Part shown: positions 1-62,134 of the stretch, piece by piece
Position numbering within the stretch: position 1 is the stretch's first letter
How the letters are laid out: each line of letters begins with the position of its first letter
Source of the DNA: a virus
Lineage: Duplodnaviria; Caudoviricetes
DNA: 62,134 nt
Reading direction: 5' to 3' (one strand)
Virus record (IMG/VR): IMGVR_UViG_3300037264_004886
Coordinates: 1 to 62,134 of that record
Notes under the pieces: model-generated
Told to the model about the DNA's origin: nothing
Seen by the model: only the letters and a program-made list of their open reading frames with translations
Database searches by the model: none
Program-made: the position numbers and the translations under genes

Positions 1-135
1 AGTTGTGTTCGTTATCACCTGTGGATTTTGAATTTCCATTTGGTTAAGCACATCTACTTTTGCGTTTGTGGTTCCGATAAGAGCATTATATTGGTTTGCT
101 TTTGTTGTATACTCAATAAATCCGGGCTCACTTCC
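1..135. repeat. Terminal overlap, left copy (matches 62000-62134); indicates circularity
   Basis: 1-126 is identical to 62000-62125; 127-135 has 2 mismatches, both synonymous in the minus-strand frame (GGA AGT GAG vs GGA AGC GAA). Confidence 0.95.
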
Positions 136-1626
136 GATCCACTTTCCGTCTTTAATATTCCCGGCACTTAACATCGTTAATTCGTTCTGCATGGTGATGA
201 GATTTGATTTTTGGGTCGTTACATCGGCTCGTAAATCAAAGATGGTATCGTTTGACCCGGATATTGAGTACGTAGACTTTGAAGACGTGTTTGTAATCGG
301 GGCGAGAGGCTGTGCAGTCCCTCCACCACCAAACACTCCTCCGAAAAAACCCATTGCGGCATCCCAAACGGATTTTTGGATCTCAGTTCCGGTTCCTGGT
401 AATGTCGCGTCCGACTTCCCTGTCGAGCTGAACGGTGTCGGCAACCCTGCCCCCTCCATCGTCAGCCCGGGCACGTTCACTACGGTAACAGGTGCGCTCT
501 CTCCGAACCCGGGATAAACGGCAGTTGTTTTTCCAGTATCCTTGTCAATGGCTGTGAATACTGGATCTGTGTTGATTGTCTTGGGTGCGAACATCGGCAA
601 CCATTGAACTCCAGTAAACCCTTTCGGCAGGTTTGAATCTGCGAACTTTACCAGATTAGCATAGTTCCAGGCGTCTTGCGGATATACGCCCGGCTGTATG
701 ATGTTGCCTTTCGCGGCTTCACCTTCAATGGTTATACCAGTAAGTAACTGCACTCCTTTCGGATACAATTCACTTCCGATATCAGAATAGTTTTGAGGGT
801 TTTTCTGAATGTCCTGAACGAGAGCGGTTTGGTTTGCCGACCACATCGGGGTCATTCCGGAAACGTTTCCCCCGCCCTGTGCATAAACTATAGGGGTCTG
901 CGGTTTCCCGCTAACCGTTCCGCTCTGAAGTGCGTAATCTCCACCACCTGCGACAACCATATTGCCGCTGTAAATCTGGTATGCTCCTCCGGGTGCAAAC
1001 CCAATCTTTGCGTTGTCAATAGCGATCTGGGATTTGTCTCCCCACGGAACGAACATAGTAACGCCCGGGACGTTGCCGATTAGTGAAACCGGCATCGAAA
1101 ATAGTTTATCCATCGCATTACTGGAGTAATCCCGCAAAGGGACCGTTGCACGGGCATCCTCCCAAGAGCCGACAGTCATGAAACCCGGAGCGTTCACCAT
1201 CCCAGTAAACCCCTGATCAACGGCTTTCTTGTAGACGCCCGGATCTAACGTGCCACCCATGTGTTGTACATACGCAGCCTGCCCGGCGGCTGTTGACATA
1301 TCATAAGAGGGTGTGGATGGTTGTGTTGTCACTTGCGTTTGAGGTTGCGGAATAGATACGGTATTGTTGGCAATCTTGTTGTAAAGGTTATACTCCGCTG
1401 TACCCTGAGTGTACGGATTCGGGTTGCTGAAGTTTGTCGAACCCATCCAGTTGTTAAACTGAGTTTGGTTCCCTCCCCATAGTGGAAGATCAGATGCAGT
1501 ATACCCTCCACCAATCGGGTTGTTCCATCCGGGAGATCCCGGAGCATACGGCAATCCCGGTATTGACGGTGTTTGACCCGGTAGGTTATACGGGTTCGGG
1601 TCTGGGTTCGGATCGTATCCGCCCAT
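1..1626 (-). CDS. 5' part of a giant ~1716-aa protein continuing across the junction into 58475-61999
   Basis: ATG at 1626 (MGGYDPNPDPNPYNLPG...). I found no in-frame stop from 1626 to 1, and the frame joins ORF 58475..62050 through the overlap. Missed by the ORF track. Confidence 0.85.
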   Translation of the reverse strand, partial: MGGYDPNPDPNPYNLPGQTPSIPGLPYAPGSPGWNNPIGGGYTASDLPLWGGNQTQFNNWMGSTNFSNPNPYTQGTAEYNLYNKIANNTVSIPQPQTQVTTQPSTPSYDMSTAAGQAAYVQHMGGTLDPGVYKKAVDQGFTGMVNAPGFMTVGSWEDARATVPLRDYSSNAMDKLFSMPVSLIGNVPGVTMFVPWGDKSQIAIDNAKIGFAPGGAYQIYSGNMVVAGGGDYALQSGTVSGKPQTPIVYAQGGGNVSGMTPMWSANQTALVQDIQKNPQNYSDIGSELYPKGVQLLTGITIEGEAAKGNIIQPGVYPQDAWNYANLVKFADSNLPKGFTGVQWLPMFAPKTINTDPVFTAIDKDTGKTTAVYPGFGESAPVTVVNVPGLTMEGAGLPTPFSSTGKSDATLPGTGTEIQKSVWDAAMGFFGGVFGGGGTAQPLAPITNTSSKSTYSISGSNDTIFDLRADVTTQKSNLITMQNELTMLSAGNIKDGKWIGSEPGFIEYTTKANQYNALIGTTNAKVDVLNQMEIQNPQVITNTT

Positions 1627-1631
1627 TCAAA

Positions 1632-3272
1632 TCATCTCCTCTTCTTTGGTCTGCCAACCGAAGTACCGACAACCACCCGCATCTGTTTCGCCATACTCTT
1701 CGGACGGTGTGGCGGGTTGATTTTCGCCTGTTTTATTGGATGGACAATGGCAACCGGAGTAATGTGAGTGAATCCAAACGCCGTTGCCATATTCTTTCCG
1801 TGCTGCGTGTGGTTGATATTCGGAATGCGAACCGATTTCCCTACCAACGGTTTCATTACGAACTTGCTCGCCATTGACTTTCCGGACAATTTTACGGGAT
1901 CGCGGTGCGGCATATTGAATCTGAAAGATAGGTTTGCTTTGCCCATAGCGAACCCTTTGATCATGCCCTGCCGACCCCCCTGGTAGTACCGACTTAACGG
2001 GCTGGTTGCCAGAATAGACCCGGAGGTTAACGAACCGTATCCCATTGCTTTGTTCTGGAGTCCCTCTTGAAATTGTCTGTTCTGCAAATTCTGGATTTCG
2101 TATTGTTCTCCCGCAAGTTTTGAAGAGTAGTCTGCCATAGACTGCTGGAACTTTGTAGATGCCTCCCCAAACTGTGTTTCAGACGATCTGTTCAGAGAAT
2201 AATCGGATAAGGCTTTCTGGAAGTCCCCCACGTCTTTACTAATTTGCCAATCTCGGTTGTATTTTGCTTCTGCCGATTGGTAATCTTCTGAACGCTTTGC
2301 CGATTCTCCAGCCAGCGTTCTTTGCATATCATACGCGGCTTTGCTTGTCTGTAAATCAAACGATTTTTGTGAGGAGAATATTGCCAAATCTTCCTGATAT
2401 TTTCTAAACGGTTCGGTTAATGTATAATCTGCCGATTCCTTTGCAGTTTTTAATTGTGATTCCGCACCCGGTCCAAGCGACCACGCCTGCTGGCGCTCTT
2501 CGGCAGCTCTGGTAAGTTTCTCTTGAACGGTTTGTGGTGTCAACCACGTTCCTTTTCCATATGAATCAACACTATATATTGGGGATAAACCAAGCTGGAA
2601 CCGTTCTTGTCGTAAGGTTAGTTCTTCTTGTAAGATGTGTTGCCTTTGCTCAGCAGCCTGCGCTATTGTAACCCCGCGCCCCTCAGCCTCAATCTGAAGT
2701 GCTTTCTGTCTTTGTTCGGAGGCAGTTCCGATACGGGCAGCTTCAGAAACCCTCTTTTCCCTTTCAGTAGCCTCCTCGTAAGATTGACCGGGCGTCCCCC
2801 AAAAAGATTTATCCTGCTTGTTAGCCTTAATCGACCCCATTACGCTTCCCATATCCATCCAATAGAAATCGTTACCCTTGGTAAGACCAAGCTGCGATCC
2901 GGTTACCGTTTGTCTGGATGTCGGTGTGATAGGGCTTGTGTTTTCTACGGATGTAAAAGGGTTGAAGGCAACGTGTGTAGTCCCATATTTTGCCAGTGAC
3001 TCGGCGAGATCGGCTGCAAAAGCGGGTTGTGCTCCGGGAGTGGTATAATTGGGCTCCCATGCATAAGTTGGAAGCCCCGTAGATCCTGTTATTGCACCAT
3101 AAGCATTCGCTTGCGCTTTACTCATACTCGAAGGAACAAAAAAAAACTGATTACTTGTCGGGCGCCACACCACGTAGTCCAACACAGCGTCGTTGTTAAT
3201 ATCCGAACCTTTTAATCGAATGTCTGTAATCTCTCCATAAGTTAAATCGTCCTGAGACCAACCTTGAACCAT
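1632..3272 (-). CDS. 546-aa protein with Q/E/A-rich helical core and basic C-terminus; possible internal virion protein
   Basis: Long ORF directly upstream of the giant gene; function inferred from composition only. Confidence 0.6.
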   Translation of the reverse strand: MVQGWSQDDLTYGEITDIRLKGSDINNDAVLDYVVWRPTSNQFFFVPSSMSKAQANAYGAITGSTGLPTYAWEPNYTTPGAQPAFAADLAESLAKYGTTHVAFNPFTSVENTSPITPTSRQTVTGSQLGLTKGNDFYWMDMGSVMGSIKANKQDKSFWGTPGQSYEEATEREKRVSEAARIGTASEQRQKALQIEAEGRGVTIAQAAEQRQHILQEELTLRQERFQLGLSPIYSVDSYGKGTWLTPQTVQEKLTRAAEERQQAWSLGPGAESQLKTAKESADYTLTEPFRKYQEDLAIFSSQKSFDLQTSKAAYDMQRTLAGESAKRSEDYQSAEAKYNRDWQISKDVGDFQKALSDYSLNRSSETQFGEASTKFQQSMADYSSKLAGEQYEIQNLQNRQFQEGLQNKAMGYGSLTSGSILATSPLSRYYQGGRQGMIKGFAMGKANLSFRFNMPHRDPVKLSGKSMASKFVMKPLVGKSVRIPNINHTQHGKNMATAFGFTHITPVAIVHPIKQAKINPPHRPKSMAKQMRVVVGTSVGRPKKRR

Positions 3273-3386
3273 CTTTAAAAACCTCTAATCTCTTAATTGT
3301 GGTGGAAGTATTTAAAACCTTCCAACCCCCCAAAAACTATTTATTATCAGACGTAAAAGAGTGTCTAAAGGCGGGTTACCGCCTTG

Positions 3387-4451
3387 TTACTTTTTGTATG
3401 GAAGATTTTTTTGTATAATTTTCCATTCTTCTTTTGTATAATAACACTTTCCCCCGTGTTTTTTGATCAAGTCTTCAAAGTATTTAACCCACTCTAATTT
3501 ATTGGTATTAACCATTGTATTCTCCCCGGCAGTTAATAAAACAAACTTGTTTGGATCTCCGTCAATGTAATGTTTCTGACCGTCAATCCAAGCATAATAT
3601 CCCCCAACATCTTCATCCCAAATGCAACACGCTTTCTCTTGATAGTAAACGTGATGGCAAGATAGTTGTCGTTTTCTCTTTCCATTTTCTTCTCTGGTTT
3701 TTTTAGATATTACACTTTTATTTCCCCAATACTCGCGGATTCTCATACGAAGAAACGCATCCCATAACTCACAATATTGTTTCCCTTCTGGATATCTTAC
3801 ATTCCCATACCAATGACCCCCCAAACCATTTTCACTTAGTTTAATTCGCGTTTCTTCAGAGGATGTTTTTCCAGTATTAAGTATTCGTAGCTTTTCGCGG
3901 GTTTCTTCAGACCGCGGTTTCCCCTTCTTCGAATCTCCTATTTTTCTACGGTGTTCTTCTGTTTTTATTTTCCCCCTTTGTGCCACACTCATTCTCAATA
4001 AAGTTTCCTCTGATATGGGCGCCCGCCGTTTCTGCGACTCGCTTATTTTCTTGCGAGATTCTTCTGTATGGTGCTTTCCATAAAAAAAATTTCGCTCTCC
4101 GGCATTTTTACCTTTCATAGAAACGCTTATTTTGTGTCTGCTTTCTTCGGTTAGTTTCCTCCCCTCAAGAGACTTGCTTATTCTTTGTCTTGTTACATCC
4201 GTTATGGGAGGTCTATTTTTTGAAGATATCCTCAATTTTTCGCGGGTTTCTTCCGACGGGTGTTTTCCGAAAAAGTGATGTTTCTCCCCCCTTTGTGCCT
4301 CGCTCATTTTCCGGCGGGTCTCTTCTGAGTGTGTTCTTCCTTTTTGTGCCTCGCTCATTTTCCGTAGAGTTTCTTCTGATAGTGTCTTTCCTAAATGTTT
4401 CTGCCGATTTATTTCTTTCGCCTTTTCTGTGTGATGTGATCCGGATCTCAT
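3387..4451 (-). CDS. NUMOD3-repeat HNH-type (homing-like) endonuclease
   Basis: Many HSEETRRKMSEAQKG-type repeats; C-terminal LSCHHVYY...LTAGENTMVN. Start at 4451 overlaps the stop of a small Cys-rich ORF (ATGA). Confidence 0.75.
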   Translation of the reverse strand: MRSGSHHTEKAKEINRQKHLGKTLSEETLRKMSEAQKGRTHSEETRRKMSEAQRGEKHHFFGKHPSEETREKLRISSKNRPPITDVTRQRISKSLEGRKLTEESRHKISVSMKGKNAGERNFFYGKHHTEESRKKISESQKRRAPISEETLLRMSVAQRGKIKTEEHRRKIGDSKKGKPRSEETREKLRILNTGKTSSEETRIKLSENGLGGHWYGNVRYPEGKQYCELWDAFLRMRIREYWGNKSVISKKTREENGKRKRQLSCHHVYYQEKACCIWDEDVGGYYAWIDGQKHYIDGDPNKFVLLTAGENTMVNTNKLEWVKYFEDLIKKHGGKCYYTKEEWKIIQKNLPYKK

Positions 4452-4635
4452 ATCCTTACCTGCCAACAGGCTTGCCCAATATAACATTTCAAACGGTTTT
4501 TAGGACACGTCTTTTCTGTGCCTTTACATACGACACAATTCTTATTATTCAAAATCTCATTACTCATCAACTTACACCGATTAGTCATATTATGTAATGC
4601 GCTTTAATATGTATTAAAACTTTCTACAAAAAAAA

Positions 4636-4812
4636 TTACTTCTTATAAGGTAGATTTTTTTCCATTCTAATAAGATATTTATAATATAAAATTCCGTGTT
4701 CTCTGACGTGGTCTCGCACGACATTCTTCGCTCTCGCAGGAGATGTCGTGTGCTCCATTTCGATCTTGTACCAGCGAGCCATTTGAGACGGCTTGATACG
4801 CGGTAACGTCAT
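4636..4812 (-). CDS. 58-aa DUF5661-like protein (not in ORF track)
   Basis: Manual translation MTLPRIKPSQMARWYKIEMEHTTSPARAKNVVRDHVREHGILYYKYLIRMEKNLPYKK; pattern ExEH...DH.xE...YY..L..ME; ATGA coupling to the upstream gene. Confidence 0.6.
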   Translation of the reverse strand: MTLPRIKPSQMARWYKIEMEHTTSPARAKNVVRDHVREHGILYYKYLIRMEKNLPYKK

Positions 4813-5411
4813 GGATACTTCCTCCGCTTTGCAATACCAGATTGCCGATACAGAGCGTCAACTTTTTTCTCTAAGCGCTCCCCTTCAAGCGATTTGTTCA
4901 CAGAACCCGTCAGCATTCTCCTGTCCTGACGGATCTGTTCCCTTACCAACGATATCTTTTTCGGGAGTGACGTGTGCGGCGGGAAACGTAATCGGGTATC
5001 AAAATAGTATCCGAGTTTCATATTTCGGATGCCGCTCGCGGGGAGTCTGCCGACGACTTCTAAATCCGTGCGCCGTTCATTTTTATAATTTTCTCCCTCT
5101 CGTTTGCGGTTTTGATGTACAAATTCATGAAGGATTGCTTGGTGTAAATCTGTTTTATTCAATCCTTTTCCTATTCTCAAATCAACCATAGTATGATGCC
5201 CGGGAGTTTTCATTCCCTTTAACAATGGAACGCTCCCCGTATCTGCTGCATATTTCCCGGGTAGTTTCCGATCAAGATTGGAATAAACCACGCCAATATT
5301 GCTTCGCTCTTTAGAAGTGAAATCGTTATTTAAAACAGATTTTATTGTGGTTGATACCATTTTACGTCTTTGTGGAGTACCTCCAACAACTATTATTTTA
5401 TCTGTTACCAT
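4809..5411 (-). CDS. Basic protein with HExxH zinc-metallopeptidase-like motif
   Basis: AILHEFVH plus downstream E; TATA-like TTTTTATA about 25 bp upstream (leaderless). Confidence 0.5.
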   Translation of the reverse strand: MVTDKIIVVGGTPQRRKMVSTTIKSVLNNDFTSKERSNIGVVYSNLDRKLPGKYAADTGSVPLLKGMKTPGHHTMVDLRIGKGLNKTDLHQAILHEFVHQNRKREGENYKNERRTDLEVVGRLPASGIRNMKLGYYFDTRLRFPPHTSLPKKISLVREQIRQDRRMLTGSVNKSLEGERLEKKVDALYRQSGIAKRRKYP

Positions 5412-5455
5412 GAAAGACTAATTAAAATTGAAAATATAAAAAGGTTGTGTGTCTT

Positions 5456-5561
5456 TTACCAAACCTTACCCTTCCATACCAAACCTTACCATTCCATACC
5501 AAACCTTACCGTGACGCTCCGCACCCTGCCCGAACATACCGCAACCACATTTCGGTGTGGT
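5456..5561 (-). ncRNA. Orphan pentamer array (GGY+NN, 18 units) with terminal hairpin; candidate guide RNA
   Basis: Plus strand reads ttacc aaacc ttacc cttcc atacc ... gcaac, followed by hairpin ACCACAT-TTCG-GTGTGGT; TATA-like element at 5583-5590. Strand uncertain. Confidence 0.65.
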
Positions 5562-5660
5562 GATAACTAATTGTCGCACTTATATTTATAATTAATTGTT
5601 TTATATTTGTGTTTGCATATTTGTATGTATGTATGTATTGGTATAAAGAGGTATTGTTAA

Positions 5661-6326
5661 TTATTTTTTAAGTATCCCAACAATCATTCCCGCAATGGAA
5701 GCATACATAATCCCCTGCGCCACGCTTGCTATCCCGGCTGGCAATCCGAGTTGTAACCCGGACGTTCCATACCACAGGAACACACCCGATATTAATCCAA
5801 CAATGCTTGGGATAGTGAGTGATCTTCCGCCTAACCAAAACCCGAGGTAAATTGCCATAAACAGCATAAACCATACGATTGTCTCGAAACCAGGCGTTAG
5901 TAGCCACATATATGATTGAACAGCATTCCACGGCAACAACTGAATATCAAATCCACTTTCAGTCAGGTTGTAAAAGATTGTGCTGAACGTGGTTGTCGGC
6001 ATCGGAGTGACCGACGTTGTTACGAAACTTAGTTCCGACCCACATCCAGTAGTATCACAAATCCGATAATAAAACACCGTTCCTCCGTTTAACGGAGATC
6101 CTTTTATCGTAGTCAACAAACACGACGCTGCCGTTCCGTTCGGAGTTTTCCACGACAGATACCCGGGTTGCTGTCCCCATTCAAACCAACACGGAGTTGC
6201 TGCACCAACAGACGCCAGATTTACAGAGTTTGATGTATTCCCCCCGGACGGAGAGGTAGTTGGAATTGCACAGACCCCCCCAACAAGCACCAGAATTGAT
6301 AGTATTAAAATAATTATATTTTTCAT
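5661..6326 (-). CDS. Membrane protein with signal peptide, FN3-like extracellular domain and C-terminal TM helices
   Basis: Signal peptide; WFEWG...FYYRIC...G.ELSF pattern; hydrophobic C-terminus. Confidence 0.6.
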   Translation of the reverse strand: MKNIIILILSILVLVGGVCAIPTTSPSGGNTSNSVNLASVGAATPCWFEWGQQPGYLSWKTPNGTAASCLLTTIKGSPLNGGTVFYYRICDTTGCGSELSFVTTSVTPMPTTTFSTIFYNLTESGFDIQLLPWNAVQSYMWLLTPGFETIVWFMLFMAIYLGFWLGGRSLTIPSIVGLISGVFLWYGTSGLQLGLPAGIASVAQGIMYASIAGMIVGILKK

Positions 6327-6328
6327 GA

Positions 6329-6601
6329 TTAATACTCCGGCTGATACGATCTCACTGCGATCACCTGCATGTACATGTTAAATATTAGTACACATTCAAG
6401 CACTATCAGGAACCCATAGAACACCGATGGGAACCACTGAACTATTGCGGGGTTAATCACCGGATTTGCCATTTTCTGCTGAGACAACCACGAAAAAATC
6501 GGTCCGAACGTGGCGCCTCCTGCAAAAGCAAACAGAAGAAGTATAATCGTGTTCGTCACTACCATTATTCCCGCTACCAACATTCTAATTCCACTCGCCA
6601 T
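6329..6601 (-). CDS. 90-aa two-TM hairpin protein (possible minor capsid protein)
   Basis: Two hydrophobic helices with a short linker; in the adhesin operon. Confidence 0.5.
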   Translation of the reverse strand: MASGIRMLVAGIMVVTNTIILLLFAFAGGATFGPIFSWLSQQKMANPVINPAIVQWFPSVFYGFLIVLECVLIFNMYMQVIAVRSYQPEY

Positions 6602-6603
6602 TT

Positions 6604-6861
6604 TCAGACCTCCCCGGTTGTTTCATTCGATGTTTGGATAATATGGTTCAACAATAACGCCAACAGGTATAAGAACGGAATTGCCTTGAATGCCAGACTT
6701 AAGTAGTAAAGAGTGTTGAGAGCGTCCTGGCTCAACATCAACCCCGTAATACTACTATTTGCAGTTTGAATTATTTTGTCGCAGACGAATCCCATACACC
6801 CGAATATCAACCCCACAACAAGGAAATTGATAACCAATCCCACCAAACTTCCAGCAGACAT
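6604..6861 (-). CDS. 85-aa two-TM hairpin protein (possible minor capsid protein)
   Basis: Same architecture as the neighbouring gene. Confidence 0.5.
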   Translation of the reverse strand: MSAGSLVGLVINFLVVGLIFGCMGFVCDKIIQTANSSITGLMLSQDALNTLYYLSLAFKAIPFLYLLALLLNHIIQTSNETTGEV

Positions 6862-7706
6862 TAGAAATCCACGCTCCCCATCGTAGGCTTGTAATACAAT
6901 TCAAAGATGAACTTCGTATACAGTATATAAATCCCGACTTGAATTAATCCGAGAACGGCAAGCCCATATATGTTCGCCGTTCCATCGAGATTCCACACCA
7001 TCCACGGATATGTCAATCCCAACACCCCTGAAAACGCAACCAAACTTAACAGTAAAGTCAACATCAGTTTTAACGATGAAATCATCATATCCGTCATTAC
7101 TCCAAGAGTGCTGGCAATGCTCCCAAGCAACCCTCCAGAATTAGTAACTATCGGAATTTGTGTTTCTAATTTTACGTTGTCGTACTTCCATTCGTTTTCG
7201 GGTGTTGGTGCTGCATTACCTTCCCAAATATTCGTCATATTCACAACCCCAATCACCGTCTGTAACAGAATCATGAATATCATGAGGTTGACGATCATAC
7301 TGCCCGGACCCCCGACCCCGAACCGTTCCCGGAGAGAATCTTTCATGTAAATTGCCGATCCGAGAATAATACACACTACAATAACTCCCCAAGTCTGAAC
7401 CGGGTCGGGTCCACGCAACCACTCGAAGTATACAAACAGGGCGGCAAAAACGGGTATCAGCACAGCAAAGAACCGGGTGTTCCGGCTGGAACTGAGCGCT
7501 CCGAGCAGGAACAGAACCCCAATTGCTAAAAAGTTATAGTACATTGTAGCGTTCGCTGGCACGATGGTTTCCAGTCCGAGCGAGACCAGCCGGAACGCCC
7601 CGGTCATCGCCGCGTCCCGGGATGCCGACATATTGACTGCCGATGCCGGGACAACCATCATTAACGCTGTTAACGCCAGCAATTTTAGTTTAGACCCGAA
7701 CTGCAT
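6861..7706 (-). CDS. Multi-pass membrane protein
   Basis: Signal peptide and several TM segments; likely start MQFGSK at 7706. Confidence 0.65.
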   Translation of the reverse strand: MQFGSKLKLLALTALMMVVPASAVNMSASRDAAMTGAFRLVSLGLETIVPANATMYYNFLAIGVLFLLGALSSSRNTRFFAVLIPVFAALFVYFEWLRGPDPVQTWGVIVVCIILGSAIYMKDSLRERFGVGGPGSMIVNLMIFMILLQTVIGVVNMTNIWEGNAAPTPENEWKYDNVKLETQIPIVTNSGGLLGSIASTLGVMTDMMISSLKLMLTLLLSLVAFSGVLGLTYPWMVWNLDGTANIYGLAVLGLIQVGIYILYTKFIFELYYKPTMGSVDF

Positions 7707-10700
7707 TGTAGTACCACCTCCACTGTTCTCCACGAATATTCGGAATGGTTTTGTTTAACCACACAAGACTGGTCCCCGGGGCGGTCGATGTTGAATACAC
7801 AACCGTATCATTGTTTTTACTCTTTAAATAAAATTCTAATAGAGTAGTTAACCCGGAAGTATCCTGATATCGAATACCAAACGTCGCGTAGGTAGTGTTT
7901 GGTTGTGCGAACGTCAGGGTCGCATTTACCTGGGTTATAGAGTTGTTAACTGTTGGTGCTGCCATCCAGATTGTGTACTTGTTGTCGGCGGGTTGGATTA
8001 TCGTTATGTAATTATACCCTTTTCCTTTAACAGTAATATTGTATTGAAGGCTGGAGTGCATGGTAAACACAACACTACCGTCACCAGTGGTGTTCCCCGT
8101 CATTGTCAACAAACTGTTTTTCATTTGGTCGGAAACTGTAGATGGAATACCGAACATTGTAGTTAACCAATCTTTGTCCGGGAATGTATCAACTACAAAC
8201 GTCGCATTAACTTGTAATCCCGGGAGTGGTGCTCCATACGAATTTACAATCTGGAAATCTACTTGTAGTGGAGAATACCATGTGCTCTGTTGTGTATTGG
8301 TACTGACTATAATGTAATCGTATTTTGTTTCAGTATCAACCCCGGCGTCGTTAGCAACAATTAACGAAACAGTATAAATTCCAATCCCTGTATAAATGTG
8401 ACTTAACGTAGCTGCCGTGCTGTCTGAGAATGTTCCATCACCAAAACTCCAGTTATACGTGACGTTAACGTGGTTGGTTACTATACTGTCGTCAGTAAAC
8501 GTTACAAACACACCCGCAATCCCGGTTGTCGGGACCGCATGAAACGCGGCATCTAATATTCCCACCGTGGTGTTTCGCCACGTCATATTAGAAATGCTGG
8601 TATTTGATGCCAGAGCCGCCGTCATTGTCACGTTCTTTACACCAGCACCACCCGTCAACGCCCACGAATGCGAAACGTTGAGTTTATCAGTACCGGATTC
8701 ATACGTACCGTCCCCAAAACTCCAGTTCCACCACGAAGCATTCAGAGTGGTGCTGTTGAAATATACCGTCTGGGATGTCGGAGACGCCCCTAAGATAGTT
8801 ATATTGGTTGCGCTCTGATCGAAACTTGGAGAAAGTATCGGGTTGAGAATGTTGATGTATCCAACCCGGGTAGATGTGTTCACAACCGATATATTCTGCC
8901 ACAACCGACCTTCCAGACTCACCGTCATTAATCCCACCATATTGTAAACGTGAGTTGGCGAAGCGTCAGTTCCGTTCGTCCACGTTCCGTCTCCCCAACT
9001 CCAATTGTAAATGTTTGGGAACCCGGTTGAAGCGTCAGTAAGTTTAAACGCGCTGAAATTGGCATACCCGGACGTTGCGTTTGCCGAGAATGCGGGTTTT
9101 GTATCCCATGGAACGAAACTCACGTTTGTTATAATAAAGTTGTGAACCGGGTAACTCTGCCCGGTAGTACCGTTTGTCAGAACACCAGTTCCGAAATACT
9201 GTGCATCCGCCTCTTCACACATACACGAATAATTGTAATAGTTCATTACAACATCAACAAAACTCGCTCGGGTTGCCCCAGGAGCAAAACCTCCCGGTCT
9301 GGTAGCGTTAATTAAAACTCTGCCGGCAGTGTTGTCAATGTTTGAATAGGTGATCTGAACATCCGCCCACGTAGATGTATTGGGTAATACTTGAACAGCC
9401 TGTTGATGTAACGGGTTGAATCCGACGGACGTTGTAATGTTGGTTGCGTTGTTCACATTCTGGATTTGTAGAGTTCGATACCGGGGCGTTCCGTTTGCTA
9501 TGAACGCATTGCTCGGAACAGCCGGATCGGTTTTGAACCGTAGAGTACTAAGCGGGTTGATATCCGGGTATATCTCGTATAAATTCCCGGCATATTCATA
9601 AACTGGTGCTGTAAAAGCAGTCCCCCACCGTGCTACGTTCGATATGCAGGTTTCGTCCAGATACATCTGTAACGATTGAACTCCAACACCCGGGTCTCCA
9701 TACACTACGGGACCAACAACATCATAATTCCCCGCTAGTGTTGCGGATGTTGCCAACGAACCGTTCACATAAACCGATACCAACCCGGACTGCCGGACAA
9801 CCGCAACGTGCGACCATCCGTTTAACGGTATAGTAAACGATGGTGTTTCGGTTGCCGTCGATCCTCCGTAAAACCGATAATTGTTTGAACCACGCGAATA
9901 CAATCCCCACCCATTATTTTCCGGGTTTGTAGTTCTGGATATTATGAAATCGTTAACTGAAGACGCTGTTGGAAATACCCACTGTTCAATAGTAAAATCT
10001 CCCGTTCCGAAATCAAACGACGGGTTTGATAGTGTGGATATTTTCGACGTTGCAGATGCAAACAGCCCGGAGGTTGCGTTAAACCGGAATTGTGCGTTAG
10101 ATATAGTTGCTGCTGTCGGCACCCACGCGGGACCGACTGCTCCAATAAATGTTGTGCTCCCGGAAGTTCCCATAAAATGCAATCGGGATATCAGATTGGC
10201 ATCCACATCAGAACTTAAATTAATAAAGAAATTCTTGGTGGATGTATTATCGGCTAATACCCCGGATGCCGTCAGAGTCACATTATACTTCCGGGCAACG
10301 TCATAAATATAAACCGGGTTTTGAGCTGTACTTGTGCCGCCATCTCCAAACGTCCACGCAAATGTAGTATATCCCGCCGAACTGTTGTCATAGAACTGAA
10401 CAGGCATTCCATACCGTGCGGATTCTGTATTGTTTGCCGTGAAGTTCGCTCCGGGGGAGGTTGTAATGTAGGCAATTTTGGTTTCGGTATCGGTTCCGTC
10501 AGACCCATATACTGTAAGACCAACAGTAAACGATCCCTGAGTAACATAATTGTGATTTGGATTTCTCAATGAAGATATCCCGCCATCTCCAAACGTCCAA
10601 TCCCACTGATATAAATCGTCTCCAGTACTCCAATCAACAAACGAAACCAATAATGGAGCTGCTCCAGATGTGGGCGCTCCAACAAACTCTGCATTTAAGG

Positions 10701-12447
10701 TTTCGTTTGCTGTTATCCACACCGAAGAGAGCGCGGTTGTCGGAGTTGATGATACATTGTACGTCGTCAAATTTACTTGATATAATCCCTGTGTTGCAAA
10801 CGTGTACGTGATGTTGCGATCATCGGTATGGGTAGTGAAATTTGAAATTGGAGTGTTGTTTACCGACCAGTTCCACATTGTGGGATTCAGATACCCATAA
10901 GTATCATATGGGGACGTATCGTTAAACTGGACAACAAGGGGAGATGCACCCATAGTCCGATTGGTTGTAAACGAAGACGATACCAGATATTGTTGCGACA
11001 CATTCACAAACGTTACCTGAGTACTATAACCAGTACCGCCAGAGTTGGTTGCTGATAAATTCATACTCCAGTTACCAACCCCAAAAGTTGACGTTGCGTT
11101 CTGAACCGTACTAAACGAAAACCAAGTGTTGTTTCCGGTTACATTATTTGCTCCCCATAACCAACTTGTAGGGGTTTGAGTTGATGTATCATTAAACTGT
11201 ACCGCAAGGGGAGCATCTCCCCCGGTTGTGTTTGTAGTAAATGATGCTACCGGGATTGGTTGGGACACATTTACCCATGTTTTTTGAATAGAGTTGTTAT
11301 ATCCCAGTGCATTCGTCACATTCAATGCAATCGTGAAATTTCCGGTAGTAAATGAAGCGGTTGCATCGTTAGTCGTTGCAAATATCGCAGTAGAAGTATT
11401 CGTGTCGTATCCTTGATACGACCAGTTCCATGTTGTCGGTGGACCGGTTGACGTGTCGTTGAACACCATCGTAAACGGTGCAACACCCGCCCATGCCTGC
11501 GAGGTAGTGTTGGTTGCTACTGAGACGTTAATGGATGTGAATGTGGATACTGGTGCTGCTGCTGGTGTGAGGTATCTGATAATAACGATACCGGAGCCGC
11601 CGGAACCCGTGCCAGGCGTACCAATACTTCCTCCGGATCCTCCACCAGTATCCGCAGTCCCATTTGTATTTGTACCGGCTGCATTATTATAAGCACCAGA
11701 ACCCCCACCACCTTGACCACCCGGCGGAGACGATCCGCCGGCGTCACTAGTACCTCCTCCACCACCGGCGTACCATACTGTTGTTCCAGTTATATCAGAT
11801 GATAACCCAGCACCACCCTTTGATGGATATGTGCCGTCGGCTGCATTATAGCCTACTTGTCCGGCACCACCACCGCCACCACCCATATACGTACCACTCT
11901 GACCATTTCCCCCATCATTTCCATGATTAGATGTTCCATGCCCGTGCAAAGCATTATGTCCACCACCACCGCCCGATCCAGTAGTACCTGAGCTTGTAGC
12001 CAATCCAACCAGACCATGACCACCAGAACCCCCACCACCCAATGCAACCATATCATCATGGGAAGCACTTTTAATGGATGAGTCAGCACCATTGGTTCCT
12101 GTACAGTGTTCGGGTGAACAACTTCCCCCACCCGCACCGACAACTATTGTTTCGGCTGTTGCCGACGATACGTTAAGTCCGGTTGCAGTTCTAAATCCTC
12201 CAGCACCACCCCCACCAGCATTACTTGTTCCCGATCCACCACCACCACCAACAACCAGATACTCAACTTCGGTCACACCACTTGGCGGTGTCCATATTGT
12301 TGTGTTCGCTCCCCAAGCAGAATTGTTGAACGCCACCCATGAATACGTGCCATTAGTCCAATTATATTGAGTGAGTCCTTGTACCCCGCCAACCAGTAAC
12401 AGACTCAGTAGCAGGATTGAGATGAGTATGAGATGAGTGTGTTTCAT
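7690..12447 (-). CDS. 1585-aa adhesin / host-attachment glycoprotein (Gly-rich domain, multiple PKD repeats, LamG-like domain)
   Basis: Signal peptide; YLVVGGGGG...GGSGIVIIRY Gly-rich domain; repeated APL.VQF.D.S...W.W.FGDG PKD motifs; GDFTIEQW...WSHVAVVR...YVNG LamG motif; many NxS/T sequons. Confidence 0.85.
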   Translation of the reverse strand: MKHTHLILISILLLSLLLVGGVQGLTQYNWTNGTYSWVAFNNSAWGANTTIWTPPSGVTEVEYLVVGGGGGSGTSNAGGGGAGGFRTATGLNVSSATAETIVVGAGGGSCSPEHCTGTNGADSSIKSASHDDMVALGGGGSGGHGLVGLATSSGTTGSGGGGGHNALHGHGTSNHGNDGGNGQSGTYMGGGGGGAGQVGYNAADGTYPSKGGAGLSSDITGTTVWYAGGGGGTSDAGGSSPPGGQGGGGSGAYNNAAGTNTNGTADTGGGSGGSIGTPGTGSGGSGIVIIRYLTPAAAPVSTFTSINVSVATNTTSQAWAGVAPFTMVFNDTSTGPPTTWNWSYQGYDTNTSTAIFATTNDATASFTTGNFTIALNVTNALGYNNSIQKTWVNVSQPIPVASFTTNTTGGDAPLAVQFNDTSTQTPTSWLWGANNVTGNNTWFSFSTVQNATSTFGVGNWSMNLSATNSGGTGYSTQVTFVNVSQQYLVSSSFTTNRTMGASPLVVQFNDTSPYDTYGYLNPTMWNWSVNNTPISNFTTHTDDRNITYTFATQGLYQVNLTTYNVSSTPTTALSSVWITANETLNAEFVGAPTSGAAPLLVSFVDWSTGDDLYQWDWTFGDGGISSLRNPNHNYVTQGSFTVGLTVYGSDGTDTETKIAYITTSPGANFTANNTESARYGMPVQFYDNSSAGYTTFAWTFGDGGTSTAQNPVYIYDVARKYNVTLTASGVLADNTSTKNFFINLSSDVDANLISRLHFMGTSGSTTFIGAVGPAWVPTAATISNAQFRFNATSGLFASATSKISTLSNPSFDFGTGDFTIEQWVFPTASSVNDFIISRTTNPENNGWGLYSRGSNNYRFYGGSTATETPSFTIPLNGWSHVAVVRQSGLVSVYVNGSLATSATLAGNYDVVGPVVYGDPGVGVQSLQMYLDETCISNVARWGTAFTAPVYEYAGNLYEIYPDINPLSTLRFKTDPAVPSNAFIANGTPRYRTLQIQNVNNATNITTSVGFNPLHQQAVQVLPNTSTWADVQITYSNIDNTAGRVLINATRPGGFAPGATRASFVDVVMNYYNYSCMCEEADAQYFGTGVLTNGTTGQSYPVHNFIITNVSFVPWDTKPAFSANATSGYANFSAFKLTDASTGFPNIYNWSWGDGTWTNGTDASPTHVYNMVGLMTVSLEGRLWQNISVVNTSTRVGYINILNPILSPSFDQSATNITILGASPTSQTVYFNSTTLNASWWNWSFGDGTYESGTDKLNVSHSWALTGGAGVKNVTMTAALASNTSISNMTWRNTTVGILDAAFHAVPTTGIAGVFVTFTDDSIVTNHVNVTYNWSFGDGTFSDSTAATLSHIYTGIGIYTVSLIVANDAGVDTETKYDYIIVSTNTQQSTWYSPLQVDFQIVNSYGAPLPGLQVNATFVVDTFPDKDWLTTMFGIPSTVSDQMKNSLLTMTGNTTGDGSVVFTMHSSLQYNITVKGKGYNYITIIQPADNKYTIWMAAPTVNNSITQVNATLTFAQPNTTYATFGIRYQDTSGLTTLLEFYLKSKNNDTVVYSTSTAPGTSLVWLNKTIPNIRGEQWRWYYNAVRV

Positions 12448-12953
12448 GGCAGCGCCCCGTAATCCGGTAACACACCCGCATCAATTATCGCTTGTATTTG
12501 TGAAACATCAACATAATGAATTGAAACCGTTTTCAATACGAAATCTGCTTGAATAACCCTACATGGATTCTCTGCCAGCGATTCGACTTTATAGTAATAT
12601 CTCCACGGTTCCAGCGCCGAAACCTGGTATCCATAATAAAGTTCGAGTGCCGGTCCCGCAATAGATTTGGTTTGCATTACCGTTTCAGTATCTTCCGAAA
12701 CCAAAACCTCTGCGTCCGGGAATGTTTGAAGTGTTTTTTCTTTCTTTAAAATACCGTTCTTATTTGCTTTTATTTTTGTTGTGAATGGTTTATCCAACGG
12801 TAATTTTATCGTATCGTTGGTTTCAATCGCGTCTTTTTTTAATTTGATATCGCTTCCGGGATCCGGAGAGCCAACTTTCTTTGCCTGTACAAAACCAACC
12901 AAAGTACAGGTTATAATCAAACAACAAAACAAAATTACAGCGGACTTATTCAT
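12444..12953 (-). CDS. Secreted or membrane-anchored hypothetical protein
   Basis: Signal peptide; ATGA coupling to the adhesin gene. Confidence 0.6.
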   Translation of the reverse strand: MNKSAVILFCCLIITCTLVGFVQAKKVGSPDPGSDIKLKKDAIETNDTIKLPLDKPFTTKIKANKNGILKKEKTLQTFPDAEVLVSEDTETVMQTKSIAGPALELYYGYQVSALEPWRYYYKVESLAENPCRVIQADFVLKTVSIHYVDVSQIQAIIDAGVLPDYGALP

Positions 12954-13100
12954 GATAGTATCCGCCTGCGTATCAGATACGCTTCGTATGATTCACCGCG
13001 ATTTTTCTTTTGTTTTAAGACGTTAACTGCATGTTGGGAAAGCTGAATTGAAGAAACCCGCTTGTCTTTCGTAACCATAGGAAACTATAACTGCGTTATA

Positions 13101-13412
13101 CTATAAAAAAGCATCGCGCCATACTTTAATGATAGATTTATCTCCATACACATTTTCAGATATCTGAGTGCTCATTACATCACCGGATTTTATATTTAAA
13201 TATTCTTTCCACGTTATATTGTCCCAATCGCATGAAAAATATCTACCTCCAACACTTGTAATGTGTGGAGATCCATCTTCCAATCCAAGACTGCGTACTA
13301 CAATGGTTTCGTTATAGATCGTGTGCGACCCAAAGTGCCCGTATAAACACAACCCGCTAAATAACAAAATCATAAAAACGGGGAGGAGAATGATATAACC
13401 TTTTGTGGTCAT
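13101..13412 (-). CDS. Membrane-anchored hypothetical protein
   Basis: MTTKGYIILLPV... with GAGG RBS; N-terminal TM helix. Confidence 0.55.
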   Translation of the reverse strand: MTTKGYIILLPVFMILLFSGLCLYGHFGSHTIYNETIVVRSLGLEDGSPHITSVGGRYFSCDWDNITWKEYLNIKSGDVMSTQISENVYGDKSIIKVWRDAFL

Positions 13413-15120
13413 CTCTCTTTCCTCTTCCGTTGAATGTATGTCGGCACCGGACCCAACCCACACAGTCGCCGAATCCGATCTTCCCCAAACCGCTCCACCA
13501 GGTTCTTCGGAAGACTGCCGGAATGTGACGGAACTCTCGGACGAAACGGATCGATCATCTATGGGCACCTACTGGGTTTTTATGAACGATCTTCTGGCAC
13601 TCGTCGTACTTCGCTTTCGAGACCGAATATGGAGATATTACCGGGATCTTCCCCGGCTCTCGTCGCTCCAGTATTACCCGATATTCGGCGTTCATGTTCA
13701 AAGACCATCCTTATCAATAAGTTTGCAGTATCCCGATGGTTTAATGCACACTCCGTCTGGATGAAAACCACAAGAAAAATCGCGAATGTTTGACGGATTG
13801 CACAAATCATACGTCATACATTTAAACGCTTGCCACGCCATACACCCCTCTTCAATACATGGTTTGAAACCATTTCTCGGACACAACTTTTTCATATTCT
13901 CCTCCGTATATAATCCCGATACTCCGGTTCCGGTTTAATCGGGCATTCTTTGTCGTTACTGGATTGGCAGCACCTACCGTTATCGGTTCCACACCGATAG
14001 GTTCCCGCCATACTCATTCTGTATAATGGACATGTACTCATTTCTTTCTCCGTTTTCCAAACCATAGTTGCGTCTGACCGTTCGGCAAGATTGGTTTTTT
14101 CTTTTTATCAACCACTCTCTTTTTAAGACTTAAAACTTGTTTTGCTTTAACAACCACGCTCTTTTGAGGAGCGGGGATCGGTTTTATCACCTTTGGTTTC
14201 GGAGGGTTCTCTTTCATCCACCGGACCGGGCACACCTTCATATCAGCAACCCATTTGTTGATGTTTGAACAGAACGCTCCCAACTGCACAACCGACTTCC
14301 CCAACCCCCTTGGCTTGTAAATCCCGGTTACCGGGTTCCGTTCAATCTTGGTATGCGGGCGATGTGTTGTTTCGTGTGAGCAGTGCCGGCACTTATCGCC
14401 AAACATTGGGCAGGTCTCGATGGTGATCGTCATCCTTTCAGCAATTCCCGAACTTCGTCAAACGCCATCGCCCGCCCGGAATGGTATCCTGCGTGCCAGT
14501 CGGTATTTGCGTCCCTGGACTGTTGTTCGGCTTTGAGTTTCTTATCTGTCAATACAGAACTTAAATTATCGGGAAATGATTTTGAAACTGTTGTTATGCA
14601 CATCTTAAATCCTCCCGAAAAGATCTAATTTTATCATGGCGGTAAGTGCCTCCACCAACAATAATCTTGTTCTGATTCCAATTCAATAAATAAGTCTTGG
14701 TGACAAAGCGCTGCCATTAACGCCAATATAACAAACAACACCACCATACTACCATAAAATCCCGGAATACCAAACGCTTCTTTTGCTGCACAGATTAAAC
14801 AACAAACGGCTAATAATAAAAACGTCCACGAAACGAAAATTCCAAACGAAAATACTTTTACCATACTCAAATCCTCCCGAAAACCAGACTACCAAACTTT
14901 GGACAGTCACAATACAAGTTCAGAAAACGATCCCTAAACGTTACGGGTTTGCCGGTGTGCCAGCACCCGGATTCGTCAAAATACTTACATTTACTGCATT
15001 GCTCAAAGTCAAACATTCGGCACCTTCTGGGGGACCCCCACTTTCCAACACGCTGCCGTCACACGCCCGGGTCCGTGCTTTTTCGGACAGTTTGTGGTTG
15101 TCGTGCAAAGAGTTTTCATG
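13409..15120 (-). other. Cluster of small Cys-rich (Zn-binding) and membrane ORFs, including 13698-13895, 14038-14433 and 14634-14870
   Basis: Tightly packed short ORFs with GGAGG RBS and CxxC pairs. Confidence 0.55.
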
Positions 15121-15206
15121 TAGTCCTCCTGCAAGAACGGGCACTTTCTAAAACGATTCATAACTATAAGTAGGATTAAAGAGTATAAAAAAGGATTGAT
15201 TTAGAA

Positions 15207-15503
15207 TTACAACCTTTTATTTTTGAGATCGCTCCGGTTTTTCCGGTTTTCCGTATATTTTAATCCTTTCGCCGATATCCGTCTGCCTGGTTGAAGTGCT
15301 GGAAATATTGACATATCCCTTGGGATATTTGTTTTCCCGAACTGCCTGTTCGACGGTCTATAAGTCCGTCCCTTGATTTCCGACATAAAAGAGTATGAGG
15401 TTGGAGGAGTATTTAAAGGTTTTTGGGATTTCCCAATTCCTCTAATATCATCATTCCAACAATGGTATTTATAAGTGCAATATCGGAAGGATCTTTTTCC
15501 CAA
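15207..15503 (-). CDS. Basic hypothetical protein
   Basis: K/R-rich ORF; C-terminal PG.R.SA.G..Y.E.R.NRSD motif resembles the end of 22095-22487. Confidence 0.5.
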   Translation of the reverse strand: MGKRSFRYCTYKYHCWNDDIRGIGKSQKPLNTPPTSYSFMSEIKGRTYRPSNRQFGKTNIPRDMSIFPALQPGRRISAKGLKYTENRKNRSDLKNKRL

Positions 15504-15562
15504 CGGCGCAATGCTTCCGATATCATTTTTTGATATTGCTCATCTGAAACTATTTTCGCGCT

Positions 15563-15793
15563 TCACAACCTCAACATTGCTTGCGCTTCTTTCTTTGTTA
15601 ATTGGTGCGTCCACTCGCGGAACTTTGAAATTCCAAACGTTGTGGCTTCTTCGGTTGCCAACCACAACTTTTCTTTATCGAACTTTTCAGGAAACGATGC
15701 CACAGTTAATTCTGGGATTTGGCTTCCGAAATCATCAAACGCCATTACACGACCGTTGGTAAAAATATAAAACTCATCACAATGAAAGGTCAT
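15563..15793 (-). CDS. Hypothetical protein
   Basis: ATGA overlap with the recombinase stop. Confidence 0.55.
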   Translation of the reverse strand: MTFHCDEFYIFTNGRVMAFDDFGSQIPELTVASFPEKFDKEKLWLATEEATTFGISKFREWTHQLTKKEAQAMLRL

Positions 15794-16362
15794 GCTTCAC
15801 CCCATCCTTTTAGAATTGCCTTCATTTCATCAATATCTTGTTTCACAGTAAATATTCCGATATAATGTTCTTCCATAACCGGAATGGTGTGCCCTGCGGA
15901 TTTTGATATTTTTAAAAGTTTCTCTGGATAACATTCACACAACCACGACAAAAAACTTTTGCGGTACATTTTTGGCATTATGCCTTTATCTTCTTCTGGA
16001 AGTTTTGCTTTCCTTGCGGCCAGCCGCAATGTTGTAATCATTGATTGACGGAACGGAATTTTTTTGATGTGTTTGAACAAATCTTCTACTGACTTACATC
16101 CTTCTATAGTAAGCGGTATTGTTCTTTCTTTATAAACCGCCTTTACTTTTGTCGCTGCCTGTGTAGGAAGATCAATACATCGCTCAACCCCATGATAACA
16201 TTCTGGGTGTCGCAACAGAAACTGTAACTCCGGCAACCGCATGTATGTATGTAAAAGTGATTTTGTAATTATGCGATAGTCTGCATTCAACCATTCATTT
16301 AATTTTTCATTATCAAGCGGAGTTAGAATCCGGCACCCATCTTTTATAATTGCTCTTGCCAT
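15790..16362 (-). CDS. Minimal tyrosine recombinase (catalytic domain only)
   Basis: HTYMRLPEL (R), KMYRKS (HxxR-like), AGHT...HY (H, Y); GGTGA RBS. Confidence 0.75.
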   Translation of the reverse strand: MARAIIKDGCRILTPLDNEKLNEWLNADYRIITKSLLHTYMRLPELQFLLRHPECYHGVERCIDLPTQAATKVKAVYKERTIPLTIEGCKSVEDLFKHIKKIPFRQSMITTLRLAARKAKLPEEDKGIMPKMYRKSFLSWLCECYPEKLLKISKSAGHTIPVMEEHYIGIFTVKQDIDEMKAILKGWGEA

Positions 16363-16564
16363 TTCATCACCTTGTCAAATGTATGGTGTTTGACAATATA
16401 AACCCATCGGTGTTTGACAATGATATTTTACAAGCCACCTTTTTTAAAAGATTTCTACGACCTTAATATTGTCAGGCTATCCTAGCCCGACAGTACCAAC
16501 CAATCTCCACACGAAACGCCACTTGCCCAAAAAGTACGCGTTGCAAATGGCATCTCAAATCCAA

Positions 16565-16954
16565 TTAGGCATTGAGTTTAGTATTCAAACACCAACAACA
16601 CAAATAGTAACAATTGTGAATTAGGCATTGAACGAAAACCCCAACTTAGGCATCGAACCAAAATCCCCACTTAGGCATTTCCCCAAACCCCCCTACTTAG
16701 GCATCGACATCTCTTAGGCATTTACCCCCAGGATGCCCGGGGCGCGGGCATTGGTCGGGATCTCCTAGAGATCTCTATGAGACGCCCCCCAGGAGCAGCC
16801 GGTCCGCGAGACCCAGATGATCGCCCCAGCAGGAGCCGCACACTATTACATCAAGCCCGCGGAACCGCAGCCACACATACATAAGACCCAGCTGATCACC
16901 CAGGTATCAAGGCAACTATACTTTAATTAAAACAAGACTGGTTGTCTTAGGCAT
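16565..16954 (+). repeat. TTAGGCAT cluster, left (7 copies)
   Basis: Copies at 16565, 16621, 16646, 16671, 16697, 16714, 16947. Confidence 0.9.
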
Positions 16955-17005
16955 TGAGTTGCTGGACCCCGGGCACCAGGGGTTCTAGAAATCTCTAGGA
17001 AACGT

Positions 17006-17110
17006 GCTACGAAAATTCAGTTTCGTTGTACTTGTTGCTACGAAAGTTAAAAATCGTAGCACTTGTTGTTACGAGATTTTTTGTTTGTTTTACTTGTTGC
17101 TACAAAAATC
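17006..17110. repeat. 31-bp-phased ACTTGTTG(C/T)TAC iteron-like repeats; candidate origin
   Basis: Copies at 17030, 17061, 17092, with GCTACGA...TCGTAGC dyad, inside a ~1.4-kb non-coding gap at a strand switch. Confidence 0.6.
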
Positions 17111-17841
17111 TGGTTTTGTCGCAAGTCCTAAATTTCCAAAATAATATACATATTTTTCCTGATAACGTCATAGAGATTTCATAGAGATTGTAAATTTTTC
17201 CAAATTTTCCGATTTTTCTGAAATTTCAGATTGATCGGAAAAATACTCCAAAAAACGCTCCCGGCAGCACTTTTTTCGATTTTTTTGGAAAAAACCCATT
17301 TCTAGCAAATTTCTAGGAAATAGGCTAGCGTATACCCCCGTTTTGACCATAATAGCGGAAAATGAGGTTTTAGGTCACTTTTAGACCTTTCCGGGATATG
17401 GCAAAAAGCAACAATTTTTTTTTGTATACATTTTATGATTTTACCGATATAACCCAAAATCAAAAATACAAAATTTAGAAAAGGACCCGACCCCCAGGAT
17501 CAAGGCACCCCTTAACAGAATTGAATAGGATTAAAGAGGAAAGTATATATAGAAATGAGATAGAGAGATAGATAACCCCAAAAAGGGTTAAGGAGAAAAG
17601 GAATGTCAGAAAACACAACATCAGAAACCAAGAGCGTAAAGAACGTTGAACACACCCACACCCTTCAGTCAATGATCAGGACACGTCACAAGGTAGAGAA
17701 CATAATTATGATCTCGTTACTTGCCGCCGCGCTATCTGTATTCATATACTGGATTATTCATTAATTTTTTCCCCTTTTTGAAATCACCCCGGACCGCACC
17801 CGGGAGGGGATATCCCCCACAAGGGGAAAGGTGAAACAAAA

Positions 17842-18786
17842 ATGTCAGAAGCACAAACAGAACCAATCTATGAGGGAATGATGCTCCCAGCAGGGCTGTC
17901 ACTCCCAACCGTACATATAGATGAATACCCTGATATCCCGGAAGAGGCTATCAACGAGACCCCCGCAGCGCCCGAGATCAAGGCAACCCTCACACCGGAA
18001 GCAACTATAACACAAGTCCTAAAATGTGTTATGACCGCCAGCCAGTACCACGAGATCTCAAAATCTCTTGCATCACTTGTACCTGAGTGCAGGATGCATA
18101 TCTCAGTACTCGGACTGAAGGTATTAGCTGTTGACAACGCTAATGTCGCGATGGTCCTCTATGATCAGTATGCCAATTCGTTTGAGACCTTCGAGACAGC
18201 GACTCAGAAGGACATCGGGATTGACATAAAGAAATGGTTGACCTTTGGAAAGAACGTACAGAAAAAATCCTTTGTGTGTTTTGACGTGATGGAACGCCAA
18301 GAGCCCCCAACGAAAGAGGGTAAACCGGGCGCCATATCACACAGGTACACCCTCAGCAGTGGAGGGACCGTTCAAACGTTCACAGGACTTGATACAAACA
18401 CAATCCGCAGGGACCCGAACCCGCCGACCATCACATTAAACACGTCTTTTCTAATTCACGCGGGGACCTTCATAGAGGCTATCAAGACCTGTAAGACTGT
18501 CAGCGATAAGATAGAGTTCTCATATGATGGCAAGGACAACCTGACAGCAATAGCCCAGGGTGACACCGATAAGATGGTGAAACAAATTTTGTTTAACCAG
18601 TCAATCGGACCCGCGTTCAATTCGTTATTCTCTCTGGATTATCTGGTTGACATCGCCAAGGCGATCCAGAACAAAAAGGAGGTTCTGGAAGTATCATTCA
18701 ATACTGATCGCCCCATCAGGATAAAACTGGTGAACTCAGAACGGGAAATCGTCTTTCTGCTAGCCCCCCGGATTCAGGCGGATTGA
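17842..18786 (+). CDS. pcna: PCNA (DNA sliding clamp) with acidic N-terminal extension
   Basis: AVDNANVAMV, FSLDYL, RPIRI and C-terminal FLLAPRI motifs typical of archaeal PCNA. Confidence 0.9.
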   Translation: MSEAQTEPIYEGMMLPAGLSLPTVHIDEYPDIPEEAINETPAAPEIKATLTPEATITQVLKCVMTASQYHEISKSLASLVPECRMHISVLGLKVLAVDNANVAMVLYDQYANSFETFETATQKDIGIDIKKWLTFGKNVQKKSFVCFDVMERQEPPTKEGKPGAISHRYTLSSGGTVQTFTGLDTNTIRRDPNPPTITLNTSFLIHAGTFIEAIKTCKTVSDKIEFSYDGKDNLTAIAQGDTDKMVKQILFNQSIGPAFNSLFSLDYLVDIAKAIQNKKEVLEVSFNTDRPIRIKLVNSEREIVFLLAPRIQAD

Positions 18787-18961
18787 AATGGAAACCTCTA
18801 AACTTTTTGTTGATCGGGACATCTATACTGGAGTTGTAACTATATCCCGTAAAATTGATATGGGCCCGAAAGTTTCGGTATGGATTTATGCCAACGAACT
18901 AGATGGATTTATCAAAAATATAAATTCATTCAAACCATCACCCATCATTGAGGTGGATTAA

Positions 18962-21566
18962 ATGGTATCAAGGAAACAATGGGCAGAAAGACAGGAAACG
19001 ATTAATTGTTTCATATCAGAAGCACAAGCCGTCGGATCTCCTTTATCCGTAAGCGATATTGAAAATATTTGCGATAAACTTCACAGATATGAAACATCGC
19101 TTCACAGGATATCAGAAATACAATGTTGTATTGAGATGTCTGAAAAAGAGACCAAAAGACTTGATGAAAAAGAAGAGCGGATAAATCAGAAAGTTCGAGA
19201 CATCGCGGAACTGTTAAGATTTAAGGTGAGGTTCCAGGGAGACCCCCGCGGAGGCGCCATAAGGTTTATCCTCCCGTCAGGAAGATCAAACGGATGGGAC
19301 CTCGAGACATGGGGAATTTATTGGTGATAGGCTATGTCAAACCACGAACAAATCAAAAAGTTATGGCAACCACGGGGACCCCTCCGAACATCGGAATTTA
19401 AGAGCCCCACAGGACTAAACGAAGAATTGAGACAGGTAACCGGATATCAACCCGCAAGAGTTGTAAGGTTCTGGAGGTAAGAGAAAATGAGAACACACCC
19501 CACAAAAAAAGATTATGAAGACTGGTTAAACGATCTTGAAGCACCAGATAACGATCTCAAATCAAATGGAGGATTGATCCCAGACGGCGCAAAATATGGG
19601 ACGTGGATGAAACACCACGACCCAATCGCGTTTAATGTTGGATTTAACGAGTATGAACGCGAGGTAAGATAAAATGGATGAAGTTATCCCGACCACTCTA
19701 AAAAACTGGTTATCGTGGCACTCAGATGCCGGATATCAAGGCAAGATAGATTATATCCGGATATACACCACCCCGGAAAATAACGAGATGTTTTTTTTGC
19801 GACACATTGAAGAACATAAAAAAATCCGCACCGGAGGTATTCATAAAATTGAATATTCGATTATAACTCAGATCCCCGGATCGTGGAACGCAAACACCAG
19901 CTGGAAGCCGGAGAACTATTCATTTTGTAAAACCCTTATGGCATCACACCAGGTTATAAACCTACATTCCTGTGAAGCCGGCACCATTGAAACCGCGCTT
20001 AATTTATTCCTGATTAAAAAGGGGATAAAATTACATTTGGAATATTACGCCCGGAACGATTCAGATTTTACAAACGAAAAGTTAAACGGATATCACCCAG
20101 AATCAATTTATCTGCGATTTTTCGTTAAAGATAAACTGTTTGAATCATCTTGTACACATATACCCAATGCTGACTGTACACGGTATTTGTCACACGACCC
20201 GCGAGGGTATAACGTAAAAGCGCTGTTAATGGAAGCATACCCAGTGCCGGCACCAATTATAACAGGCTGTCAGCAACCCGCAGCAGTGGAGGCTTAAGAT
20301 GGTTAATTGTTATTCAAAAGAGTATTTAGATACTCATGATATTATCGACAAATCGTTTTTTACCGGAGGATCAACAGACGCAAAAAAAGAGCGGGATATT
20401 TTAGCCCGACAGTTAAGAAAAGATGGTTATAAAGTAACCTGTAAAAAGTGGTCTTTTCCGGATATGGGCACAAAAGACAACTATACCCTTTATGCAGTAA
20501 AAGAAATCAAAAAGGAGATCATATAATGTTGTGCCCAAAATGTAATAACCCCGGCGTCAAAAACGGAACCGTACACCTCCGGACCGCAGGAAAGCCACAC
20601 ACACACCAGCGCTATAAGTGCTCTGGTTGTTTTTACACGTGGAGAGCCCAGGAGGTGATCAAAAATGGACCCATATGATGTTTATAACTCCGTTAATGAA
20701 ATAATGTGCAAAAAATGCAACCCCGCACAATTTAGAGAATGTAAAGACCAGATAGAAGATCTCCGATGTAGGAATATGATCCACTGTATGAAATTACTAA
20801 TAGAGATCAGATACCTACAATACCCCACGAAAATTATCAAAAAGAGGGAGACGATCAAGGCATGATATACCCCAATATGGTAACTTTCGGACCCCACGGA
20901 TTTTATGGCTCTTATTTCAATTCATTATCAAACAAGGCCATAAACTCTTTTTGCCGCAAGTGCCCGGATAACGGAGAATGCGAATTGACCAACGGTAGTA
21001 TGATAACCGACGGAATAGGGAAATTCCTTGACCGCGAATATCTACAGGAGAACTTTTAAAATGAAATTTAAATGTCGATGGTGCGGGAAAGAAATTGAGA
21101 TACCGCAATCAGAGCGGGCTAAACACGGTGATAAGAGATTTGATAATCATGAAGCAGAATGTTTCAAGGAAAAACATGGAGATATGATATCCTTTATGAA
21201 TGAGGGATGTAGTGAAGTATGTTTTCCAGATGATGTTTTTACCGACAAAGGGGAGAACGTCACAGAAATAATCCGGAGACTGCAAGCACAACTCGGAAGG
21301 ATACCAACAGAGAGCGAGACCATGGTGGAGATGGTGCACGCTCGCGCAATAAGGGGGGCAATGAAATTATGATCCCCGGTCTTTACTCCACACCTTTTTT
21401 TATTTTTTCTAATTCTGATGTTGATATGATCAGAATAGGGAACTGCGAGATGTACAAAGAGGATATAGCCCCCAGCGCCCCGGATTATCCCGAACTTCAC
21501 ATAACAGTCAGGACCGCTGAGATCGCGCAGGAGGGAAACCAAAAAATCGCTTATTGCACGTTTTAA
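18962..21566 (+). other. Run of small hypothetical genes (18962-19327, 19487-19672, 19674-20297, 20299-20526, Zn-ribbon ~20526-20678, 20665-20865, 20862-21059, ~21061-21372, 21369-21566)
   Basis: Co-oriented and tightly coupled with GAGG RBS; typical of an early or host-takeover region. Confidence 0.6.
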
Positions 21567-21934
21567 ACCCCTCTTTTGCACGTACCCTATATATCATACA
21601 CTTTTTTACACTTTCAACCCCCCGGGAGCCCCAGCGCCCCGCCGCGAGGCACCCGGACCGATGGCACAACCAATCTGTCAGGATATTCGTTTATCCACCT
21701 CACTATCTATCTCTGACAATCGATATACCCCCAGCGCACCAATACTAACCTATGCAAATGATCCGCAATGACTCCGAGATAGGTACACACCCGGACGAGC
21801 AGACAGATACAAGATGTTTCACCTTATACCCTGTCATATCTTCAATCAGGGACCCGCGCCCGAACAGGACCGCGAGCCCCGACCCCACGGCAGCGCCCCG
21901 CCCCAGACCAGGGCGACGGTCGCCCGGGGGTTCA

Positions 21935-22102
21935 ATGCCTAACAGTTTCAAATGCCTAAGGGAAGTCAATGCCTAAGATGATCGCTTAGGCATTGATAAA
22001 AATCCCAGATAAATCTCCAATGCCTAACCTCACAAACAAAACCTTTTTTGTGAATGCCTAACCTTTAAATATTAACCATTACTATTTACCTTTCATGCCT
22101 AA
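21935..22102 (-). repeat. ATGCCTAA cluster, right (inverse of left cluster), 17-bp phased
   Basis: Copies at 21935, 21952, 21969, 21986 (inverted), 22020, 22054, 22095. Confidence 0.9.
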
Positions 22103-22487
22103 GTCAGACTTCAGAAAGATCCAACCAAAAGCACAGCAAGTAAAGAGTATCAACACCACCCTGGCGAAAACCCGTGCAGCCGGTTACGACACTCATGCAC
22201 ACGTTGACTCCCGTTTAACCCGCAGTGAAAACCTCCGGAACATCCAGAAACTCACGGGCACCGGCACCCGGCACCGCGGGCTTGAAGAGTTCCAGCAACA
22301 GACAGCCGAAGCGAAACGCGCCCGGGCACTCCGGAAACAACCACTACGACAGACCTCAGTTAGTAACGAACACTTTGATTTGATGTATCAGGCAATGCGC
22401 CCGGGCAAACGGTTCTCGGCTTCGGGACATCGCTATTACGAGCGGCGCAGCAACAGGACTGATAAAAATCCATCGTTACGGATTTAA
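22095..22487 (+). CDS. Basic hypothetical protein
   Basis: TTTAAATA TATA about 25 bp upstream; R/K-rich. Confidence 0.6.
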   Translation: MPKSDFRKIQPKAQQVKSINTTLAKTRAAGYDTHAHVDSRLTRSENLRNIQKLTGTGTRHRGLEEFQQQTAEAKRARALRKQPLRQTSVSNEHFDLMYQAMRPGKRFSASGHRYYERRSNRTDKNPSLRI

Positions 22488-22679
22488 CAATACTTTTTTT
22501 ATTGTAAGACCCAAAGATTTTGCTTTTTGTCTCACATTACAATTTGATCTGTTGTTTAGATACGGAAGAATTTCTTTCAATGGAAATTTACCATAATATC
22601 TCTGTAAAGTATCTATTTCATCGTCTGACCAATAATGAGGGGATTTTTGTTTGTTTTCCAACTCTTGTATGATTGCCAT
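22476..22679 (-). CDS. Myb/homeodomain-like HTH protein
   Basis: WSDDEIDTL...L.NRS...VRQKA..LGL pattern. Confidence 0.55.
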   Translation of the reverse strand: MAIIQELENKQKSPHYWSDDEIDTLQRYYGKFPLKEILPYLNNRSNCNVRQKAKSLGLTIKKVLLNP

Positions 22680-22883
22680 ATGTTTGTATATGTTGTGAGG
22701 TTATATAAAGTTTGTTGTGAAAAAGATACTTTTTTATACTTTACCACCAATTAAGGTTTTAATGAACGGTGTATGTGTTTTTGTGTTAAAACCAACCAAT
22801 CTTGTTTTTGAATCAAGAGAAAAATCTCTTAATGTAGTTAATGTAGTAAATGTAGAAAATTAACATAATTCACATACCCTATA

Positions 22884-22915
22884 TAATTTAACGTCGCGTA
22901 TACGACGTTAAATTA
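22884..22915. repeat. Perfect 13-bp inverted repeat (cruciform) downstream of the primase gene
   Basis: TAATTTAACGTCG-cgtata-CGACGTTAAATTA; AATGTAG x3 at 22831-22856. Confidence 0.8.
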
Positions 22916-22992
22916 AAGGGTCTGTAAACAACAAACACTAGGTGAATTTAGTGCGTTTACGCAACTTACTCACTTATGTCTTTTAAAAAGAG

Positions 22993-25299
22993 TTACTTTT
23001 GTTTAATGATAACCATTGTTGGTTTATCATTTCCGGGTTTGGTTACACAGTGACAAACGATTTCTCCAGATTCCACAAGTGTCGCAAGAGCCTGATCTAA
23101 GTCTTTTTTGCCCAAATGTGTTTGTCTGAGCACCTTTGTCCGGTCCGCAACACCTCCAAAATGGTTTATTGCCTTCATCACAATCACTTGGTGGTTCTTA
23201 ATATCAAGACTATTGCATAGATCATATACGTACATAGTACGTGGTATTAAGTACTGCTCTACGATCTTGACTGCCATCTTTGCGTGTTTGTCTGGGATTT
23301 GAACTTTGATTGGATATGAAACGGCATTCAACACCTGGTGCTGGAACGATTTATCAAAAAAAGACAGAATGGTTGCTATTTTGTATGCGTGAACGAACCC
23401 CCGCGAAATTGCGGTCCTGAACGATTCATCTTCTTTTTCAAGTCTATCAGAAGTTATCTTTATTTTCCAATCTTCAATTATATCGCACACACCAAAAACA
23501 ATACTATCGTTTTGAAGAGGAGATAGAGATTCTCGTAACTTTTTTATATCGTTGTTTATTCCTGCCAAGATTTGTTTATCCGTTTCAGATACATTTTCAT
23601 TTTTGCGTGGTTGTCCACCTTGCCCCCAGAACCACATCAGTCTCGGGAAGAACCCGGATGAAAACAGCCTGGCGCTGGCAACCTGTTCGATATCTTTGGT
23701 TGTCGTATTGAATAACAACGACATAAACGGAAATGGACACTCCCATTTGAATTGTTCTCCGTTTTTAGACCGTTTGGAGAGCGTTCTACTAACCACGGTC
23801 CCATCGTAAATAGTACATAATGTCCCAAGAATGTGGGCGTTCCACGTTGTAATTTCGTCAAAAAAGCCACCACAATCGTCATAGTGCCAGAACGTATTAT
23901 ATGTGTCACTTAACCCCTGGATTAATGCGGGTTGACTGAACGTTCCCGTAATAACGTTTGTAGAGTAACATTTTGCTATCGGTTCTTCATAAATTATAGA
24001 ATGTTGGAACGCTTTGACTGCCATATTGCACGCTACAGACTTACCACTGATAGTTGTCTGACCGACAACCATTGCAAACACGTTGGGGTAAATGCTGACC
24101 ATTCCGACTTCGGCAACGGCTTTTCTGCCAATTGCCATTGAAGCAAGTGATAATAACGCGGCAAAATGAAACTCGTCTAATGAATATGAAACCCGCTTTC
24201 CAAAATCCATATACTCTTTAAAAATACCGTCGGTTAACTTTGGAAACGCCGGAAGCAAACATCTCTTTTTCGCCTCTTCAATTTCGGTTTTTAGTTCTGA
24301 TTCCGGTTTTGGTGTGAGTAATGTTTTTGTAATGGTTGCGCCGTGCTCAATGCTCTTTTCATATTCGGTTTTAACCCCAAGTTGATTGGCAGCTTCTTTC
24401 AAGGCTTTAATTACATCCCCGCCACATTCAAAATGGCAGAACATATCAAAAGCGTCGTGGCTTTTTGAACTGTCAAACGGTTCGGACCCGTGATGTGAGA
24501 ACATCCGGTTCTCTTGCGGGAAGATGTGAACTCCAGCAAGTCCGGTTGTACTGAACGGAGAAAGATACCGAGTAGGTGAAACTTTTTTATATCCGTTCCG
24601 TTCCAGAATAGAAGTTACAGATACGAACTCGTTAAATTTTTGAATTATATTATCGTTAGAAGAGTTGGTCGACGTTGTCTTTGATTTAGGTGGCGAAACT
24701 TTAATTTTTATCCACGGACAGGCGTTTACCAATTGTGGTCGGAACACACCCCATTCCGCCCAAATAGACAACAACTCTTTCGGTAGTGGGGGGATTTTGG
24801 TTGTAGGTTCTACAATCCATTCATACGGTTGGTGCGTGTCCGGGTGAATTGATGGCGGCAACACATCCTGAACCATCCCACCACGCAACTCAAAGACAGT
24901 GTGGGTTTTGGTCGGATCGTCTTTATCTTCCCACGACAACTTTTTGGTTGATAGTTCTATTATAGGGGGAGCTGAGAAGATTGCTTTGTCGTGCCCGGGT
25001 CTCCCTTTTATCCGGGGCGCACCTTTAAAAAGAATATCATATTCAATTCCAAACTCTTTTAAAAGCAGTTTTGTTTCGGTTATATTATCAATATCAACCA
25101 CAACAAGATTGGACGGTGCGAGCAATACACCCATATTATCAGACGTGTGCGTTTTCCAATACTCCGGTTTGGCAGTGTTCTCAACAGTGTTCCACCCGGG
25201 TGTTTTCGGTCCTTTTGTTCCGGGAGGTATTGGAACCAGATACCAGTTGAGTGATTGATATTGTTGTGCAGCTTCAAACGTAGATATCAAAGATATCAC
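22993..25299 (-). CDS. Bifunctional primase-polymerase fused to DUF3987-like helicase/ATPase domain
   Basis: PIPPGTKGP...NMGVL...VVDID...VLPPSIHP prim-pol motifs; C-terminal GQTTISGKS P-loop and SGFFPR. Confidence 0.8.
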   Translation of the reverse strand: MISLISTFEAAQQYQSLNWYLVPIPPGTKGPKTPGWNTVENTAKPEYWKTHTSDNMGVLLAPSNLVVVDIDNITETKLLLKEFGIEYDILFKGAPRIKGRPGHDKAIFSAPPIIELSTKKLSWEDKDDPTKTHTVFELRGGMVQDVLPPSIHPDTHQPYEWIVEPTTKIPPLPKELLSIWAEWGVFRPQLVNACPWIKIKVSPPKSKTTSTNSSNDNIIQKFNEFVSVTSILERNGYKKVSPTRYLSPFSTTGLAGVHIFPQENRMFSHHGSEPFDSSKSHDAFDMFCHFECGGDVIKALKEAANQLGVKTEYEKSIEHGATITKTLLTPKPESELKTEIEEAKKRCLLPAFPKLTDGIFKEYMDFGKRVSYSLDEFHFAALLSLASMAIGRKAVAEVGMVSIYPNVFAMVVGQTTISGKSVACNMAVKAFQHSIIYEEPIAKCYSTNVITGTFSQPALIQGLSDTYNTFWHYDDCGGFFDEITTWNAHILGTLCTIYDGTVVSRTLSKRSKNGEQFKWECPFPFMSLLFNTTTKDIEQVASARLFSSGFFPRLMWFWGQGGQPRKNENVSETDKQILAGINNDIKKLRESLSPLQNDSIVFGVCDIIEDWKIKITSDRLEKEDESFRTAISRGFVHAYKIATILSFFDKSFQHQVLNAVSYPIKVQIPDKHAKMAVKIVEQYLIPRTMYVYDLCNSLDIKNHQVIVMKAINHFGGVADRTKVLRQTHLGKKDLDQALATLVESGEIVCHCVTKPGNDKPTMVIIKQK

Positions 25300-25925
25300 A
25301 CCTTCCAGATGAGATTGTTGATCGCATTTGAAATATCAATTTTATTACTTTTCCGACTATTGTATGATTTACACAAGGCTTGTGTATTCCCGTAAGTAAG
25401 ATCCCATCCTTTTGAGTAGGGGAGAATATGATCTTTCACAGGTTTAAAATTAGAAGCAAATTCTATCCCGCACCCGTTACACCGATTGTTTTGCATCTTT
25501 AGAATTTTAAGCCACTGTCTGTTTGTAATTGTTCGAACCGGCTTGTTGTGAATTCTAATCCATGTTGACAACCTGGTTGTAGGGGCGCCGTTCCGGCATG
25601 AAAGATATTTACTAAAACAGTCGGTGCATATATGATAAGGTCCTGCCAGTTTGTTTGGAGGTTGATATTCATATTTAAATTTTAAAATGCTACACACATC
25701 ACACCGGGTTAACTCGGGGGTTTGTTCGATCTTCGGGGGTGTTGGAAGTATCAAGCCGGATTCTAAGTAATTAGATATTTTTTTTATTTCCGAATATCGA
25801 ACGTTTTTGCGCGAGGCACCGTTCCGAACCCCTCTTATTATTTTTGTGGACACTCCGGTTTTTTTTGAAATGTGCGACAAACGACGGTCCAATAACATTT
25901 TTTGTATTTGTTTCAGAGTAAGCAT
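25296..25925 (-). CDS. HTH-HNH endonuclease fusion
   Basis: N-terminal HTH; CNGC...KDHILPYSKG...NTQALCKSYNSRK. Confidence 0.75.
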   Translation of the reverse strand: MLTLKQIQKMLLDRRLSHISKKTGVSTKIIRGVRNGASRKNVRYSEIKKISNYLESGLILPTPPKIEQTPELTRCDVCSILKFKYEYQPPNKLAGPYHICTDCFSKYLSCRNGAPTTRLSTWIRIHNKPVRTITNRQWLKILKMQNNRCNGCGIEFASNFKPVKDHILPYSKGWDLTYGNTQALCKSYNSRKSNKIDISNAINNLIWKV

Positions 25926-25934
25926 AGTACACCA

Positions 25935-26111
25935 TCAAGTCTTTCTGCTTTCGATATAATCAGAAATCTTTGCTACGGATTTATATTCAACATTTCCAGA
26001 ACACCTATTCGCTATTCTCCACACAGTAATATATCCAACACCGCTTTTTCTAGAAACTTCTTTTAATTTTCTATCTTGGAGCGCGGTTACAATTTCTTCA
26101 AGACTGAGCAT
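25935..26111 (-). CDS. Small Cro/XRE-like HTH regulator
   Basis: MLSLEEIVTALQDRKLKEVSRKSGV..., paralogous to the N-terminus of the adjacent gene; divergent from the recombination operon. Confidence 0.7.
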   Translation of the reverse strand: MLSLEEIVTALQDRKLKEVSRKSGVGYITVWRIANRCSGNVEYKSVAKISDYIESRKT

Positions 26112-26275
26112 AGTGTATTTGTTAATCGGGCAAACATAATAAAGTTTCTTAAAAGAAAAGAAAAGCATATCAATAGAAATAAATACTCCCCCAATCAATA
26201 CTAGTGTGTAAAGCGGGTTTCCCGCCGAACAAAACAACCAAACCAAACCAAATCAAACCAAAACAGATGTGAACC

Positions 26276-27019
26276 ATGATCGATCTCAAATCAATCAGTA
26301 AAAGTTCGCCGAAACCGGCACGGATAACCATTTACGGTCCGTCCGGGATTGGCAAAACTACTTTTGCCGCAAACGCGCCGGACCCGATATTCATCCTGAC
26401 CGAAGACGGTCTGGGCGATATCGAAGTCCCGGCGTTTCCGCTATCAACTTCGTATGACGAAGTAATGGAAGCGCTGGCAACGTTAGGAAAAGAAGACCAC
26501 AAGTTCAAGACGGTTGTAATTGATTCTCTCGACTGGCTCGAACCGCTTGTCTGGCAGGCAACCTGCAAACGACTTGGAGTAACCAGCATCGAAGCCCCCG
26601 GGTATGGGAAAGGGTATGTTGAAGCCTCAACAGAATGGAAAGACTTTTTCAAGTACCTGACTGCACTCCGCGACTTCAAGAAAATGACAGTCATTATGAT
26701 TGCCCACGGCGCAATTACCCGGGTTGAAGACCCGATCCATCCGGCATACGACACGCACGGACTGAAACTCCAGAAACGGGCTGCCGCAATTGCCGAAGAG
26801 TATTCGGATATTGTCGGGTTTGCTGCGTTAAAGACGCTGCTGAAAACCGAAGACGCCGGGTTCGGAGAGAAACGCAACCGCGCCATTTCCACCGGAGAAC
26901 GGGTGTTATACTTGTCCGGAAACCCCGGGTATACGGCAAAGAACCGATACAACACGCCAGAAAGCGTACCGTTAAACTGGACTGAATTTGAAAAATATTT
27001 ACCAAAAGGAGGAAACTAA
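26276..27019 (+). CDS. Sak4-like / AAA_24 phage recombination ATPase
   Basis: IYGPSGIGKTT, VVIDSLDWLE, GYGKGY, AKNRY. Confidence 0.85.
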   Translation: MIDLKSISKSSPKPARITIYGPSGIGKTTFAANAPDPIFILTEDGLGDIEVPAFPLSTSYDEVMEALATLGKEDHKFKTVVIDSLDWLEPLVWQATCKRLGVTSIEAPGYGKGYVEASTEWKDFFKYLTALRDFKKMTVIMIAHGAITRVEDPIHPAYDTHGLKLQKRAAAIAEEYSDIVGFAALKTLLKTEDAGFGEKRNRAISTGERVLYLSGNPGYTAKNRYNTPESVPLNWTEFEKYLPKGGN

Positions 27020-27020
27020 A

Positions 27021-27494
27021 ATGGCTAAACTGAATTTTGATGCCGGATCTGTCGAACCCATTGGTTCGTTTGACCCGCTACCCGTGGGATCGTATCTGGT
27101 TGTCATTGACGCAACCGAAAAGAAAGACGCAAAGACCGGAAAAGGACAATACCTTCAACTCACATACAATGTGGTTGACGGCGAATATCACGGGAGGAAG
27201 GTGTTCGACCGCCTTAACATCGTTAACGAGAACACCCAAGCGCAAGAGATTGCTCAGCGGGCGTTATCGGCTATCTGCCGTGCCGTTGGTGTAATGCATC
27301 CAACCGATTCCGACCAGTTGAAAGACATTCCGTTTGTGGTGAAGGTGGGCATCCGCGCCGCGTCTGGAGAGTTCCAGGCAAGCAATATCGTCAAGGGGTA
27401 TATGCGAGCCGACGGCAAACCACTAACCGATACGGTCCCGACCTCCGCCCCTGCCTCCGCACCGTCCCAGAAGAAAAAACCCTGGGAGAAATAA
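27021..27494 (+). CDS. DUF669-like single-stranded DNA-binding protein
   Basis: FDPLPVGSY...G.YL.L...GRKVFDRLN; C-terminal PW; follows Sak4. Confidence 0.75.
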   Translation: MAKLNFDAGSVEPIGSFDPLPVGSYLVVIDATEKKDAKTGKGQYLQLTYNVVDGEYHGRKVFDRLNIVNENTQAQEIAQRALSAICRAVGVMHPTDSDQLKDIPFVVKVGIRAASGEFQASNIVKGYMRADGKPLTDTVPTSAPASAPSQKKKPWEK

Positions 27495-27500
27495 TTTTTT

Positions 27501-28445
27501 ATGCCAGCACTGCCGCCAGAACCGAATAAAACCATCGATTTGCTTTATAAAAAGTACGAAGAGCGAAACGGCGATTGGAGACGTCCGCATCTCGGGGCGT
27601 CTCTGATTGGAAAACCGTGCAAGCGCGAAGTCTGGTATAACTTCCGATGGTGTTTAAACCCGAACTTTTCCGGGCGAATTTTGAGACTATTCCAAACCGG
27701 ATTTCGAGAAGAGGTGCGACTTGTTCAAGATTTGCGCGGTGCGGGTATTACCGTATACGACCGCGACCCGGAAACTGGCAAACAAATCCGTTACGAAAGT
27801 TTCGGGGGACACTATGCCGGAAGTCTGGACGGTATGGGGGTTGGATTCCCGGAAGCCGAAAAGTCCTGGCACGTGATCGAAGTAAAAACGGCAAACACCA
27901 AGACGTTTAACGCTCTGAAAAAACACGGGGTTGAAAAGACGAAACCGGAACATTACTATCAGACAATGCAGTATATGTCGTGGTCAAAAGCAGACCGGGC
28001 GTATTATTTCTGTGTCTGTAAAGAAACCGACGATATATATGCGGAGCGCATCTATTTCGACCAGAAAGTTGCTGATGACTTGGAACTAAAAGCAAATGAT
28101 ATTGTGTTTGCAGATTCCCCGCCCGAGAAGTTAGGAGATTCCGATAAATCGTTCGGGTGCAAGTTCTGTACCTACCGGGGTTTGTGTTGGGACCGAAAGT
28201 TACCCGAAGTTAACTGTCGGACGTGTGCTCATTCTGATGTTGTGATTGACGGTGGTTGGAAGTGTTGCCGAGACGGACACATCGTTTCAGTTACACAACA
28301 ACAGACTGGTTGTAACAACCACATATTCATCCCAAAACTTGTGCCGCTTGAAGTCACCGATGCAGACGAACACAAAGGAACCGTCACGTATGGGACGATA
28401 ACAAACGGACCGGGTGCGGTGTTAAGTAGGGATTTGAATGTCTGA
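27501..28445 (+). CDS. Cas4-like PD-(D/E)XK exonuclease
   Basis: RPHLGASLIGKPC, GSLDG, IEVKT, QTMQYM, CKFCTYRGLC. Confidence 0.8.
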   Translation: MPALPPEPNKTIDLLYKKYEERNGDWRRPHLGASLIGKPCKREVWYNFRWCLNPNFSGRILRLFQTGFREEVRLVQDLRGAGITVYDRDPETGKQIRYESFGGHYAGSLDGMGVGFPEAEKSWHVIEVKTANTKTFNALKKHGVEKTKPEHYYQTMQYMSWSKADRAYYFCVCKETDDIYAERIYFDQKVADDLELKANDIVFADSPPEKLGDSDKSFGCKFCTYRGLCWDRKLPEVNCRTCAHSDVVIDGGWKCCRDGHIVSVTQQQTGCNNHIFIPKLVPLEVTDADEHKGTVTYGTITNGPGAVLSRDLNV

Positions 28446-28836
28446 ATGGGCGAGACGACAAAGTTGGGTGAGGAGAAAACAAACCCGTTGGGAACAATAT
28501 AAAGGATCTCAATTGTGGTATAATTTAAAAGCCGAGGCGCTTAAATTTGCTGGAAACCGTTGTCAGAATAATGAAGAATGTGAACAATATAGATGTAAAA
28601 AAACAACACAATTGGAACTTCATCACGACAACTATCCAAATTGCCCAGAAAACGATGCGATCTCAAATGTTAGAATTTTGTGCCGGGATTGTCACGAAAA
28701 TTTTCATTATCATAACGGCATGTCGGATTGTATCCCTCCATCCATATCATTTATAAAAAGACAAGTAAAAGCAGATGCGGCTAAAAAATTTCTATCCAAA
28801 TATGAATTTACAACCGATGTGGAGAAACCACAATGA
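28438..28836 (+). CDS. HNH endonuclease
   Basis: LELHH...N.RILCRDCH. Confidence 0.7.
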   Translation: MSEWARRQSWVRRKQTRWEQYKGSQLWYNLKAEALKFAGNRCQNNEECEQYRCKKTTQLELHHDNYPNCPENDAISNVRILCRDCHENFHYHNGMSDCIPPSISFIKRQVKADAAKKFLSKYEFTTDVEKPQ

Positions 28837-30428
28837 TATTACGAGACTATCAAATCCGGGCGATTAAAGACCTGTATCAGTACTGGGAAGACGGTAAAGG
28901 GGTTACTCCGATTGTATGTTTACCAACCGGCTCTGGAAAAAGTTTGTTTGTCGCGGAATTTTGCAAACAAGTCTGTACCGAAACCCCACACGTCCGGATA
29001 ATGGTTGTAACTCATTCCCGCGAATTGATTTCCCAGAACGAACAGGAATTGAGAACCCACTACCCGGAAGCCAGCACGGGTATTTTTTCTGCGGGATTGG
29101 GAAAGTATCAGACCCACGCACAGATTATATTCGCCGGGATTCAATCGGTTTATAAACGGGTGTTCGGGTTTCCGAAGATTGATATTGTTATTATTGATGA
29201 GTGTCATTTAATTCCTCGGGAAGCAGAAACCCGATACGGTAGGTTCTTTACCGATTTGCGAATTTTCAATCCGAACGTGGTTATCTGGGGATGCACGGCA
29301 ACCCCGTTTCGGCTGGATTCCGGGTTGTTACACGAAGGTAAAGGAGCGCTGTTTGACGGAATTGCACACTGCACCAACATCAAAACACTTATCGACCAAA
29401 AGTATCTGGTCCCACCCATATCAAAAGGCGGGGTAAAGAAGATAGATTTAACCGGGGTGAAAATTCAAGCGGGAGATTACGCTCCCGGCGAACTGGCTCA
29501 TGCAGCTGACGACCCGGAACTGGTGAGACTTGCGGTTGAAGAGATTGTGCGGTTCGGACAAGACCGCAAAGCGTGGTTGATTTATTGTGCTGGGGTTGAA
29601 CACGCTGAACACGTTGCAGCCGAGTTTAAAAAACACGGAAAAGACTGTGCTATTGTAACTGGAGATACTCCTAAAGAAGAACGAGATGAAATACTATCCA
29701 AATTTAAAACCGGAACGATTCGGTGCGTTGCGAACGTGATGGTTTTAACGACCGGATTCAACGCACCCCGTTGTGATTTGATTGCGCTTCTTATGTCCAC
29801 AATGAGCACCGGGAAATACGTGCAGATCTGCGGGCGAGGGTTGCGAACGTATCCCGGGAAAGAGAACTGTCTGGTTCTGGACTTTGGCGGCAATATTTTA
29901 AGGCACGGTCCAATTGACGAAATAGATCCCGTTCGTAAAAAGAACGTGTTTTGTGTAGAAAAGAAACCACCCCCACAAAAGGAATGCCCACAATGCCACG
30001 CTATTGTGCCTGCAAGGACTTCTGTTTGTATTTGTGGGTACTTCTTTCCAGTAACCGCTCCGCATGGCACAGAAGCGTATTCTGGCGCAGTACTGTCAAA
30101 CCAACAAACCGTTGCAATAATAGAAGTCAAAGACGTTTGGTATAGCAGACACCAGAAACCGGGCAAACCGGATAGTGTAAAAATCGGATACTTTGATAGT
30201 ATGGACAAAGAATATCCGATGTGGTTGGCGTTGGATGCTGGGGGATATGCGTCCGATAAAGCGCAGGCACTTGTAAAACAACTGGGTGGGAAATCAACTA
30301 CCGTAACCGAATCATTGGCAGAGTGTGATTACTGGAAGAAACCAATTGCCATTCAAGTAAAACCAGAAGGCAAATTTACACGAATAACCGGGTTTATATT
30401 TGAAAAAGATAAACAAGGAGAACTATGA
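28833..30428 (+). CDS. SF2 DEAH helicase (RadD/YejH-like) with Zn ribbon
   Basis: LRDYQ, PTGSGKS, DECH, TATPFR, QICGRGLR. Confidence 0.9.
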   Translation: MILRDYQIRAIKDLYQYWEDGKGVTPIVCLPTGSGKSLFVAEFCKQVCTETPHVRIMVVTHSRELISQNEQELRTHYPEASTGIFSAGLGKYQTHAQIIFAGIQSVYKRVFGFPKIDIVIIDECHLIPREAETRYGRFFTDLRIFNPNVVIWGCTATPFRLDSGLLHEGKGALFDGIAHCTNIKTLIDQKYLVPPISKGGVKKIDLTGVKIQAGDYAPGELAHAADDPELVRLAVEEIVRFGQDRKAWLIYCAGVEHAEHVAAEFKKHGKDCAIVTGDTPKEERDEILSKFKTGTIRCVANVMVLTTGFNAPRCDLIALLMSTMSTGKYVQICGRGLRTYPGKENCLVLDFGGNILRHGPIDEIDPVRKKNVFCVEKKPPPQKECPQCHAIVPARTSVCICGYFFPVTAPHGTEAYSGAVLSNQQTVAIIEVKDVWYSRHQKPGKPDSVKIGYFDSMDKEYPMWLALDAGGYASDKAQALVKQLGGKSTTVTESLAECDYWKKPIAIQVKPEGKFTRITGFIFEKDKQGEL

Positions 30429-30778
30429 TCCCCACCGAATCTCATGAACAGATTGGTTTTCTAACCTGGTGGAAATATAAGTTTCCGGACGTCCTCATTC
30501 TACATATCCCGAACGGAGGTTTCCGGAACGTGGTGACAGCACAAAGGCTAAAGCGTGAGGGTGTGATCCCAGGCGTGCCGGACTTATATGCACCAAAATT
30601 TAAAATGTGGATCGAGCTCAAACGGAAAGGCGGTAAGTTGTCAGACGACCAGATAAAGATAATTGACTATCTAAAACGGATTGGTGATACTGTAATTGTA
30701 GGTTACGGTGCTGAAGACGCTTCGCGGAAGGTGTTGGATATCCTCAAAACAAACCTTATTTTACCAACAGTTATTTAA
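30425..30778 (+). CDS. VRR-NUC nuclease
   Basis: HIPNGG...GV.PGVPDL...WIELK...LS..Q. Confidence 0.8.
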   Translation: MIPTESHEQIGFLTWWKYKFPDVLILHIPNGGFRNVVTAQRLKREGVIPGVPDLYAPKFKMWIELKRKGGKLSDDQIKIIDYLKRIGDTVIVGYGAEDASRKVLDILKTNLILPTVI

Positions 30779-30804
30779 ACCAACACCAACATACTATTAT
30801 TTAC

Positions 30805-31423
30805 ATGACAACTACTGATAAGACGTATAAGAACAGGTTTGGGAACTTCAAAGCGGGTGTGTGCCCATATTGTTCGTCACGGAACGTCAAACTTGACGAG
30901 ATTGTTCCTGGACGGCGATGGGTTGGAAAGTGTTTGGATTGTGGCGCGGTGAATAACTACACGAACAAAAACTGTAAGGAGTGGTTAGAAAATGAAGTTT
31001 GAAAATATTGAAGTATCCGGGATAACTGATGTAACAATCAACCGGAAAGCCCACTATCACAAAGACGGACCCCTCTGGGTAAAAAACGAGGGACGCGCCG
31101 TTAGTCACAACAAGATGATGGAAATCATTAACCACATCAAAGGTGACAACCGGTATAGGTTCTGGATACATTTGAATTTCCTTAATATCGTTCGGAAGTG
31201 AGTTGTGGCTCCGACAACCTGTAAGAACATTCCGAGAAACTGGCGGGTCCCGAGGGTTCCGGTCCGGTGCCCGATATGCAGAAAAGGGTTTACGCTGAAC
31301 GCATCAGAAGCCCGGAAGTATCAGAAATCCGAGACGCAACCGTGCTGTAGCGGGTCGTGCGGGCAGAAGTACGCGAGGGGGAGAAAGAATGTAGAGCCAA
31401 AAGAGCAACCGGAGCAGATATGA
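30805..31423 (+). other. Three small genes, two of them Zn-finger
   Basis: 30805-31002 CPYC..CLDC; 30992-31201; 31205-31423 CPIC..CCSGSC. Confidence 0.55.
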
Positions 31424-32076
31424 TTCCACTCAATACGATCCAGTGCCGTGATTGCCTTGAGGGGATGCAGGAGATCCCGGATAAGAGCATTGATCTGGTT
31501 ATTACTGATCCTCCGTATGGGATTGGTGAAAATAATGAACAAAATGTACGCCGGGAAAACCTCGCAAAACCAACAGATTACGGGCATTTTGAATGGGATA
31601 AACAACCTGCAGCACAAGAGCACTTCGATGAGATATTCCGCATATCCAAAAATCAGATCATATTCGGCGGGAATTATTTTGAGCTTCCGCCTTCCCCATG
31701 CTGGATAGTGTGGGATAAAAATAATACCGGAGATTTTGCCGACTGTGAATTAGCGTGGACTTCGTTTAAATCCGCAGTAAGGAAATTCACCTATAAATGG
31801 AATGGAATGTTACAGGAAGATATGCTGCACAAAGAGATCCGTGTCCATCCCACACAAAAACCCGTTAAACTCTTTGAATGGATCATTAAAAACTACGCAA
31901 AAGAGGGGGATATAATCTGTGATCCGTTTTTCGGGAGCGGTTCATGCCTCGTTGCGTGTGTAAGAATGGGACACTCGTTTATCGGATTCGAGAAGGAGCA
32001 ATCATATTTCGATGTAGCACAGATACTCATAAAGAAAGCACAAGAGCAAGGAAAGATCGGGACGTGGTTTGAATGA
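31420..32076 (+). CDS. Beta-class N4-C/N6-A DNA methyltransferase
   Basis: DPPY precedes HPTQKP and DPFFGSGS. Confidence 0.9.
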   Translation: MIPLNTIQCRDCLEGMQEIPDKSIDLVITDPPYGIGENNEQNVRRENLAKPTDYGHFEWDKQPAAQEHFDEIFRISKNQIIFGGNYFELPPSPCWIVWDKNNTGDFADCELAWTSFKSAVRKFTYKWNGMLQEDMLHKEIRVHPTQKPVKLFEWIIKNYAKEGDIICDPFFGSGSCLVACVRMGHSFIGFEKEQSYFDVAQILIKKAQEQGKIGTWFE

Positions 32077-32179
32077 TCAGCGATTTGGTAGTAATAGCAA
32101 TCTTTACTGGTGCAATAGGGTTCTGCATCGGGTGGTTCGGGGCGTGGGGTGTGCTCGGAGCGTGGTGGGAAGTGAGGGA

Positions 32180-32737
32180 ATGACACCCGAAGAACTAAAA
32201 ACGATCTTAGAAAATCATTTGAAATGGCTGAATGATGAGCCGGATGGAGAGAAAGCCAACCTGAGTTCCGCCGACCTGAGTTTCGCCAACCTGAGTTCCG
32301 CCAACCTGCGTTTCGCCAACCTGAGTTCCGCCAACCTGAGTTCCGCCGACCTGCGTTCCGCCAACCTGAGTTCCGCCAACCTGCGTTTCGCCGACCTGAG
32401 TTTCGCCAACCTGAGTTCCGCCAACCTGAGTTCCGCCAACCTGCGTTTCGCCGACCTGAGTTTCGCCAACCTGAGTTCCGCCAACCTGAGTTCCGCCGAC
32501 CTGCGTTTCGCCAACCTGCGTTTCGCCAACCTGCGTTCCGCCGACCTTGATTTTTCTTCCGGGTTCTCGTTTCAATGTTCATCATTCGGTGCAAAAATCG
32601 ATATCCGGCTTGGAGCACAGTTAGCCTATCATTTCTGCCGCATGGACACGAATGATCCGGAGGTTCAGGCAGCACAACGGGCGATCAAGGATTTGGCAAA
32701 CAAGTTTCACCGTGTAAAAGAATGCGGGGAAATTTAA
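32180..32737 (+). CDS. Pentapeptide-repeat protein
   Basis: A(N/D)L(S/R)(S/F) repeats encoded by 15-bp tandem repeats at ~32254-32547. Confidence 0.9.
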   Translation: MTPEELKTILENHLKWLNDEPDGEKANLSSADLSFANLSSANLRFANLSSANLSSADLRSANLSSANLRFADLSFANLSSANLSSANLRFADLSFANLSSANLSSADLRFANLRFANLRSADLDFSSGFSFQCSSFGAKIDIRLGAQLAYHFCRMDTNDPEVQAAQRAIKDLANKFHRVKECGEI

Positions 32738-32913
32738 ATGAACGACGCACCGTATCACTCGAAGCGCGTACCAGTTACCTGCCCGGTATGCGGAGGAATC
32801 AAGACACTCATGCCATCAGAGTACAAGAAGGTAGTGAAAGGGATACGCGGGCGGTGCTGTTCACCGAAATGCGTGGCGATATTGAGAGCACAGAAGCGCA
32901 GAGAGGCAAAAGC

Positions 32914-33495
32914 ATGAAAGTACTTATCGCTTGCGAATTTTCGGGCATTGTCCGAGAGGCATTCCATCAGCGCGGACATTCTGCCACAAGCGCGGACATT
33001 CTGCCAACTGAGATCCCTGGAGATCATTACCAGGGAGATGTTCGGGATATTCTTAACGATGGGTGGGATCTGATGATTGCCCATCCGCCATGCACGTATC
33101 TTTGTGCCGGCGGTCATAACTGGATGAACAGGCGCCCAGAGTGGATACCAAACCGAATAAAAGCACTTGATTTTGTGTGTTCACTCCTTAATGCACCAAT
33201 TGAAAAGTTAGCCCTTGAAAACCCCATTGGCGTAATATCATCCCAAATTAGGAAACCCGATCAGATTTTGCGAGCATGGCAATTCGGGCACCCTTATAAA
33301 AAAGATATTTGTCTCTGGTTGAAAAATCTCCCGAAATTAATTCCTCTCGTAACTGAAAAACCAGAGGACTTAAAAACATTTGATTTTTGGTCAACAAATC
33401 GGTTCACAAAAACGGGAGGAAACAAGAAATCAATCACGTTCCAAGGTTTTGCTGATGTAATGGCGGATCAATGGGGTGGAATCGATGGGACATAA
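32914..33495 (+). CDS. Putative C5 cytosine DNA methyltransferase (phage type)
   Basis: VLIACEFSG, AHPPCTYL, LENP motifs. Confidence 0.7.
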   Translation: MKVLIACEFSGIVREAFHQRGHSATSADILPTEIPGDHYQGDVRDILNDGWDLMIAHPPCTYLCAGGHNWMNRRPEWIPNRIKALDFVCSLLNAPIEKLALENPIGVISSQIRKPDQILRAWQFGHPYKKDICLWLKNLPKLIPLVTEKPEDLKTFDFWSTNRFTKTGGNKKSITFQGFADVMADQWGGIDGT

Positions 33496-33612
33496 AGGAT
33501 ATCGGGCGCGTCGAACGGTGCAGCAACAGTGTAAGGCAGTCCGGCAAGGCAGAGCGAGCCGGTGGACAGCCATGTATCCGGTGGAAGAAGCGATCCGGAA
33601 GGCTGGTTTAGC

Positions 33613-34212
33613 ATGACTGACGGCAGCGTATCAAACCCGGCAGCTCGAGCAACAACCGGGCGCAGGAAAGGATTGGCAAAGGCATGGCGCAGTACGGAAT
33701 GGGTTGAGCAGAAAGCAGTATTCTTAAAAGAGCATCCGTATTGTGAAATGCACATGTTATCAGCGAAGTCCGGTGAAGTGTTGGCAACTATACCGCACCA
33801 TCCGTTTAAGACTTCGTATAAAGAAGGATACACAGATTTAGAACTCAGCCAGTGTGTAGCGTTGTGCGTAAAGTGCCATTTCGCAACTCATCACGGTATG
33901 ACACTCTGTAAAACGTGTGCTGAGCATTACCATCCCTGGGACGCACCGGAATGTAAACGGTGTAACGACAAACGGCATCCAGAGCTCGTAGTGAAGCGGG
34001 AAGCAGCCAGGGCAGAGCATGACAAGGCATTGAGAGAGAAGAAAGCAATGCAGGCACAAAAGCGGAAAGAGCAGAAAAGCAAATCGCGGTGTAAGTTCTT
34101 CGGTGCCGGGCAGAAGTGCCGGTTCCGGGCAGGTGCAAAGTGTCCACATGCACCTACTAAGGCGCCGGTGAATTGTGTGGACTTTGAAGCGAAGAAAGGA
34201 GTAAAAAAATGA
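33613..34212 (+). CDS. HNH-like nuclease with extra Zn-binding motifs
   Basis: W...K..FL.EHPYCE...HH...ALCVKCH. Confidence 0.6.
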   Translation: MTDGSVSNPAARATTGRRKGLAKAWRSTEWVEQKAVFLKEHPYCEMHMLSAKSGEVLATIPHHPFKTSYKEGYTDLELSQCVALCVKCHFATHHGMTLCKTCAEHYHPWDAPECKRCNDKRHPELVVKREAARAEHDKALREKKAMQAQKRKEQKSKSRCKFFGAGQKCRFRAGAKCPHAPTKAPVNCVDFEAKKGVKK

Positions 34213-34372
34213 CACTCAAAAAACCAGAATGTTGTGAAGGGTGTTTCTATAACTATGAATGGAAACGGTGCGAGTTGGGGATTGATACGCCACACACAAC
34301 AGATCATGTCTGTGATAACGTCTGTCAAAGTAAAGGCGAGTGCCTATTCCACAATCCAAACGAGGTAACGGT

Positions 34373-34753
34373 ATGACCGAAATTATTTTCACGACCCGGC
34401 AACAGGTGATCAACTTCCTGAAATCCCGCAATCAAGAAGATTGTGAGATCAGATGGACATGCCCGGAATGTAAGACTGTCAATTTGGGCGCGTATTATTC
34501 TCACTCATCACCATGCGGGGGGTGTAAGGAGTTTGTATTCCCGCGCCTGAATCCGGCAAAACTTCTTGAAGATGCCAGCGAGGTCGCAGAACTCGTAAAG
34601 TACCGAAGCTCTCTGCTTGACCGGATTGAACGGAAAAAAGAGATCGCCTCTGATCTTCGCTCGGAGTTGGCAGATGAAGAAAGTGAGATCCGCGAATTAA
34701 AAGATGAGTTGCGGCAACTCGAAAAATGCAAGGTTGAACAGGTAAAGTGGTGA
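34373..34753 (+). CDS. Zn-ribbon plus coiled-coil protein
   Basis: WTCPEC..CGGC followed by heptads. Confidence 0.55.
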   Translation: MTEIIFTTRQQVINFLKSRNQEDCEIRWTCPECKTVNLGAYYSHSSPCGGCKEFVFPRLNPAKLLEDASEVAELVKYRSSLLDRIERKKEIASDLRSELADEESEIRELKDELRQLEKCKVEQVKW

Positions 34754-35112
34754 ATGAATGAAAGTCAGAAACAAGGAAACAAACGAGATTTTCGAGGATG
34801 TTGGTAGTTTCGTCCTTGACGCTCAAAAAAGGTACAAGCGGATGGAAGATTTGATTTTTTGCGATATTGAGTGCATGTTACAAGATCCAGAGGACGAAAA
34901 CTGTTATTATGTGCTTGATGAATGCGGGAACTGGTCTTATTTCCCGACAGATCTCTATGAGGTAGTGGAATGAACGTCTGTCCACTTACAAAAACAGAGT
35001 GTATCAAGTGTACTCCAATGGAGATATCTCGTGAAACACTGTGCTTATTCTTCAAACATGCAAAAACTATCGAAAGAATGCGAAAATGCCCGTATGGGCG
35101 GGACGTGAAACG

Positions 35113-35595
35113 ATGACCGACAAGCAAGAACCGGAATACATCATCAGAGAGGAGGATCTATCATGCCTTTCGGATTATATCGAAGCGGCATTGGTGGGGG
35201 ATGAATCAAAAGTAAGACTTCGGGAACTATTCAATCAGGAATTTTCGGTAATACGATCCCGTCAATATCATCCCGCACCGGAACAAAACACTACAATCGA
35301 AAAACCAGTTGGATTTTTCGTTTCATTACATCAATGGGGATTATTGCGTTCTCCAAGTATCTCTGAAGAAAGGAAGATTGAACTTGCCAATGAGATCACC
35401 CGAAATCAGAAGTGTGTCGATTGTCCAAATGAAAGTAGGATCCGGCAATCCGAGCGGGAGAAAGCGTTTGAAGAACTAAAGGACGATTTAAAAACCCGAT
35501 TTATAGCATCAAGTAATCAATGGTCAAAAGGTCGGAACTCTGGATTGATTGAATGTTGTAACATAATTGATGAATCCCTGCGGAAGGTGGAGTAA
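35113..35595 (+). CDS. Hypothetical protein; C-terminus shared with 36762-37076
   Basis: IRQSEREK...ESLRKVE present in both. Confidence 0.55.
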   Translation: MTDKQEPEYIIREEDLSCLSDYIEAALVGDESKVRLRELFNQEFSVIRSRQYHPAPEQNTTIEKPVGFFVSLHQWGLLRSPSISEERKIELANEITRNQKCVDCPNESRIRQSEREKAFEELKDDLKTRFIASSNQWSKGRNSGLIECCNIIDESLRKVE

Positions 35596-35753
35596 ATGAA
35601 CCTATCAGAATGTGTAAGAATACACAGGATGCGATTAACGGCACTATTGAACCAGTATGCTGAAGGAAAAATCTCACACCAGAAAATGTATGCGATATTA
35701 CGCAGATGGGAGAGAGAGATATGAAAAAGAAACACAGAGAAGCGATGATCGCT
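35572..35753 (+). repeat. 182-bp direct repeat, copy 1 (copy 2 at 37053-37234)
   Basis: Identical by eye; each copy contains the 42-aa ORF MNLSECVRIHRMRL... Confidence 0.95.
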
Positions 35754-35794
35754 ATGGGAATCGAAGTCGAGACAGGAGAGGGGGCGACGGCAGA

Positions 35795-36550
35795 ATGAGG
35801 ATCATCTACGAGCCCCGGGGCCGTGCTCTGGAGTATGCCCCGCTCGCGGTCTCCCTGTATCGCGGCTGCCCGCATGGGTGCACGTACTGCTTCGTGCCGG
35901 AAAGCACAAAAACGGACCGCGAGAAGTTTCTGCAACCTTATCCACGAAAGGATGCGCTCTCACTCTTGAGGAAAGACTGTGAAGAACTGGTGCGGGCCGG
36001 GGATACGCGCGAAATTCTCATGAGTTTTACGACCGATCCATACCAACCGCTCGACGTTGACCACAAACTCACGCGATCGGCGATCCAGATCCTGATCGAT
36101 TATTCCCGCCCATTTACCATCCTGACAAAAGGTGGACTGCGAAGCACGCGAGATTTTGATCTCCTTGTCACCCGCCCGGACCTTTGCCGGTATGCGACGA
36201 CACTCACATGCAGCAATATAAATACCGAAGCAAAGTGGGAACCGTTTGCAGCAACATACAAGCAACGGCTCGACGCCCTAATAGAAGCCCACAAGCGAGG
36301 GATTAGGACATGGGTAAGCATCGAACCGGTAATCGATCCCGAACAATCCCTCGCGCTTATCAGTATGACACACGCCCTCGGTTGTGTCGATCTCTACCGT
36401 ATCGGTACGCTGAATCATGAGACGTTACCATACCCTAAGCAATCACTTTATGAATTCGTAAAAAAGGTTAAACTGATCCTCGAAGATACCGATCACATTT
36501 TCAAGAAAGACCTCCAGCCGTACCTGAAGACAGCGGGGGTGCCAGATTGA
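35795..36550 (+). CDS. Radical SAM protein (SplB-like superfamily)
   Basis: YRGCPHGCTYCF; TDPYQP; ILTK; WVSIEP. Confidence 0.85.
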   Translation: MRIIYEPRGRALEYAPLAVSLYRGCPHGCTYCFVPESTKTDREKFLQPYPRKDALSLLRKDCEELVRAGDTREILMSFTTDPYQPLDVDHKLTRSAIQILIDYSRPFTILTKGGLRSTRDFDLLVTRPDLCRYATTLTCSNINTEAKWEPFAATYKQRLDALIEAHKRGIRTWVSIEPVIDPEQSLALISMTHALGCVDLYRIGTLNHETLPYPKQSLYEFVKKVKLILEDTDHIFKKDLQPYLKTAGVPD

Positions 36551-36761
36551 GCCAGCGGACGCTCGAAGGAAAAACCGATTGCCGGAAAGAAACGAGGGGG
36601 GCAATCCGGATCCGGATGTCTCCAGCTGCAAAAGAGGAGTTCCCGGAAATCTGTGACGGCATAAAAGAAGTTCATCGAAAATACCCATGCATCAAGATCT
36701 CGGTGAATGGGAAGAAATTACATGAGGAACCGAAAGATTTCAATAAAACCATGGAGGCATC

Positions 36762-37076
36762 ATGAAACCCGACCCCCTCACCTGCATCGTCTGCGGCGCA
36801 AAGATCCCCTGCATAACAGAACGGAAACTCGCAATCAATGATATCACTCCCGATAGTGATGATTTTTCCCGGTTGGATCTCTCTATTGAAACCGGAGATT
36901 TAATTTGTATTTATCGTGGAGAGAATGTAATATCTGAACAGGGCATCCGGCAATCCGAGCGGGAGAAAGTGCTGGATGAATTACGAGATTGGTCATACAC
37001 TATAATGGTGAATAACTGTGCATTGGCAGCGATGGCAATGAGGGATAAGATAGAATCCCTGCGGAAGGTGGAGTAA
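36762..37076 (+). CDS. Hypothetical protein
   Basis: GGAGG RBS; CxxC. Confidence 0.55.
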   Translation: MKPDPLTCIVCGAKIPCITERKLAINDITPDSDDFSRLDLSIETGDLICIYRGENVISEQGIRQSEREKVLDELRDWSYTIMVNNCALAAMAMRDKIESLRKVE

Positions 37077-37234
37077 ATGAACCTATCAGAATGTGTAAGA
37101 ATACACAGGATGCGATTAACGGCACTATTGAACCAGTATGCTGAAGGAAAAATCTCACACCAGAAAATGTATGCGATATTACGCAGATGGGAGAGAGAGA
37201 TATGAAAAAGAAACACAGAGAAGCGATGATCGCT
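37053..37234 (+). repeat. 182-bp direct repeat, copy 2
   Basis: Matches 35572-35753. Confidence 0.95.
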
Positions 37235-38125
37235 TATGGATTGAAGATCGCGGCACATGAAGAGCTGCTCCGGCGGCACAAGATATGTCTTGATGTACAC
37301 AATGTGCGGTTTGGGGATGCAAAGGTTGCTTACAACTCTTGCATGACGAGGCTTGCGGTGCACGATGAAGAAATTGAAGCACTATCAGAAGATGATCCGC
37401 TTGAAATCGGATACAGACAAGACATGTTCCAGAGAGTGAAGGTTCTGGAAGGTATGATGGTTCCGAAAGAAGGTCAGGCAGCTCGAAGGTTTTGGCAAAT
37501 TCCCGATCAGCGATTCGTGATATTAGAACAACAGATCAAAACGATTGAAGGCATCTTGAATAACACTCCATTCAGTTCGGTGCTGATGAAAGAATTGGTC
37601 AATAGAGTTACCGCTCTGGAAGGGGATCGCCACACATTCCTTCCGCATCAACACATCGGAGTAGAGGATCGGATTAAGGTGCTGGAAGAAAACTCCATTC
37701 CTGTAAAATACATCAAAAAAGAATGTAATACCTATCATGACGAAGTGAAGGTTATCTGGGAAAAACACGAAACACGTATCACTGCGGTTGAAGATGCATG
37801 GCGACAATCGCAGAAAACGGAAGGGAAAATTATCGACATTGCCAGTAGGAGAGAAGTAGTCGTTGAAACACTCCAGCAGCAGATCAAGGAAATCAACTCA
37901 CGACTCACGGCACTCACCAACAAATACCTCGAGCTGAGACCAACGCAGAAGAAACAACCAAAAACCGTGCTTGAATGGGGAATGGGAACAGCACCACCAG
38001 CACCGGACACTCCACAAGTAAACCTGCTTGCTGTGAAGAAGAGCAGACCCCGGAAGAAGAAAGCAGCATTAAACGCAGAGAAAGAATATAAGAGGATTAT
38101 GAAACACGGAGCGAGTGTGGGGTGA
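37202..38125 (+). CDS. Coiled-coil protein
   Basis: Repeated R(V/I)..LE heptads. Confidence 0.6.
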   Translation: MKKKHREAMIAYGLKIAAHEELLRRHKICLDVHNVRFGDAKVAYNSCMTRLAVHDEEIEALSEDDPLEIGYRQDMFQRVKVLEGMMVPKEGQAARRFWQIPDQRFVILEQQIKTIEGILNNTPFSSVLMKELVNRVTALEGDRHTFLPHQHIGVEDRIKVLEENSIPVKYIKKECNTYHDEVKVIWEKHETRITAVEDAWRQSQKTEGKIIDIASRREVVVETLQQQIKEINSRLTALTNKYLELRPTQKKQPKTVLEWGMGTAPPAPDTPQVNLLAVKKSRPRKKKAALNAEKEYKRIMKHGASVG

Positions 38126-38501
38126 AGTGAGATGGCAGGTTACATTATTCCGATAACAACCGATGATAAATTCCCCCCACCTGGCTGTCCGTGCAACAAA
38201 TACGTCAACTGTCAGGAGTGCGTAGCAGCTCATAGTCTGATACGGTACGGGGTGGGCGGCAGTATCAAATCAACGTGTGCGCCGCCGGAAGGTGAGTGAG
38301 ATGACAGAACAAGAAGATTGGGAAATATACTTGCTCTGGTGTGATAAGTGTAATGAAGCAGCAGAGCAACAATACCGGGACGAAAGAGAAGGATGATGCC
38401 CGCGTGTTTTTTTCTATCCAACGGAGAATGTTTAATGAAAAAGATAGAGCCGAAATGGGGATGCAAACTCAGACGAAAAAATGGGGGGTGTGGGATGTTG
38501 G

Positions 38502-40373
38502 TTAAAAATCAAACGGGTTCTTCCCCCGGGGTTTATACCCTCGCGGAATCCCCACAACTTTCCCAAGTCCTTTAATCATCGGGTTCCGGGATATCCGAAT
38601 GTTAATATCACCGCTCTTACCTTTCTTTTTAGCAGGAGTGGTTGGTTTCTTTGGAGTGGGTTTCGGTCTTCGCTCTCCCAATCCTGCGAACGGGTCCCCG
38701 AACGCCCCTGCCCGTCCCAACCCCGCCAGCGGGTCCGGATGTGCTCCGCGCCTGGGTGCAATTCCACCCATGAAGTTGTCCATTCCCCCGGGCGATCCAC
38801 CGAAACTGCGAGGCGACGGCATATACGCTTTACCCGGGTTATACGACGGTGCTTTGAACGCACCCCGGCTCTCTTTGTTGGACCGCGGGCGACCGGGTGG
38901 GTTCGATTGGTGCGGCATTGCTTTTCGTAACCGTTGCTGCTGTTCGGCTTCGTGGATTTTGCGTTCCATCGCGGTATCTTTTGCCATACTACGCGCTTCT
39001 CTTTCTGCTGCTGTGGGCGCAACGGTTTTTCTGATGGTTTCTTTTACTCCAGTAACGAGTTTATCAGAAGTTTTACCGATTACCTGAACAGGTTTTGATT
39101 TTGCAAGTTGCTGTCCGGTCGACAACCCTTCTTTTACCTGGCGTTGCTGAGCGCGAATAGATCGCTGGTCGGCAATTTCTTTATCGATCTTACCTTGTGC
39201 CAGCGCGTCTTGAATTTCTTTGTTGCGCTTTACACGTTTCGCGTTCGCTTCGTCTGCTCTTTGCTGTGCTTGCATTTCAGATTCTTGCTGTGCCCGGTAC
39301 GCTGCCTCTTCGCGCTTTTCTTTGCTGTCTTCGAGTTTGTCTCTGATTGCATCCAGAAAACCCATCATCTACCCCCGTCTAAAGACGTTACTGTCCCGGG
39401 CGCTCGCAACCAGTCTCTTTGCGTCCGGTAGTGCAAGTGCTTTACCCTGTGCGTTCACGCCACGCATCCGCACCTGGGGGACTTTGATTTTCTGAACTTG
39501 TAGTTTGTTCCCGTCCGGTGCTTTGAATACAGTTTTCCATTTGTTGGTTAATGCTACCATTTTCTTTTACCTCCACATTTTTTTATGAAATGAAACCATC
39601 CCGCGTGAGCAGGGTTGGCGTTCGACATCCGACCAATCTTCGCTGTTCCCAACTTCTTTTGAAGAATAGTCTCGTTTCTCTCCAAACCAATATCTCGGGG
39701 TGGTTGACGACAACATTACGATCTCCCCCGTTTTTTTGTTTTGTTTAGATCGTTGAACTGGCATTCTCTACCTCCTCTTAGCTACATTCAGGGCGAAGTT
39801 CGCCCTGTATTTCGTCTTGGTGTCAATCACAACACCGCCCACCTGCCCGCCAATCGGTGTCTGTACGATTTGCCGGAGTAGACTGGTCGGCACGGGCGCT
39901 TGGTCGGAGATCCCGAACTGTGCTTTCAGCGCTCGCTGTTTCGGTAGGGACTTACCGGACCCGAACCCGAAGTTCGAGCCGCCCCCTCGCCCAAACATGT
40001 CGCCGGGAATGGGAGTCATGGCGACTTCGGGATTGCGTTCATCAGTCCAACGGCAATACCGCCAACCATACCGATTTTGGCGACATCCACGATTCCGTTT
40101 GCCAGGTTGTCCATCCCACCAGTCTGCGGTTTCATAGCGTATGGGTTCCTGCGTGCCGGTGCCGGTCTCGGGCGTCTCGGGACTTCAAATGGATCAGAGA
40201 AATCAAACGGGTTCCGCCGGTACGGGTTTTTGGGTCTTGTAGGGTTCTTCATAGTCTTTCTCCTTTTACACCGATAACTTTTCTGTCGGCGTGTTCAATC
40301 ATCTCATGCATTTTCTCTTTGCTGGGAATACCAATCCCATACGGATTGTACCGTTTTTCTTTAGGAATTTGCA
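38502..40373 (-). other. Operon of small basic/Pro-Gly-rich proteins (38502-39368, 39369-39560, 39567-39764, 39768-40019, 40016-40252, ~40249-40373); candidate nucleoproteins
   Basis: Coupled ORFs, K/R-rich; NPFDF motif in two; TTTATATA promoter at ~40397-40404. Confidence 0.55.
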
Positions 40374-40415
40374 TAGTTGCTAATGAGAATAGAAAATATA
40401 TAAAGGTTATGTATT

Positions 40416-40680
40416 CCCAACCCCCGGGTGTGAACCGGGGGTTGGGGGGATGTTGTGCTGACTTGTGTGGTGCTGTGTCGTGCCGTGTTGCGCGGTGTAG
40501 TGGCGTGTCGTGATGTGCCGTGCCGTGGCGTGTTGTGTTGAATCAAACTTTCACTACCTCGTTTGACCGAAGTAATGAAATGTTGTGCTGACTTGTGTGG
40601 TGCTGTGTCGTGCCGTGTTGCGCGGTGTAGTGGCGTGTCGTGATGTGCCGTGGCGTGGCGTGGTGTGCAGTGTCGTGGCG
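40416..40680 (-). ncRNA. Two CAC+NN pentamer arrays (20 and 18 units), each followed by a hairpin; candidate guide RNAs
   Basis: Strict 5-nt period; 73-bp identity between 40450-40522 and 40580-40652; hairpins at 40549-40580 (two G.U pairs on the minus strand) and 40416-40447. Confidence 0.75.
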
Positions 40681-40688
40681 AAAAAATT

Positions 40689-41180
40689 TTATGCTACTAT
40701 GGGGTTAGCTTCCGATATCTGAACCGACTTTTTCAGTCCGAACCGTTTTGCCATTCTTGCTTTTCCCAGTATAGCGTTTCCAACAGTTTTGTTGTTTTCA
40801 AATACATCTTTTGTGTATTGCGGTAGTTCTTCAGAATGGGTTGTTTCGAGGTTTGTAGTTGCTTTAACCATTCTGCGGGTGCTACCGATAATTCGTTCTG
40901 TTTTGTTCGATGCGATTGTAATAGAGTTTTCAACCGAACTTAAAATGTATCCGTAGTTCGGTTTGTTTAAACACTCTCTGCCCAACCGTTTGCACGCGGT
41001 ATAGAACATTCCGCGATTCGCACCGGCTTTGATATCAAAGCTAAGTTCTTCTTTCAGTTCTTTATATGTTACCTCTTCCCCGTTCTTTTTGGCAAGAAGA
41101 TACGCTTCGAGTTTGAGGGTCTCTTCCGATGGGGTAAAAGTTGGTTTCTTTTTGGGTTTTGAATCTTCAGTGTATTTCAT
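40689..41180 (-). CDS. Putative winged-helix-like accessory protein of the RAMP operon
   Basis: GEEVTYKEL...GYIL pattern; between the RAMP gene and the arrays. Confidence 0.5.
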   Translation of the reverse strand: MKYTEDSKPKKKPTFTPSEETLKLEAYLLAKKNGEEVTYKELKEELSFDIKAGANRGMFYTACKRLGRECLNKPNYGYILSSVENSITIASNKTERIIGSTRRMVKATTNLETTHSEELPQYTKDVFENNKTVGNAILGKARMAKRFGLKKSVQISEANPIVA

Positions 41181-41185
41181 GAAAA

Positions 41186-41743
41186 TCACTTCCATTTTAT
41201 TGAAGTGACTTCAAACCGTCCGAAGTATCCACGGTTCCGAACCCGGAACGCACCCAGACCGATCAGGTTCCCGGCAGTCATTAAGACCTCTTCAAAGATT
41301 TCTTTGGTAATCATATCGTCAAGAATGATTACATCGGTTGAACCTTTCCATGCGTCGATAGTTGGGAAATGCCGGGTTACCTTTGACTTTCCGCCGATTG
41401 TTCCGTCGGAAGAGCAACGAATAGAACTTTTCTTTACGTCGTTGATATTGATTCCGAGCGGCATGTGGTTCGTTACAAGAATACCGGATTCAAAATGTTT
41501 CGTCCACGTTTCATTGCGGCGCCCGGGGATCTTCTTGTTTAAGAATTTACACGCCTCTTTGATAGCAATCGCAATCGCCATTGGGGGGATTGTAACAATT
41601 CCGTCTGGATCTACGTGGGCTTTGTTTTTCCATGTTCGCTCTTCCCACGCATCGGGCTGTTCGCCGTCGAGTTTTGGGGTGTTGTGGTATCTGGACTGTG
41701 CGTATGCAGACAATGATTTCAGGGTGATTGTACATGTTCTCAT
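41186..41743 (-). CDS. Stand-alone Cas7/RAMP-like RNA-binding protein
   Basis: N-terminal beta strand (ITLKSLS), IPPMAIAIAIKEA (cf. IPGSSLKGALR), C-terminal Gly loop AGNLIGLGAFRVRNRGYFGRFEV. Confidence 0.75.
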   Translation of the reverse strand: MRTCTITLKSLSAYAQSRYHNTPKLDGEQPDAWEERTWKNKAHVDPDGIVTIPPMAIAIAIKEACKFLNKKIPGRRNETWTKHFESGILVTNHMPLGININDVKKSSIRCSSDGTIGGKSKVTRHFPTIDAWKGSTDVIILDDMITKEIFEEVLMTAGNLIGLGAFRVRNRGYFGRFEVTSIKWK

Positions 41744-41869
41744 TTACTTTCCTCCAGTTTTTCCATCATATCCACACGCTCTACACTTTACCGAACCGTC
41801 TTTTCGGAAATAGATTGTTTTCCGTTTGCAGTTCGGACAAACCGGGATTTTAGTATCCTGTGTTGTCAT
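41744..41869 (-). CDS. 41-aa Zn-ribbon protein, first gene of the RAMP operon
   Basis: Manual translation MTTQDTKIPVCPNCKRKTIYFRKDGSVKCRACGYDGKTGGK; TATA about 25 bp upstream; stop abuts the RAMP ATG. Confidence 0.65.
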   Translation of the reverse strand: MTTQDTKIPVCPNCKRKTIYFRKDGSVKCRACGYDGKTGGK

Positions 41870-41907
41870 ACAAAGAGATTGGTTGTATTTGCATTTATAT
41901 TTATTTG

Positions 41908-42627
41908 TTAGATAAGTTTCAAAACTTTAACCCCGATCATCATTATACAAATAAGTAAACTAAAAACCAATATATATATTCCATATTTATTTAAATCTTC
42001 TTGTTTCGTTTGCTCCGAAAGTTTCGCCAACTGCCGGGTGTAACCGGCGAACGCCCCCATACTTTTAGGCGAGAATGCGGATCTTATCCGCAACCACGGT
42101 ACTGTTATAGTGGAGTCTATCGGGCAGGTTATCATTCCGGCTTGTAATAGCGCCCCAAATCTCAGCAGCGTATGGATTTCATCCGTTCCTGGGTGTGCCT
42201 CATTCCAGATAGTTACCGCTTTATCAATCTCTTGTCGTGCAGGACTGTCAAGTTCTGTCCATCTATCAGCATCAAGTATTAAATCTGCGGTTGTTTTTCC
42301 GATCATTCCTGATGGTGAGTAGTCCCACACTTTCTGGGCTTTTTTAGCTTGTTCTGGAGTTTCATTGAATATAAGCTTCGCTTTTTTTTCGCTTTTCAAA
42401 ACAAAATTTAAATTTGAATCGAATGTAAATGCGACTTGTTCGTGTCTGATGGCAGCATAAAACAAACCCCAGAGCGGCTTCAACGGACTCCAAAAAAGTA
42501 CGTGCCATCCGACGTAAGAACCGACTGCGGCAATAGCTAGCGCCAAGATGATCCAGTAGTAAACTTGTAATCCGAGCGCCAGAGTATTTAGAACCCCGCC
42601 AAAAAGCAAAACGGGCATTTTAATCAA
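41908..42627 (-). CDS. Membrane protein (N- and C-terminal TM); probable paralogue of 43662-44453
   Basis: Same topology; AFTFDSN vs AFMFGKN. Confidence 0.6.
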   Translation of the reverse strand: MIKMPVLLFGGVLNTLALGLQVYYWIILALAIAAVGSYVGWHVLFWSPLKPLWGLFYAAIRHEQVAFTFDSNLNFVLKSEKKAKLIFNETPEQAKKAQKVWDYSPSGMIGKTTADLILDADRWTELDSPARQEIDKAVTIWNEAHPGTDEIHTLLRFGALLQAGMITCPIDSTITVPWLRIRSAFSPKSMGAFAGYTRQLAKLSEQTKQEDLNKYGIYILVFSLLICIMMIGVKVLKLI

Positions 42628-42633
42628 CTCCGT

Positions 42634-43533
42634 TTAACACCATGCAACACCTTCAATCCAGTTATTACAGATGATCTTTACAAGCAATTCCTGTAATATT
42701 CTATCCATCAATTTCGTGGGGATGCCGAGATCGTTTAGTTTTGTAATGTCAAGTTGGTATGCGTGTTCGAGTTGTCCATCTGTGAGGATGTTGGTTGCGG
42801 TTTCTAATTGTATCGGATCTGATATTTTTGATTCAAGTAATTTTGTCATGTCGGTTCGTATTGTTTTTGTGTATTGTTCTCCAACATAGGCAAACTGGAT
42901 TGAGGCATCGTTTGCTTTCCTACCCTTTTTCCGCAAAACTTCTTTCCACGACTTTGCAGAACCGTAACTAAATAACCCACCGAGCTGTGGATCAACCGGA
43001 CCAAGACACGCGAATGCCCCCATAAATAATTGATCACAACTTAATGCAAGTATTGTCCCACCGGACATTGCATAAAATGGAACGAATGCCCGCACTTCTG
43101 CCCCGTAACTTTTTATTGCTTTAGAAAGCAGTTGTGTGTAAAACACATATCCCCCCGGTGTGTGTAAGATGAGATCAAATGGTTTCCCTTTAAATGATTG
43201 AAATGCCCGCTCAAGTTTGTGGAGTGTGGTCAGGTCGATCATTGATTGAGAAAACAACCCGGATTCAGTGTGTTTTATAAGTATTGTGTTACGTCCGGTT
43301 ATATTCTTAAATTTACGTAGAATGTATTTGACGTATAGATTTCCTATGATTGGTTTGATATATCCATCCCACATAAGCACAATCACAAAGAACGCCGAAA
43401 TTAAAGTAATAAGCATTAAAATAAGATATTGCGTCCATTCGGTAGTTGCCAGTACATTTACTTGTAATGGTATTCCCCCAGAACTCCGGGTGGCGTTGAT
43501 TATTGTCAGTATGTCTGCCGTTTCAAGTGTCAT
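42634..43533 (-). CDS. SDH/ClpP-crotonase-family serine protease, membrane anchored
   Basis: DLILHTPGG, VPFYAMSGGTILAL, LGPVDPQ. Confidence 0.85.
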   Translation of the reverse strand: MTLETADILTIINATRSSGGIPLQVNVLATTEWTQYLILMLITLISAFFVIVLMWDGYIKPIIGNLYVKYILRKFKNITGRNTILIKHTESGLFSQSMIDLTTLHKLERAFQSFKGKPFDLILHTPGGYVFYTQLLSKAIKSYGAEVRAFVPFYAMSGGTILALSCDQLFMGAFACLGPVDPQLGGLFSYGSAKSWKEVLRKKGRKANDASIQFAYVGEQYTKTIRTDMTKLLESKISDPIQLETATNILTDGQLEHAYQLDITKLNDLGIPTKLMDRILQELLVKIICNNWIEGVAWC

Positions 43534-43661
43534 TTACGTCACCTTCTTTTCATCGTTCTCACATCTCTCTGAGCACCATTCAAACTCTCCGTTTGTGAAT
43601 ATCGTGTCCCCACACACTTTACACCTTTTACCAACAGTCCACATATGACCTTCCTTGGGCA

Positions 43662-44453
43662 TCATACTGGTCCCTTCCCGGCAGCGCCCGAAACGAACAG
43701 GAACGTAATTGCCATCGCGATTACTCCAGCACCTACGAACAGGAGTAGTTTAATGTTCTTTTCCCAGAACGATTCGTCCGGGATGTGGATGTTTAGTTCG
43801 TTTGATAATTTCAGGATCATCGCGCCGAACATTGCCGCCGTCCGGTTCCGGGGCGTGTACTTCTGGACTTCTTCGGGAGAATAGAGAGCGTAGATTGGAA
43901 TGGGTATTCCATCCGGGTATGCGCTCTCTAACGCCGGAATGAACGCCATGAAATCTAAATTGTTAGTTATGGCGATATCCGGGTTTTTCGTGTTAATCTC
44001 TTTTGCAATCCGGCACACTGCCATTTCGGAGATTGGGTCGCGGATACAATCAAAGTTATCGGACGCGATGAATACGGGTTTGAACCCGACTTTTCCGACA
44101 CTGGTGGGACTGGTCAGCATCCATTTACTAACGAGTGTTGGATCTTTGTAAGAGAGAATGCCATCAACGTATTCGAGCGCCTGGATTGAGAAAGAACGGT
44201 TCTTACCGAACATGAACGCTTGCTGCGTCTTGACTCCGGTGGCTTTACTTGCAACTCCGGCGCCTCGGACGGGTGCCATGATCATGAACTTAATAAACCA
44301 CCAGGCGTTAATTAGCACGACTGATAAGAACAGGACGAGAATAACAATCAACCACAACGGCATCGGTCCGAGTGTGATATCCATTATCGGATCGAACGCA
44401 GTATTTGGAGGCATCTGGTAAATATCTGCCATTATGGTGTCTCCCGATTCCAT
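43662..44453 (-). CDS. Membrane protein
   Basis: TM helices at both ends. Confidence 0.6.
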   Translation of the reverse strand: MESGDTIMADIYQMPPNTAFDPIMDITLGPMPLWLIVILVLFLSVVLINAWWFIKFMIMAPVRGAGVASKATGVKTQQAFMFGKNRSFSIQALEYVDGILSYKDPTLVSKWMLTSPTSVGKVGFKPVFIASDNFDCIRDPISEMAVCRIAKEINTKNPDIAITNNLDFMAFIPALESAYPDGIPIPIYALYSPEEVQKYTPRNRTAAMFGAMILKLSNELNIHIPDESFWEKNIKLLLFVGAGVIAMAITFLFVSGAAGKGPV

Positions 44454-45001
44454 TTCCGATGGTTATTCCATACCCAGAGTGTAAAAACCATTACTATTAT
44501 AAAAAATACGAACAAATCTACGTAATTCCCGGGATTCATTATAAATTCTGCCATCTAAACCACCTCATGGATGTGTGGACAGTTTGGTTTACCTAATGGG
44601 AGTAATTTGAGATTGAGAATGTTGTTGTCATATTCTTGTTGTGTTATTTCGCCACTTTCGAGTAACCGATCATTCATTTTTTGTGCGATGTATAATGCTG
44701 TGTATGCCATTCCGGTTCCTTTGTCGTTCATACAATCGCTCCCAAAACTTTCCCAAACTCTTTCATCTTCTCTTTTATCTGTGGGCGATCATTTTTTTCA
44801 ATAGCGAGTTTCAGTTCGGCGTAAACTAATATTGGGGTTGGTTTTTTAGAAGTCATTTTACAACCTCTTCAATTAAGTTTGGATGTGTTTTTTTTATTAA
44901 TTTTAAAAGTTTTTTGATTTCTCTCAAATCCATATAACACCCCCCAAACTCATCACAAATTTCATAACATTTGCTTGCGTTGTCGTATGATATCGATTGC
45001 A

Positions 45002-45586
45002 TTATTTCTTCCCTCCGAGGATACTCAAAAATCCTTTTCGCTGTTCGGGCTGGTCGGGCATCTTCACGACACTCTCAGCGCCAGTCTTGTGTGTAATCCA
45101 TGCCGTCCGTTCTCTGATACCCTTGTCGGACAGGTCGCCACGGGATTTCGTTGCCAGGATTTTTATTATCCAGCGTTTGATTAACGCTTGCAAAATCTCT
45201 TCATTGCCCTCACCGTCTGCTACGTCTACAATTTCAATAAAGTCCCGGACCAGACGGTTGTATAAAACGTTGTCAAGGTTCGTAAACGTTAACTGTTCCA
45301 GTAAAGACGAACATTCCATTATCCACAACCCTTTCTGACTTTCTTGTGGGGATAACGTAACCGATACCAATCGGTTGAGAAAGTAAACGTCAATTCCCTG
45401 CGGGCGGGTATCGAACATTCCGGCGCCCAGACCTCGTTGCTGTTGCTGTTGCTGGATCTGTTGCTGCTGCATCTGCTGTTGATATTCAGCTTCGTCGGCG
45501 GCTTCGAGTAATTTCTGCTGGTCGGGGGGTAAATAAGGAACGCCCTCGGCTTCACATCTCAGTTTTCGTAAATCTTCAAGTCCCAT
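45002..45586 (-). CDS. Hypothetical protein with poly-Q tract
   Basis: GGAGG RBS; in the ATPase operon. Confidence 0.6.
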   Translation of the reverse strand: MGLEDLRKLRCEAEGVPYLPPDQQKLLEAADEAEYQQQMQQQQIQQQQQQRGLGAGMFDTRPQGIDVYFLNRLVSVTLSPQESQKGLWIMECSSLLEQLTFTNLDNVLYNRLVRDFIEIVDVADGEGNEEILQALIKRWIIKILATKSRGDLSDKGIRERTAWITHKTGAESVVKMPDQPEQRKGFLSILGGKK

Positions 45587-45712
45587 TTATTTTCCTCCGT
45601 CTTTCAGTCAATTCGTACAACGCCCAACACCACAGGGATACCCCGAAACACAATAATATTAAGTATAAGTATCCCGCAACGCCCATATCAGTTCCGTCAA
45701 GATTTACTACCA

Positions 45713-46075
45713 TCATTCCCCCCGGTCCATATACTTGAACGAATCATCAATCAGTTGTCCATATCCTCCGTGAACAAGTTCGCCCATGTGGTCTAATACG
45801 TGAGCACACACGAAATTGGAAGTCTCCCACTTCCCTACTTTATATAAGTTTTCGGCGTTCATACACAACCCCACACATTCGTCAAAGATTGGTTTGAACT
45901 CATCAAACTCCCCTGTAAGTTTCGATGCAATGATGAGTGCGGATACCAGGTTGCGAGTGTTCCCGGGTTTCCGGGACGGATCGATTCCGCGAGCGTTGAC
46001 ATAATGTGCCCCGATCTCCATTCGCAACTGCGTATTGATCTTTTTCTTTCTTTCTTCAAATGTTAAAAGCGCCAT
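45713..46075 (-). CDS. Hypothetical protein
   Basis: Overlaps the ATPase 3' end. Confidence 0.55.
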   Translation of the reverse strand: MALLTFEERKKKINTQLRMEIGAHYVNARGIDPSRKPGNTRNLVSALIIASKLTGEFDEFKPIFDECVGLCMNAENLYKVGKWETSNFVCAHVLDHMGELVHGGYGQLIDDSFKYMDRGE

Positions 46076-47228
46076 GTTTCACCGCGTGTTTACTCTTCTT
46101 TAATCGTATTTTCAGTTTGCCGAGAATGTCCAAACAGAGTTTCTGGTGGATTCCGAGATACGACGCCAGTCTTGCAACATTCGTATTCGGTTCGTCTGCG
46201 ATAAACTTCTGAATTTCAAGTTCGTATTTCATCGCCTGGTCTGCTACGTTCTGTTCGTGGAGGGTTGGACCTTCCCGCACTTTGTGTTTTGGTTTTGGTT
46301 TCTGCACCGGGTTCCGGAACGTCCCGGTCTCTACAATGCGTTTGTTGACGTCTAACGCAGATTGTTCGCGCTGTTTGTCGTATCCGACAATTAGTTCGGT
46401 TGGAGGTTTTAATGAAACCCAGAAATCTATTTTCCGTTTACCAAAACCCATACGACGGTTATACTCTTTCCCCAAAAACCCAATTTCAGATGAGTTGACT
46501 TTAACTAAATTGAATCCTCCAGCGTGAAACGATTTGTAGATGCTCATTGTAATATCGCACATTTCACGGACTTGGTTGTCGACGTGTTTTTTTAACGGAG
46601 CTGTGAGTAACAATATCCAGCGGTTCGTCCGGGCAACCGTCATTAACGCATTGAAGTTTCGGTTCTGTGGTGAGTTCCAACTTCGGTTACTGACTGCTAA
46701 ACTACAATCATCCACAATTACAATCTGATACTTTCCGGCATCCTTTAAAATTTGCATTACTCGGTCGGTATCTTCGAGGGTAGCGACGTGATTTAATGAA
46801 AAGTAATCTTTCCAATCTCCCCCCAACACTTTTGCAATTTCGTGTGCGATTCGATATGCAATCCACAACGCCGTATACGATTTCCCAGAACCTCGCCTGC
46901 CTTGAATGAATATGATTAAGTCCTGCCGGTCTGTACCAGTAACCCGTTTCGCCGCCCAGATACAGAACGGAGAATCTGGAACCGGGATTTGTTGTTTTTG
47001 GATCTCGGTTACATAGTTCGCCATTCGTTTAATGGCGCCTGGAGTAGCCGGACCCAAATCTATCAACCCGGTAATCCCGGGCACCCACGGGATGACTACT
47101 GGCGGAGGAGGGGGTGGTTTTGGAAACATCACGTCGTAATCATATTCTTCTACGGGCGCCGGGGCGATCTCTACGCCAATCTCTCCGTCATCTACGATTG
47201 GTTGATCTTCTATGTCGTCTTCCGTCAC
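46056..47228 (-). CDS. Zot-like / packaging-type P-loop ATPase
   Basis: GRRGSGKS, IVIVDD, R...ILLLTAP...VDNQVRE (Zot-like D..(I/V)R); C-terminal HTH-like segment. Confidence 0.75.
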   Translation of the reverse strand: MTEDDIEDQPIVDDGEIGVEIAPAPVEEYDYDVMFPKPPPPPPVVIPWVPGITGLIDLGPATPGAIKRMANYVTEIQKQQIPVPDSPFCIWAAKRVTGTDRQDLIIFIQGRRGSGKSYTALWIAYRIAHEIAKVLGGDWKDYFSLNHVATLEDTDRVMQILKDAGKYQIVIVDDCSLAVSNRSWNSPQNRNFNALMTVARTNRWILLLTAPLKKHVDNQVREMCDITMSIYKSFHAGGFNLVKVNSSEIGFLGKEYNRRMGFGKRKIDFWVSLKPPTELIVGYDKQREQSALDVNKRIVETGTFRNPVQKPKPKHKVREGPTLHEQNVADQAMKYELEIQKFIADEPNTNVARLASYLGIHQKLCLDILGKLKIRLKKSKHAVKHGAFNI

Positions 47229-47572
47229 AGCATCCCGCCCGTTGAGACCTCTTCAAACTCCAGCATTTCAGATAAGAAGCTGATCAGTTCGCCCACACAG
47301 AGAGTAGACGCCGATATAATATCCCCATCGTATTTATCTCGGGTTTCGGTATAGACTTGCCATAACTGTTTTCGTTTTTCGCGGTTCGGGCAGAATGCAA
47401 TTAACGCAGCTGTTGCTCCCTCAACACTCGCCTTGTCTTTTGTTACTACAGTTTCAAAATAGTTTTTTGCTAGCGATAGGAGAAAAAACGTATACATATT
47501 TTTCGGGGAGCCGTGCATCATATTCGACATCGGACCCATATCAATTTTAGATAATCCGGTAGAGTCTGCCAT
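47225..47572 (-). CDS. Hypothetical protein
   Basis: First gene of the ATPase operon, divergent from the capsid-like genes. Confidence 0.6.
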   Translation of the reverse strand: MADSTGLSKIDMGPMSNMMHGSPKNMYTFFLLSLAKNYFETVVTKDKASVEGATAALIAFCPNREKRKQLWQVYTETRDKYDGDIISASTLCVGELISFLSEMLEFEEVSTGGML

Positions 47573-47624
47573 AAGTAAACGGATATTTATAAAAAGTGAT
47601 ATTTATGGTTTGTTGCTGATAGGT

Positions 47625-47677
47625 TTTAAATACCATATCGTTCTTATTACTTTGTAAGCGAGGTGATTGAATACGAA
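47625..47677 (+). promoter_or_regulatory. TATA box plus 33-bp leader/RBS, duplicated at 48105-48156
   Basis: TTTAAATA at 47625 and 48105; TATTACTTTGTAAGCGAGGTGATTGAATACGAA at 47645 and 48124. Confidence 0.8.
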
Positions 47678-48071
47678 AATTAAAAAGATGCAGATGGTTC
47701 TTGCGCAAGGACTTCGCACTACGATTGACGAGCACGGGGTCACACAGGGAATCATGATGTTTGTGGTCGCGGCTGTAATGATCGCAATCATGCTCCCGGT
47801 GCTGAATGGTGTGATGACGGCGTCCCCGGTGCTTACTACAGATCCAATGATGGTTAATAATTTAACCAGTGGGGGGGTGCATGTAGCTGGTGCAAATGCC
47901 ACAGGATATGGAACTCTCACTACTAACGCCGCAATGGTATCAACCCAGAGCACAATGTGGACAACTATCGGTAGTTCCTACGGACTTCTCGTCGTAGTTT
48001 TAATCCTCATTGCTGCAGCAGTTATCCTCGGAGCTATCGGGCTCTTCCGGTACTTCGGTGGACAGGACTAA
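47667..48071 (+). CDS. Putative major capsid protein 1 (hydrophobic helical hairpin, spindle-virus-like)
   Basis: Basic leader ending DEHG, two long hydrophobic helices, glycosylation sequons in the linker; own promoter. Confidence 0.65.
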   Translation: MNTKIKKMQMVLAQGLRTTIDEHGVTQGIMMFVVAAVMIAIMLPVLNGVMTASPVLTTDPMMVNNLTSGGVHVAGANATGYGTLTTNAAMVSTQSTMWTTIGSSYGLLVVVLILIAAAVILGAIGLFRYFGGQD

Positions 48072-48145
48072 ACCCAATTAATCTCTCCTTTTTTTTCAAT
48101 AATCTTTAAATAGTATATACGTGTATTACTTTGTAAGCGAGGTGA

Positions 48146-48454
48146 TTGAATACGAATTTCAAAGCTATTGTTAAAGCCGGTCTCCGCAAGACTATGGGCG
48201 ACTACGGTGTGACGCAGGGAATTATGATGTTCGTGGTTGCCGCGATTATGATCGCCGTGCTGCTTCCTGTGCTCAATGGAGTGCTGACTGCAACCCCGGT
48301 GATCCTGACGGGTCCGCTCAACACCACGCAGCAAACTGTCAACACTACAATCGGTAGTGCGTATGGTCTGCTCGTAGTTGTGTTAATCCTCATTGCTGCA
48401 GCAGTTATCCTCGGAGCTATCGGGCTCTTCCGGTACTTCGGTGGACAGGAGTGA
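48146..48454 (+). CDS. Putative major capsid protein 2 (paralogue)
   Basis: Leader ending GDYG then VTQGIMMFVVAA; 68-bp identical 3' end with paralogue 1. Confidence 0.65.
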   Translation: MNTNFKAIVKAGLRKTMGDYGVTQGIMMFVVAAIMIAVLLPVLNGVLTATPVILTGPLNTTQQTVNTTIGSAYGLLVVVLILIAAAVILGAIGLFRYFGGQE

Positions 48455-48479
48455 AGTTGGAACAAATTTCCAACTTTTA
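48454..48479 (+). terminator. Hairpin after the capsid-like genes
   Basis: AAGTTGGAA-caaat-TTCCAACTT followed by T. Confidence 0.5.
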
Positions 48480-48557
48480 AAAATTTCTCTCTTTTAGGAA
48501 ACAACTTGTAAAGGTGTGACGCATACTATTATATACCTGTAACGCATACTATTATCT

Positions 48558-49241
48558 ATGGTTGCCGGTAAATGTTCTGATCCTATAAAAGAAGCAGAGC
48601 GCATTCGTAAAATGGCAGAAACAAAGCGTTCGCAACATAGGCGTGTCGTTCATTCAGAAGAAGCACGCAAAAAAATGTCGGAAGCTAATTTGGGTGTGAA
48701 ACACCATCAATATGGAAAGCCGATTTCTGATGAAGTAAAACAAAAAATATCAATAACAATGTCTGGTCGTAAACGTCCGCAAAGATCCCCCGAATGGTGT
48801 CGTAAAATATCAGAGGGGCATAAAGGTAAACGACATACAATGGAAACCCGCATGAAAATGTCTAAAGCTCAACTTGGAGAAAAAGCAAAGTTGTGGAAAG
48901 GGGGATTGTCTTATGGCTTGTATTGCAAAGATGCAAAACCGTCTTATAAGCGAGTCCGTGCATATTTCAGTCATTGTTGTGTTAGGTGTGGTCAACCACA
49001 AACAAAAGAAAAATTGTGTGTGCATCATGTAGATTATGATAAAGAAGCCGGTTGTAAAGGAAAGAAATTTTGGGCTGTAACTCTGTGTCGTTCGTGTCAT
49101 ACTGAAACCAACAACAACCGCGAATATTGGGAATCACAATTCAAAGAAATGATAACGAATTATTATGGTGGGAAATGTATGCTAACCGAACAAGAGTTTA
49201 AAGATTTATATTCGGTGATTCCGGATGTTATCACCCAATAA
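48558..49241 (+). CDS. NUMOD3-repeat HNH endonuclease
   Basis: HSEEARKKMSEA repeats; CVRC...LCVHHVDYDK...LCRSCH...N. Confidence 0.75.
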   Translation: MVAGKCSDPIKEAERIRKMAETKRSQHRRVVHSEEARKKMSEANLGVKHHQYGKPISDEVKQKISITMSGRKRPQRSPEWCRKISEGHKGKRHTMETRMKMSKAQLGEKAKLWKGGLSYGLYCKDAKPSYKRVRAYFSHCCVRCGQPQTKEKLCVHHVDYDKEAGCKGKKFWAVTLCRSCHTETNNNREYWESQFKEMITNYYGGKCMLTEQEFKDLYSVIPDVITQ

Positions 49242-50436
49242 GCACCTCCTCAATACAGACGTTCTCACAGCAGCTCGTGGTAGGATCTCCTGGATGTTCG
49301 ACACATTTGAGCGGGTGTGCGTAAGTTTCTCTGGGGGAAAAGACTCTTCGGTAATGTTTCACCTGGTAATGGAAGAGGCAATAAAGCGGGACCGTGTTGT
49401 TGGTGTTATGTTTGTAGATTGGGAAGTCCAGTTTACGCATACGATAGAGCACGTCCAGAAAATGTTTGATTTGTATAAAGAACATATTGAACCGTACTGG
49501 ATTGCGCTTCCGTTCAGGACAGAGAACTGCACCAGTATGTTTGAACCGGAGTGGATTTGTTGGGAGCCGGGTAAGAAGTGGGTTCGGGATGTGCCAGCAT
49601 CGGGAATAAATGATTACAAGCAGTTCCCGTTTTATACGTATCCGATGACGTTTGAAGAGTTTGTTCCGAAGTTTGGACAATGGTATAGTGACGGAAAATT
49701 AACTGCGGTGGTTGTTGGGATTCGGGCGGACGAATCGTTGCATCGATATAGCACGATAACATCACAGACCAAAACGCGGTTTGAGGATAAGGGATACACT
49801 ACACAACTGTCTGATAATGTGTATAACGTGTATCCGATTTACGATTGGAAAACTACCGACGTGTGGACGTATAACGGCAAGTATAATCGGTTATCAAACC
49901 CGCTGTATACGCTTATGTACCGTGCAGGGGTTCCGCTTCATAATATGCGAGTTGACGAACCGTTTGGTGAGAAACAGCGGAAGGGATTGTGGTTATACCA
50001 CATTTTAGATCCGATAATGTGGGCAAAAATAGTAGAGAGAATAAACGGTGCGAACTTCGGGGCGTTATACGTAAAAGAGCGGGGAAACATTCTTGGGAAT
50101 TACGGAGTAACAAAACCGGAGAGCCACACGTGGAAATCGTATGCAGAGTTGTTGTTAAATTCTATGCCAATAAAAACGGCGGAACACTATAAAAACAAAA
50201 TTGCTGTATACTTGCGATGGTATCAGGTACGTGACTATCCTGTGGGGATACCGGATTATCAGGACAACGATGTCGGTCCGAAAGATGCATATCCGAGTTG
50301 GAGGCGGGTTTGTAAGATTCTGTTACGGAATGATTACTGGTGTAAAGGATTGTCGTTCAGTGTCCAGAAATCTTCGGCAACAGAAAAATATTTGAAACTA
50401 ATGAAAATCAGGAGAGAACTATGGAATCTGATTTAA
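49225..50436 (+). CDS. ibrA: IbrA/YbdN-like PAPS-reductase-family protein (DUF3440)
   Basis: VSFSGGKDS, GIRADESLHR, YPIYDW, PSWRRVCK.LLRNDYWC. Confidence 0.85.
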   Translation: MLSPNKHLLNTDVLTAARGRISWMFDTFERVCVSFSGGKDSSVMFHLVMEEAIKRDRVVGVMFVDWEVQFTHTIEHVQKMFDLYKEHIEPYWIALPFRTENCTSMFEPEWICWEPGKKWVRDVPASGINDYKQFPFYTYPMTFEEFVPKFGQWYSDGKLTAVVVGIRADESLHRYSTITSQTKTRFEDKGYTTQLSDNVYNVYPIYDWKTTDVWTYNGKYNRLSNPLYTLMYRAGVPLHNMRVDEPFGEKQRKGLWLYHILDPIMWAKIVERINGANFGALYVKERGNILGNYGVTKPESHTWKSYAELLLNSMPIKTAEHYKNKIAVYLRWYQVRDYPVGIPDYQDNDVGPKDAYPSWRRVCKILLRNDYWCKGLSFSVQKSSATEKYLKLMKIRRELWNLI

Positions 50437-50930
50437 CGTGGACAAAAAAACATCCAGTATCAAATGTGGTGTGGGTTCCGACCGAAACCATATTTGCAAA
50501 TGATTACAATCCGAATACAGTTGCGCCACCGGAAATGAAACTATTAAAAATCAGTATTGAATCCGACGGGTTTACACAACCGATAGTAGTTTGGGAAACT
50601 TCGGCAGGGTATGAGGTTGTGGATGGATTTCATCGGCATCTTGTGGGAAAACAGATGGGGTTATCACACTTACCAATCGTGGTTATTAATAAGGAACGGG
50701 TGGAAAAAGGAAACCGAATTGCGTCAACAATTCGACACAACCGGGCGCGGGGAAAACATCTGGTATCCGGGATGAGCGAAATAGTACAAGAACTATCAAG
50801 ACGGAATTGGTCTGATGATAAAATCGGACGAGAGTTGGGGATGGAACCGGACGAAGTGTTGCGACTGAAACAAATAAGCGGGCTGGCAGAACTGTTTGCT
50901 GATAAAGAGTTTTCGCAAGCGTGGGAATAA
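50421..50930 (+). CDS. ibrB: IbrB/YbdM-like ParB/Srx-domain protein
   Basis: ANDYNPN.VAPPEM, VVDGFHR, STIRHNRARGKH. Confidence 0.85.
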   Translation: MESDLTWTKKHPVSNVVWVPTETIFANDYNPNTVAPPEMKLLKISIESDGFTQPIVVWETSAGYEVVDGFHRHLVGKQMGLSHLPIVVINKERVEKGNRIASTIRHNRARGKHLVSGMSEIVQELSRRNWSDDKIGRELGMEPDEVLRLKQISGLAELFADKEFSQAWE

Positions 50931-50960
50931 TTTTTATATTTCCACTTACTATTATCTCGT

Positions 50961-51449
50961 ATGCGAAAATTACCAATCATCTTATTCCTTTTACTGCTCG
51001 TTACTCCGGCACTGGCGAACCCGGACTTCACACCGATCATTAACGACCCGGCGCATTACAACATTTCGTATTCGTTGGCTACCAGTTCGGCAACTCCGTT
51101 TCCGTTGTGGTTGTTTGTAGCGATGCTCGGGCTGACGTTGCTGTTCGCTTCGTTCGTCTTGAAACTGGAGCAGGGGAATGATGTGTGTGCATTGATAGCA
51201 CCGTTACCGATACTGATAACCGCGTGGCAATCGTTGTCGATTGATATCGCTGGTGGGGCGGGGGTTGCGGCGTTATCGAACGGCACGAACACTTGGGTAC
51301 TCATGGAGAACCATATCATTTACAGCCCGGTAATCCTGGCGGTGTTCTTTGGGTTGTTGTTCATCATTTCACTACTAAACATTTACAGAATATATCTGAC
51401 GTCTAAAACGGTTGAAGGCGGCGAACAAAGCCCGCGTTTACGCACATGA
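50961..51449 (+). CDS. Membrane protein
   Basis: Signal peptide plus 3 TM helices. Confidence 0.6.
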   Translation: MRKLPIILFLLLLVTPALANPDFTPIINDPAHYNISYSLATSSATPFPLWLFVAMLGLTLLFASFVLKLEQGNDVCALIAPLPILITAWQSLSIDIAGGAGVAALSNGTNTWVLMENHIIYSPVILAVFFGLLFIISLLNIYRIYLTSKTVEGGEQSPRLRT

Positions 51450-52240
51450 AGACATTTGTATTCATTTGTATAGTATGGATGGCGGTACTGTTCGTAGTAG
51501 CGCCGGTGTTGGGGGCATTCCCTCCACCAGCAGCAGACTTTTCAGCAAACGAAACGTTGGTTTGTATTTATGACGTAATCCAGTTTACAGACACGTCGGT
51601 GTATTATGGTAGTCCGACGTGGTGGTGGTTGTTCGGAGATAGTCAGGATTCGCACGAAGAAAACCCCACGCATTATTATGATACCGTTGGTACGTATATG
51701 GTTCAATTATGGGTACATGATGCCTGGGGCGAAGATTGGGAGAACAAGACGGCGTACATTACGGTCCGGGATTGTTACAGTGCGGATTTCACGGCAAACT
51801 CGACGTGCAGTATCGGGAAACCAAAGGTAGTAACTTTCAATGAAACCGGGACGCCGTGTGTTTTTGACGGAGACCCCGGGAAATCGGGATGGGAAATCTC
51901 ATCTTACACTGATTGGATGTACTGGAATGGGACCGATTGGGTTGTAGATGCCAACGGTATTTTTGATGGGAGTGACAGCCACGACAACAATGCAATTATC
52001 AACTTCACAGAATATGGCACATATACTGTAACACATACTTGTATGTTCCCTCCTCCGATTGGGTCGGGGTCTACAACCAAAACAGATTACATTATTGTAG
52101 GGGTAAACGGCACGTATTGTTCCGGGGGTGTGGCATGTTCGGGGGGCGGGATGGTCCAGACAGATTGGTTGCCGGTTGCGGTAGTGCTGGCGTTCGTTCC
52201 AATCTGGTTTTTGATAATGTTCGTCAGCAACAAAAGATAA
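51446..52240 (+). CDS. PKD-domain surface protein with C-terminal anchor
   Basis: ADFSAN...QFTDTS...W.FGD...ENP.H.Y...G.Y.V.L. Confidence 0.75.
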   Translation: MKTFVFICIVWMAVLFVVAPVLGAFPPPAADFSANETLVCIYDVIQFTDTSVYYGSPTWWWLFGDSQDSHEENPTHYYDTVGTYMVQLWVHDAWGEDWENKTAYITVRDCYSADFTANSTCSIGKPKVVTFNETGTPCVFDGDPGKSGWEISSYTDWMYWNGTDWVVDANGIFDGSDSHDNNAIINFTEYGTYTVTHTCMFPPPIGSGSTTKTDYIIVGVNGTYCSGGVACSGGGMVQTDWLPVAVVLAFVPIWFLIMFVSNKR

Positions 52241-53127
52241 ATAATACTTCTTTTCTATATTTGGTATATGCCAAATTATCGTGACCTGTTGAGCGTTCAG
52301 ATTATTTTCGGTGCGGTGTTTACGTTGCTGGCGGGAATTATTGCTGTCAACATAACCACGTTTTTGCAATGGAACCAGAACACTATTAATGCGTTACTGT
52401 TTGCGTTCATTGTGATGTACCTGTTGAAAGACGGAGTACCGAACTTAATTCTGGGGTTGCAGGAATACTTTACACCGAAAGAGAACCGAAGTGTTGATCA
52501 GAAAAAACAAGGAATGATGGAGGATTAAAATGGGAGAAGGAAGAAGTTTTACAGAAGAAGAAGTTAAAGAGATGATGAACCGACAAGCGCTGAACATCAA
52601 CCTCAACAATTTCTTTGTGCGGGCACTAAGCAACCCACAGGCAATCGGACTAACCAAAGAAGAGCGGGACGCCGGGGACTATGCATATCGGGTGTTTATG
52701 GCTCCTCCCCAGGCACAACCACAGAAAACCGAAAGTTCGGACGGTCCGGGAACGGATTAAGAGCGATTATATGTCCGAGATGAGTTTGAGAGACGATGGG
52801 TTCAATGCGGTGTATGCGATTCTAGCAATACTACTCGAAGGTGCGTGTTGGTTTACATTGGTAACCGAAACCGTGACATTGCTGGACGTTTTCATAATTA
52901 CCGTGATAATGGTGGCAATTCCGATTTGGTGGGGTTTCTGTTCGTTCAGTGTGACGGACACTCCGCATAAAATCCCATCATAACTTTCTCTTTTTTCAAT
53001 CAACAACAAAGTTTATATTCATAATAAACGTATATACGTATATGCGTTTAGAGAACAGGTGTAAATACCTTAAATCTGATTGTGAGGGCGCAATGCTTAC
53101 GTGTGAAGACAAATCAGATGAAGGTGT

Positions 53128-53370
53128 GTGTCCGAAATCCCGGAACCGTTGGGTTATAACTACGGCGTGTTGGAGGATAAAGAAATGATATACGACCACA
53201 CTACACTTGCAGTAACGGAATTAACCCGGTATTTGTTCCGACAAGTGGCTGTCAAAAAGGGAATGTTTCTTTATAATTATCTGGAAGAACTCGCGAAAGC
53301 CGAAGCTCTTAAAGAGGGTATAAAAATATCCCAAGAGGTACAAAATGAGGTACAGAATGAACCTTCATAA
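53128..53370 (+). CDS. Possible ribbon-helix-helix regulator
   Basis: TTLAV followed by two short helices; palindrome upstream at 53026-53049. Confidence 0.4.
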   Translation: MSEIPEPLGYNYGVLEDKEMIYDHTTLAVTELTRYLFRQVAVKKGMFLYNYLEELAKAEALKEGIKISQEVQNEVQNEPS

Positions 53371-53564
53371 ACTATTGGCGTGGATATTGCTTTCTGTGGG
53401 CGTTCTGTTCGGTGCGATAGTTCTGTTCTACGCCGGGTATATGCAGACACATGACTTGATACGGGCGGGTGTGTCGGCAGTTGTGTTGACTATGGTGGTG
53501 TGTGGTGTTGCAGCACTTGTCTTTTACAAGCGACCGGATCCGCTTGCACCCGCTGAGTACGGAG

Positions 53565-55265
53565 ATGATGATAACGATGACGATAACTAAAAAACAACTG
53601 TGGCAAGCGGTAATTGATATCGGGTTCTGGGGGGGGTTGATTTTCGTGTTGATATTAACGGTTGCGGTGTGCTCTCCCGCCCACGCAAATATCAATATCA
53701 CCCCATATCCAACCGAAACTCCCACAATAACGTATACGTTCACTCCGATACCTACCACGACAATCCCCACGGTAACCTATACCCAGTTACCGACCCCGAG
53801 CACGACAATAGTGGTCCAACCAACCAATCTTACGTCACCATCAGTAGAACCGATAAAACGGATTGAGCAGGGCGAGACCGTCTATCTCGGAGACACCTAC
53901 GATATTTCAGGAGTTGTCGGGTGGGCGACATACCTGGCGTGGTATAACAGTTACGAGCCGGAGCCGGGCGTAACCCCGTGGACGTTACAACTCCCGAACA
54001 CTAAAAAGGGGTACTATATGTTTTACATCGACCCACTAGTATTCTCTGATAAGTTGGGCGACTGGTATCAGTATTATGGAAATTATGAAAGTGCCGGGAA
54101 CCTACGGGCGTTCCGGGTAGCCCCCGCGAGCGAGAAACCGATAACGTATATGAATGTCACTGAGAACAAAACAATTGCCGAAAACAAAACCGCTGAGAAG
54201 CCGTGGTTACCGGTCCGGCACGTTGCCGATTACCTGATTGCCCGGGGGGACTCGTTTAATATCACGGTTAACAGTCCGACTACAATGTGGCTGTTCGGGA
54301 CGAACACCGGGATTTACGATACCAAATCGTTTAATGGAACCATCCAAATTAACGCCAGCGTGATGAACTCGTTGGAACCTGGAAGGTATAGGTTACTGTT
54401 GCAAACCTACGGGCAGAACATTGACGATTTCACGATGCGGTATAACGTAGAAACCCAAAAACTCGAATGGTTTGATTTCAAGAATTTTCTGGTTTACAAA
54501 TGGGACGTGTCTGGGTATTCTCCGCAAGTTCTATACAACAAGATAATCGAGATCCGCCCGCAACTGATTGATACGTTCTCCGAATATACATTCGAGCTGC
54601 AGGAACCGTCAGTCAGTATCACGCAAATCGATCCGAGAACCGTATCAGAATACGGACATCTGATGAGTGGGCAGGAATACGTCAACAACCAGACGTATTT
54701 GGATATTCGCGGGTATACGAACGTCGCCCCAGGAACGAAACTATACTTTGTAATTGACGAAGATAAACAAACTCCGCTTACGATTAACCGAAGCACCATT
54801 ACGGGCGAAGTATGGGGGGAGTATGGAGGAGATATGCGATACTTCGTTTCGGTTGTGCCGGTCGACAAGTACGGTGCGGGGATCGGACAACATGAAATAA
54901 CTGTCACAACGGCGCTGGGGGGTAGTTCGATTGTACCGTATTACGTTTACGACGCTCCGGTGGGTACTTACGTCAGGGACAAACCCATAAGATATATTGC
55001 GGGGAGGATTGGGGACACAGAGTTCGTCCAGACGCCCACTCCGGAAATAATCGTAAAAGAAGTGACGAAACAAGTTACGGTTATCAGAACAGTTACGATC
55101 CCGGTTACTCCGAGTAAAGATTTTGTGCGGGCGCAGCAAGACGCTGTGATTACGGATAAGATTTGGTTCTACGGAAAATGGGTGTTAGGACTGATTGGTG
55201 CCGGGTTGGTTGTCGGATACATCGGATGGGTTGTGGTGCGGGCGCGACGGGGGAAGAAGGAATGA
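53565..55265 (+). CDS. Surface glycoprotein, DUF3821-like, Thr-Pro linker, C-terminal TM anchor
   Basis: I.QGETVYLGDTYDISGV resembles Methanomicrobiales DUF3821 proteins; TM at both ends. Confidence 0.55.
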   Translation: MMITMTITKKQLWQAVIDIGFWGGLIFVLILTVAVCSPAHANINITPYPTETPTITYTFTPIPTTTIPTVTYTQLPTPSTTIVVQPTNLTSPSVEPIKRIEQGETVYLGDTYDISGVVGWATYLAWYNSYEPEPGVTPWTLQLPNTKKGYYMFYIDPLVFSDKLGDWYQYYGNYESAGNLRAFRVAPASEKPITYMNVTENKTIAENKTAEKPWLPVRHVADYLIARGDSFNITVNSPTTMWLFGTNTGIYDTKSFNGTIQINASVMNSLEPGRYRLLLQTYGQNIDDFTMRYNVETQKLEWFDFKNFLVYKWDVSGYSPQVLYNKIIEIRPQLIDTFSEYTFELQEPSVSITQIDPRTVSEYGHLMSGQEYVNNQTYLDIRGYTNVAPGTKLYFVIDEDKQTPLTINRSTITGEVWGEYGGDMRYFVSVVPVDKYGAGIGQHEITVTTALGGSSIVPYYVYDAPVGTYVRDKPIRYIAGRIGDTEFVQTPTPEIIVKEVTKQVTVIRTVTIPVTPSKDFVRAQQDAVITDKIWFYGKWVLGLIGAGLVVGYIGWVVVRARRGKKE

Positions 55266-55906
55266 ACGAACCATTATATCCACACGAACAAGCAATAAAT
55301 TGGATTGAAAACCACCCTTTCAAAGGTTTTTTATTTTTGATGGTGTTTATTTTTGTTATCACCGTGTTTATCCTCGTGCTTATAGTTATGGCAAACACTC
55401 CGGGAAATTTTGTATATGATTCGCAACCACATTGGACGATCTGTATGATAAATGGTTCTTACCGAGGGTGTTACAAATGACAACTCCCGAGTACCGCGAG
55501 ATGTGCATGTGCAACGGGAAGGTACAGCACCCGTCCCGGAACGCAGCGAGGATGGCAAGAAAAGGATTGGTGCGAAAGCATCCGGGAACCGGGATAAGCG
55601 TTTATAAGTGCCCGTTCTGTAAGTGGTGGCACGTCGGGAGGGATCGGAAATGAACTTTCCATTCTTCAAAAAGAAACCAACCGCCCCACAAAAACCACAA
55701 CTCCAGAGCTCTAAGCAACCACCGAAACTTAAGATGCCTGTAAAAGGTGTTGGCATTTCAACGCTATTGCACTTTAAACCGATTCGGAATGCTTATTTGA
55801 ATATTATCATAGGGGATGTGAAAAAGGTGCTTAAACGTGATGAAAAGAGTATGCAAGATAAAATGGAGTATGAAGATTTCATGGAACAGCATTTCGGGAG
55901 GTTCCG

Positions 55907-56451
55907 ATGATAAGTCGCGAACTTAAAATCAAAATGCTTTTTGTTGGAACCGCGATACTCCTCTTAATCATTGCCATAAATGGCTTTAATCTTCTTAGCT
56001 CGCAGCAGTACTATGAACAAAAACTTCACGACAAACAAGTCGATTGTGATCTCTGTTTGAAAACCAGTTCTGAATGCTATAACAACTGCACGCTTGTTGG
56101 CAGGGACGGAACCGTAATTTCATTCTCTCCGAAATTCATAACTCAAAATTTAACGTGGGGGTTCAAATGATTAAAAAACTTGTTGCACTTGCCAACAAAT
56201 ATCAAATTGTGGTTGCGTTCATTTGTTTCCTGATAGCGATAGCAACCATCCATACTGTCGGTATGGACTTGTTGGAACGATCCACATTAAACCCGGAGTG
56301 GACAGAACGCATCGATGCAGAGAACACAAACTGTAATCTGTGCCTGGCGCAGTTCCCGCAAACGAACTGTACGGTTGATAGCACTACCCGGGCGTGTGAA
56401 GCGTTAAAAGATTACTGTGTGGGGAATTGTACGAGAACGGCATACACATGA
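55907..56451 (+). other. Two paralogous TM-anchored Cys-rich proteins (55907-56170, 56167-56451)
   Basis: CDLCL...NCT and CNLCL...NCT. Confidence 0.55.
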
Positions 56452-56496
56452 AAAGCATACACAAGATATTTAAGCATACACTACCGTTATAAGTGT

Positions 56497-56775
56497 ATGC
56501 TAAAAAATGAGCGTGGCATACGCATTACAAAAGAGTTGAGAGATAAGATCAAACACAATGCGAGCATACACAAAATGAGTATGTGCGAATATTTGGAGAG
56601 GATAACAATCATGGATAACCAACCAGATATTATTGATTCCGAGCGAGTGAAATTATTAACTGATGAGCAACTCAAAAGTCATCTTGCCGCATACAACAGA
56701 ATGGTGTGTGAAGTGCAAGAACTTCAAAAAGGAATCGCAGAATTGCAAGCAACGCTGGATTGCCAAAGGTTATGA
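56497..56775 (+). CDS. Ribbon-helix-helix-like regulator with coiled coil
   Basis: GIRITKELRDKIK..A....SM.EYLE; GCATACAC repeats over its promoter. Confidence 0.55.
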   Translation: MLKNERGIRITKELRDKIKHNASIHKMSMCEYLERITIMDNQPDIIDSERVKLLTDEQLKSHLAAYNRMVCEVQELQKGIAELQATLDCQRL

Positions 56776-57215
56776 CCAAACTATTCTGGGGTATAAATTC
56801 ATACTTTACCCTATGTGATATCTGCGGAAATCAAGTTGTTGGAGGGCGGTTCAAACGCGGATATCACACATGTTCACCAGAATGTAATAAAAAGAAGTGG
56901 GATAACTGGAGTAAAATAATTATAGAAGAGGAGAAAAACGCAACCGGCATCAGACCAAAACTGTTTTGGCAGTCCATATCAAGAGAATGTTTAGTGCGTG
57001 ATGGATGGACGTGTCAGAAATGTGGTATCACCCAAGATCAGCTTATCAAACGCGGTGTTGATAATATGCTGCATTGCCATCATAAGAGACAAATAAAAGA
57101 CGGGGGTTCCAACAAACTTGAAAATCTAATAACTCTGTGCCCACAATGTCACAAAGAAGAGCATTCCCGTATAGGGAAAATTAAACGAATGCATCGCCAG
57201 CTGGTGTTTAAATGA
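56772..57215 (+). CDS. HNH endonuclease
   Basis: RDGWTCQKC...HHK...GGSN..ENLITLCPQCH. Confidence 0.85.
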   Translation: MTKLFWGINSYFTLCDICGNQVVGGRFKRGYHTCSPECNKKKWDNWSKIIIEEEKNATGIRPKLFWQSISRECLVRDGWTCQKCGITQDQLIKRGVDNMLHCHHKRQIKDGGSNKLENLITLCPQCHKEEHSRIGKIKRMHRQLVFK

Positions 57216-57817
57216 TCCCGGGTAATTATGTCTTTAGCGTGGCATTTTTCATCACGTTAGTATATGCTTCGTATCTAGATATCAAAACCAGAGTTGTTCC
57301 GTTTAAAACGTGGACTCCTATAATTGCTATTGGAATTGTTTACACATCTGAGTATCTAATCACAATGGGATATTTTGTCAATGGTGTTCTGTGGGGGTTA
57401 ATTGTTGTTTTGTTTTTGTATGCTAGATTTAATCAATCCATAAAACTGTACCACATCTTATCTATTCTCATCGTTTTTGGAGTAGTGGCGTATTTTCTTC
57501 CATCACAGTATATTTTATTTCTCTGTTTGATATGTGGGTTGTTTTACACGTTGGGGTGTTTAAATGTTATTGGGGGGGCTGATGCGTGGGTGCTTATATT
57601 CATTACATTATTCTCTCCAGAAAACCAATATCTATCTATAACTGTATTTATAATCGCGGTTTTTATTACTGTGTTTTGTTTGATAATAGTTTCGATAATA
57701 AAACACTTGTCTCATTCGGATGTTAAAAGTCTGTTAATAACATACAAAATTCCATTTATTATTCCTATTACTGTTGGGTACATTTTGATACAAATATTTA
57801 TATGGTTATGGAGTTGA
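57212..57817 (+). CDS. A24-family prepilin/prearchaellin peptidase (PibD/FlaK-like)
   Basis: YASYLDIKTRVVP (first Asp), IGGADA (GxD), C-terminal IPFIIPI..G; polytopic. Confidence 0.8.
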   Translation: MIPGNYVFSVAFFITLVYASYLDIKTRVVPFKTWTPIIAIGIVYTSEYLITMGYFVNGVLWGLIVVLFLYARFNQSIKLYHILSILIVFGVVAYFLPSQYILFLCLICGLFYTLGCLNVIGGADAWVLIFITLFSPENQYLSITVFIIAVFITVFCLIIVSIIKHLSHSDVKSLLITYKIPFIIPITVGYILIQIFIWLWS

Positions 57818-57826
57818 TTTAGCGTT

Positions 57827-58093
57827 ATGACGGTTTCAAAATTAATCTTCGCAGTAGCGATTGTGTTTATGATGGTTATCGGTATCGGGTTTGCGATTGT
57901 AAACCTTTCATCAGTTACGATAACCGACACGTATGGTTCAGCGCCCTCGTCTACAGTAAATGACACTACGGCAATGCTGACGAACGTAACAGCCGTCGGG
58001 CAGTCTGCCGGGACGGGGTTGTTGCTGGTAATAGCGGCACTGTTGGTAATGACGGCGGTTGGATTGTTGATTGTATACGGGAGGTCTAAATGA
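57827..58093 (+). CDS. 88-aa hydrophobic hairpin protein, capsid-like
   Basis: Two hydrophobic helices with Thr/Ser linker; GLLLVIAALLV resembles the MCP C-terminal helix. Confidence 0.5.
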   Translation: MTVSKLIFAVAIVFMMVIGIGFAIVNLSSVTITDTYGSAPSSTVNDTTAMLTNVTAVGQSAGTGLLLVIAALLVMTAVGLLIVYGRSK

Positions 58094-58474
58094 ACGTTGA
58101 TTGCAAAGCGTGTCGGTATGAAGATACGTGCAGTTGGACGTTCAAGCACGATCAGGAATTGTCGGATGATATGTGTCTGTTGTTCCAACCAGACCAGGGG
58201 ATATTAAGCTCCAGAAACTGGACCTAATCAACTCACTTTATTTTTGAGAGTGCAGTATTAAACGACATCTTCCCCAAACACTCCTGCACTTTATCATTCT
58301 TTACAAAGAACAGAACTATCTTTTTCGGTTTGTGTTTTAGGGGGGTCCCATCTTTCATCGTTAACGATTCAAAATTGTAGAAGTTGTCCTGCCCAGGAAC
58401 CTGAAACAAAAAACTCCGTTGCGGCATTTAACAAAGAATAGAACGAAGAGGTATAAAAAAGTTGTTGCGGATGG

Positions 58475-61400
58475 TTATCTCTTTCTTTTCGCAGGAACCT
58501 TAAACGGCGTAACCGACATTCTCGGCATCCTCGCAGGCTTGACGGGTTGAGCAAATCCTTTCTTACACGCCGGACGTATGAGAACCGCGTTCTGCTGAAC
58601 CGGGGTAGATGTTGGTGATGGGAGTTGAGGTCCGGCTATTCCGAATATCTGGTGCTGGCGGGGTTTTGAGTGAACTGCTACGGGGACTTTTACTATCCTT
58701 ACTGGCGTTCGCTTCGTTGCTACGGCTGCGGGGGTCTTAGCCCGGGGTTTTCCCTGCATCGCAAACCCAAGGTACTCAGTATATTTCCCATACTTCGTTC
58801 CGTGTGCCGGGCTCTGACCACCGGAGCCGCCGGGGAATGGGAGTATTGGCAATCCTATTTTTTTAGGGATGTCTATATTCCATCGTGGTTTTCCGGGTTC
58901 TGGCAAATCCGGATACTTTGGTAAATATGGGGTTACAACCGGAGTAACTTTCGGGTATGATGTGGGGAATGGGGTTACAGTTGCAAAAACATCTGTAATA
59001 GATGTCGCTGTCGAACCGGCGTGCGAAACTCCCGTAGCCTCTCCGGTTGCTATATCCGATCTCGTTCCGGTTTCAATACCTCCCTTCGTTCCCCATAATG
59101 TTCCCGCAGTCACATATCCGGATGCTTCCGATTGTGCGGCAGCAAGTTTGCTGGCGTAATCTGTAGCAAACGTTGGTTTTGTTATGTTATGGGATTCTGA
59201 TTTTATTTTGGATTTTACACCAAACTTAGATACCACTCCGCTTTTGATTGCATCCATTTCAGTTATAGCGGATACTTCGCCCGTTTTCACATTCAAACCG
59301 TATGACGGAATGGTTGCGGTCTCTATCTCGACAGATGCTTTCGGTATTGAAATTACGTTTCCAATACTTACGCCAACGCCCTGCCCCATACGTATCATCT
59401 CTTTGGTGTTTGAATCAACATCACCGATGGTTTGTTTCGCTCCGTAACTTAACGTATCAAATTGTGTAGATGGTGATACTTGAACTTCCGCACCGAACAA
59501 TATTTTAGACATGATATCTGTGGGTTGTGCTACGTTGGAATCTATGGTAGATTTCTGTCCGACGCTTGGTATATGGAACGATCCAAATACGGTTTCAAAT
59601 CCGGTTTTTACACTGGAATCGTAATCCATCCGGTCGTACGATCGAGTGTATGATGGGGTGATTGTTTTTGATTTGGTTTTGGTTTTCTCCGGTTCTTTGG
59701 TGATAATTACTTTCGGCTTCTCTTCCGAAACCAACGTTTCGCTTTGAAGGGGTTTTAGTGCGGGGGTTAATAATAGCGTCGGGGTCGCTGGTTTTGTTAC
59801 AGTCCCTCCAGAACCGCCTTTAAAAAATCCACCACCATCACTACCGGAATCGTCTCCGCCACCACTCATATGCGCCAACACGTTTACAGGCGTTACTTCA
59901 CCACTCTTTGTTATAAATCCCCCGGTCGCGATTGCGTCAATATCTCCCATTAACAATCCCCCGGATGCCAGTTGAGAGAACGGGATTATCGCAGGGTGTT
60001 GTCCACCATAGGCTGATAAGTCTGGTAGTGTTTCCGGTTCCACAGTGTGCTTTTTCTGTTTAATCACTACTTTTTTCGCGGGTTCTGGTTTTGCAGGTTC
60101 TGTTACTTTTTGAGATTCTATAGTTTGTGGCGTTTGCTGTTTGGGTGGTTCGATTGCTTGTGGAGGACCCACTTCAAGCGCCCACTTATCGTATGGTGAT
60201 AGTTCTTTTGATTCTGAGATTGGAGCGGAATCTAAAACGAAATCCGCGTGTTCAATTACAAACGGGGCGGGGGTTGTCGTTTTAACCGTTTCAATTACTT
60301 CTGGAGTTGGATGTGTTTGTTTTTTTGCCGGAGTGTCGGATAACGTATAGATTTTTGCGTTTTCAAACTTTCCTTTATGGAAAGATACTTCGACGGGTTC
60401 TTCTCGGATTCCAATTACATAATAAGGTTTTGTTTTAATTATCAATTCTTGCTGTACTGGATCGAGTAACGCAGGAGTAAAATCAGACGGTTTATATTCC
60501 AAAAGTATATTTGAGCCTCTACTATAAAGTAAAGCCACCTCTTTCGTTCCTGCAAACGAACGAATTGATCCCGGAGTATAAACATCCCCGACAAATTTTT
60601 TCTCTAATTTTTTTGTTCCGGTTCCCTGCACCCCTCTATATAATGTTCTACCCCGCACATCCGCCCCGAATTTTTCTATTCCCATCGCCAAATCAATTGC
60701 ATGTTTTCCATAAACTGCCGTTGCAACAAAACCCATCACCGGATCTTTGTATAATGCTGACCCCCGCACCACACGAGCCATAGATGAGAAATCTCTTCCG
60801 GTATACAATTCGACAGCATATTCCACCGATTTGTATGTTGGAGAATATACTTTAGAAATCAATCCAGAAACGGGTCTTTCTTGATTGCGTTGTAATACAC
60901 TGACCATATCTGATATTGACTGTGGAGTATACCCCATTCTTGGAGTGAAAAACACATCTGTCATTAGTTTGTTATCTGCATCAGATAATTGTCCATATGG
61001 TGCCCCTCCCAACACCCCAGGCATCGTTGGAACTATCGGGGGAAGCACCAACCCTCCAGGTGCATTAAACTGTGGTGTAACCTTTGACCCCGGCGCTTCT
61101 GCAAACTCAAATGTCGGTTGTTTTACTGTTTGTCCGACTTCGATTTTTGGGACAATATCAAATCTCGGGGCGTCTTCAACCCTTGGAACTTCCACAGGTA
61201 TTTCGGGTATCACAAGATCGATTGGTTGTGCAGGCAATTCTTTCTTTATGGGTTCTGGGGATATCGCACCTTCCGCCTTTGCAAGTATATTTTTGCCCAT
61301 ACCCGGCAACCCGGCAATAATCACAAATCCCCGCCCGGGGATATTCATAACTTGATTGTATCCTTGACCGGGCGCATTGAATAGTTGGCTCTCCGGAACG

Positions 61401-62134
61401 TCAACTATTTTCGGAAGTACGAATCCCCCCGGCACATTTACTTGTGGTCTGTCTTCCCACATCTCTTGAACCTTTAAACCGCCTTCAATTGTCTGTTCAA
61501 CGGTTGCTTTGGACTCTCCCGGAGAGACGTATTCAAATGGGTTCTGGATTGACGCCCGGTACGCTTCATAGTCTGCCGTTGTTTTTCCGGGGTTGTTGTT
61601 TAACCAATTGGACTTAGCACCTGCCTGTTGCTCTTTCATTGTCCATTCTAAACCCATCCCAACAAGTGTAGTTCCTACAACACCCCCGGCTAACCACGCA
61701 AACGGCACGGCTGCTGGAGAGATTGCTGTAGTGTCCAGTGCCAATCCCCCGGCGCCAGAGAATAGTTCTGGTGCTGAAGCGTATCCAACGGTTCCAGCAA
61801 TACCGCCCATCCCAACAACTTTTTTAAAAGCGTTTAAAAAGTTCTGGTCGGGGCTTTCCTTCCCTCCGGTCGTCCCCCCAAACAAATCTGTTTTTGGAAC
61901 TTGGAACACGTTTCCAATCCCGCCAAGTTTGTCCATTATATTAATCTGGAACCAATCTTTCGTTTCCGGAGTTGTCGTGATCTTTGTAGTTGTGGTGGCA
62001 GTTGTGTTCGTTATCACCTGTGGATTTTGAATTTCCATTTGGTTAAGCACATCTACTTTTGCGTTTGTGGTTCCGATAAGAGCATTATATTGGTTTGCTT
62101 TTGTTGTATACTCAATAAATCCGGGTTCGCTTCC
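58475..62134 (-). CDS. 3' part of the giant ~1716-aa protein with ADP-ribosyltransferase-like domain
   Basis: YTGRDF..M.R.VRG, TLYRG, IRSFA, QQELII at ~60340-60830; basic C-terminal tail. Confidence 0.75.
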   Translation of the reverse strand, partial: GSEPGFIEYTTKANQYNALIGTTNAKVDVLNQMEIQNPQVITNTTATTTTKITTTPETKDWFQINIMDKLGGIGNVFQVPKTDLFGGTTGGKESPDQNFLNAFKKVVGMGGIAGTVGYASAPELFSGAGGLALDTTAISPAAVPFAWLAGGVVGTTLVGMGLEWTMKEQQAGAKSNWLNNNPGKTTADYEAYRASIQNPFEYVSPGESKATVEQTIEGGLKVQEMWEDRPQVNVPGGFVLPKIVDVPESQLFNAPGQGYNQVMNIPGRGFVIIAGLPGMGKNILAKAEGAISPEPIKKELPAQPIDLVIPEIPVEVPRVEDAPRFDIVPKIEVGQTVKQPTFEFAEAPGSKVTPQFNAPGGLVLPPIVPTMPGVLGGAPYGQLSDADNKLMTDVFFTPRMGYTPQSISDMVSVLQRNQERPVSGLISKVYSPTYKSVEYAVELYTGRDFSSMARVVRGSALYKDPVMGFVATAVYGKHAIDLAMGIEKFGADVRGRTLYRGVQGTGTKKLEKKFVGDVYTPGSIRSFAGTKEVALLYSRGSNILLEYKPSDFTPALLDPVQQELIIKTKPYYVIGIREEPVEVSFHKGKFENAKIYTLSDTPAKKQTHPTPEVIETVKTTTPAPFVIEHADFVLDSAPISESKELSPYDKWALEVGPPQAIEPPKQQTPQTIESQKVTEPAKPEPAKKVVIKQKKHTVEPETLPDLSAYGGQHPAIIPFSQLASGGLLMGDIDAIATGGFITKSGEVTPVNVLAHMSGGGDDSGSDGGGFFKGGSGGTVTKPATPTLLLTPALKPLQSETLVSEEKPKVIITKEPEKTKTKSKTITPSYTRSYDRMDYDSSVKTGFETVFGSFHIPSVGQKSTIDSNVAQPTDIMSKILFGAEVQVSPSTQFDTLSYGAKQTIGDVDSNTKEMIRMGQGVGVSIGNVISIPKASVEIETATIPSYGLNVKTGEVSAITEMDAIKSGVVSKFGVKSKIKSESHNITKPTFATDYASKLAAAQSEASGYVTAGTLWGTKGGIETGTRSDIATGEATGVSHAGSTATSITDVFATVTPFPTSYPKVTPVVTPYLPKYPDLPEPGKPRWNIDIPKKIGLPILPFPGGSGGQSPAHGTKYGKYTEYLGFAMQGKPRAKTPAAVATKRTPVRIVKVPVAVHSKPRQHQIFGIAGPQLPSPTSTPVQQNAVLIRPACKKGFAQPVKPARMPRMSVTPFKVPAKRKR
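62000..62134. repeat. Terminal overlap, right copy
   Basis: Matches 1-135 at 133/135 positions. Confidence 0.95.

What the first reader, a model, noticed from the sequence alone, without database searches (positions are those of the whole stretch)
40450..40680. Gapped dinucleotide code in the arrays; two related guides share a core
Seen (minus strand NN series): unit 1 GC GA TG AC GC GC GG AT GA GC TA CG AA GG GA AG CA AA AG AA; unit 2 AA AA GC GG GG AT GA GC TA CG AA GG GA AG CA AA AG AA. The last 14 dinucleotides are identical and the 5' ends differ. NN positions are diverse while the triplet is almost invariant, unlike a slippage microsatellite. The linker TTTCATTAC-TTCG-gtcaaa-CGAG-GTAGTGAAA pairs fully only on the minus strand (two G.U pairs), favouring co-transcription with the RAMP gene. 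Inference: the NN series spells a target, possibly NN-x-NN-x, which could skip codon wobble positions and resist synonymous escape; the two units may cover two target alleles.
Basis: partly seen in the sequence, partly recalled or inferred. Interest (0 to 1): 0.85.

Follow-up and report, generated by a model that had tools for sequence, protein, structure and literature searches.

The report
Viral VIPR guide RNAs, CAC variant

Summary
On the minus strand, 40580-40679 and 40450-40539 are 20 and 18 units of NN+CAC. The last 14 NN are identical, and each array is followed by a hairpin.

The gene two places upstream (41186-41743) folds as a Cas7-like RAMP. It is homologous to the Vipr protein of phage SUSP1 (hhalign probability 96.6%).

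This matches the VIPR system described in 2026 bioRxiv preprints. A Vipr filament sequesters the fixed trinucleotide and exposes NN. The NN pair with DNA read as NN-x, and x tends to fall on codon wobble positions.

The fixed triplet here is CAC, not the canonical GGY. A fourth preprint already lists CAC/NN arrays as non-canonical VIPR.

In IMG/VR, 33 of 46 other loci with diverse GTGNN arrays carry a homologue of this RAMP, and all 84 arrays read NNCAC on the gene strand. Close homologues in genome assemblies use GGC, GAC, CGC or CTC on the gene strand. This supports the minus-strand reading.

I found no target. Exact-seed scans at gaps 0-3 gave at best 13 of 20 NN.

This is a new member of a known kind, and its target and host are unknown.

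The parts
41891..41906 (-). A/T-rich TATA-like box about 25 nt upstream of the zinc-ribbon ORF; putative promoter of the module
   Evidence: Read by eye. This is inference; no promoter tool for archaeal promoters was run.
41744..41869 (-). 41-aa zinc-ribbon ORF (CPNC...CRAC). Its stop codon abuts the vipr start codon.
   Evidence: Sequence. Only sub-threshold zinc-ribbon hits. Role unknown.
41186..41743 (-). vipr: 185-aa single-domain Cas7-like RAMP with a C-terminal glycine-rich loop (GLGAFRVRNRGYFGRF)
   Evidence: AlphaFold2 mean pLDDT 94.6. Foldseek top hits are type VII Cas7 and Csm3, E 4.5e-8. hhalign to SUSP1 Vipr gives probability 96.6%, E 4.8e-10. Matches phrog_4652. No Pfam, NCBIfam or PADLOC family.
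40689..41180 (-). 163-aa accessory gene (vap-like?): predicted winged-helix domain followed by a long helical hairpin
   Evidence: Eight metagenomic homologues and a record of the window's own protein, whose start at MKYTED I adopt. AlphaFold2 pLDDT 83.7 with H-b-H-H-b-b topology. Foldseek hits are weak; the best is the wHTH protein 1ku9, E 6e-3.
40580..40679 (-). vrRNA unit 1: 20 x NN-CAC
40549..40580 (-). 13-bp hairpin with two G.U pairs; 3' tail of unit 1 and linker to unit 2
   Evidence: pairs checked by eye
40450..40539 (-). vrRNA unit 2: 18 x NN-CAC. Its last 14 NN are identical to those of unit 1.
40416..40446 (-). Perfect 12-bp G+C-rich hairpin; 3' tail of unit 2 and/or the end of the transcript

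Best explanation
The region 40416-41906 (minus strand) is a compact VIPR (Viral Interference Programmable Repeat) module in a viral contig. It comprises a zinc-ribbon ORF, a vipr gene (a Cas7-like RAMP), a winged-helix-like accessory gene and two vrRNAs.

Shown here:
- the RAMP fold of the vipr product;
- its homology to the characterised SUSP1 Vipr;
- the family-wide linkage of this protein to 5-nt arrays on its own strand.

Inferred from the published mechanism:
- The arrays are transcribed on the minus strand.
- One Vipr protomer binds each pentamer. Protomers sequester the fixed triplet (here CAC, not GGY) and expose the NN dinucleotides.
- The filament pairs NN with double-stranded DNA that reads NN-x-NN-x, skipping one target base per unit. 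This would give footprints of about 54-60 bp.
- Binding silences transcription of a competing mobile element.
- The two units are duplicated guides sharing 14 of 18 NN, so they would aim at the same or closely related sites.
- The hairpins are the counterparts of the structured 3' tail of published vrRNAs.
For: 1. Protein fold. The AlphaFold2 model has mean pLDDT 94.6. There were 136 PDB matches with E<=0.001, led by type VII Cas7, Csm3, Cmr4 and Cas7-11.

2. Homology to SUSP1 Vipr. A profile of 22 family members hits one ORF of phage SUSP1 (KT454805.2, 28501-28740, minus strand), E 7e-10. hhalign gives probability 96.6% over 132 columns. In that ORF, 9 of the 10 residues I checked by number from the structure preprint's text (H17, K33, E71, M72, R138, C173, D177, W178, R179) are as named; position 175 is V, not T. 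It is flanked by GGYNN arrays on its own strand.

3. Linkage in IMG/VR. Of these, 46 besides the window carry arrays with diverse NN, and 33 of the 46 encode a homologue of the window's RAMP within 2.5 kb. All 84 arrays in those 33 loci read NNCAC on the gene strand, and 14 loci have arrays on both sides of the gene.

4. Fixed triplet, free NN. Over 98 arrays and 1291 units, entropy is 1.95 and 1.99 bits at the NN positions and 0.11-0.16 bits at CAC. The search pattern itself selects for CAC.

5. Triplet variants on the gene strand. Of 28 homologues in genome assemblies (37-48% identical for the full-length matches), 19 had a full fixed trinucleotide that I could label: CAC (1), GGC (3), GAC (5), CGC (6), CTC (3), GTC (1), all on the gene strand. 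In L131 and L133 T-runs follow the units. So CAC occupies the place that GGY has in SUSP1.

6. RNA structure. The minus-strand RNA leaves the arrays mostly unpaired between two strong hairpins.

7. Literature. The VIPR architecture and the 1-nt skip rule are published. CAC/NN and GAC/NN arrays next to Vipr-like folds are already reported as non-canonical VIPR (bioRxiv 10.64898/2026.10.21.760802, passages only).

8. Codon imprint. In 25 of 71 guides and 15 of 34 loci, the NN series fits codon positions 1-2 in sense better than five other phase and strand models. The uniform expectation is one in six (p about 1e-4). The control with N1 and N2 swapped gave 4 of 71. N1 is 37% G.
Against: - No target was found. 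At 1-nt skip, a 9-NN seed gave 0 hits in viral contigs. Two 8-NN seeds gave 10 and 17 hits. A 9-NN seed gave 94 hits in metagenome contigs. The best extension was 12 of 20 NN, below the 80% cut-off used in the preprint. The hits lie in unrelated proteins.
- Gap controls did no worse: gap 0 gave 16 hits with a best of 13/20, gap 2 gave 24 hits with a best of 11/20, and gap 3 gave 10 hits with a best of 11/20.
- A cross-targeting test of 101 guides against 1.1 Mb of fetched loci showed no excess at any gap.
- The triplet differs from the only one studied experimentally. The SUSP1 residues said to read G1 and G2 (H17, D177, R138) align to S, A and F in this protein. How CAC is held is therefore inferred.
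- The two tails differ from each other and from the SUSP1 pseudoknot.
- The 18-20 repeats exceed the 9-16 reported.
- The codon-imprint test has low power (about a third of simulated true cases are classed correctly). It could also reflect a composition constraint on the RNA.
- 13 of the 46 diverse-array loci showed no RAMP homologue within 2.5 kb; I did not check how many of these loci are cut short.
Confidence: 0.82

Rival explanations
1. The arrays are vrRNAs, but read on the plus strand as GUG/NN, antisense to vipr and from their own promoters.
For: GUG is G-rich like GGY. Each plus-strand unit is preceded by a hairpin and a shared 5' part. An A/T-rich box lies upstream at about 40393-40402 (read by eye).
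Against: - In SUSP1 and in close homologues with GGC arrays, the G-rich triplet is on the gene strand.
- All 84 CAC-type arrays keep the same orientation to the gene.
- T-runs follow the units on the gene strand in L131 and L133.
- The linker stem is unbroken only on the minus strand.
- The plus-strand RNA is predicted to fold extensively on itself (-106 kcal/mol).
- The A/T-rich box sits at the right distance for the minus-strand ORF starting at 40374.
- The preprint that lists this variant writes it CAC/NN.
Confidence: 0.06
2. The arrays are a binding track for an oligomeric protein that reads only the triplets, and the NN are free spacers. This resembles the trp attenuation protein TRAP on GAG/UAG repeats (recalled from memory). 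They would then regulate or package the neighbouring genes and guide nothing.
For: The triplet-plus-two-spacer geometry is the same. No target was found.
Against: - The linked protein is a Vipr-type RAMP, not a TRAP-like protein.
- For the homologous SUSP1 system, recoding NN reprograms silencing.
- Free spacers would not be expected to carry a codon-position-1-like G excess.
Confidence: 0.05
3. The arrays act at the DNA level, as iterons, a packaging site or a partition site made of 5-bp repeats.
For: They lie in an intergenic gap. A capsid-protease-like gene is nearby (42634-43533).
Against: - The strict strand asymmetry relative to one protein family argues for RNA.
- The G.U-dependent stem argues for RNA.
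- The transcript-end T-runs in two relatives, L131 and L133, argue for RNA.
- A 5-bp period would put successive sites on opposite faces of B-DNA.
Confidence: 0.03
4. The vrRNAs are real, but their main role is defensive or as decoys. They would redirect or titrate a competitor's Vipr rather than silence a target for this virus.
For: Satellites and phages carry vrRNAs that redirect another element's VIPR (abstract of 10.64898/2026.10.15.759431). No target was found here.
Against: The arrays sit in one module with their own vipr gene. The published decoys are solo vrRNAs.
Confidence: 0.04

Closest known systems
VIPR type II system of Escherichia phage SUSP1 (bioRxiv 10.64898/2026.04.26.720920 and 10.64898/2026.04.26.720927)
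   Same: - A small stand-alone RAMP homologous to the window's protein.
- 5-nt tandem repeats with a fixed trinucleotide and free NN on the gene strand, next to the gene.
- A structured 3' end after each repeat tract.
- A small accessory gene.
- A viral genome, with no Cas family among the 25 ORFs scanned against Pfam.
   Different: - The fixed triplet is CAC, not GGY.
- The tail is a simple hairpin, and differs between the two units, rather than a conserved pseudoknot.
- There are 18-20 repeats against 9-16.
- The residues that read G1 and G2 in SUSP1 are not conserved.
- The two proteins are only 25% identical over the aligned part.
- The accessory gene has no relative among the 46 related IMG/VR loci.
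- A zinc-ribbon ORF precedes vipr.
Non-canonical VIPR arrays (CAC/NN, GAC/NN and others) found by token-entropy periodicity (bioRxiv 10.64898/2026.10.21.760802; passages only)
   Same: A fixed CAC with variable NN at a 5-nt period, next to a protein with a Vipr-like fold.
   Different: That report is a computational listing of clusters. I could not see its figure S10, so I cannot say whether this locus or its clade is among them. It describes about 10 repeats per array, against 18-20 here.
Cas7 backbone of class 1 CRISPR effectors (type III Csm3/Cmr4, type VII Cas7)
   Same: A RAMP fold with a glycine-rich loop and, by the model's secondary structure, a thumb-like beta-hairpin. By analogy, one protomer binds per RNA period and interrupts pairing.
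   Different: - The period is 5 nt with 2 pairing bases, against 6 nt with 5.
- There is no CRISPR array, and no Cas family among the 25 ORFs scanned against Pfam.
- The guide lies inside a microsatellite-like tract instead of a spacer.
- No sequence-profile match to any Cas family.
TRAP-RNA recognition (11 GAG/UAG triplets with 2-3 nt spacers); recalled from memory, not tested
   Same: Triplets read by a protein oligomer, with two intervening bases.
   Different: The protein fold is unrelated. In TRAP the spacers carry no information.

Membership tests
VIPR system | Vipr protein: a single-RRM RAMP with a glycine-rich loop and a thumb | tested here: met
   High-confidence model. The top Foldseek hits are Cas7-family chains. 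The motif AG.FIG.G.FRP.NGG..GRF is conserved in 22 family members. The thumb is inferred from the beta-hairpin at residues 104-129 in the model's secondary structure; I did not inspect it in 3D.
VIPR system | Sequence homology to an experimentally characterised Vipr | tested here: met
   Profile hit to the SUSP1 ORF, E 7e-10. hhalign probability 96.6%, E 4.8e-10, 132 columns.
VIPR system | Flanking tandem pentamers with a fixed trinucleotide alternating with hypervariable NN, on the vipr strand | tested here: met
   Window. Family: 84 of 84 arrays on the gene strand, NN entropy about 2 bits. The trinucleotide is CAC, not the canonical GGY.
VIPR system | Canonical GGY (or the listed NNNGG, YNNNG, NNNNG) repeat consensus of the first preprint | tested here: not met
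   CAC contains no G. Only the pyrimidine at the third position is shared. A later preprint accepts CAC/NN as non-canonical VIPR.
VIPR system | Structured, conserved 3' tail after the repeat tract | tested here: inconclusive
   A hairpin follows each unit, but the two differ in sequence. Relatives show a short conserved end (..AA-CAC-GA-CAC-GACAAC..TTTTCC) instead.
VIPR system | Accessory vap gene with a DNA-interacting fold | tested here: inconclusive
   The 163-aa neighbour has a winged-helix-like topology, but only weak structural matches, the best at E 6e-3. No sequences of vap1-6 were available for comparison.
VIPR system | vrRNAs are expressed and co-purify with Vipr | not testable with these tools
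   No sequencing run listed as holding the stretch is on record as RNA.
VIPR system | Natural targets matching at least 80% of NN under the 1-nt skip rule | tested here: inconclusive
   Exact-seed scans only; best 12 of 20 NN. The sensitive nhmmer search used in the preprint could not be run on the collections.
Class 1 CRISPR-Cas | A CRISPR array of repeats and spacers, and further cas genes next to the RAMP | tested here: not met
   No such array among the 50 tandem-repeat rows. No Cas family among the 25 ORFs scanned against Pfam. The three module proteins have no significant Cas match: none for vipr or the accessory protein, and only weak zinc-ribbon-type hits to Cas12 and TniQ models for the 41-aa ORF.
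TRAP-like triplet-binding attenuation | A TRAP-fold oligomeric RNA-binding protein linked to the repeats | tested here: not met
   The linked protein is a RAMP.

The most novel reading that the evidence does not exclude
In this Vipr clade the fixed trinucleotide is itself a second, evolvable address. Proteins 37-48% identical use CAC, GAC, CGC, GGC or CTC, always ending in C, and the triplet tracks the protein tree. A virus could thereby keep its Vipr from loading a competitor's decoy vrRNAs, and its own vrRNAs from arming a competitor's Vipr. On this reading the window would be a member of the CAC type, possibly in an archaeal virus, with hairpin-capped guides. Triplet switching would be an arms-race response to vrRNA hijacking.
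Probability: 0.2. Interest if true: 0.6.

Novelty: new member of a known kind. Interest (0 to 1): 0.4.

Why it matters
VIPR is a newly described RNA-guided DNA-recognition system with a gapped code. All experimental work I read concerns GGY/NN guides expressed in Escherichia coli (the SUSP1 and P. fulva systems).

This locus adds a clean CAC/NN module: two long, nearly duplicated guides, simple hairpin tails, a zinc-ribbon ORF and an unrelated winged-helix-like accessory gene. It sits in a sediment virus whose other genes hint at an archaeal host.

Together with the relatives collected here, it shows three things:
- the first two positions of the fixed triplet vary between fairly close Vipr proteins, while the third stays C;
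- the arrays always lie on the gene strand;
- guides seem to arise by duplication and divergence.

These are useful starting points for asking how Vipr reads its triplet and whether different triplets are orthogonal. It does not open a new class of system.

Tried and rejected
Early ideas
- Before the literature search I favoured a TRAP-like spacer model or DNA iterons. I dropped both once the linked protein proved to be a Vipr-type RAMP.
- I considered that the arrays are coding (5 nt x 3 = a pentapeptide period). I set this aside without a formal test: array lengths are not multiples of three units, and the plus-strand ORF 39857-40513 overlaps several minus-strand ORFs.

Searches that found nothing
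- Rfam: no family at gathering threshold in the window.
- tRNA scan: none.
- A single-protein scan of viral contigs with the RAMP found no relative. The relatives came from the DNA pattern scan instead.
- tblastn of the RAMP against GenBank phages: no match. The SUSP1 homologue appeared only with a profile.

Expression and read data
- Expression: no RNA holder listed.
- Read laying used contigs only. The arrays were poorly covered outside the probable source run. One contig of run X2 joins 40447 to 41895, and another joins 40451 to 41975. This would mean a relative without the module, but the sides are only 25 and 34 letters, so I do not count it as evidence.

Target search
- See the Against line. 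No hit reached 80% of NN at gaps 0, 1, 2 or 3.
- The many hits encoding (I/M)(D/E)AYR(K/N)G(D/E)(S/R) lie in unrelated proteins such as small heat-shock-like ones. They reflect the codon-like make-up of the seed, not a target family.
- No self-target in the window: the best was 8 of 20, the same as shuffles.
- Cross-targeting among 101 guides and 1.1 Mb of fetched loci gave no signal.

Specificity residues and tree
- The aligned equivalents of SUSP1 H17, R138, D177 and W178 show no simple covariation with the triplet type.
- The tree of 28 proteins is mostly unresolved (4 of 25 inner branches well supported). Triplet labels are nonetheless clustered: 15 changes against a shuffled mean of 21.
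- Rows left out of that tree: the 19 IMG/VR CAC-type proteins (chosen by their triplet), L156 (whose repeat map is identical to that of L133) and L158 (a fragment).

Host
- Not established. Homologues of the DUF3821 protein carry no organism names. Control genomes gave no handle to reach methanogen genomes.

Not available or not run
- Supplements and figures of the four preprints were not seen. Figure S17 and data S4 of the first, and figure S10 of the Evo-PIN preprint, may already place this clade.
Full report
**What is in the sequence**

The window is a 62,134-bp IMG/VR viral contig, estimated 73% complete.

Between 40450 and 40679 the plus strand reads GTGNN again and again. On the minus strand this is NN-CAC.
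- Unit 1 (40679->40580) has 20 pentamers.
- Unit 2 (40539->40450) has 18 pentamers.
- The two units are a 130-nt tandem duplication, 98% identical over 88 nt.
- CAC is intact in 32 of 38 units. The three exceptions (CGC, GTC, CAT) sit at the same places in both units, two of them among the last three units at the 3' end.
- A five-unit GTGNN pattern matches 14 times in the window, all inside the arrays, and never in 100 shuffles.

On the minus strand the arrays are predicted to be mostly unpaired. Each is followed by a hairpin:
- a 13-bp stem with two G.U pairs at 40549-40580;
- a perfect 12-bp G+C-rich stem at 40416-40446.

On the plus strand the first stem is interrupted, and the G/U-rich arrays fold on themselves.

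**The surroundings**

Four elements lie head to tail on the minus strand:
- a 41-aa zinc-ribbon ORF (41869-41744), whose stop codon abuts the next start codon;
- a 185-aa ORF (41743-41186);
- a 163-aa ORF (41180-40689);
- the arrays, which begin 9 nt after its stop.

A/T-rich boxes lie about 25 nt before the zinc-ribbon ORF and before the next small ORF at 40374. I read these by eye and did not test them.

The 185-aa protein matches no Pfam, NCBIfam or PADLOC family. Its only profile match is PHROG 4652, of unknown function.

**The linked protein family**

- Many are plain microsatellites.
- 46 loci besides the window carry arrays with diverse NN, often several in tandem or on both sides of a gene of about 190 codons.
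- 33 of these 46 encode a homologue of the window's 185-aa protein (33-49% identity) within 2.5 kb.
- All 84 arrays in those 33 loci have NNCAC on the gene's strand. 14 loci have arrays on both sides of the gene.
- Over 98 distinct arrays, the NN positions carry 1.95 and 1.99 bits of entropy and the CAC positions 0.11-0.16 bits. The search pattern selects for CAC.

An alignment of 22 members shows an invariant glycine-rich C-terminal motif. An AlphaFold2 model built from it has mean pLDDT 94.6. Foldseek against the PDB gives 136 matches at E<=0.001, led by type VII Cas7, Csm3, Cmr4 and Cas7-11.

**What is known**

[quoted passage not shown] I read its Results and methods sections 18 and 20, but not its figures or supplements. 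It describes VIPR systems as follows:
- A stand-alone ancestral RAMP (Vipr) and an accessory vap gene.
- vrRNAs of 9-16 pentamers in which GGY alternates with hypervariable NN, followed by a structured 3' tail.
[quoted passage not shown] - The complex silences transcription, and natural targets are competing phages and satellites.

A companion structure paper (10.64898/2026.04.26.720927; abstract and sections 5-6 read) adds these points:
- One protomer binds per repeat.
- G1 is read by H17 and D177, and G2 by R138 and W178.
- Y3 sits in a pocket that excludes purines.
- One target base is extruded per unit.

A third preprint (10.64898/2026.10.15.759431; abstract only) reports that the codon periodicity of the guide prevents mutational escape.

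A fourth (10.64898/2026.10.21.760802; passages only) reports 21 clusters of 5-nt-period arrays with non-canonical fixed triplets, 'e.g. GAC/NN or CAC/NN', next to Vipr-like folds.

A second search for the system's names found no further relevant paper.

**Membership, tested here**

- The 22-member profile finds one ORF in phage SUSP1 (KT454805.2, 28474-29061, minus strand), E 7e-10.
- hhalign gives probability 96.6% over 132 columns.
- That ORF carries 9 of the 10 residues I checked by number from the structure paper's text; position 175 is V, not T.
- It is flanked on its own strand by GGYNN arrays.

So the window's protein is a Vipr homologue, and in the reference system the guide strand is the gene strand.

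A scan of one genome per species found 28 further homologues, 37-48% identical for the full-length matches. Almost all are in bacterial metagenome-assembled genomes, and one is in a Nanoarchaeia bin. A period-5 scan and direct reading gave a full fixed trinucleotide, on the gene strand, in 19 of the 28:

| Triplet | Loci |
|---|---|
| CAC | L131 |
| GGC | L135, L143, L146 |
| GAC | L133, L145, L147, L154, L156 |
| CGC | L134 (uncertain), L136, L142, L149, L151, L152 |
| CTC | L137, L138, L141 |
| GTC | L139 |

- Three more (L132, L144, L148) showed only a partial pattern ending in C (GnC, CnC).
- Two (L155, L157) gave uncertain patterns that do not end in C.
- Three (L140, L150, L153) had no clear array.
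- One (L158) is a fragment.

T-runs follow the units on the gene strand in L131 and L133. Several triplet types share an A-rich end such as AA-GAC-AA.

This places CAC where GGY sits. Only the final pyrimidine is kept, which fits a conserved Y3 pocket.

On a tree of 28 proteins the triplet labels are clustered (15 changes against a shuffled mean of 21). The window pairs weakly (60/60) with the one CAC-type genome locus. Most branches are unresolved. I saw no simple covariation between triplet type and the equivalents of H17, R138, D177 and W178. In the window's protein these are S, F, A and F.

**The accessory gene**

The 163-aa protein has eight metagenomic homologues, besides a record of the window's own sequence, and none is named. 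None lies among the 46 related IMG/VR loci. Its model (pLDDT 83.7) shows a winged-helix-like H-b-H-H-b-b unit followed by a long helical hairpin. Foldseek matches are weak and are mostly winged-helix regulators; the best is 1ku9, E 6e-3. This fits the preprint's statement that several vap genes are predicted DNA binders, but it is not a test of homology.

**The target**

At skip 1:

| Seed | Collection | Hits |
|---|---|---|
| 9 NN | viral contigs | 0 |
| 8 NN (unit 1, NN 1-8) | viral contigs | 10 |
| 8 NN (unit 1, NN 9-16) | viral contigs | 17 |
| 9 NN | metagenome contigs | 94 |

Extending every hit over the whole guide gave at best 12 of 20 NN.

The hits encode a short (I/M)(D/E)AYR(K/N)G(D/E)(S/R) motif in unrelated proteins. 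They therefore reflect the codon-like make-up of the seed, not a target family.

The same 8-NN seed at other gaps, in viral contigs:

| Gap | Hits | Best extension |
|---|---|---|
| 0 | 16 | 13/20 |
| 2 | 24 | 11/20 |
| 3 | 10 | 11/20 |

The window has no self-target at any gap: the best is 8 of 20, the same as shuffles. This agrees with the preprint's report of no self-targeting.

A local test of 101 guides against 1.1 Mb of fetched loci showed no excess at any gap.

Exact seeds of 8-9 NN can miss a target that matches 80% of NN, and the host's genomes could not be reached. The negative result is therefore inconclusive.

**An indirect test of the wobble idea**

If guides copy codon positions 1-2 of their targets, their NN should look like those positions. 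I trained six phase and strand models on each locus's own long ORFs and left out the first and the last three units of each guide.
- 25 of 71 guides and 15 of 34 loci fit 'sense, positions 1-2' best. The uniform expectation is one in six (binomial p about 1e-4).
- Swapping N1 and N2 gives 4 of 71.
- N1 is 37% G and 26% A.
- Both window guides fall in this class.

Power is low: about a third of simulated true cases are classed correctly. Guides within a locus are related, and a composition constraint on the RNA could mimic the signal. I count this as weak support.

Read that way, unit 1 would mirror a coding stretch of the form A-(D/E)-(C/W)-T-A-A-G-(I/M)-(D/E)-A-Y-R-(K/N)-G-(D/E)-(S/R)-(H/Q)-(K/N)-(S/R)-(K/N). 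Unit 2 differs at three of its 18 positions, two of them by single-base changes. That is compatible with two alleles of one site, and equally with a duplicated guide that is drifting.

**Verdict**

The strand call is supported.

The system is not new. The locus is a new member of VIPR with the already listed CAC/NN repeat. Its distinguishing features are long duplicated guides, hairpin tails, a zinc-ribbon ORF and an unrelated winged-helix-like accessory gene.

Other genes in the contig hint at an archaeal host, but the host is not established. They include a DUF3821 protein, a PKD-rich giant protein, a Zot-like ATPase and a primase-polymerase.

Target, expression and the way CAC is held remain open.

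Noticed in passing
window 32069-32737 (+), tandem repeat 32255-32547: A 15-nt unit repeated 19.5 times (GCCAACCTGAGTTCC) lies in frame in a 222-aa ORF. That ORF is a pentapeptide-repeat protein (Pfam PF00805, E 2.1e-23). In one search its only relative was an ORF next to a CAC-type array in L062.
   Followed up: partly
window 40447-41895: One contig of a freshwater-sediment run (X2) joins 40447 to 41895, with three other letters between. Another joins 40451 to 41975. This looks like a related virus lacking the whole module (arrays, accessory gene, vipr, zinc-ribbon ORF). The sides are only 25 and 34 letters at 80% likeness, so the evidence is weak.
   Followed up: partly
L131-L157 (genome-contig loci): Vipr homologues 37-48% identical to the window's protein use different fixed trinucleotides on the gene strand: CAC, GGC, GAC, CGC, CTC, GTC. 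All 19 loci with a full trinucleotide that I could label end in C, and two further uncertain patterns do not. The three CTC loci are all cyanobacterial and form a well-supported clade.
   Followed up: partly
L042 6090-7330, L056 7480-9050, L087 900-1700: In CAC-type relatives the vrRNA units follow one another directly. They are separated only by a conserved junction of about 14 nt (GACAAC.GTTTTCC). They start a few bases after the vipr stop codon. Neighbouring units are often near-duplicates with different 5' ends, as in the window.
   Followed up: partly
L052 5974-7589: One IMG/VR relative has arrays of 20-38 units in unbroken register. That is far longer than the published 9-16 and may be several abutting guides.
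   Followed up: no
window 16621-16707, 17005-17109, 17168-17321: A cluster of short direct repeats (25-nt x 3.4, 31-nt x 3.4, several 9-18-nt repeats) lies in a stretch with no ORF of 100 aa or more between about 16400 and 17800. It is possibly an origin or a regulatory region.
   Followed up: no
window 7690-12447 (-), 53502-55265 (+), 46056-47228 (-), 22993-25299 (-), 49225-50436 (+), 3387-4487 (-): Gene content of the contig: a 1585-aa protein with PKD, glycine-rich and laminin-G-like domains; a DUF3821 protein; a Zot-like ATPase; a primase-polymerase with DUF3987; a PAPS-reductase/DUF3440 protein; a NUMOD3 protein. No terminase, portal or tail family turned up among the 25 ORFs scanned against Pfam.
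   Followed up: partly
window 42634-43533 (-): A ClpP-like SDH-type serine protease (PF01972, E 8.8e-34) lies upstream of the module, with weak PHROG matches to head-maturation proteases.
   Followed up: no

What the first reader, a model, noticed from the sequence alone, without database searches (positions are those of the whole stretch)
40416..41869. Solo Cas7/RAMP-like gene coupled to pentamer-repeat RNA arrays: candidate non-CRISPR RNA-guided system
Seen: a compact operon (Zn-ribbon, 185-aa RAMP-like protein with Cas7/Csm3-type Gly loop, wHTH-like gene) is followed within 10 bp by non-coding arrays with a strict 5-nt period (constant CAC plus variable NN), each ending in a hairpin. There is no cas1/2/5/6/8/10 and no repeat-spacer array. 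Known: Cas7 proteins polymerise along guide RNA at a fixed nucleotide period. Inference: each subunit binds one constant triplet and displays NN for target pairing, probably against rival viruses or host genes. From memory this resembles recently reported viral 'VIPR' systems (RAMP plus GGY/NN RNAs), which should be verified; a CAC-code version in an archaeal virus may be a new variant.
Basis: partly seen in the sequence, partly recalled or inferred. Interest (0 to 1): 0.95.

Follow-up and report, generated by a model that had tools for sequence, protein, structure and literature searches.

The report
VIPR system with CAC-repeat guide RNAs
A sediment virus carries a small RNA-guided gene-silencing kit of the recently described VIPR kind, whose guide RNAs are built on the repeat CAC-NN rather than the usual GGY-NN, a variant that a 2026 preprint has already noted by computation.

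Summary
On the minus strand lie a 41-aa Zn-ribbon gene, a 185-aa gene, a 163-aa gene and, 11 nt later, two arrays of 19 and 17 pentamers (constant CAC, free NN). Each array ends in a 12-13 bp hairpin. The pattern gives 22 matches against 0 in shuffles.

The 185-aa protein is a Vipr. A profile of it hits the solved SUSP1 Vipr at E 8.5e-11, and its model (pLDDT 95) matches Cas7/Csm3. The 163-aa protein is a winged-helix Vap-like partner.

Relatives carry period-5 tracts beside the gene in 67 of 80 viral loci. The fixed triplet always reads xxC on the gene's strand: GGC, CGC, GAC, CAC, GTC or CTC. The four close relatives that reach far enough all have CAC-NN arrays with different NN.

It is not a new kind: VIPR is described in three 2026 preprints, and CAC/NN and GAC/NN arrays beside Vipr-like folds are named in a fourth.

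No target was found, transcription is only hinted at, and an archaeal host is not shown. Added here: the tail hairpins, a clade-specific Zn-ribbon gene, and two Vipr residues that track the triplet.

The parts
41744..41869 (-). 41-aa Zn-ribbon gene (CPxC...CxxC), abutting the vipr start
   Evidence: ORF. Zn-ribbon Pfam matches are below their cut-offs. Homologous ORFs lie directly upstream of vipr in 7 close relatives (L082-L088) and the window. No homologue was found in the 80 more distant viral loci; 4 of them have unrelated CxxC ORFs at that place.
41186..41743 (-). vipr: 185-aa RAMP protein with G-loop at residues 158-177 and a predicted beta-hairpin thumb around residues 104-129
   Evidence: Profile against PDB: SUSP1 Vipr, E 8.5e-11. 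AF2 model pLDDT 95.2. Foldseek: type VII Cas7, Csm3 and Cmr4, E 9e-9 to 1e-5. PHROG 4652, E 4.8e-10. 82 homologues found.
40689..41180 (-). vap-like accessory gene: 163 aa, N-terminal winged helix plus a long helical hairpin
   Evidence: Gene call P0083. 218 representatives at E<=1e-3. AF2 model pLDDT 93.3 with H-S-H-H-S-S order followed by two long helices. Foldseek matches are weak and mostly to wHTH-type DNA-binding regulators, best 1ku9 at E 2.7e-3. The profile hits 60 of 88 related loci on the vipr strand, and 50 of the 80 with enough DNA have it directly downstream of vipr.
40583..40677 (-). vrRNA 1 repeat tract: 19 pentamers, CAC-NN (17 strict, then GUC-AG and CAC-AA)
   Evidence: A 157-nt contig of an RNA library is identical to 40557-40707; this is a weak hint of transcription only.
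40549..40580 (-). vrRNA 1 tail hairpin: 13-bp stem with 2 G.U pairs, loop GUCAAA
   Evidence: Fold of 40538-40600: minus strand -19.9 kcal/mol (z -6.0), plus strand -9.1 (z -0.2). Same architecture with different stems in relatives.
40538..40548 (-). linker between the hairpin and the next array, ending in ..UUCAA; similar linkers (GUAUUCAA / GUAUCCGA) in relatives
40453..40537 (-). vrRNA 2 repeat tract: 17 pentamers; the last 13 units are identical to those of vrRNA 1
40416..40446 (-). terminal G+C-rich hairpin: 12-bp stem, loop UUCACAC. It may serve as the vrRNA 2 tail, as a terminator of the viral backbone, or both.
   Evidence: Fold: -27.2 kcal/mol, z -4.5. One 131-nt contig of another run joins this hairpin to sequence like that upstream of the Zn-ribbon gene.

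Best explanation
This is a VIPR (Viral Interference Programmable Repeat) cassette in a 62-kb virus record from sediment. It comprises a Zn-ribbon gene, vipr, a winged-helix vap-like gene, and two guide RNAs (vrRNAs) read from the same strand.

By homology with the solved SUSP1 system, I infer the following. One Vipr protomer binds each pentamer. It buries the constant triplet (here CAC rather than GGY) and presents the two free bases. The filament of about 17-19 protomers then reads double-stranded DNA in an NN-skip-NN-skip register and silences a competing mobile element, helped by the DNA-binding Vap.

Each vrRNA ends in the units ..CAC-AA-CA followed by a 12-13 bp hairpin. That hairpin takes the place of the SUSP1 pseudoknot tail.

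Shown here: protein homology and fold, array anatomy, strand, conservation of the cassette, hypervariable NN and tail covariation among relatives.

Inferred only: transcription and processing, RNP assembly, the one-base skip rule, DNA rather than RNA as target, silencing as the outcome, and any role of the Zn-ribbon protein.
For: Protein:
- Single-sequence search against PDB puts SUSP1 Vipr first (E 0.015). The 54-sequence profile gives E 8.5e-11 over the thumb-to-G-loop half.
- The G-loop aligns. R167 matches SUSP1 R179, the contact of base 3, and is invariant in all 57 labelled relatives.
- The model has pLDDT 95.2. Its best structural matches are Cas7-family backbone subunits.

Arrays:
- 22 matches against 0 expected.
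- Over 156 units of the CAC clade, information is 1.81, 1.85 and 1.83 bits at positions 1-3 and 0.16 and 0.08 bits at positions 4-5. All 16 dinucleotides occur.

Relatives:
- 67 of 80 IMG/VR loci have period-5 tracts near the gene.
- Strict runs with variable NN gave a label to 58 of 89 loci: GGC 21, CGC 12, GAC 10, CAC 6, GTC 5, CTC 3, ACC 1. The triplet always ends in C on the gene's sense strand. The 21 GGC loci are the canonical GGY.
- Of 8 close relatives (65-85% identity), the 4 that reach past vap all have 2-4 CAC-NN arrays with other NN.

Strand:
- The array 1 tail folds only on the minus strand.
- 9 tail hairpins (7 distinct) have unbroken 12-13 bp stems of unrelated sequence, an invariant closing G-C pair, UCA in the loop, and 7 G.U pairs among the distinct ones.

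Partner genes:
- The vap profile hits 60 of 88 loci on the vipr strand.

Published mechanism:
- Discovery preprint 10.64898/2026.04.26.720920 (Results, Discussion and two Methods sections read).
- Structure preprint 10.64898/2026.04.26.720927 (two Results sections read).
Against: - No target was found. The guides score no better than order-shuffled guides against the window and 88 related loci.
- Exact NNx patterns found 0 hits in viral contigs three times. The 19 and 17 hits of shorter patterns are close to my rough estimates of chance (these rest on an assumed collection size, which I guessed for the viral contigs), and none extends: best 26 of 38.
- The skip rule could not be tested for this clade. 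116 unique guides from 47 loci gave no signal over shuffles, and skips of 0, 1 and 2 were alike.
- Three SUSP1 contact residues are not kept: D177 aligns with A165, R138 with F126, W178 with F166. How CAC is held is therefore unknown.
- The arrays have 17-19 units; 9-16 are published.
- Evidence for RNA is one contig in an RNA library. That cannot show strand, ends or even transcription.
- An oligo-T run lies between the vap stop and array 1. If the host is archaeal, it could end the operon transcript there.
- The two guides are near-duplicates.
Confidence: 0.8

Rival explanations
1. A VIPR-like RNP forms but works differently from SUSP1. The skip length may differ, the target may be RNA as for type III or VII Cas7, or the outcome may be something other than silencing, perhaps involving the Zn-ribbon protein.
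For: - The closest solved folds are RNA-targeting Cas7 subunits of types VII and III.
- The SUSP1 residues that hold G1 and G2 are replaced.
- No NNx target was found.
- An extra conserved gene is specific to this clade.
Against: - Sequence homology is to Vipr itself.
- The partner is a winged-helix protein of the kind the discovery preprint reports for DNA-binding vap genes.
- Failure to find targets is expected when only exact patterns can be scanned and the competitor may not be in the collections.
Confidence: 0.13
2. The arrays are read from the plus strand as GUG-NN RNAs, antisense to the operon.
For: G-rich triplets resemble GGY more than CAC does. The terminal hairpin folds on both strands.
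Against: - The array 1 tail folds at z -6.0 on the minus strand and z -0.2 on the plus strand.
- The 7 G.U pairs in the distinct tail stems would be C.A mismatches on the other strand.
- In all 58 labelled loci the triplet ends in C on the gene's sense strand. Where it is canonical it reads GGC there, never GCC.
Confidence: 0.04
3. The pentamer tracts act as DNA (iterons, protein-binding or bent DNA for the winged-helix protein), not as guide RNAs.
For: A DNA-binding protein is encoded next to them. No RNA ends are known.
Against: - Binding sites would conserve sequence. Here two of five positions are free and all 16 dinucleotides occur.
- The stems covary with G.U pairs.
- The neighbouring protein is homologous to one that was co-purified and solved with such RNAs.
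Confidence: 0.03

Closest known systems
Type II VIPR of Escherichia phage SUSP1 and a Pseudomonas fulva prophage (preprints 10.64898/2026.04.26.720920 and ...720927; PDB 36pp)
   Same: - Small RAMP protein with G-loop and thumb.
- A vipr-vap two-gene core with a DNA-binding vap.
- Tandem pentamers with three fixed and two hypervariable bases, followed by a structured 3' tail.
- Several vrRNAs in a row downstream of the genes.
- A viral genome with no cas genes or CRISPR array.
   Different: - The fixed triplet is CAC, not GGY.
- 17-19 units rather than 9-16.
- The tail is a plain 12-13 bp hairpin with a (G/U)UCA loop rather than a pseudoknot. A loop-to-flank pairing is possible in the window but is not conserved in relatives.
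- D177, R138 and W178 are replaced by A, F and F.
- There is an extra Zn-ribbon gene.
- Sequence similarity needs a profile to become significant.
Non-canonical VIPR-like clusters (GAC/NN, CAC/NN, WGT/NN, TGH/NN) in preprint 10.64898/2026.10.21.760802
   Same: A fixed CAC triplet alternating with NN, about 10 or more repeats, next to a protein with a Vipr-like fold. This locus most likely belongs to such a cluster.
   Different: That work is a computational survey; I read passages only, and its figures and supplements were not visible. In those passages I saw no account of tails, strand, accessory genes or protein residues that go with the triplet. Whether this very clade is among its 21 clusters cannot be told.
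Class 1 CRISPR backbone subunits (Cas7 of type VII, Csm3, Cmr4)
   Same: RRM core, G-loop and thumb. The known function is polymerising along a guide RNA at a fixed period (Foldseek E 9e-9 to 1e-5, TM about 0.5-0.6).
   Different: Sequence identity is 9-20%. There is no crRNA repeat-spacer array and no Cas5, Cas6, Cas10 or Cas11 partner. The period is 5 with 2 read bases rather than 6 with 5 read bases. The Pfam RAMP family does not match.

Membership tests
VIPR system | Vipr protein: homologue of the described Vipr RAMP | tested here: met
   The profile of 54 homologues hits the SUSP1 Vipr chain 36pp_D at E 8.5e-11. As a single sequence it is the top hit at E 0.015.
VIPR system | RAMP fold with RRM core, glycine-rich loop and thumb | tested here: met
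   AF2 model pLDDT 95.2. 165 PDB chains match at E<=0.001; the listed top matches are nearly all Cas7-family subunits. The G-loop G158..G175 is invariant in the family. The thumb is read from the model's beta-hairpin, which is inference.
VIPR system | Adjacent tandem pentanucleotide repeats with a fixed triplet and hypervariable NN | tested here: met
   Relatives.
VIPR system | Fixed triplet is GGY, or a related consensus given in the discovery preprint (NNNGG, YNNNG, NNNNG) | tested here: not met
   The triplet is CAC in 32 of 36 units in register in the window, and C, A and C each fill 152-153 of 156 units in the clade. It contains no G. CAC/NN is, however, listed as a non-canonical VIPR pattern in preprint 10.64898/2026.10.21.760802.
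VIPR system | Invariable, structured 3' tail after the repeats | tested here: met
   12-13 bp hairpins follow the arrays in the window, L082, L085, L086 and L087: 9 found, 7 distinct, with covarying stems. The form differs from the SUSP1 pseudoknot. One array (L082 array 2) has a degenerate stem.
VIPR system | vap accessory gene beside vipr | tested here: met
   A 163-aa winged-helix protein. Its family sits on the vipr strand in 60 of 88 related loci. Identity with one of the published vap1-6 could not be tested, because no vap sequence was at hand.
VIPR system | vrRNAs are expressed and bound by Vipr | not testable with these tools
   The only data are one RNA-library contig identical to 40557-40707, which shows neither strand nor ends.
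VIPR system | Targets follow the NN + one skipped base rule | tested here: inconclusive
   No target above chance in local DNA, viral contigs or genome contigs. Only exact patterns could be scanned in the collections.
VIPR type (I-VII) | Placement in the published Vipr phylogeny and vap class | not testable with these tools
   The type definitions rest on figures and data files that I could not see. The clade is distant from type II SUSP1.
CRISPR-Cas class 1 | Repeat-spacer array and cas gene set (Cas1/2 and the effector genes Cas5, 6, 8, 10 or 11) | tested here: not met
   No Cas1, no Pfam RAMPs, no CRISPR-like array. Only 21 ORFs were scanned, and the record is about 73% complete.

The most novel reading that the evidence does not exclude
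The fixed triplet of vrRNAs may be a fast-evolving identity tag that co-evolves with two Vipr positions, so that related viruses run mutually orthogonal VIPR systems that rivals' solo vrRNAs cannot hijack.

Evidence from the tree: among 88 Vipr relatives the triplet label changes at least 35 times.

Evidence from distinct proteins:
- The G-loop residue aligned with window A165 (SUSP1 D177) is Arg in 25 of 25 proteins whose triplet has G at position 2, but in only 2 of 15 with A there (otherwise S, F, A, M, V or Q).
- The thumb-base residue aligned with S111 is Pro in 29 of 29 proteins with G at position 1, but in only 5 of 19 with C there (otherwise N or S).

The CAC clade, with its own Zn-ribbon gene, would be a separate VIPR type. 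The orphan GGU-like pentamer array at 5458-5547 in the same virus would be a solo guide aimed at a rival's canonical Vipr.

Caveat: the test on independent pairs had only 3 and 1 well-supported pairs and reached no significance.
Probability: 0.3. Interest if true: 0.7.

Novelty: new member of a known kind. Interest (0 to 1): 0.4.

Why it matters
VIPR is a newly described, very compact way of RNA-guided DNA recognition. This locus is a clean natural example in which the protein-held scaffold triplet contains no guanine at all.

It also comes with about 58 relatives that between them use six different triplets. Together they suggest which protein positions set the scaffold code. If that holds up at the bench, several VIPR systems could run side by side without cross-talk. 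It would also help explain how rival viruses avoid having their Vipr captured by foreign guides.

As a discovery of a kind of system it adds nothing: both the kind and the CAC variant are already in preprints.

Tried and rejected
- Target hunts under the 1-nt-skip rule all ended at chance level.
  - The window's two guides against the window plus 88 loci, with skips 0-3 and order-shuffled controls.
  - Exact NNx patterns of 20-22 specified bases in viral contigs, three times with 0 hits.
  - 18 specified bases in genome contigs: 19 hits against a rough estimate of about 17 by chance. The best extension was 26 of 38.
  - 16 specified bases in viral contigs: 17 hits, in the range of a rough estimate that rests on a guessed collection size. 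The best extension was 25 of 38.
  - 116 unique guides from 47 related loci against all local DNA: skips 0, 1 and 2 and the shuffles were alike.
- Complex prediction of Vipr with the Zn-ribbon protein gave no verdict (score 0.00). It counts neither for nor against binding.
- Rfam: nothing relevant in 40200-42000, and in particular no hammerhead between the arrays.
- Pfam gave nothing for Vipr or Vap. A PDB profile search for Vap gave nothing credible.
- tblastn of Vipr against 50,697 phage records found no match.
- Host assignment was not settled. The TATA-like motif count was small. The named primase homologues are bacterial.
- A possible pseudoknot between the array 1 hairpin loop and the linker was dropped, because relatives do not keep it.
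- In RNA run X5, the parts of the stretch outside 40533-40736 had no cover. That is no evidence of silence.
Full report
**What is there**

All parts lie on the minus strand:
- a 41-aa ORF with two CxxC pairs (41869..41744);
- a 185-aa ORF that abuts it (41743..41186);
- a third ORF, 168 aa from the first ATG, held in the protein collection as a 163-aa product from 41180 to 40689.

Eleven bases after its stop codon a tract of pentamers begins (first CAC at 40677). In register it reads 17 strict CAC-NN units, then GUC-AG and CAC-AA, then CA and a hairpin (40580..40549). After an 11-nt linker comes a second tract of 15 strict units with the same last two units (40537..40453). A G+C-rich hairpin follows at 40446..40416. 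The last 13 units of the two tracts are identical, so the second is a recent duplicate of the first with different 5' units.

**Is it more than chance?**

- Tandem Repeats Finder calls period 5 at both tracts.
- A lag-5 scan of the 62-kb window finds four tracts in all, two of them these.
- Six CAC-NN units with at most one mismatch match 22 times, only here and only on the minus strand. No match occurred in any of 100 dinucleotide-preserving shuffles.

**The 185-aa protein**

- Pfam gives nothing. PHROG 4652, of unknown function, matches at E 4.8e-10.
- The protein has 82 homologues at E<=1e-3 among 123 candidates. Those above 64% identity come from metagenome sources only.
- Against all PDB sequences the single protein's best hit is 'SUSP1 Vipr protein' (36pp_D, E 0.015). 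A profile of 54 homologues raises this to E 8.5e-11 over the thumb-to-G-loop half.
- The AlphaFold model is confident (pLDDT 95.2, pTM 0.87). Its best Foldseek matches are Cas7 of type VII, Csm3 and Cmr4 (E 9e-9 to 1e-5, TM about 0.5-0.6).
- The Foldseek library ends on 8 April 2026, and no Vipr chain appeared in the matches.

**The literature**

Three preprints describe VIPR.
- 10.64898/2026.04.26.720920 (Results, Discussion and two Methods sections read). It describes a small RAMP protein (Vipr), an accessory gene (vap), and vrRNAs of 9-16 GGY-NN pentamers with a structured 3' tail. It reports recognition of double-stranded DNA through the NN with one skipped target base, and seven types. 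Alternative repeats are given as NNNGG, YNNNG and NNNNG.
- 10.64898/2026.04.26.720927 (two Results sections and found passages read). One protomer binds per repeat. G1 is held by H17 and D177, G2 by R138 and W178, and Y3 by R179 and a narrow pocket.
- 10.64898/2026.10.15.759431 (passages). It covers satellites and solo vrRNAs that compete for Vipr.

A fourth preprint, 10.64898/2026.10.21.760802 (passages), reports that 21 of 99 period-5 clusters carry other fixed triplets, 'e.g. GAC/NN or CAC/NN', beside Vipr-like folds. Searches for further work found only these four.

**Relatives**

A scan of viral contigs found 226 loci that encode relatives, of which 80 were kept (42-49% identity).
- 67 of the 80 have period-5 tracts near the gene.
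- I then required strict runs of at least 5 units with variable NN within 3 kb. This labelled 58 of 89 loci (the window included): GGC 21, CGC 12, GAC 10, CAC 6, GTC 5, CTC 3, ACC 1.
- Every label ends in C on the gene's sense strand. The commonest is the canonical GGY. This fixes the orientation of the arrays and shows that the family is VIPR by its RNAs too.
- 31 loci got no label. Some have tracts that fail the strict rule, and some contigs end too early.

A metagenome scan gave 8 close relatives (65-85% identity). On the tree they form one clade with the window (8 rows, SH-aLRT 99; L088, a partial protein, was left out of the tree).
- The four that extend past the third gene (L082, L085, L086, L087) carry 4, 3, 3 and 2 CAC-NN arrays there, with different NN.
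- Over 156 units of this clade, positions 1-3 carry 1.81, 1.85 and 1.83 bits and positions 4-5 carry 0.16 and 0.08 bits. All 16 dinucleotides occur.

**Strand and tails**

- The stretch after array 1 folds at -19.9 kcal/mol (z -6.0) on the minus strand and at -9.1 (z -0.2) on the plus strand.
- In the clade I found 9 hairpins directly after arrays, 7 of them distinct. They have unbroken stems of 12-13 bp whose sequences are unrelated, an invariant closing G-C pair, UCA in a 6-7 nt loop, and 7 G.U pairs among the distinct ones.
- This is compensatory change on the sense strand.
- One array (L082, second) has a degenerate stem. Two arrays of L086 were not caught by the strict search.
- Between a hairpin and the next array stands a short, similar linker (..UAUUCAA / ..UAUCCGA / ..UGAUUCAA).
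- Rfam finds no known RNA here.

**The other two genes**

The 163-aa protein has 218 representatives at E<=1e-3 in the large library.
- Its model (pLDDT 93.3) is a winged helix followed by two long helices.
- Foldseek gives only weak matches, mostly to winged-helix-type DNA-binding regulators, best E 2.7e-3.
- A profile of the family hits 60 of 88 related loci, always on the vipr strand. In 50 of the 80 loci with enough DNA it lies directly downstream of vipr.
- This is the vipr-vap pair of the discovery preprint. Which vap class it is cannot be told.

The Zn-ribbon ORF is found directly upstream of vipr in the window and in 7 close relatives (L082-L088). No homologue appears in the 80 distant loci, where 4 unrelated CxxC ORFs turn up at that place. 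A complex prediction with Vipr gave no verdict.

The genes flanking the cassette are not shared with the close relatives, though the relatives' contigs are short.

**How CAC may be read**

The SUSP1 contacts of G1 and G2 are replaced here: D177 aligns with A165, R138 with F126, W178 with F166. R179 aligns with R167, which is invariant in 57 of 57 labelled relatives. This agrees with C at position 3 in every triplet.

Across distinct proteins (48 rows):
- Residue 165 is Arg in 25 of 25 with G at triplet position 2, in 6 of 8 with T, and in 2 of 15 with A.
- Residue 111 is Pro in 29 of 29 with G at position 1 and in 5 of 19 with C.

The triplet label changes at least 35 times on the tree. However, the tree is poorly resolved (18 of 71 inner branches starred). 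The independent-pair test had only 3 and 1 pairs on supported branches and no power. This is a lead, not a result.

**Targets and expression**

No target was found by any route.

The record is a linear virus record, about 73% complete, from a sediment metagenome.
- In a metatranscriptome library of another study, one 157-nt contig is identical to 40557-40707. That is array 1 with the start of its tail. Nothing was laid on the protein genes.
- Contigs cannot show transcription, strand or ends, so this is a hint only.
- DNA contigs 90-99% alike in a freshwater-sediment run cover parts of vipr and vap.

**Host**

The host is unknown.
- The nearest named Vipr homologue is from a Thorarchaeota MAG (50% identity). 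Two others are cyanobacterial.
- Named homologues of the primase-helicase are bacterial.
- No capsid or terminase family was recognised among the 21 ORFs scanned.

**Verdict**

That exception is itself already in print as a non-canonical VIPR pattern.

The locus is therefore a new member of a known kind. It carries some new detail: hairpin tails with covariation, a clade-specific Zn-ribbon gene, and candidate residues for the scaffold code.

The figures and supplements of the four preprints were not visible to me. They may already show some of this, in particular the logos of types I and III-VII and of the non-canonical clusters.

Noticed in passing
window 5458-5561: A second, orphan pentamer array lies 35 kb from vipr, in the gap between two minus-strand genes. 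It has 18 units.

On the plus strand it reads ACC-NN (variants TCC, GAC, GCC, AAC) and is followed by a 6-bp hairpin at 5544-5561. An AT-rich TATA-like stretch lies about 20 nt upstream.

On the minus strand it reads GGU-NN (with GGA, GGC, GUU and GUC units), which is close to the canonical GGY-NN. Eleven of the units form a 20-nt repeat of about 2.7 copies.

It could be a solo vrRNA for another Vipr, an iteron, or something else. The strand is not settled, and no target was found above shuffles.
   Followed up: partly
window 40380-40447 joined to sequence like 41889-41911: One 131-nt DNA contig of a freshwater-sediment run continues from the terminal hairpin straight into sequence resembling that upstream of the Zn-ribbon gene. 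A related virus may therefore lack the whole cassette, and the hairpin may belong to the backbone. A second contig diverges at 40451 into unrelated sequence (loose ends). These are single contigs, and no joint was listed by the tool.
   Followed up: no
L068 and L076 (upstream of vipr, about 700 nt), L050, L070: Some relatives carry very long guide sets: 80 strict CGC-NN units in 7 consecutive tracts upstream of vipr (L068, L076), 70 GAC units (L050) and 55 GGC units (L070), on both sides of the gene.
   Followed up: no
L028, L051, L069/L071; L036, L057: Vipr proteins that sit close together on the tree use different fixed triplets: CGC, GGC and GAC in one group of four rows, and CAC-like and CGC in a sister pair. 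In L036 the middle base of the triplet is itself variable (CnC).
   Followed up: partly
window 27501-28445 (+): A Cas4-domain (PD-(D/E)XK) exonuclease, PHROG 1990 at E 9.5e-93. It is the only Cas-type domain seen in the record. Such nucleases are, as I recall, common in viruses; it is not next to the VIPR cassette.
   Followed up: no
window 32255-32547: A 15-nt tandem repeat of 19.5 copies with 89% matches, inside overlapping long ORFs on both strands. It was not examined.
   Followed up: no
whole window: The virus has no recognisable capsid, portal or terminase among the 21 ORFs scanned.

Recognised genes:
- a Prim-Pol/DUF3987 primase-helicase (22993-25299);
- a superfamily-2 helicase (28833-30428);
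- a PAPS-reductase/DUF3440 protein (49225-50436);
- a Zot-like P-loop ATPase (46056-47228);
- a ClpP-like SDH protease (42634-43533);
- a NUMOD3 protein (3387-4487);
- a 1585-aa PKD/lectin-domain protein (7690-12447).

No tRNA was found.
   Followed up: partly

Follow-up and report, generated by a model that had tools for sequence, protein, structure and literature searches.

Introduction

The coat proteins of the spindle-shaped archaeal viruses SSV1 and His1 (VP1 and VP21, respectively) are small, hydrophobic two-helix hairpins with N-glycosylation sequons in the loop. They are made with an N-terminal extension and are encoded beside a DnaA-like AAA+ ATPase, followed by membrane proteins that combine a signal with an anchor. 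The mature N-terminus of SSV1 VP1 has been determined experimentally (Iverson 2017, PMC5748691), and that paper describes the extension and the five residues upstream of the cleavage site as essential, substitutions at +1 as tolerated, and the protease that removes the extension as unknown. The archaeal class III signal peptidases FlaK (Methanococcus, PDB 3S0X) and PibD, both of family A24, possess two catalytic Asp residues, one of them within a G-x-G-D-type motif, and conserved N- and C-terminal membrane motifs. Methanococcus FlaK has been reported to be archaellin-specific; archaellin leaders are typically 6–12 aa long, and position +3 is important for the enzyme (PMC4187195). The pleolipovirus SNJ2 carries true type IV pilins that form pili and are processed by the host PibD (Xiang et al. 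2025, PMC12426801). Tailed phages encode ClpP/S49-type prohead proteases, and these shorten the major capsid protein at its N-terminus, either ahead of assembly or while it proceeds.

In this work, a 62,134-nucleotide stretch of DNA from an IMG/VR virus record (hereafter, the window; 62 kb, ~73% complete) was analyzed. A first-pass annotation of the window had proposed that the element matures its own coat subunits with type IV pilin machinery, based on two hairpin proteins with pilin-type leaders and an A24 peptidase gene.

Results

Features of the locus and the type of virus

The element is probably a large, non-tailed virus of spindle shape, the record spanning at least 62 kb compared with 14–24 kb for viruses of the SSV1/His1 kind, and its hosts are likely Methanomicrobiales, a methanogen lineage, unlike those of SSV1 and His1. 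In the best overall explanation, which is held tentatively, the region from 41.9 to 58.1 kb would represent the structural module (Table 1).

Table 1. Features of the putative structural module (positions in the window; L numbers denote related loci)
Position	Strand	Product	Evidence	Related loci
42634..43533	-	ClpP-like SDH-type serine protease, accessory	Pfam PF01972 E 8.8e-34; NCBIfam NF047768 E 1.8e-37	missing; homologues of its two neighbours adjoin in L004, L008, L013
45576..45716	-	46-aa membrane protein, host-style class III-like junction after 12-residue leader	pattern scan	
46056..47228	-	AAA+/P-loop DnaA-like ATPase	phrog_5484 E 3.9e-14; Pfam Zot E 5.8e-7	L002, L004, L005, L008, L012, L013
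47225..47572	-	conserved 115-aa protein	no match in Pfam/PHROG searches	98% identical in L002/L012; 69-70% in L003-L005
47667..48071	+	capsid-type hairpin, long paralogue, 134 aa from TTG	BLASTP SSV1 VP1 precursor E 6e-4	
48146..48454	+	capsid-type hairpin, short paralogue; TTG start gives 102 aa, internal ATG 86 aa		
48558..49241	+	NUMOD3/HNH homing-endonuclease-like, just 3' of the putative capsid genes	Pfam NUMOD3 E 9.6e-14	similar genes in the same position in L002, L004, L005, L017
50961..51449	+	conserved multi-pass membrane protein		90% identical in L002; also L004, L005, L007, L008, L010, L013, L014, L018
51446..52240	+	PKD-domain surface protein, N-terminal signal and C-terminal anchor	Pfam PKD_4 E 4.9e-13	L002, L004, L005
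52681..52983	+	small membrane ORF (putative gene), host-style class III-like junction	pattern scan; no Pfam family	
53502..55265	+	DUF3821-domain glycoprotein-like, C-terminal anchor; N-terminal hydrophobic segment also behind acid-x-G junction	Pfam DUF3821 E 4.7e-7; pattern scan	L008, L010, L013, L014
55262..55480	+	membrane protein of 72 aa with one pass; canonical basic(-2)-G(-1) junction ahead of a very hydrophobic helix; ATG overlaps stop of preceding gene	relaxed pattern scan; no family	homologue not seen
56760..57215	+	HNH endonuclease	Pfam HNH E 5e-11	
57212..57817	+	short-form A24 (GxGD) aspartyl peptidase, FlaK-like, 201 aa	Pfam PF01478 above cut-off	none in 18
57827..58093	+	third two-helix membrane hairpin, 88 aa, different family		structural modules of L008, L010

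The two hairpin genes are tandem paralogues, an arrangement that, together with the difference in loop length between the copies, distinguishes this virus from SSV1 and His1. Both encode two-helix membrane hairpins with the second hydrophobic helix near the C-terminus; in the longer product, an N-terminal extension of ~24 aa precedes helix 1, and the loop between the two helices carries N-glycosylation sequons. An AlphaFold2 model of the hairpin, built from a 34-row alignment, has long helices at residues 3–49 and 57–99 (mean pLDDT 75.9). The duplication includes a 40-nt upstream block (93% identity) and a 112-nt 3' block (89% identity). Both ORFs start with TTG, with an in-frame TGA immediately 5'; if TTG were not used, the next ATG would leave a leader of 17 aa in the first gene and of only 5 aa in the second, and 86-aa forms of the second protein with the short leader occur among database gene calls. 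Relatives that start with ATG or GTG still encode an extension of 19–25 aa, which is conserved at the protein level. In total, 48 hairpin homologues were found, from metagenomes, and none matched a family in Pfam, PHROG or NCBIfam.

The gene order, the DnaA-like ATPase and the weak similarity to SSV1 VP1 all point to a spindle-shaped archaeal virus with the hairpins as its VP1-type capsid proteins. This is the best reading of the hairpins, and the coat-protein identity proposed at first pass is supported by context and weak similarity. The order of the ATPase gene, a divergent hairpin gene and genes for signal-plus-anchor proteins is the layout of His1 too. A tblastn search with the ATPase against GenBank phage and archaeal-virus records yielded nine matches, all to spindle- or lemon-shaped viruses (eight Sulfolobus spindle-shaped viruses and Haloferax LSV-48N). 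A DnaA-like ATPase is common to the window virus, fuselloviruses, His1 and LSV-48N. The long hairpin aligned with SSV1 VP1 with a Smith-Waterman score of 64, reached in 1 of 1000 block shuffles; SSV1 VP1 and His1 VP21, an accepted pair, score in a similar range (67; 0 of 1000). The similarity to VP1 and VP21 is above that of shuffled sequences and below the family level: profile-profile comparison of the hairpins with both proteins was not significant, and Foldseek, which had been suggested as a check for capsid relatives, returned nothing specific for the helical hairpin.

The leader junction resembles that of host pilins and archaellins

In both hairpins, a conserved N-terminal extension ends in [DE]-x-G and is followed by V-T-Q-G and the first hydrophobic helix; the leader ends and the shared start quoted at first pass are exactly present in the translations. 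Positions were counted in 45 of the 48 homologues, leaving out two that are N-terminally truncated and one variant missed by the pattern. Only G (43) or A (2) occurs at position -1, 40 of the 45 sequences carry D or E at position -3, and the V-T-Q-G-I-M-M-F stretch is nearly invariant. Because of this conservation at -1, -3 and downstream, the junction must be under selection rather than a chance resemblance.

For comparison, junctions were collected from the five Methanoregula/Methanomicrobiales genomes that hold the nearest cellular homologues of the viral peptidase, with the pilin and archaellin cleavage sites inferred from their position. An acidic residue at -3 with G or A at -1 was found in 24 of these 27 junctions. 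Among the 16 junctions of Pilin_N proteins, 14 have an acidic residue at -3, none has K or R at -2, 15 have V at +1 and all have S at +2; of the 11 archaellin junctions, 10 are acidic at -3 and one has K or R at -2. The viral junction agrees with this pattern in its acidic -3 residue, its G or A at -1 and its V at +1. This supports the class III (pilin-type) reading of the first pass, and the style is that of the probable hosts. Across the window, only 5 sites among 1610 start/stop combinations fit the host-style pattern; all lie within the 45.5–55.3 kb part of the putative structural module, and two of them belong to the candidate capsid genes.

Several features set the viral leaders apart. 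They are 19–25 aa long, partly conserved and roughly neutral in charge; the Gly downstream of the junction is at +4, in contrast to the +3 position important for FlaK (PMC4187195); and Pfam pilin and class III models did not match the hairpin proteins. Support for cleavage comes from fuselloviruses, in which VP1, whose N-terminal processing the first-pass annotation rightly gave as known, has the site [KR]-[GA]|E in 11 of 11 viruses, the [KR]-[GA] pair being a basic-type class III junction of archaeal substrates (PMC4187195), unlike the acidic(-3)-x-G of the window hairpins; it also comes from His1 VP21, in which D-D-G stands ahead of V and the N-terminus is 7 residues long. The exact cleavage site is uncertain, because in the multiple alignment with SSV VP1 proteins the SSV cleavage point falls three residues upstream of G|V, where just 15 of the 45 homologues have G, A or S at -1; in the pairwise alignment with SSV1 VP1, it falls on yet another conserved Gly, ten residues upstream.

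A short-form A24 peptidase outside the common gene set

The A24 peptidase reported at first pass is genuine and, from its motifs, looks catalytically intact. It matches Pfam Peptidase_A24 with an E-value of 1e-7 and 32.8 bits (curated cut-off 26.5) and retains both catalytic residues, D23 and D124 of a G-G-A-D motif; neither varies when the protein is aligned with its cellular homologues. A profile of the peptidase and these homologues matches the FlaK structure 3s0x (E 5.2e-14), and the membrane motifs shared by FlaK and PibD are likewise present. The viral enzyme differs from them in being virus-encoded, in the loss of a soluble domain of ~80 aa, and in an additional membrane insert, which no proteins but two further short forms have. 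Its closest cellular relatives belong to Methanoregula, Methanomicrobiales and Methanomicrobiaceae MAGs and are 263–267 aa long compared with 201 aa for the viral protein; their best NCBIfam score is to the FlaK model, and the viral peptidase itself had no NCBIfam match.

The peptidase is a singleton accessory gene outside the common set of the virus lineage. The co-occurrence that would mark it as a trait of that lineage was not found among 18 related loci, and the portions of L008 and L013 that cover the equivalent stretch lack it. A word-indexed search of 5.8 billion proteins recovered only its identical cluster and 11 cellular-type proteins, an exhaustive search added two short-form relatives (46% and 32% identity), and no relatives were detected in IMG/VR, GenBank phage records or PHROGs. 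The start of the gene overlaps the stop of the HNH gene (ATGA), in a low-GC stretch (GC 0.388 at 56–58 kb). The third hairpin gene does adjoin the peptidase as described at first pass, beginning 10 nt past its stop; its product, however, has no N-terminal extension, and in the comparison of related loci it showed no cross-match to the capsid-type hairpins.

Discussion

The preferred reading, to which we give somewhat less than an even chance, is that the host-style leaders are cut by A24 peptidases, the viral FlaK-like copy being auxiliary and the capsid proteins its main candidate substrates. Two tandem genes, each with its own copy of the 40-nt upstream block, would encode VP1-type alpha-helical hairpin capsid proteins, whose precursors would insert into the membrane with the extension on the cytoplasmic side. 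The extension, ending in the host-style class III junction that precedes V-T-Q-G and the hydrophobic helix, would be trimmed at the cytoplasmic membrane face by a GxGD aspartyl peptidase of family A24, and trimming may set the hairpin free to join the capsid lattice, on the model of the SSV1 VP1 requirement. In most relatives, this step would be left to the host enzyme; the window virus would additionally have captured a stripped-down FlaK-like peptidase to process those of its membrane proteins that are class III-like, foremost among them the capsid proteins. The viral enzyme would be auxiliary at most, because the relatives share the leader without the viral peptidase. The initial proposal that the element matures its own coat subunits is partly supported: leaders and peptidase are as described, with cleavage predicted from these, but the evidence speaks against a dedicated viral system, the ClpP-like protease being a second accessory candidate. 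The notion of a self-contained pilin machinery was not borne out either, as T2SSE, T2SSF, Pilin_N and archaellin had no match in the 62-kb record.

Neither a pilin nor an archaellin is encoded in the record, so that the peptidase lacks a canonical viral substrate, which favors the preferred reading. The foremost alternative, less probable than that reading, is that the peptidase is a host-derived auxiliary enzyme whose targets are pilins or archaellins of the host, or small membrane proteins of the virus other than the capsid proteins; the capsid leaders would then be processed by the host enzyme or remain in place. Such activity might remodel receptor filaments, exclude superinfection or help with release. 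The relationship to cellular FlaK-like enzymes of Methanomicrobiales, the singleton status of the gene, its place next to an HNH endonuclease in DNA of low GC, and the relatives that do without it are consistent with this, as is the precedent of SNJ2 (PMC12426801). Both SNJ2 and the window virus are archaeal viruses that carry one part of the type IV filament pathway and rely, the window virus by prediction, on class III processing; SNJ2 brings the pilin substrates and borrows the host peptidase, whereas the window virus brings the peptidase, with no recognisable pilin, and its proposed substrates are capsid proteins. Candidate viral targets are the products of 45576–45716, 52681–52983 and 55262–55480, the last with a textbook basic(-2)-G(-1) junction encoded 1.7 kb upstream on the same strand. 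However, these small candidates have no homologues in related loci and are possibly not real genes, the 62 kb yielded no pilin, archaellin, assembly ATPase or platform gene, and among the viral proteins whose host-style junction is conserved, the capsid proteins would be the most abundant.

It is unlikely, and more so than the previous alternative, that the extension is retained in the mature capsid protein as an amphipathic helix on the membrane surface, as a scaffold or facing the DNA, with the Gly as a helix boundary. Its conservation in length and at several positions well upstream of the junction, its continuity with helix 1 in the AlphaFold2 model, the gene calls with only five residues ahead of the Gly, the short N-terminus of His1 VP21 and complex predictions that gave no support for enzyme-substrate pairing all favor retention. 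However, SSV1 VP1, the best-studied protein of the class, is processed, and neither its extension nor the five residues ahead of the cleavage site can be dispensed with (PMC5748691), -1 is restricted to G or A in 45 of 45 homologues, and the junction copies the host pilin junction through +2.

That the hairpins are other small membrane proteins (holin-like or of the VirB2/TraA/CedA conjugative-pilin type), spindle virions perhaps not being formed, is improbable. Helical hairpins are generic, and the fold and profile searches had no significant capsid match; against this stand the His1-like gene order with an ATPase common only to spindle- and lemon-shaped viruses, the pairwise SSV1 VP1 similarity, which covers the glycosylation-sequon loop, and the tandem duplication with its upstream block, comparable to the dual-MCP arrangement reported for ANME-1 spindle viruses (PMC9894754), and no VirB4-type or secretion ATPase was seen in the record.

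Least probable is that the capsid maturation protease is the ClpP-like SDH-type enzyme, which has a strong family match, weakly resembles tailed-phage head maturation proteases related to ClpP and lies in the conserved module beside genes common to all relatives. It is, however, likewise missing from those relatives and of a soluble type that is not known to prefer junctions embedded in the membrane, and the G or A at -1 suits an A24 enzyme. With the tailed-phage prohead proteases, the proposed role of the A24 peptidase would share the concept of a virus protease that trims capsid proteins, the differences being its intramembrane aspartyl class, the other capsid fold, and its status as an accessory rather than a core gene. 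The presence of a virus-borne leader peptidase together with leader-bearing coat proteins hints at how these unusual capsids may mature.

The record and its conserved module

The IMG/VR record (62,134 bases, classed as linear and about 73% complete according to CheckV) yielded no match to a terminase, a portal or an HK97-type capsid protein when 40 window ORFs were scanned against Pfam and 24 against PHROGs, and a tailed-virus identity was rejected on the basis of the 40 ORFs compared with Pfam. The families that were matched comprise a primase-polymerase with a helicase domain, an SF2 helicase, a radical SAM protein, a PCNA-like protein (weak match), giant proteins of the PKD, LamG and glycine-rich kinds, a PAPS-reductase and ParB pair, and several HNH or NUMOD3 endonucleases. 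All ORFs of 60 aa or more in the window were compared by tblastn with the 18 related metagenomic loci that were recovered, which revealed a conserved module; its genes are listed in order in the table.

The PAPS-reductase-like and ParB-like pair is regarded as an insertion, since in the close relative L002 the homologue of the membrane-protein gene starting at 50961 directly follows an HNH-like gene. The C-terminal part of the larger giant protein and the genes downstream of it are kept in the related loci L008, L009, L013 and L014. A scan for bacterial-type promoters and terminators returned 24 sites against 24.6 expected, bacterial patterns being uninformative for an archaeal virus.

Features of the record and their place in the module conserved among related loci (tblastn)
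Coordinates	Strand	Length	Feature
3387-4487	-		HNH/NUMOD3 homing-endonuclease-like gene
7690-12447	-	1585 aa	giant ORF, glycine-rich, LamG-like, four PKD domains
41908-42627			module, first gene
42634-43533	-		ClpP-like serine protease of the SDH type, lying as an insert between conserved genes of the module
43662-44453			module
45002-45586			module
45713-46075			module
46056-47228			module, ATPase
47225-47572			module
47667-48071	+	134 aa	module, long hairpin paralogue (one or two hairpin genes in the related loci, often followed by an HNH or NUMOD3 gene)
48146-48454	+	102 aa	module, short hairpin paralogue
48558-49241	+		HNH/NUMOD3 homing-endonuclease-like gene, directly 3' of the putative capsid genes, which are trailed by such genes in several relatives also
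49225-50930	+		PAPS-reductase-like gene and overlapping ParB-like nuclease-domain gene, between putative capsid and membrane-protein genes
50961-51449			module, membrane protein
51446-52240			module, membrane protein
52268-52528			module, membrane protein
53502-55265			module, last gene, DUF3821 protein
55262-55480	+	72 aa	single-pass membrane ORF, ATG overlapping the stop of the DUF3821 gene
56760-57215	+		HNH/NUMOD3 homing-endonuclease-like gene, translationally coupled to the peptidase gene
57212-57817	+	201 aa	A24 peptidase
57827-58093	+	88 aa	third hairpin protein
58475-62134	-	at least 1219 aa	giant ORF running past the record end, no family match

Hairpin proteins as probable capsid proteins of the VP1 type

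The ATPase of the module matches a PHROG annotated as DnaA-like, and its nine matches among GenBank phage and archaeal-virus records are eight Sulfolobus spindle-shaped viruses and Haloferax LSV-48N. The gene layout is the same as that of His1, in which the ATPase lies on one strand, the two-helix ORF21 is divergent and signal-plus-anchor proteins follow; ORF21 is VP21, the major capsid protein. Three marks of the VP1 type are found here: a small two-helix hydrophobic hairpin, a DnaA-like ATPase and a His1/SSV-like gene order, with synteny kept in the related loci. At the level of sequence, similarity of the hairpins to known capsid proteins appears weak but present. The long paralogue aligns with the SSV1 VP1 precursor at a BLASTP E-value of 6e-4 and shares with it a loop bearing glycosylation sequons; the Smith-Waterman score of this pair, 64, was reached by none of 1000 global and one of 1000 block shuffles, while the accepted pair of SSV1 VP1 and His1 VP21 scores 67, reached by none of 1000. 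For the short paralogue, 22 of 1000 block shuffles reached the score with VP1 and 103 of 1000 that with VP21. Profile-profile comparisons (hhalign) with VP1 and VP21 were not significant (probabilities of 1%, 25% and 0.6%). Because of the ATPase, the His1-like layout and the weak similarity to VP1, the hairpins are very probably capsid proteins of the VP1 type. Large ANME-1 spindle viruses are described as having dual capsid genes and a structural arm split from an enzymatic arm (PMC9894754), and the window resembles them in both respects.

Both hairpin ORFs, and the leader strings that the first-pass annotation had quoted from them, are present in the translations. The two genes are a tandem duplication, with a 40-nt upstream block that is 93% identical and a 112-nt 3' block that is 89% identical. 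The listed start of both is a TTG directly after an in-frame TGA, so that the length of the N-terminal extension in the window virus is uncertain: the first gene would encode one of 24 or 17 aa, the second one of 21 or 5 aa. The TTG codons lie within a conserved G-A-G-G-T-G-A-T-T-G block (47660-47669 and 48139-48148), and some relatives are called from a GTG that stands, in the protein alignment, one codon upstream of the window TTG; the window copies may therefore be frame-shifted, right at their beginning, with respect to those relatives.

In a collection of 5.8 billion proteins, 48 homologues of the hairpins were identified among 102 candidates, all of them unnamed and none with a Pfam domain; 32 were aligned with the two window proteins. 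The AlphaFold2 model is a two-helix hairpin (helices 3-49 and 57-99, pLDDT 75.9), for which Foldseek returned no match at E <= 0.001 in the PDB and BFVD, the top rows being generic helical hairpins, and a sequence search of the PDB with the hairpin profile gave nothing meaningful. No relatives were found in the IMG/VR scans, in the first scan of genome contigs, or in GenBank phage records by blastn and tblastn. Distant homologues of 115-121 aa (E 1e-5 to 7e-4) occur in four of 301 Methanomicrobiales genomes (loci L042-L046) and are possibly capsid genes of proviruses. In these weak homologues E-[SD]-[AG] precedes the first helix, the N-terminus of which is like the mature N-terminus of fusellovirus VP1.

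The leader junction and class III signal peptides of the likely host

The junction survey took in all 48 homologues, and 45 junctions were tallied, with two truncated homologues and one motif variant missed by the pattern left out. Directly before V-T-Q-G, G stands at -1 in 43 of the 45 and A in two; D or E is found at -3 in 40, and the residues seen at -2 are H, Y, A, F, E and G, with a basic K or R in none (0/45). Extensions of 25 aa occur in 17 proteins and extensions of 22 aa in 13, these being the commonest lengths. The hairpins have the polar leader, the hydrophobic helix after it and the G or A at -1 expected of class III signal peptides, with leaders mostly of 19-25 aa where those of archaellins are typically of 6-12 aa (PMC4187195). 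In archaeal class III substrates, the Gly at -1 is critical and positions -2 and -3 are usually basic (PMC4187195; PMC3387779); in addition, a Gly at +3 matters for FlaK substrates (PMC4187195; PMC3387779), and EppA substrates have Gln at +1 and an acid at +5 (PMC4187195). None of the 45 hairpin junctions has the basic -2 residue, and V-T-Q-G-I, with its Gly at +4, offers neither the +3 Gly of archaellins nor the +1 Gln of EppA substrates, the acid at +5 being likewise absent. Judged by its residues, the hairpin leader is not canonical under the general archaeal class III rule. The hairpins were also rejected as true pilins, since the two-helix model differs from the pilin architecture of one N-terminal helix followed by a globular domain and no model is matched: Pfam gave no match to them at E <= 0.1, and nowhere in the record is there a match to Pilin_N or Arch_flagellin.

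For the likely host lineage, represented by the five genomes in which the closest cellular homologues of the viral peptidase are encoded, the N-termini of pilins and archaellins were then read, with cleavage sites inferred from position and tallies made by hand. Among the Pilin_N proteins (17 loci, 16 junctions), an acid occupies -3 in 14 and -2 in the other two, K or R is found at -2 in none, position -1 is A in 12 and G in four, +1 is V in 15 and I in one, and +2 is S in all 16. The archaellins (11 loci, 11 junctions) have an acid at -3 in 10, K or R at -2 in one, and G (four) or A (seven) at -1, so that in the pooled set K or R stands at -2 in 1/27 and an acid at -3 in 24/27. The local style is therefore acid-x-[GA], to which pilins add V-S, while the virus has acid-x-G with V-T after it. 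The capsid junction thus appears to be a specific and conserved mimic of the class III junctions of the host, although it does not match the Pilin_N model. A pattern written in this style (acid at -3, A or G at -1, and within six residues the beginning of a hydrophobic 16-mer) was found at no more than five places among 1610 start/stop combinations of the whole window, all five within the structural module at 45.5-55.3 kb and two of them being the capsid genes; a FlaFind-like pattern matched no ORF. The 72-aa membrane ORF after the DUF3821 gene has a junction with a basic residue at -2 and G at -1 before a very hydrophobic helix, as well as a Cys-containing tail, and has no homologue in the related loci.

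The exact cleavage site in the capsid precursors is uncertain on these alignments: the multiple alignment with SSV VP1 proteins places the SSV cleavage point three residues upstream of the Gly-Val junction, before the conserved acid, whereas in the pairwise alignment with SSV1 VP1 it falls on a conserved Gly that lies ten residues upstream. A complex prediction for the peptidase and the short hairpin precursor scored 0.01, below the mark of 0.32, and weighs neither way.

The viral A24 peptidase and its distribution

The first-pass assignment of an A24 peptidase gene is borne out by a match to PF01478 above the curated cut-off (E 1e-7; 32.8 bits against 26.5), reached in the six-frame search too, and by the retention of the catalytic Asp pair. 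All 11 cellular homologues that were aligned with the viral protein share D23 and G121-G122-A123-D124, the latter a motif of the G-x-G-D type, and the membrane motifs at both termini do not vary either; the D23 and D124 motifs align to those of FlaK, and 3s0x, a structure of FlaK, is matched by the peptidase profile at E 5.2e-14. AlphaFold2 modelled nine helices, at a low mean pLDDT of 57.3. The enzyme is very probably active. The cellular forms, of 263-267 aa, carry a soluble insert of about 80 residues, which the viral protein lacks, having an extra membrane insert in its place. The viral protein has no NCBIfam match, the FlaK equivalog NF040695 having a cut-off of 330 bits and including the soluble domain; the cellular relatives score best against this FlaK model, yet with only 26-71 bits, below the cut-off. 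These relatives come from Methanomicrobium and Methanomicrobiales MAGs, and all nine genome-contig loci of peptidase relatives belong to Methanoregula, Methanomicrobiales or Methanomicrobiaceae MAGs.

A word-indexed protein search returned only the identical cluster of the peptidase itself and 11 cellular-type proteins, and an exhaustive search of representatives returned 47 proteins at E <= 1e-3, of which only two are short and have the additional insert as well (170 aa, 46% identity; 205 aa, 32% identity). No relatives were found in IMG/VR, in GenBank phage records (tblastn) or in PHROGs. Short A24 peptidases of 150-205 aa that lack the soluble domain are present in metagenomes (proteins P0063, P0064, P0073, P0078, P0079 and P0084), the extra membrane insert of the viral enzyme being common only to P0063 and P0064 among them.

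The peptidase is present in none of the 18 related loci. Two of these, L008 and L013, run from hairpin through DUF3821 homologue to ATPase without a peptidase, with 7.9 kb and 14 kb of the contigs uncovered. Judged by these loci, the peptidase is not a trait of the lineage and, since the relatives carry the same leader, a host enzyme must suffice for them. Nor did the proposal of a self-contained type IV pilin machinery hold: assembly ATPase, platform protein, pilin and archaellin are all absent and the peptidase stands alone, PF00437 (assembly ATPase) and PF00482 (platform) being absent from all six frames of the record, itself about 73% complete. The third hairpin gene does lie beside the peptidase, as first described, and begins 10 nt past the peptidase stop; its product is leaderless and of another family than the capsid hairpins. 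On the other side, the ATG of the peptidase gene overlaps the stop of the HNH endonuclease gene.

Four sequencing runs were compared, all as contigs. In an independent sediment run, contigs of relatives at 85-95% identity cover 29 of 30 bins of the 45.0-58.5 kb region; the only bin without cover, 57177-57627, falls inside the peptidase gene, and is not evidence of peptidase absence because no sediment contig joins across it. A 2172-base contig that matches 55697-57868 without differences is probably from the source sample and not independent. In an RNA-library run, a contig covers the short hairpin gene (48246-48634, 22 differences), DNA carry-over being possible.

The parallel with fusellovirus VP1

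N-terminal processing of SSV1 VP1 has been known for decades. According to a 2017 genetic study, the mature protein begins at a conserved Glu (PMC5748691), the five residues upstream of the site are essential and replacement of the Glu by Gln or Ala is tolerated (PMC5748691), and the protease is left as unknown, with a viral enzyme, a cellular enzyme or self-cleavage possible (PMC5748691). In SSV1 and all ten other fuselloviruses whose VP1 regions were compared (L022-L032, e.g. L022:12567-13001), [KR]-[GA] stands directly before the conserved Glu (11/11), with G in six and A in five. In two of the 11 the site sits in open frame upstream of the annotated start, so that the VP1 genes of SMF1 and SSV17 look mis-started. 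The short-leader forms (SSV2, SSV7, SSV-RH and SSV19) have leaders of 11-17 residues that are strongly basic. By its residues, [KR]-[GA] before Glu reads as a class III junction of the basic type. In His1 VP21, D-D-G stands before V, after seven residues. PibD is described as the sole prepilin-type peptidase of Sulfolobus and as permissive (PMC4187195), and SSV9 is not supported by a pibD disruptant, which its authors explain by the loss of pili (PMC7217056). Searches of open-access papers and preprints turned up none that connects VP1 with a prepilin peptidase.

Discussion

The account that appears most likely has four parts. The N-terminal extension of the VP1-type capsid precursors would be a class III signal peptide in the style of the host; peptidases of family A24 would take it off at the cytoplasmic face of the membrane; in most relatives the removal would be performed by the host enzyme; and the large window virus would have acquired, as an auxiliary enzyme, a FlaK-like copy in miniaturised form. 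We lean slightly towards removal of the leader in the A24-type manner, and regard the complete chain, in which the viral enzyme too has a part, as tentative, the balance tipping narrowly against it.

The main rival holds that the viral peptidase acts for host filaments or for other small viral membrane proteins. An alternative is that the ClpP-like SDH-type serine protease, as a second accessory protease, is the maturation enzyme; it is, however, also absent from the relatives. Its gene is inserted between two conserved module genes that are adjacent in the related loci L004, L008 and L013.

An extension of the four-part account to VP1-type capsid proteins as a class seems to us rather doubtful as a joint claim. 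These proteins would be disguised class III substrates that copy the junction style of their hosts, with [KR]-[GA] before Glu in Sulfolobus fuselloviruses and acid-x-G before Val in the methanogen virus family and His1; the protease of SSV1 VP1 would be the host PibD, and the window virus would represent the first capture and miniaturisation of such a peptidase for capsid maturation.

To our knowledge, spindle-shaped capsids are found only among archaeal viruses. A spindle-type virus with an A24 peptidase, capsid leaders that mimic the pilin junctions of the host, and [KR]-[GA] before Glu in 11/11 fuselloviruses together point to a concrete and cheaply testable candidate for the VP1 protease, a class III signal peptidase (PibD in Sulfolobus, a FlaK-like enzyme in methanogens). 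If correct, this would tie capsid morphogenesis to the maturation pathway of type IV filaments, would give another possible explanation for the failure of pibD mutants to support SSV9 (PMC7217056), and would mean that the maturation enzymes encoded by viruses include intramembrane aspartyl peptidases. The main value of the finding is that the old question of the VP1 protease becomes directly testable.
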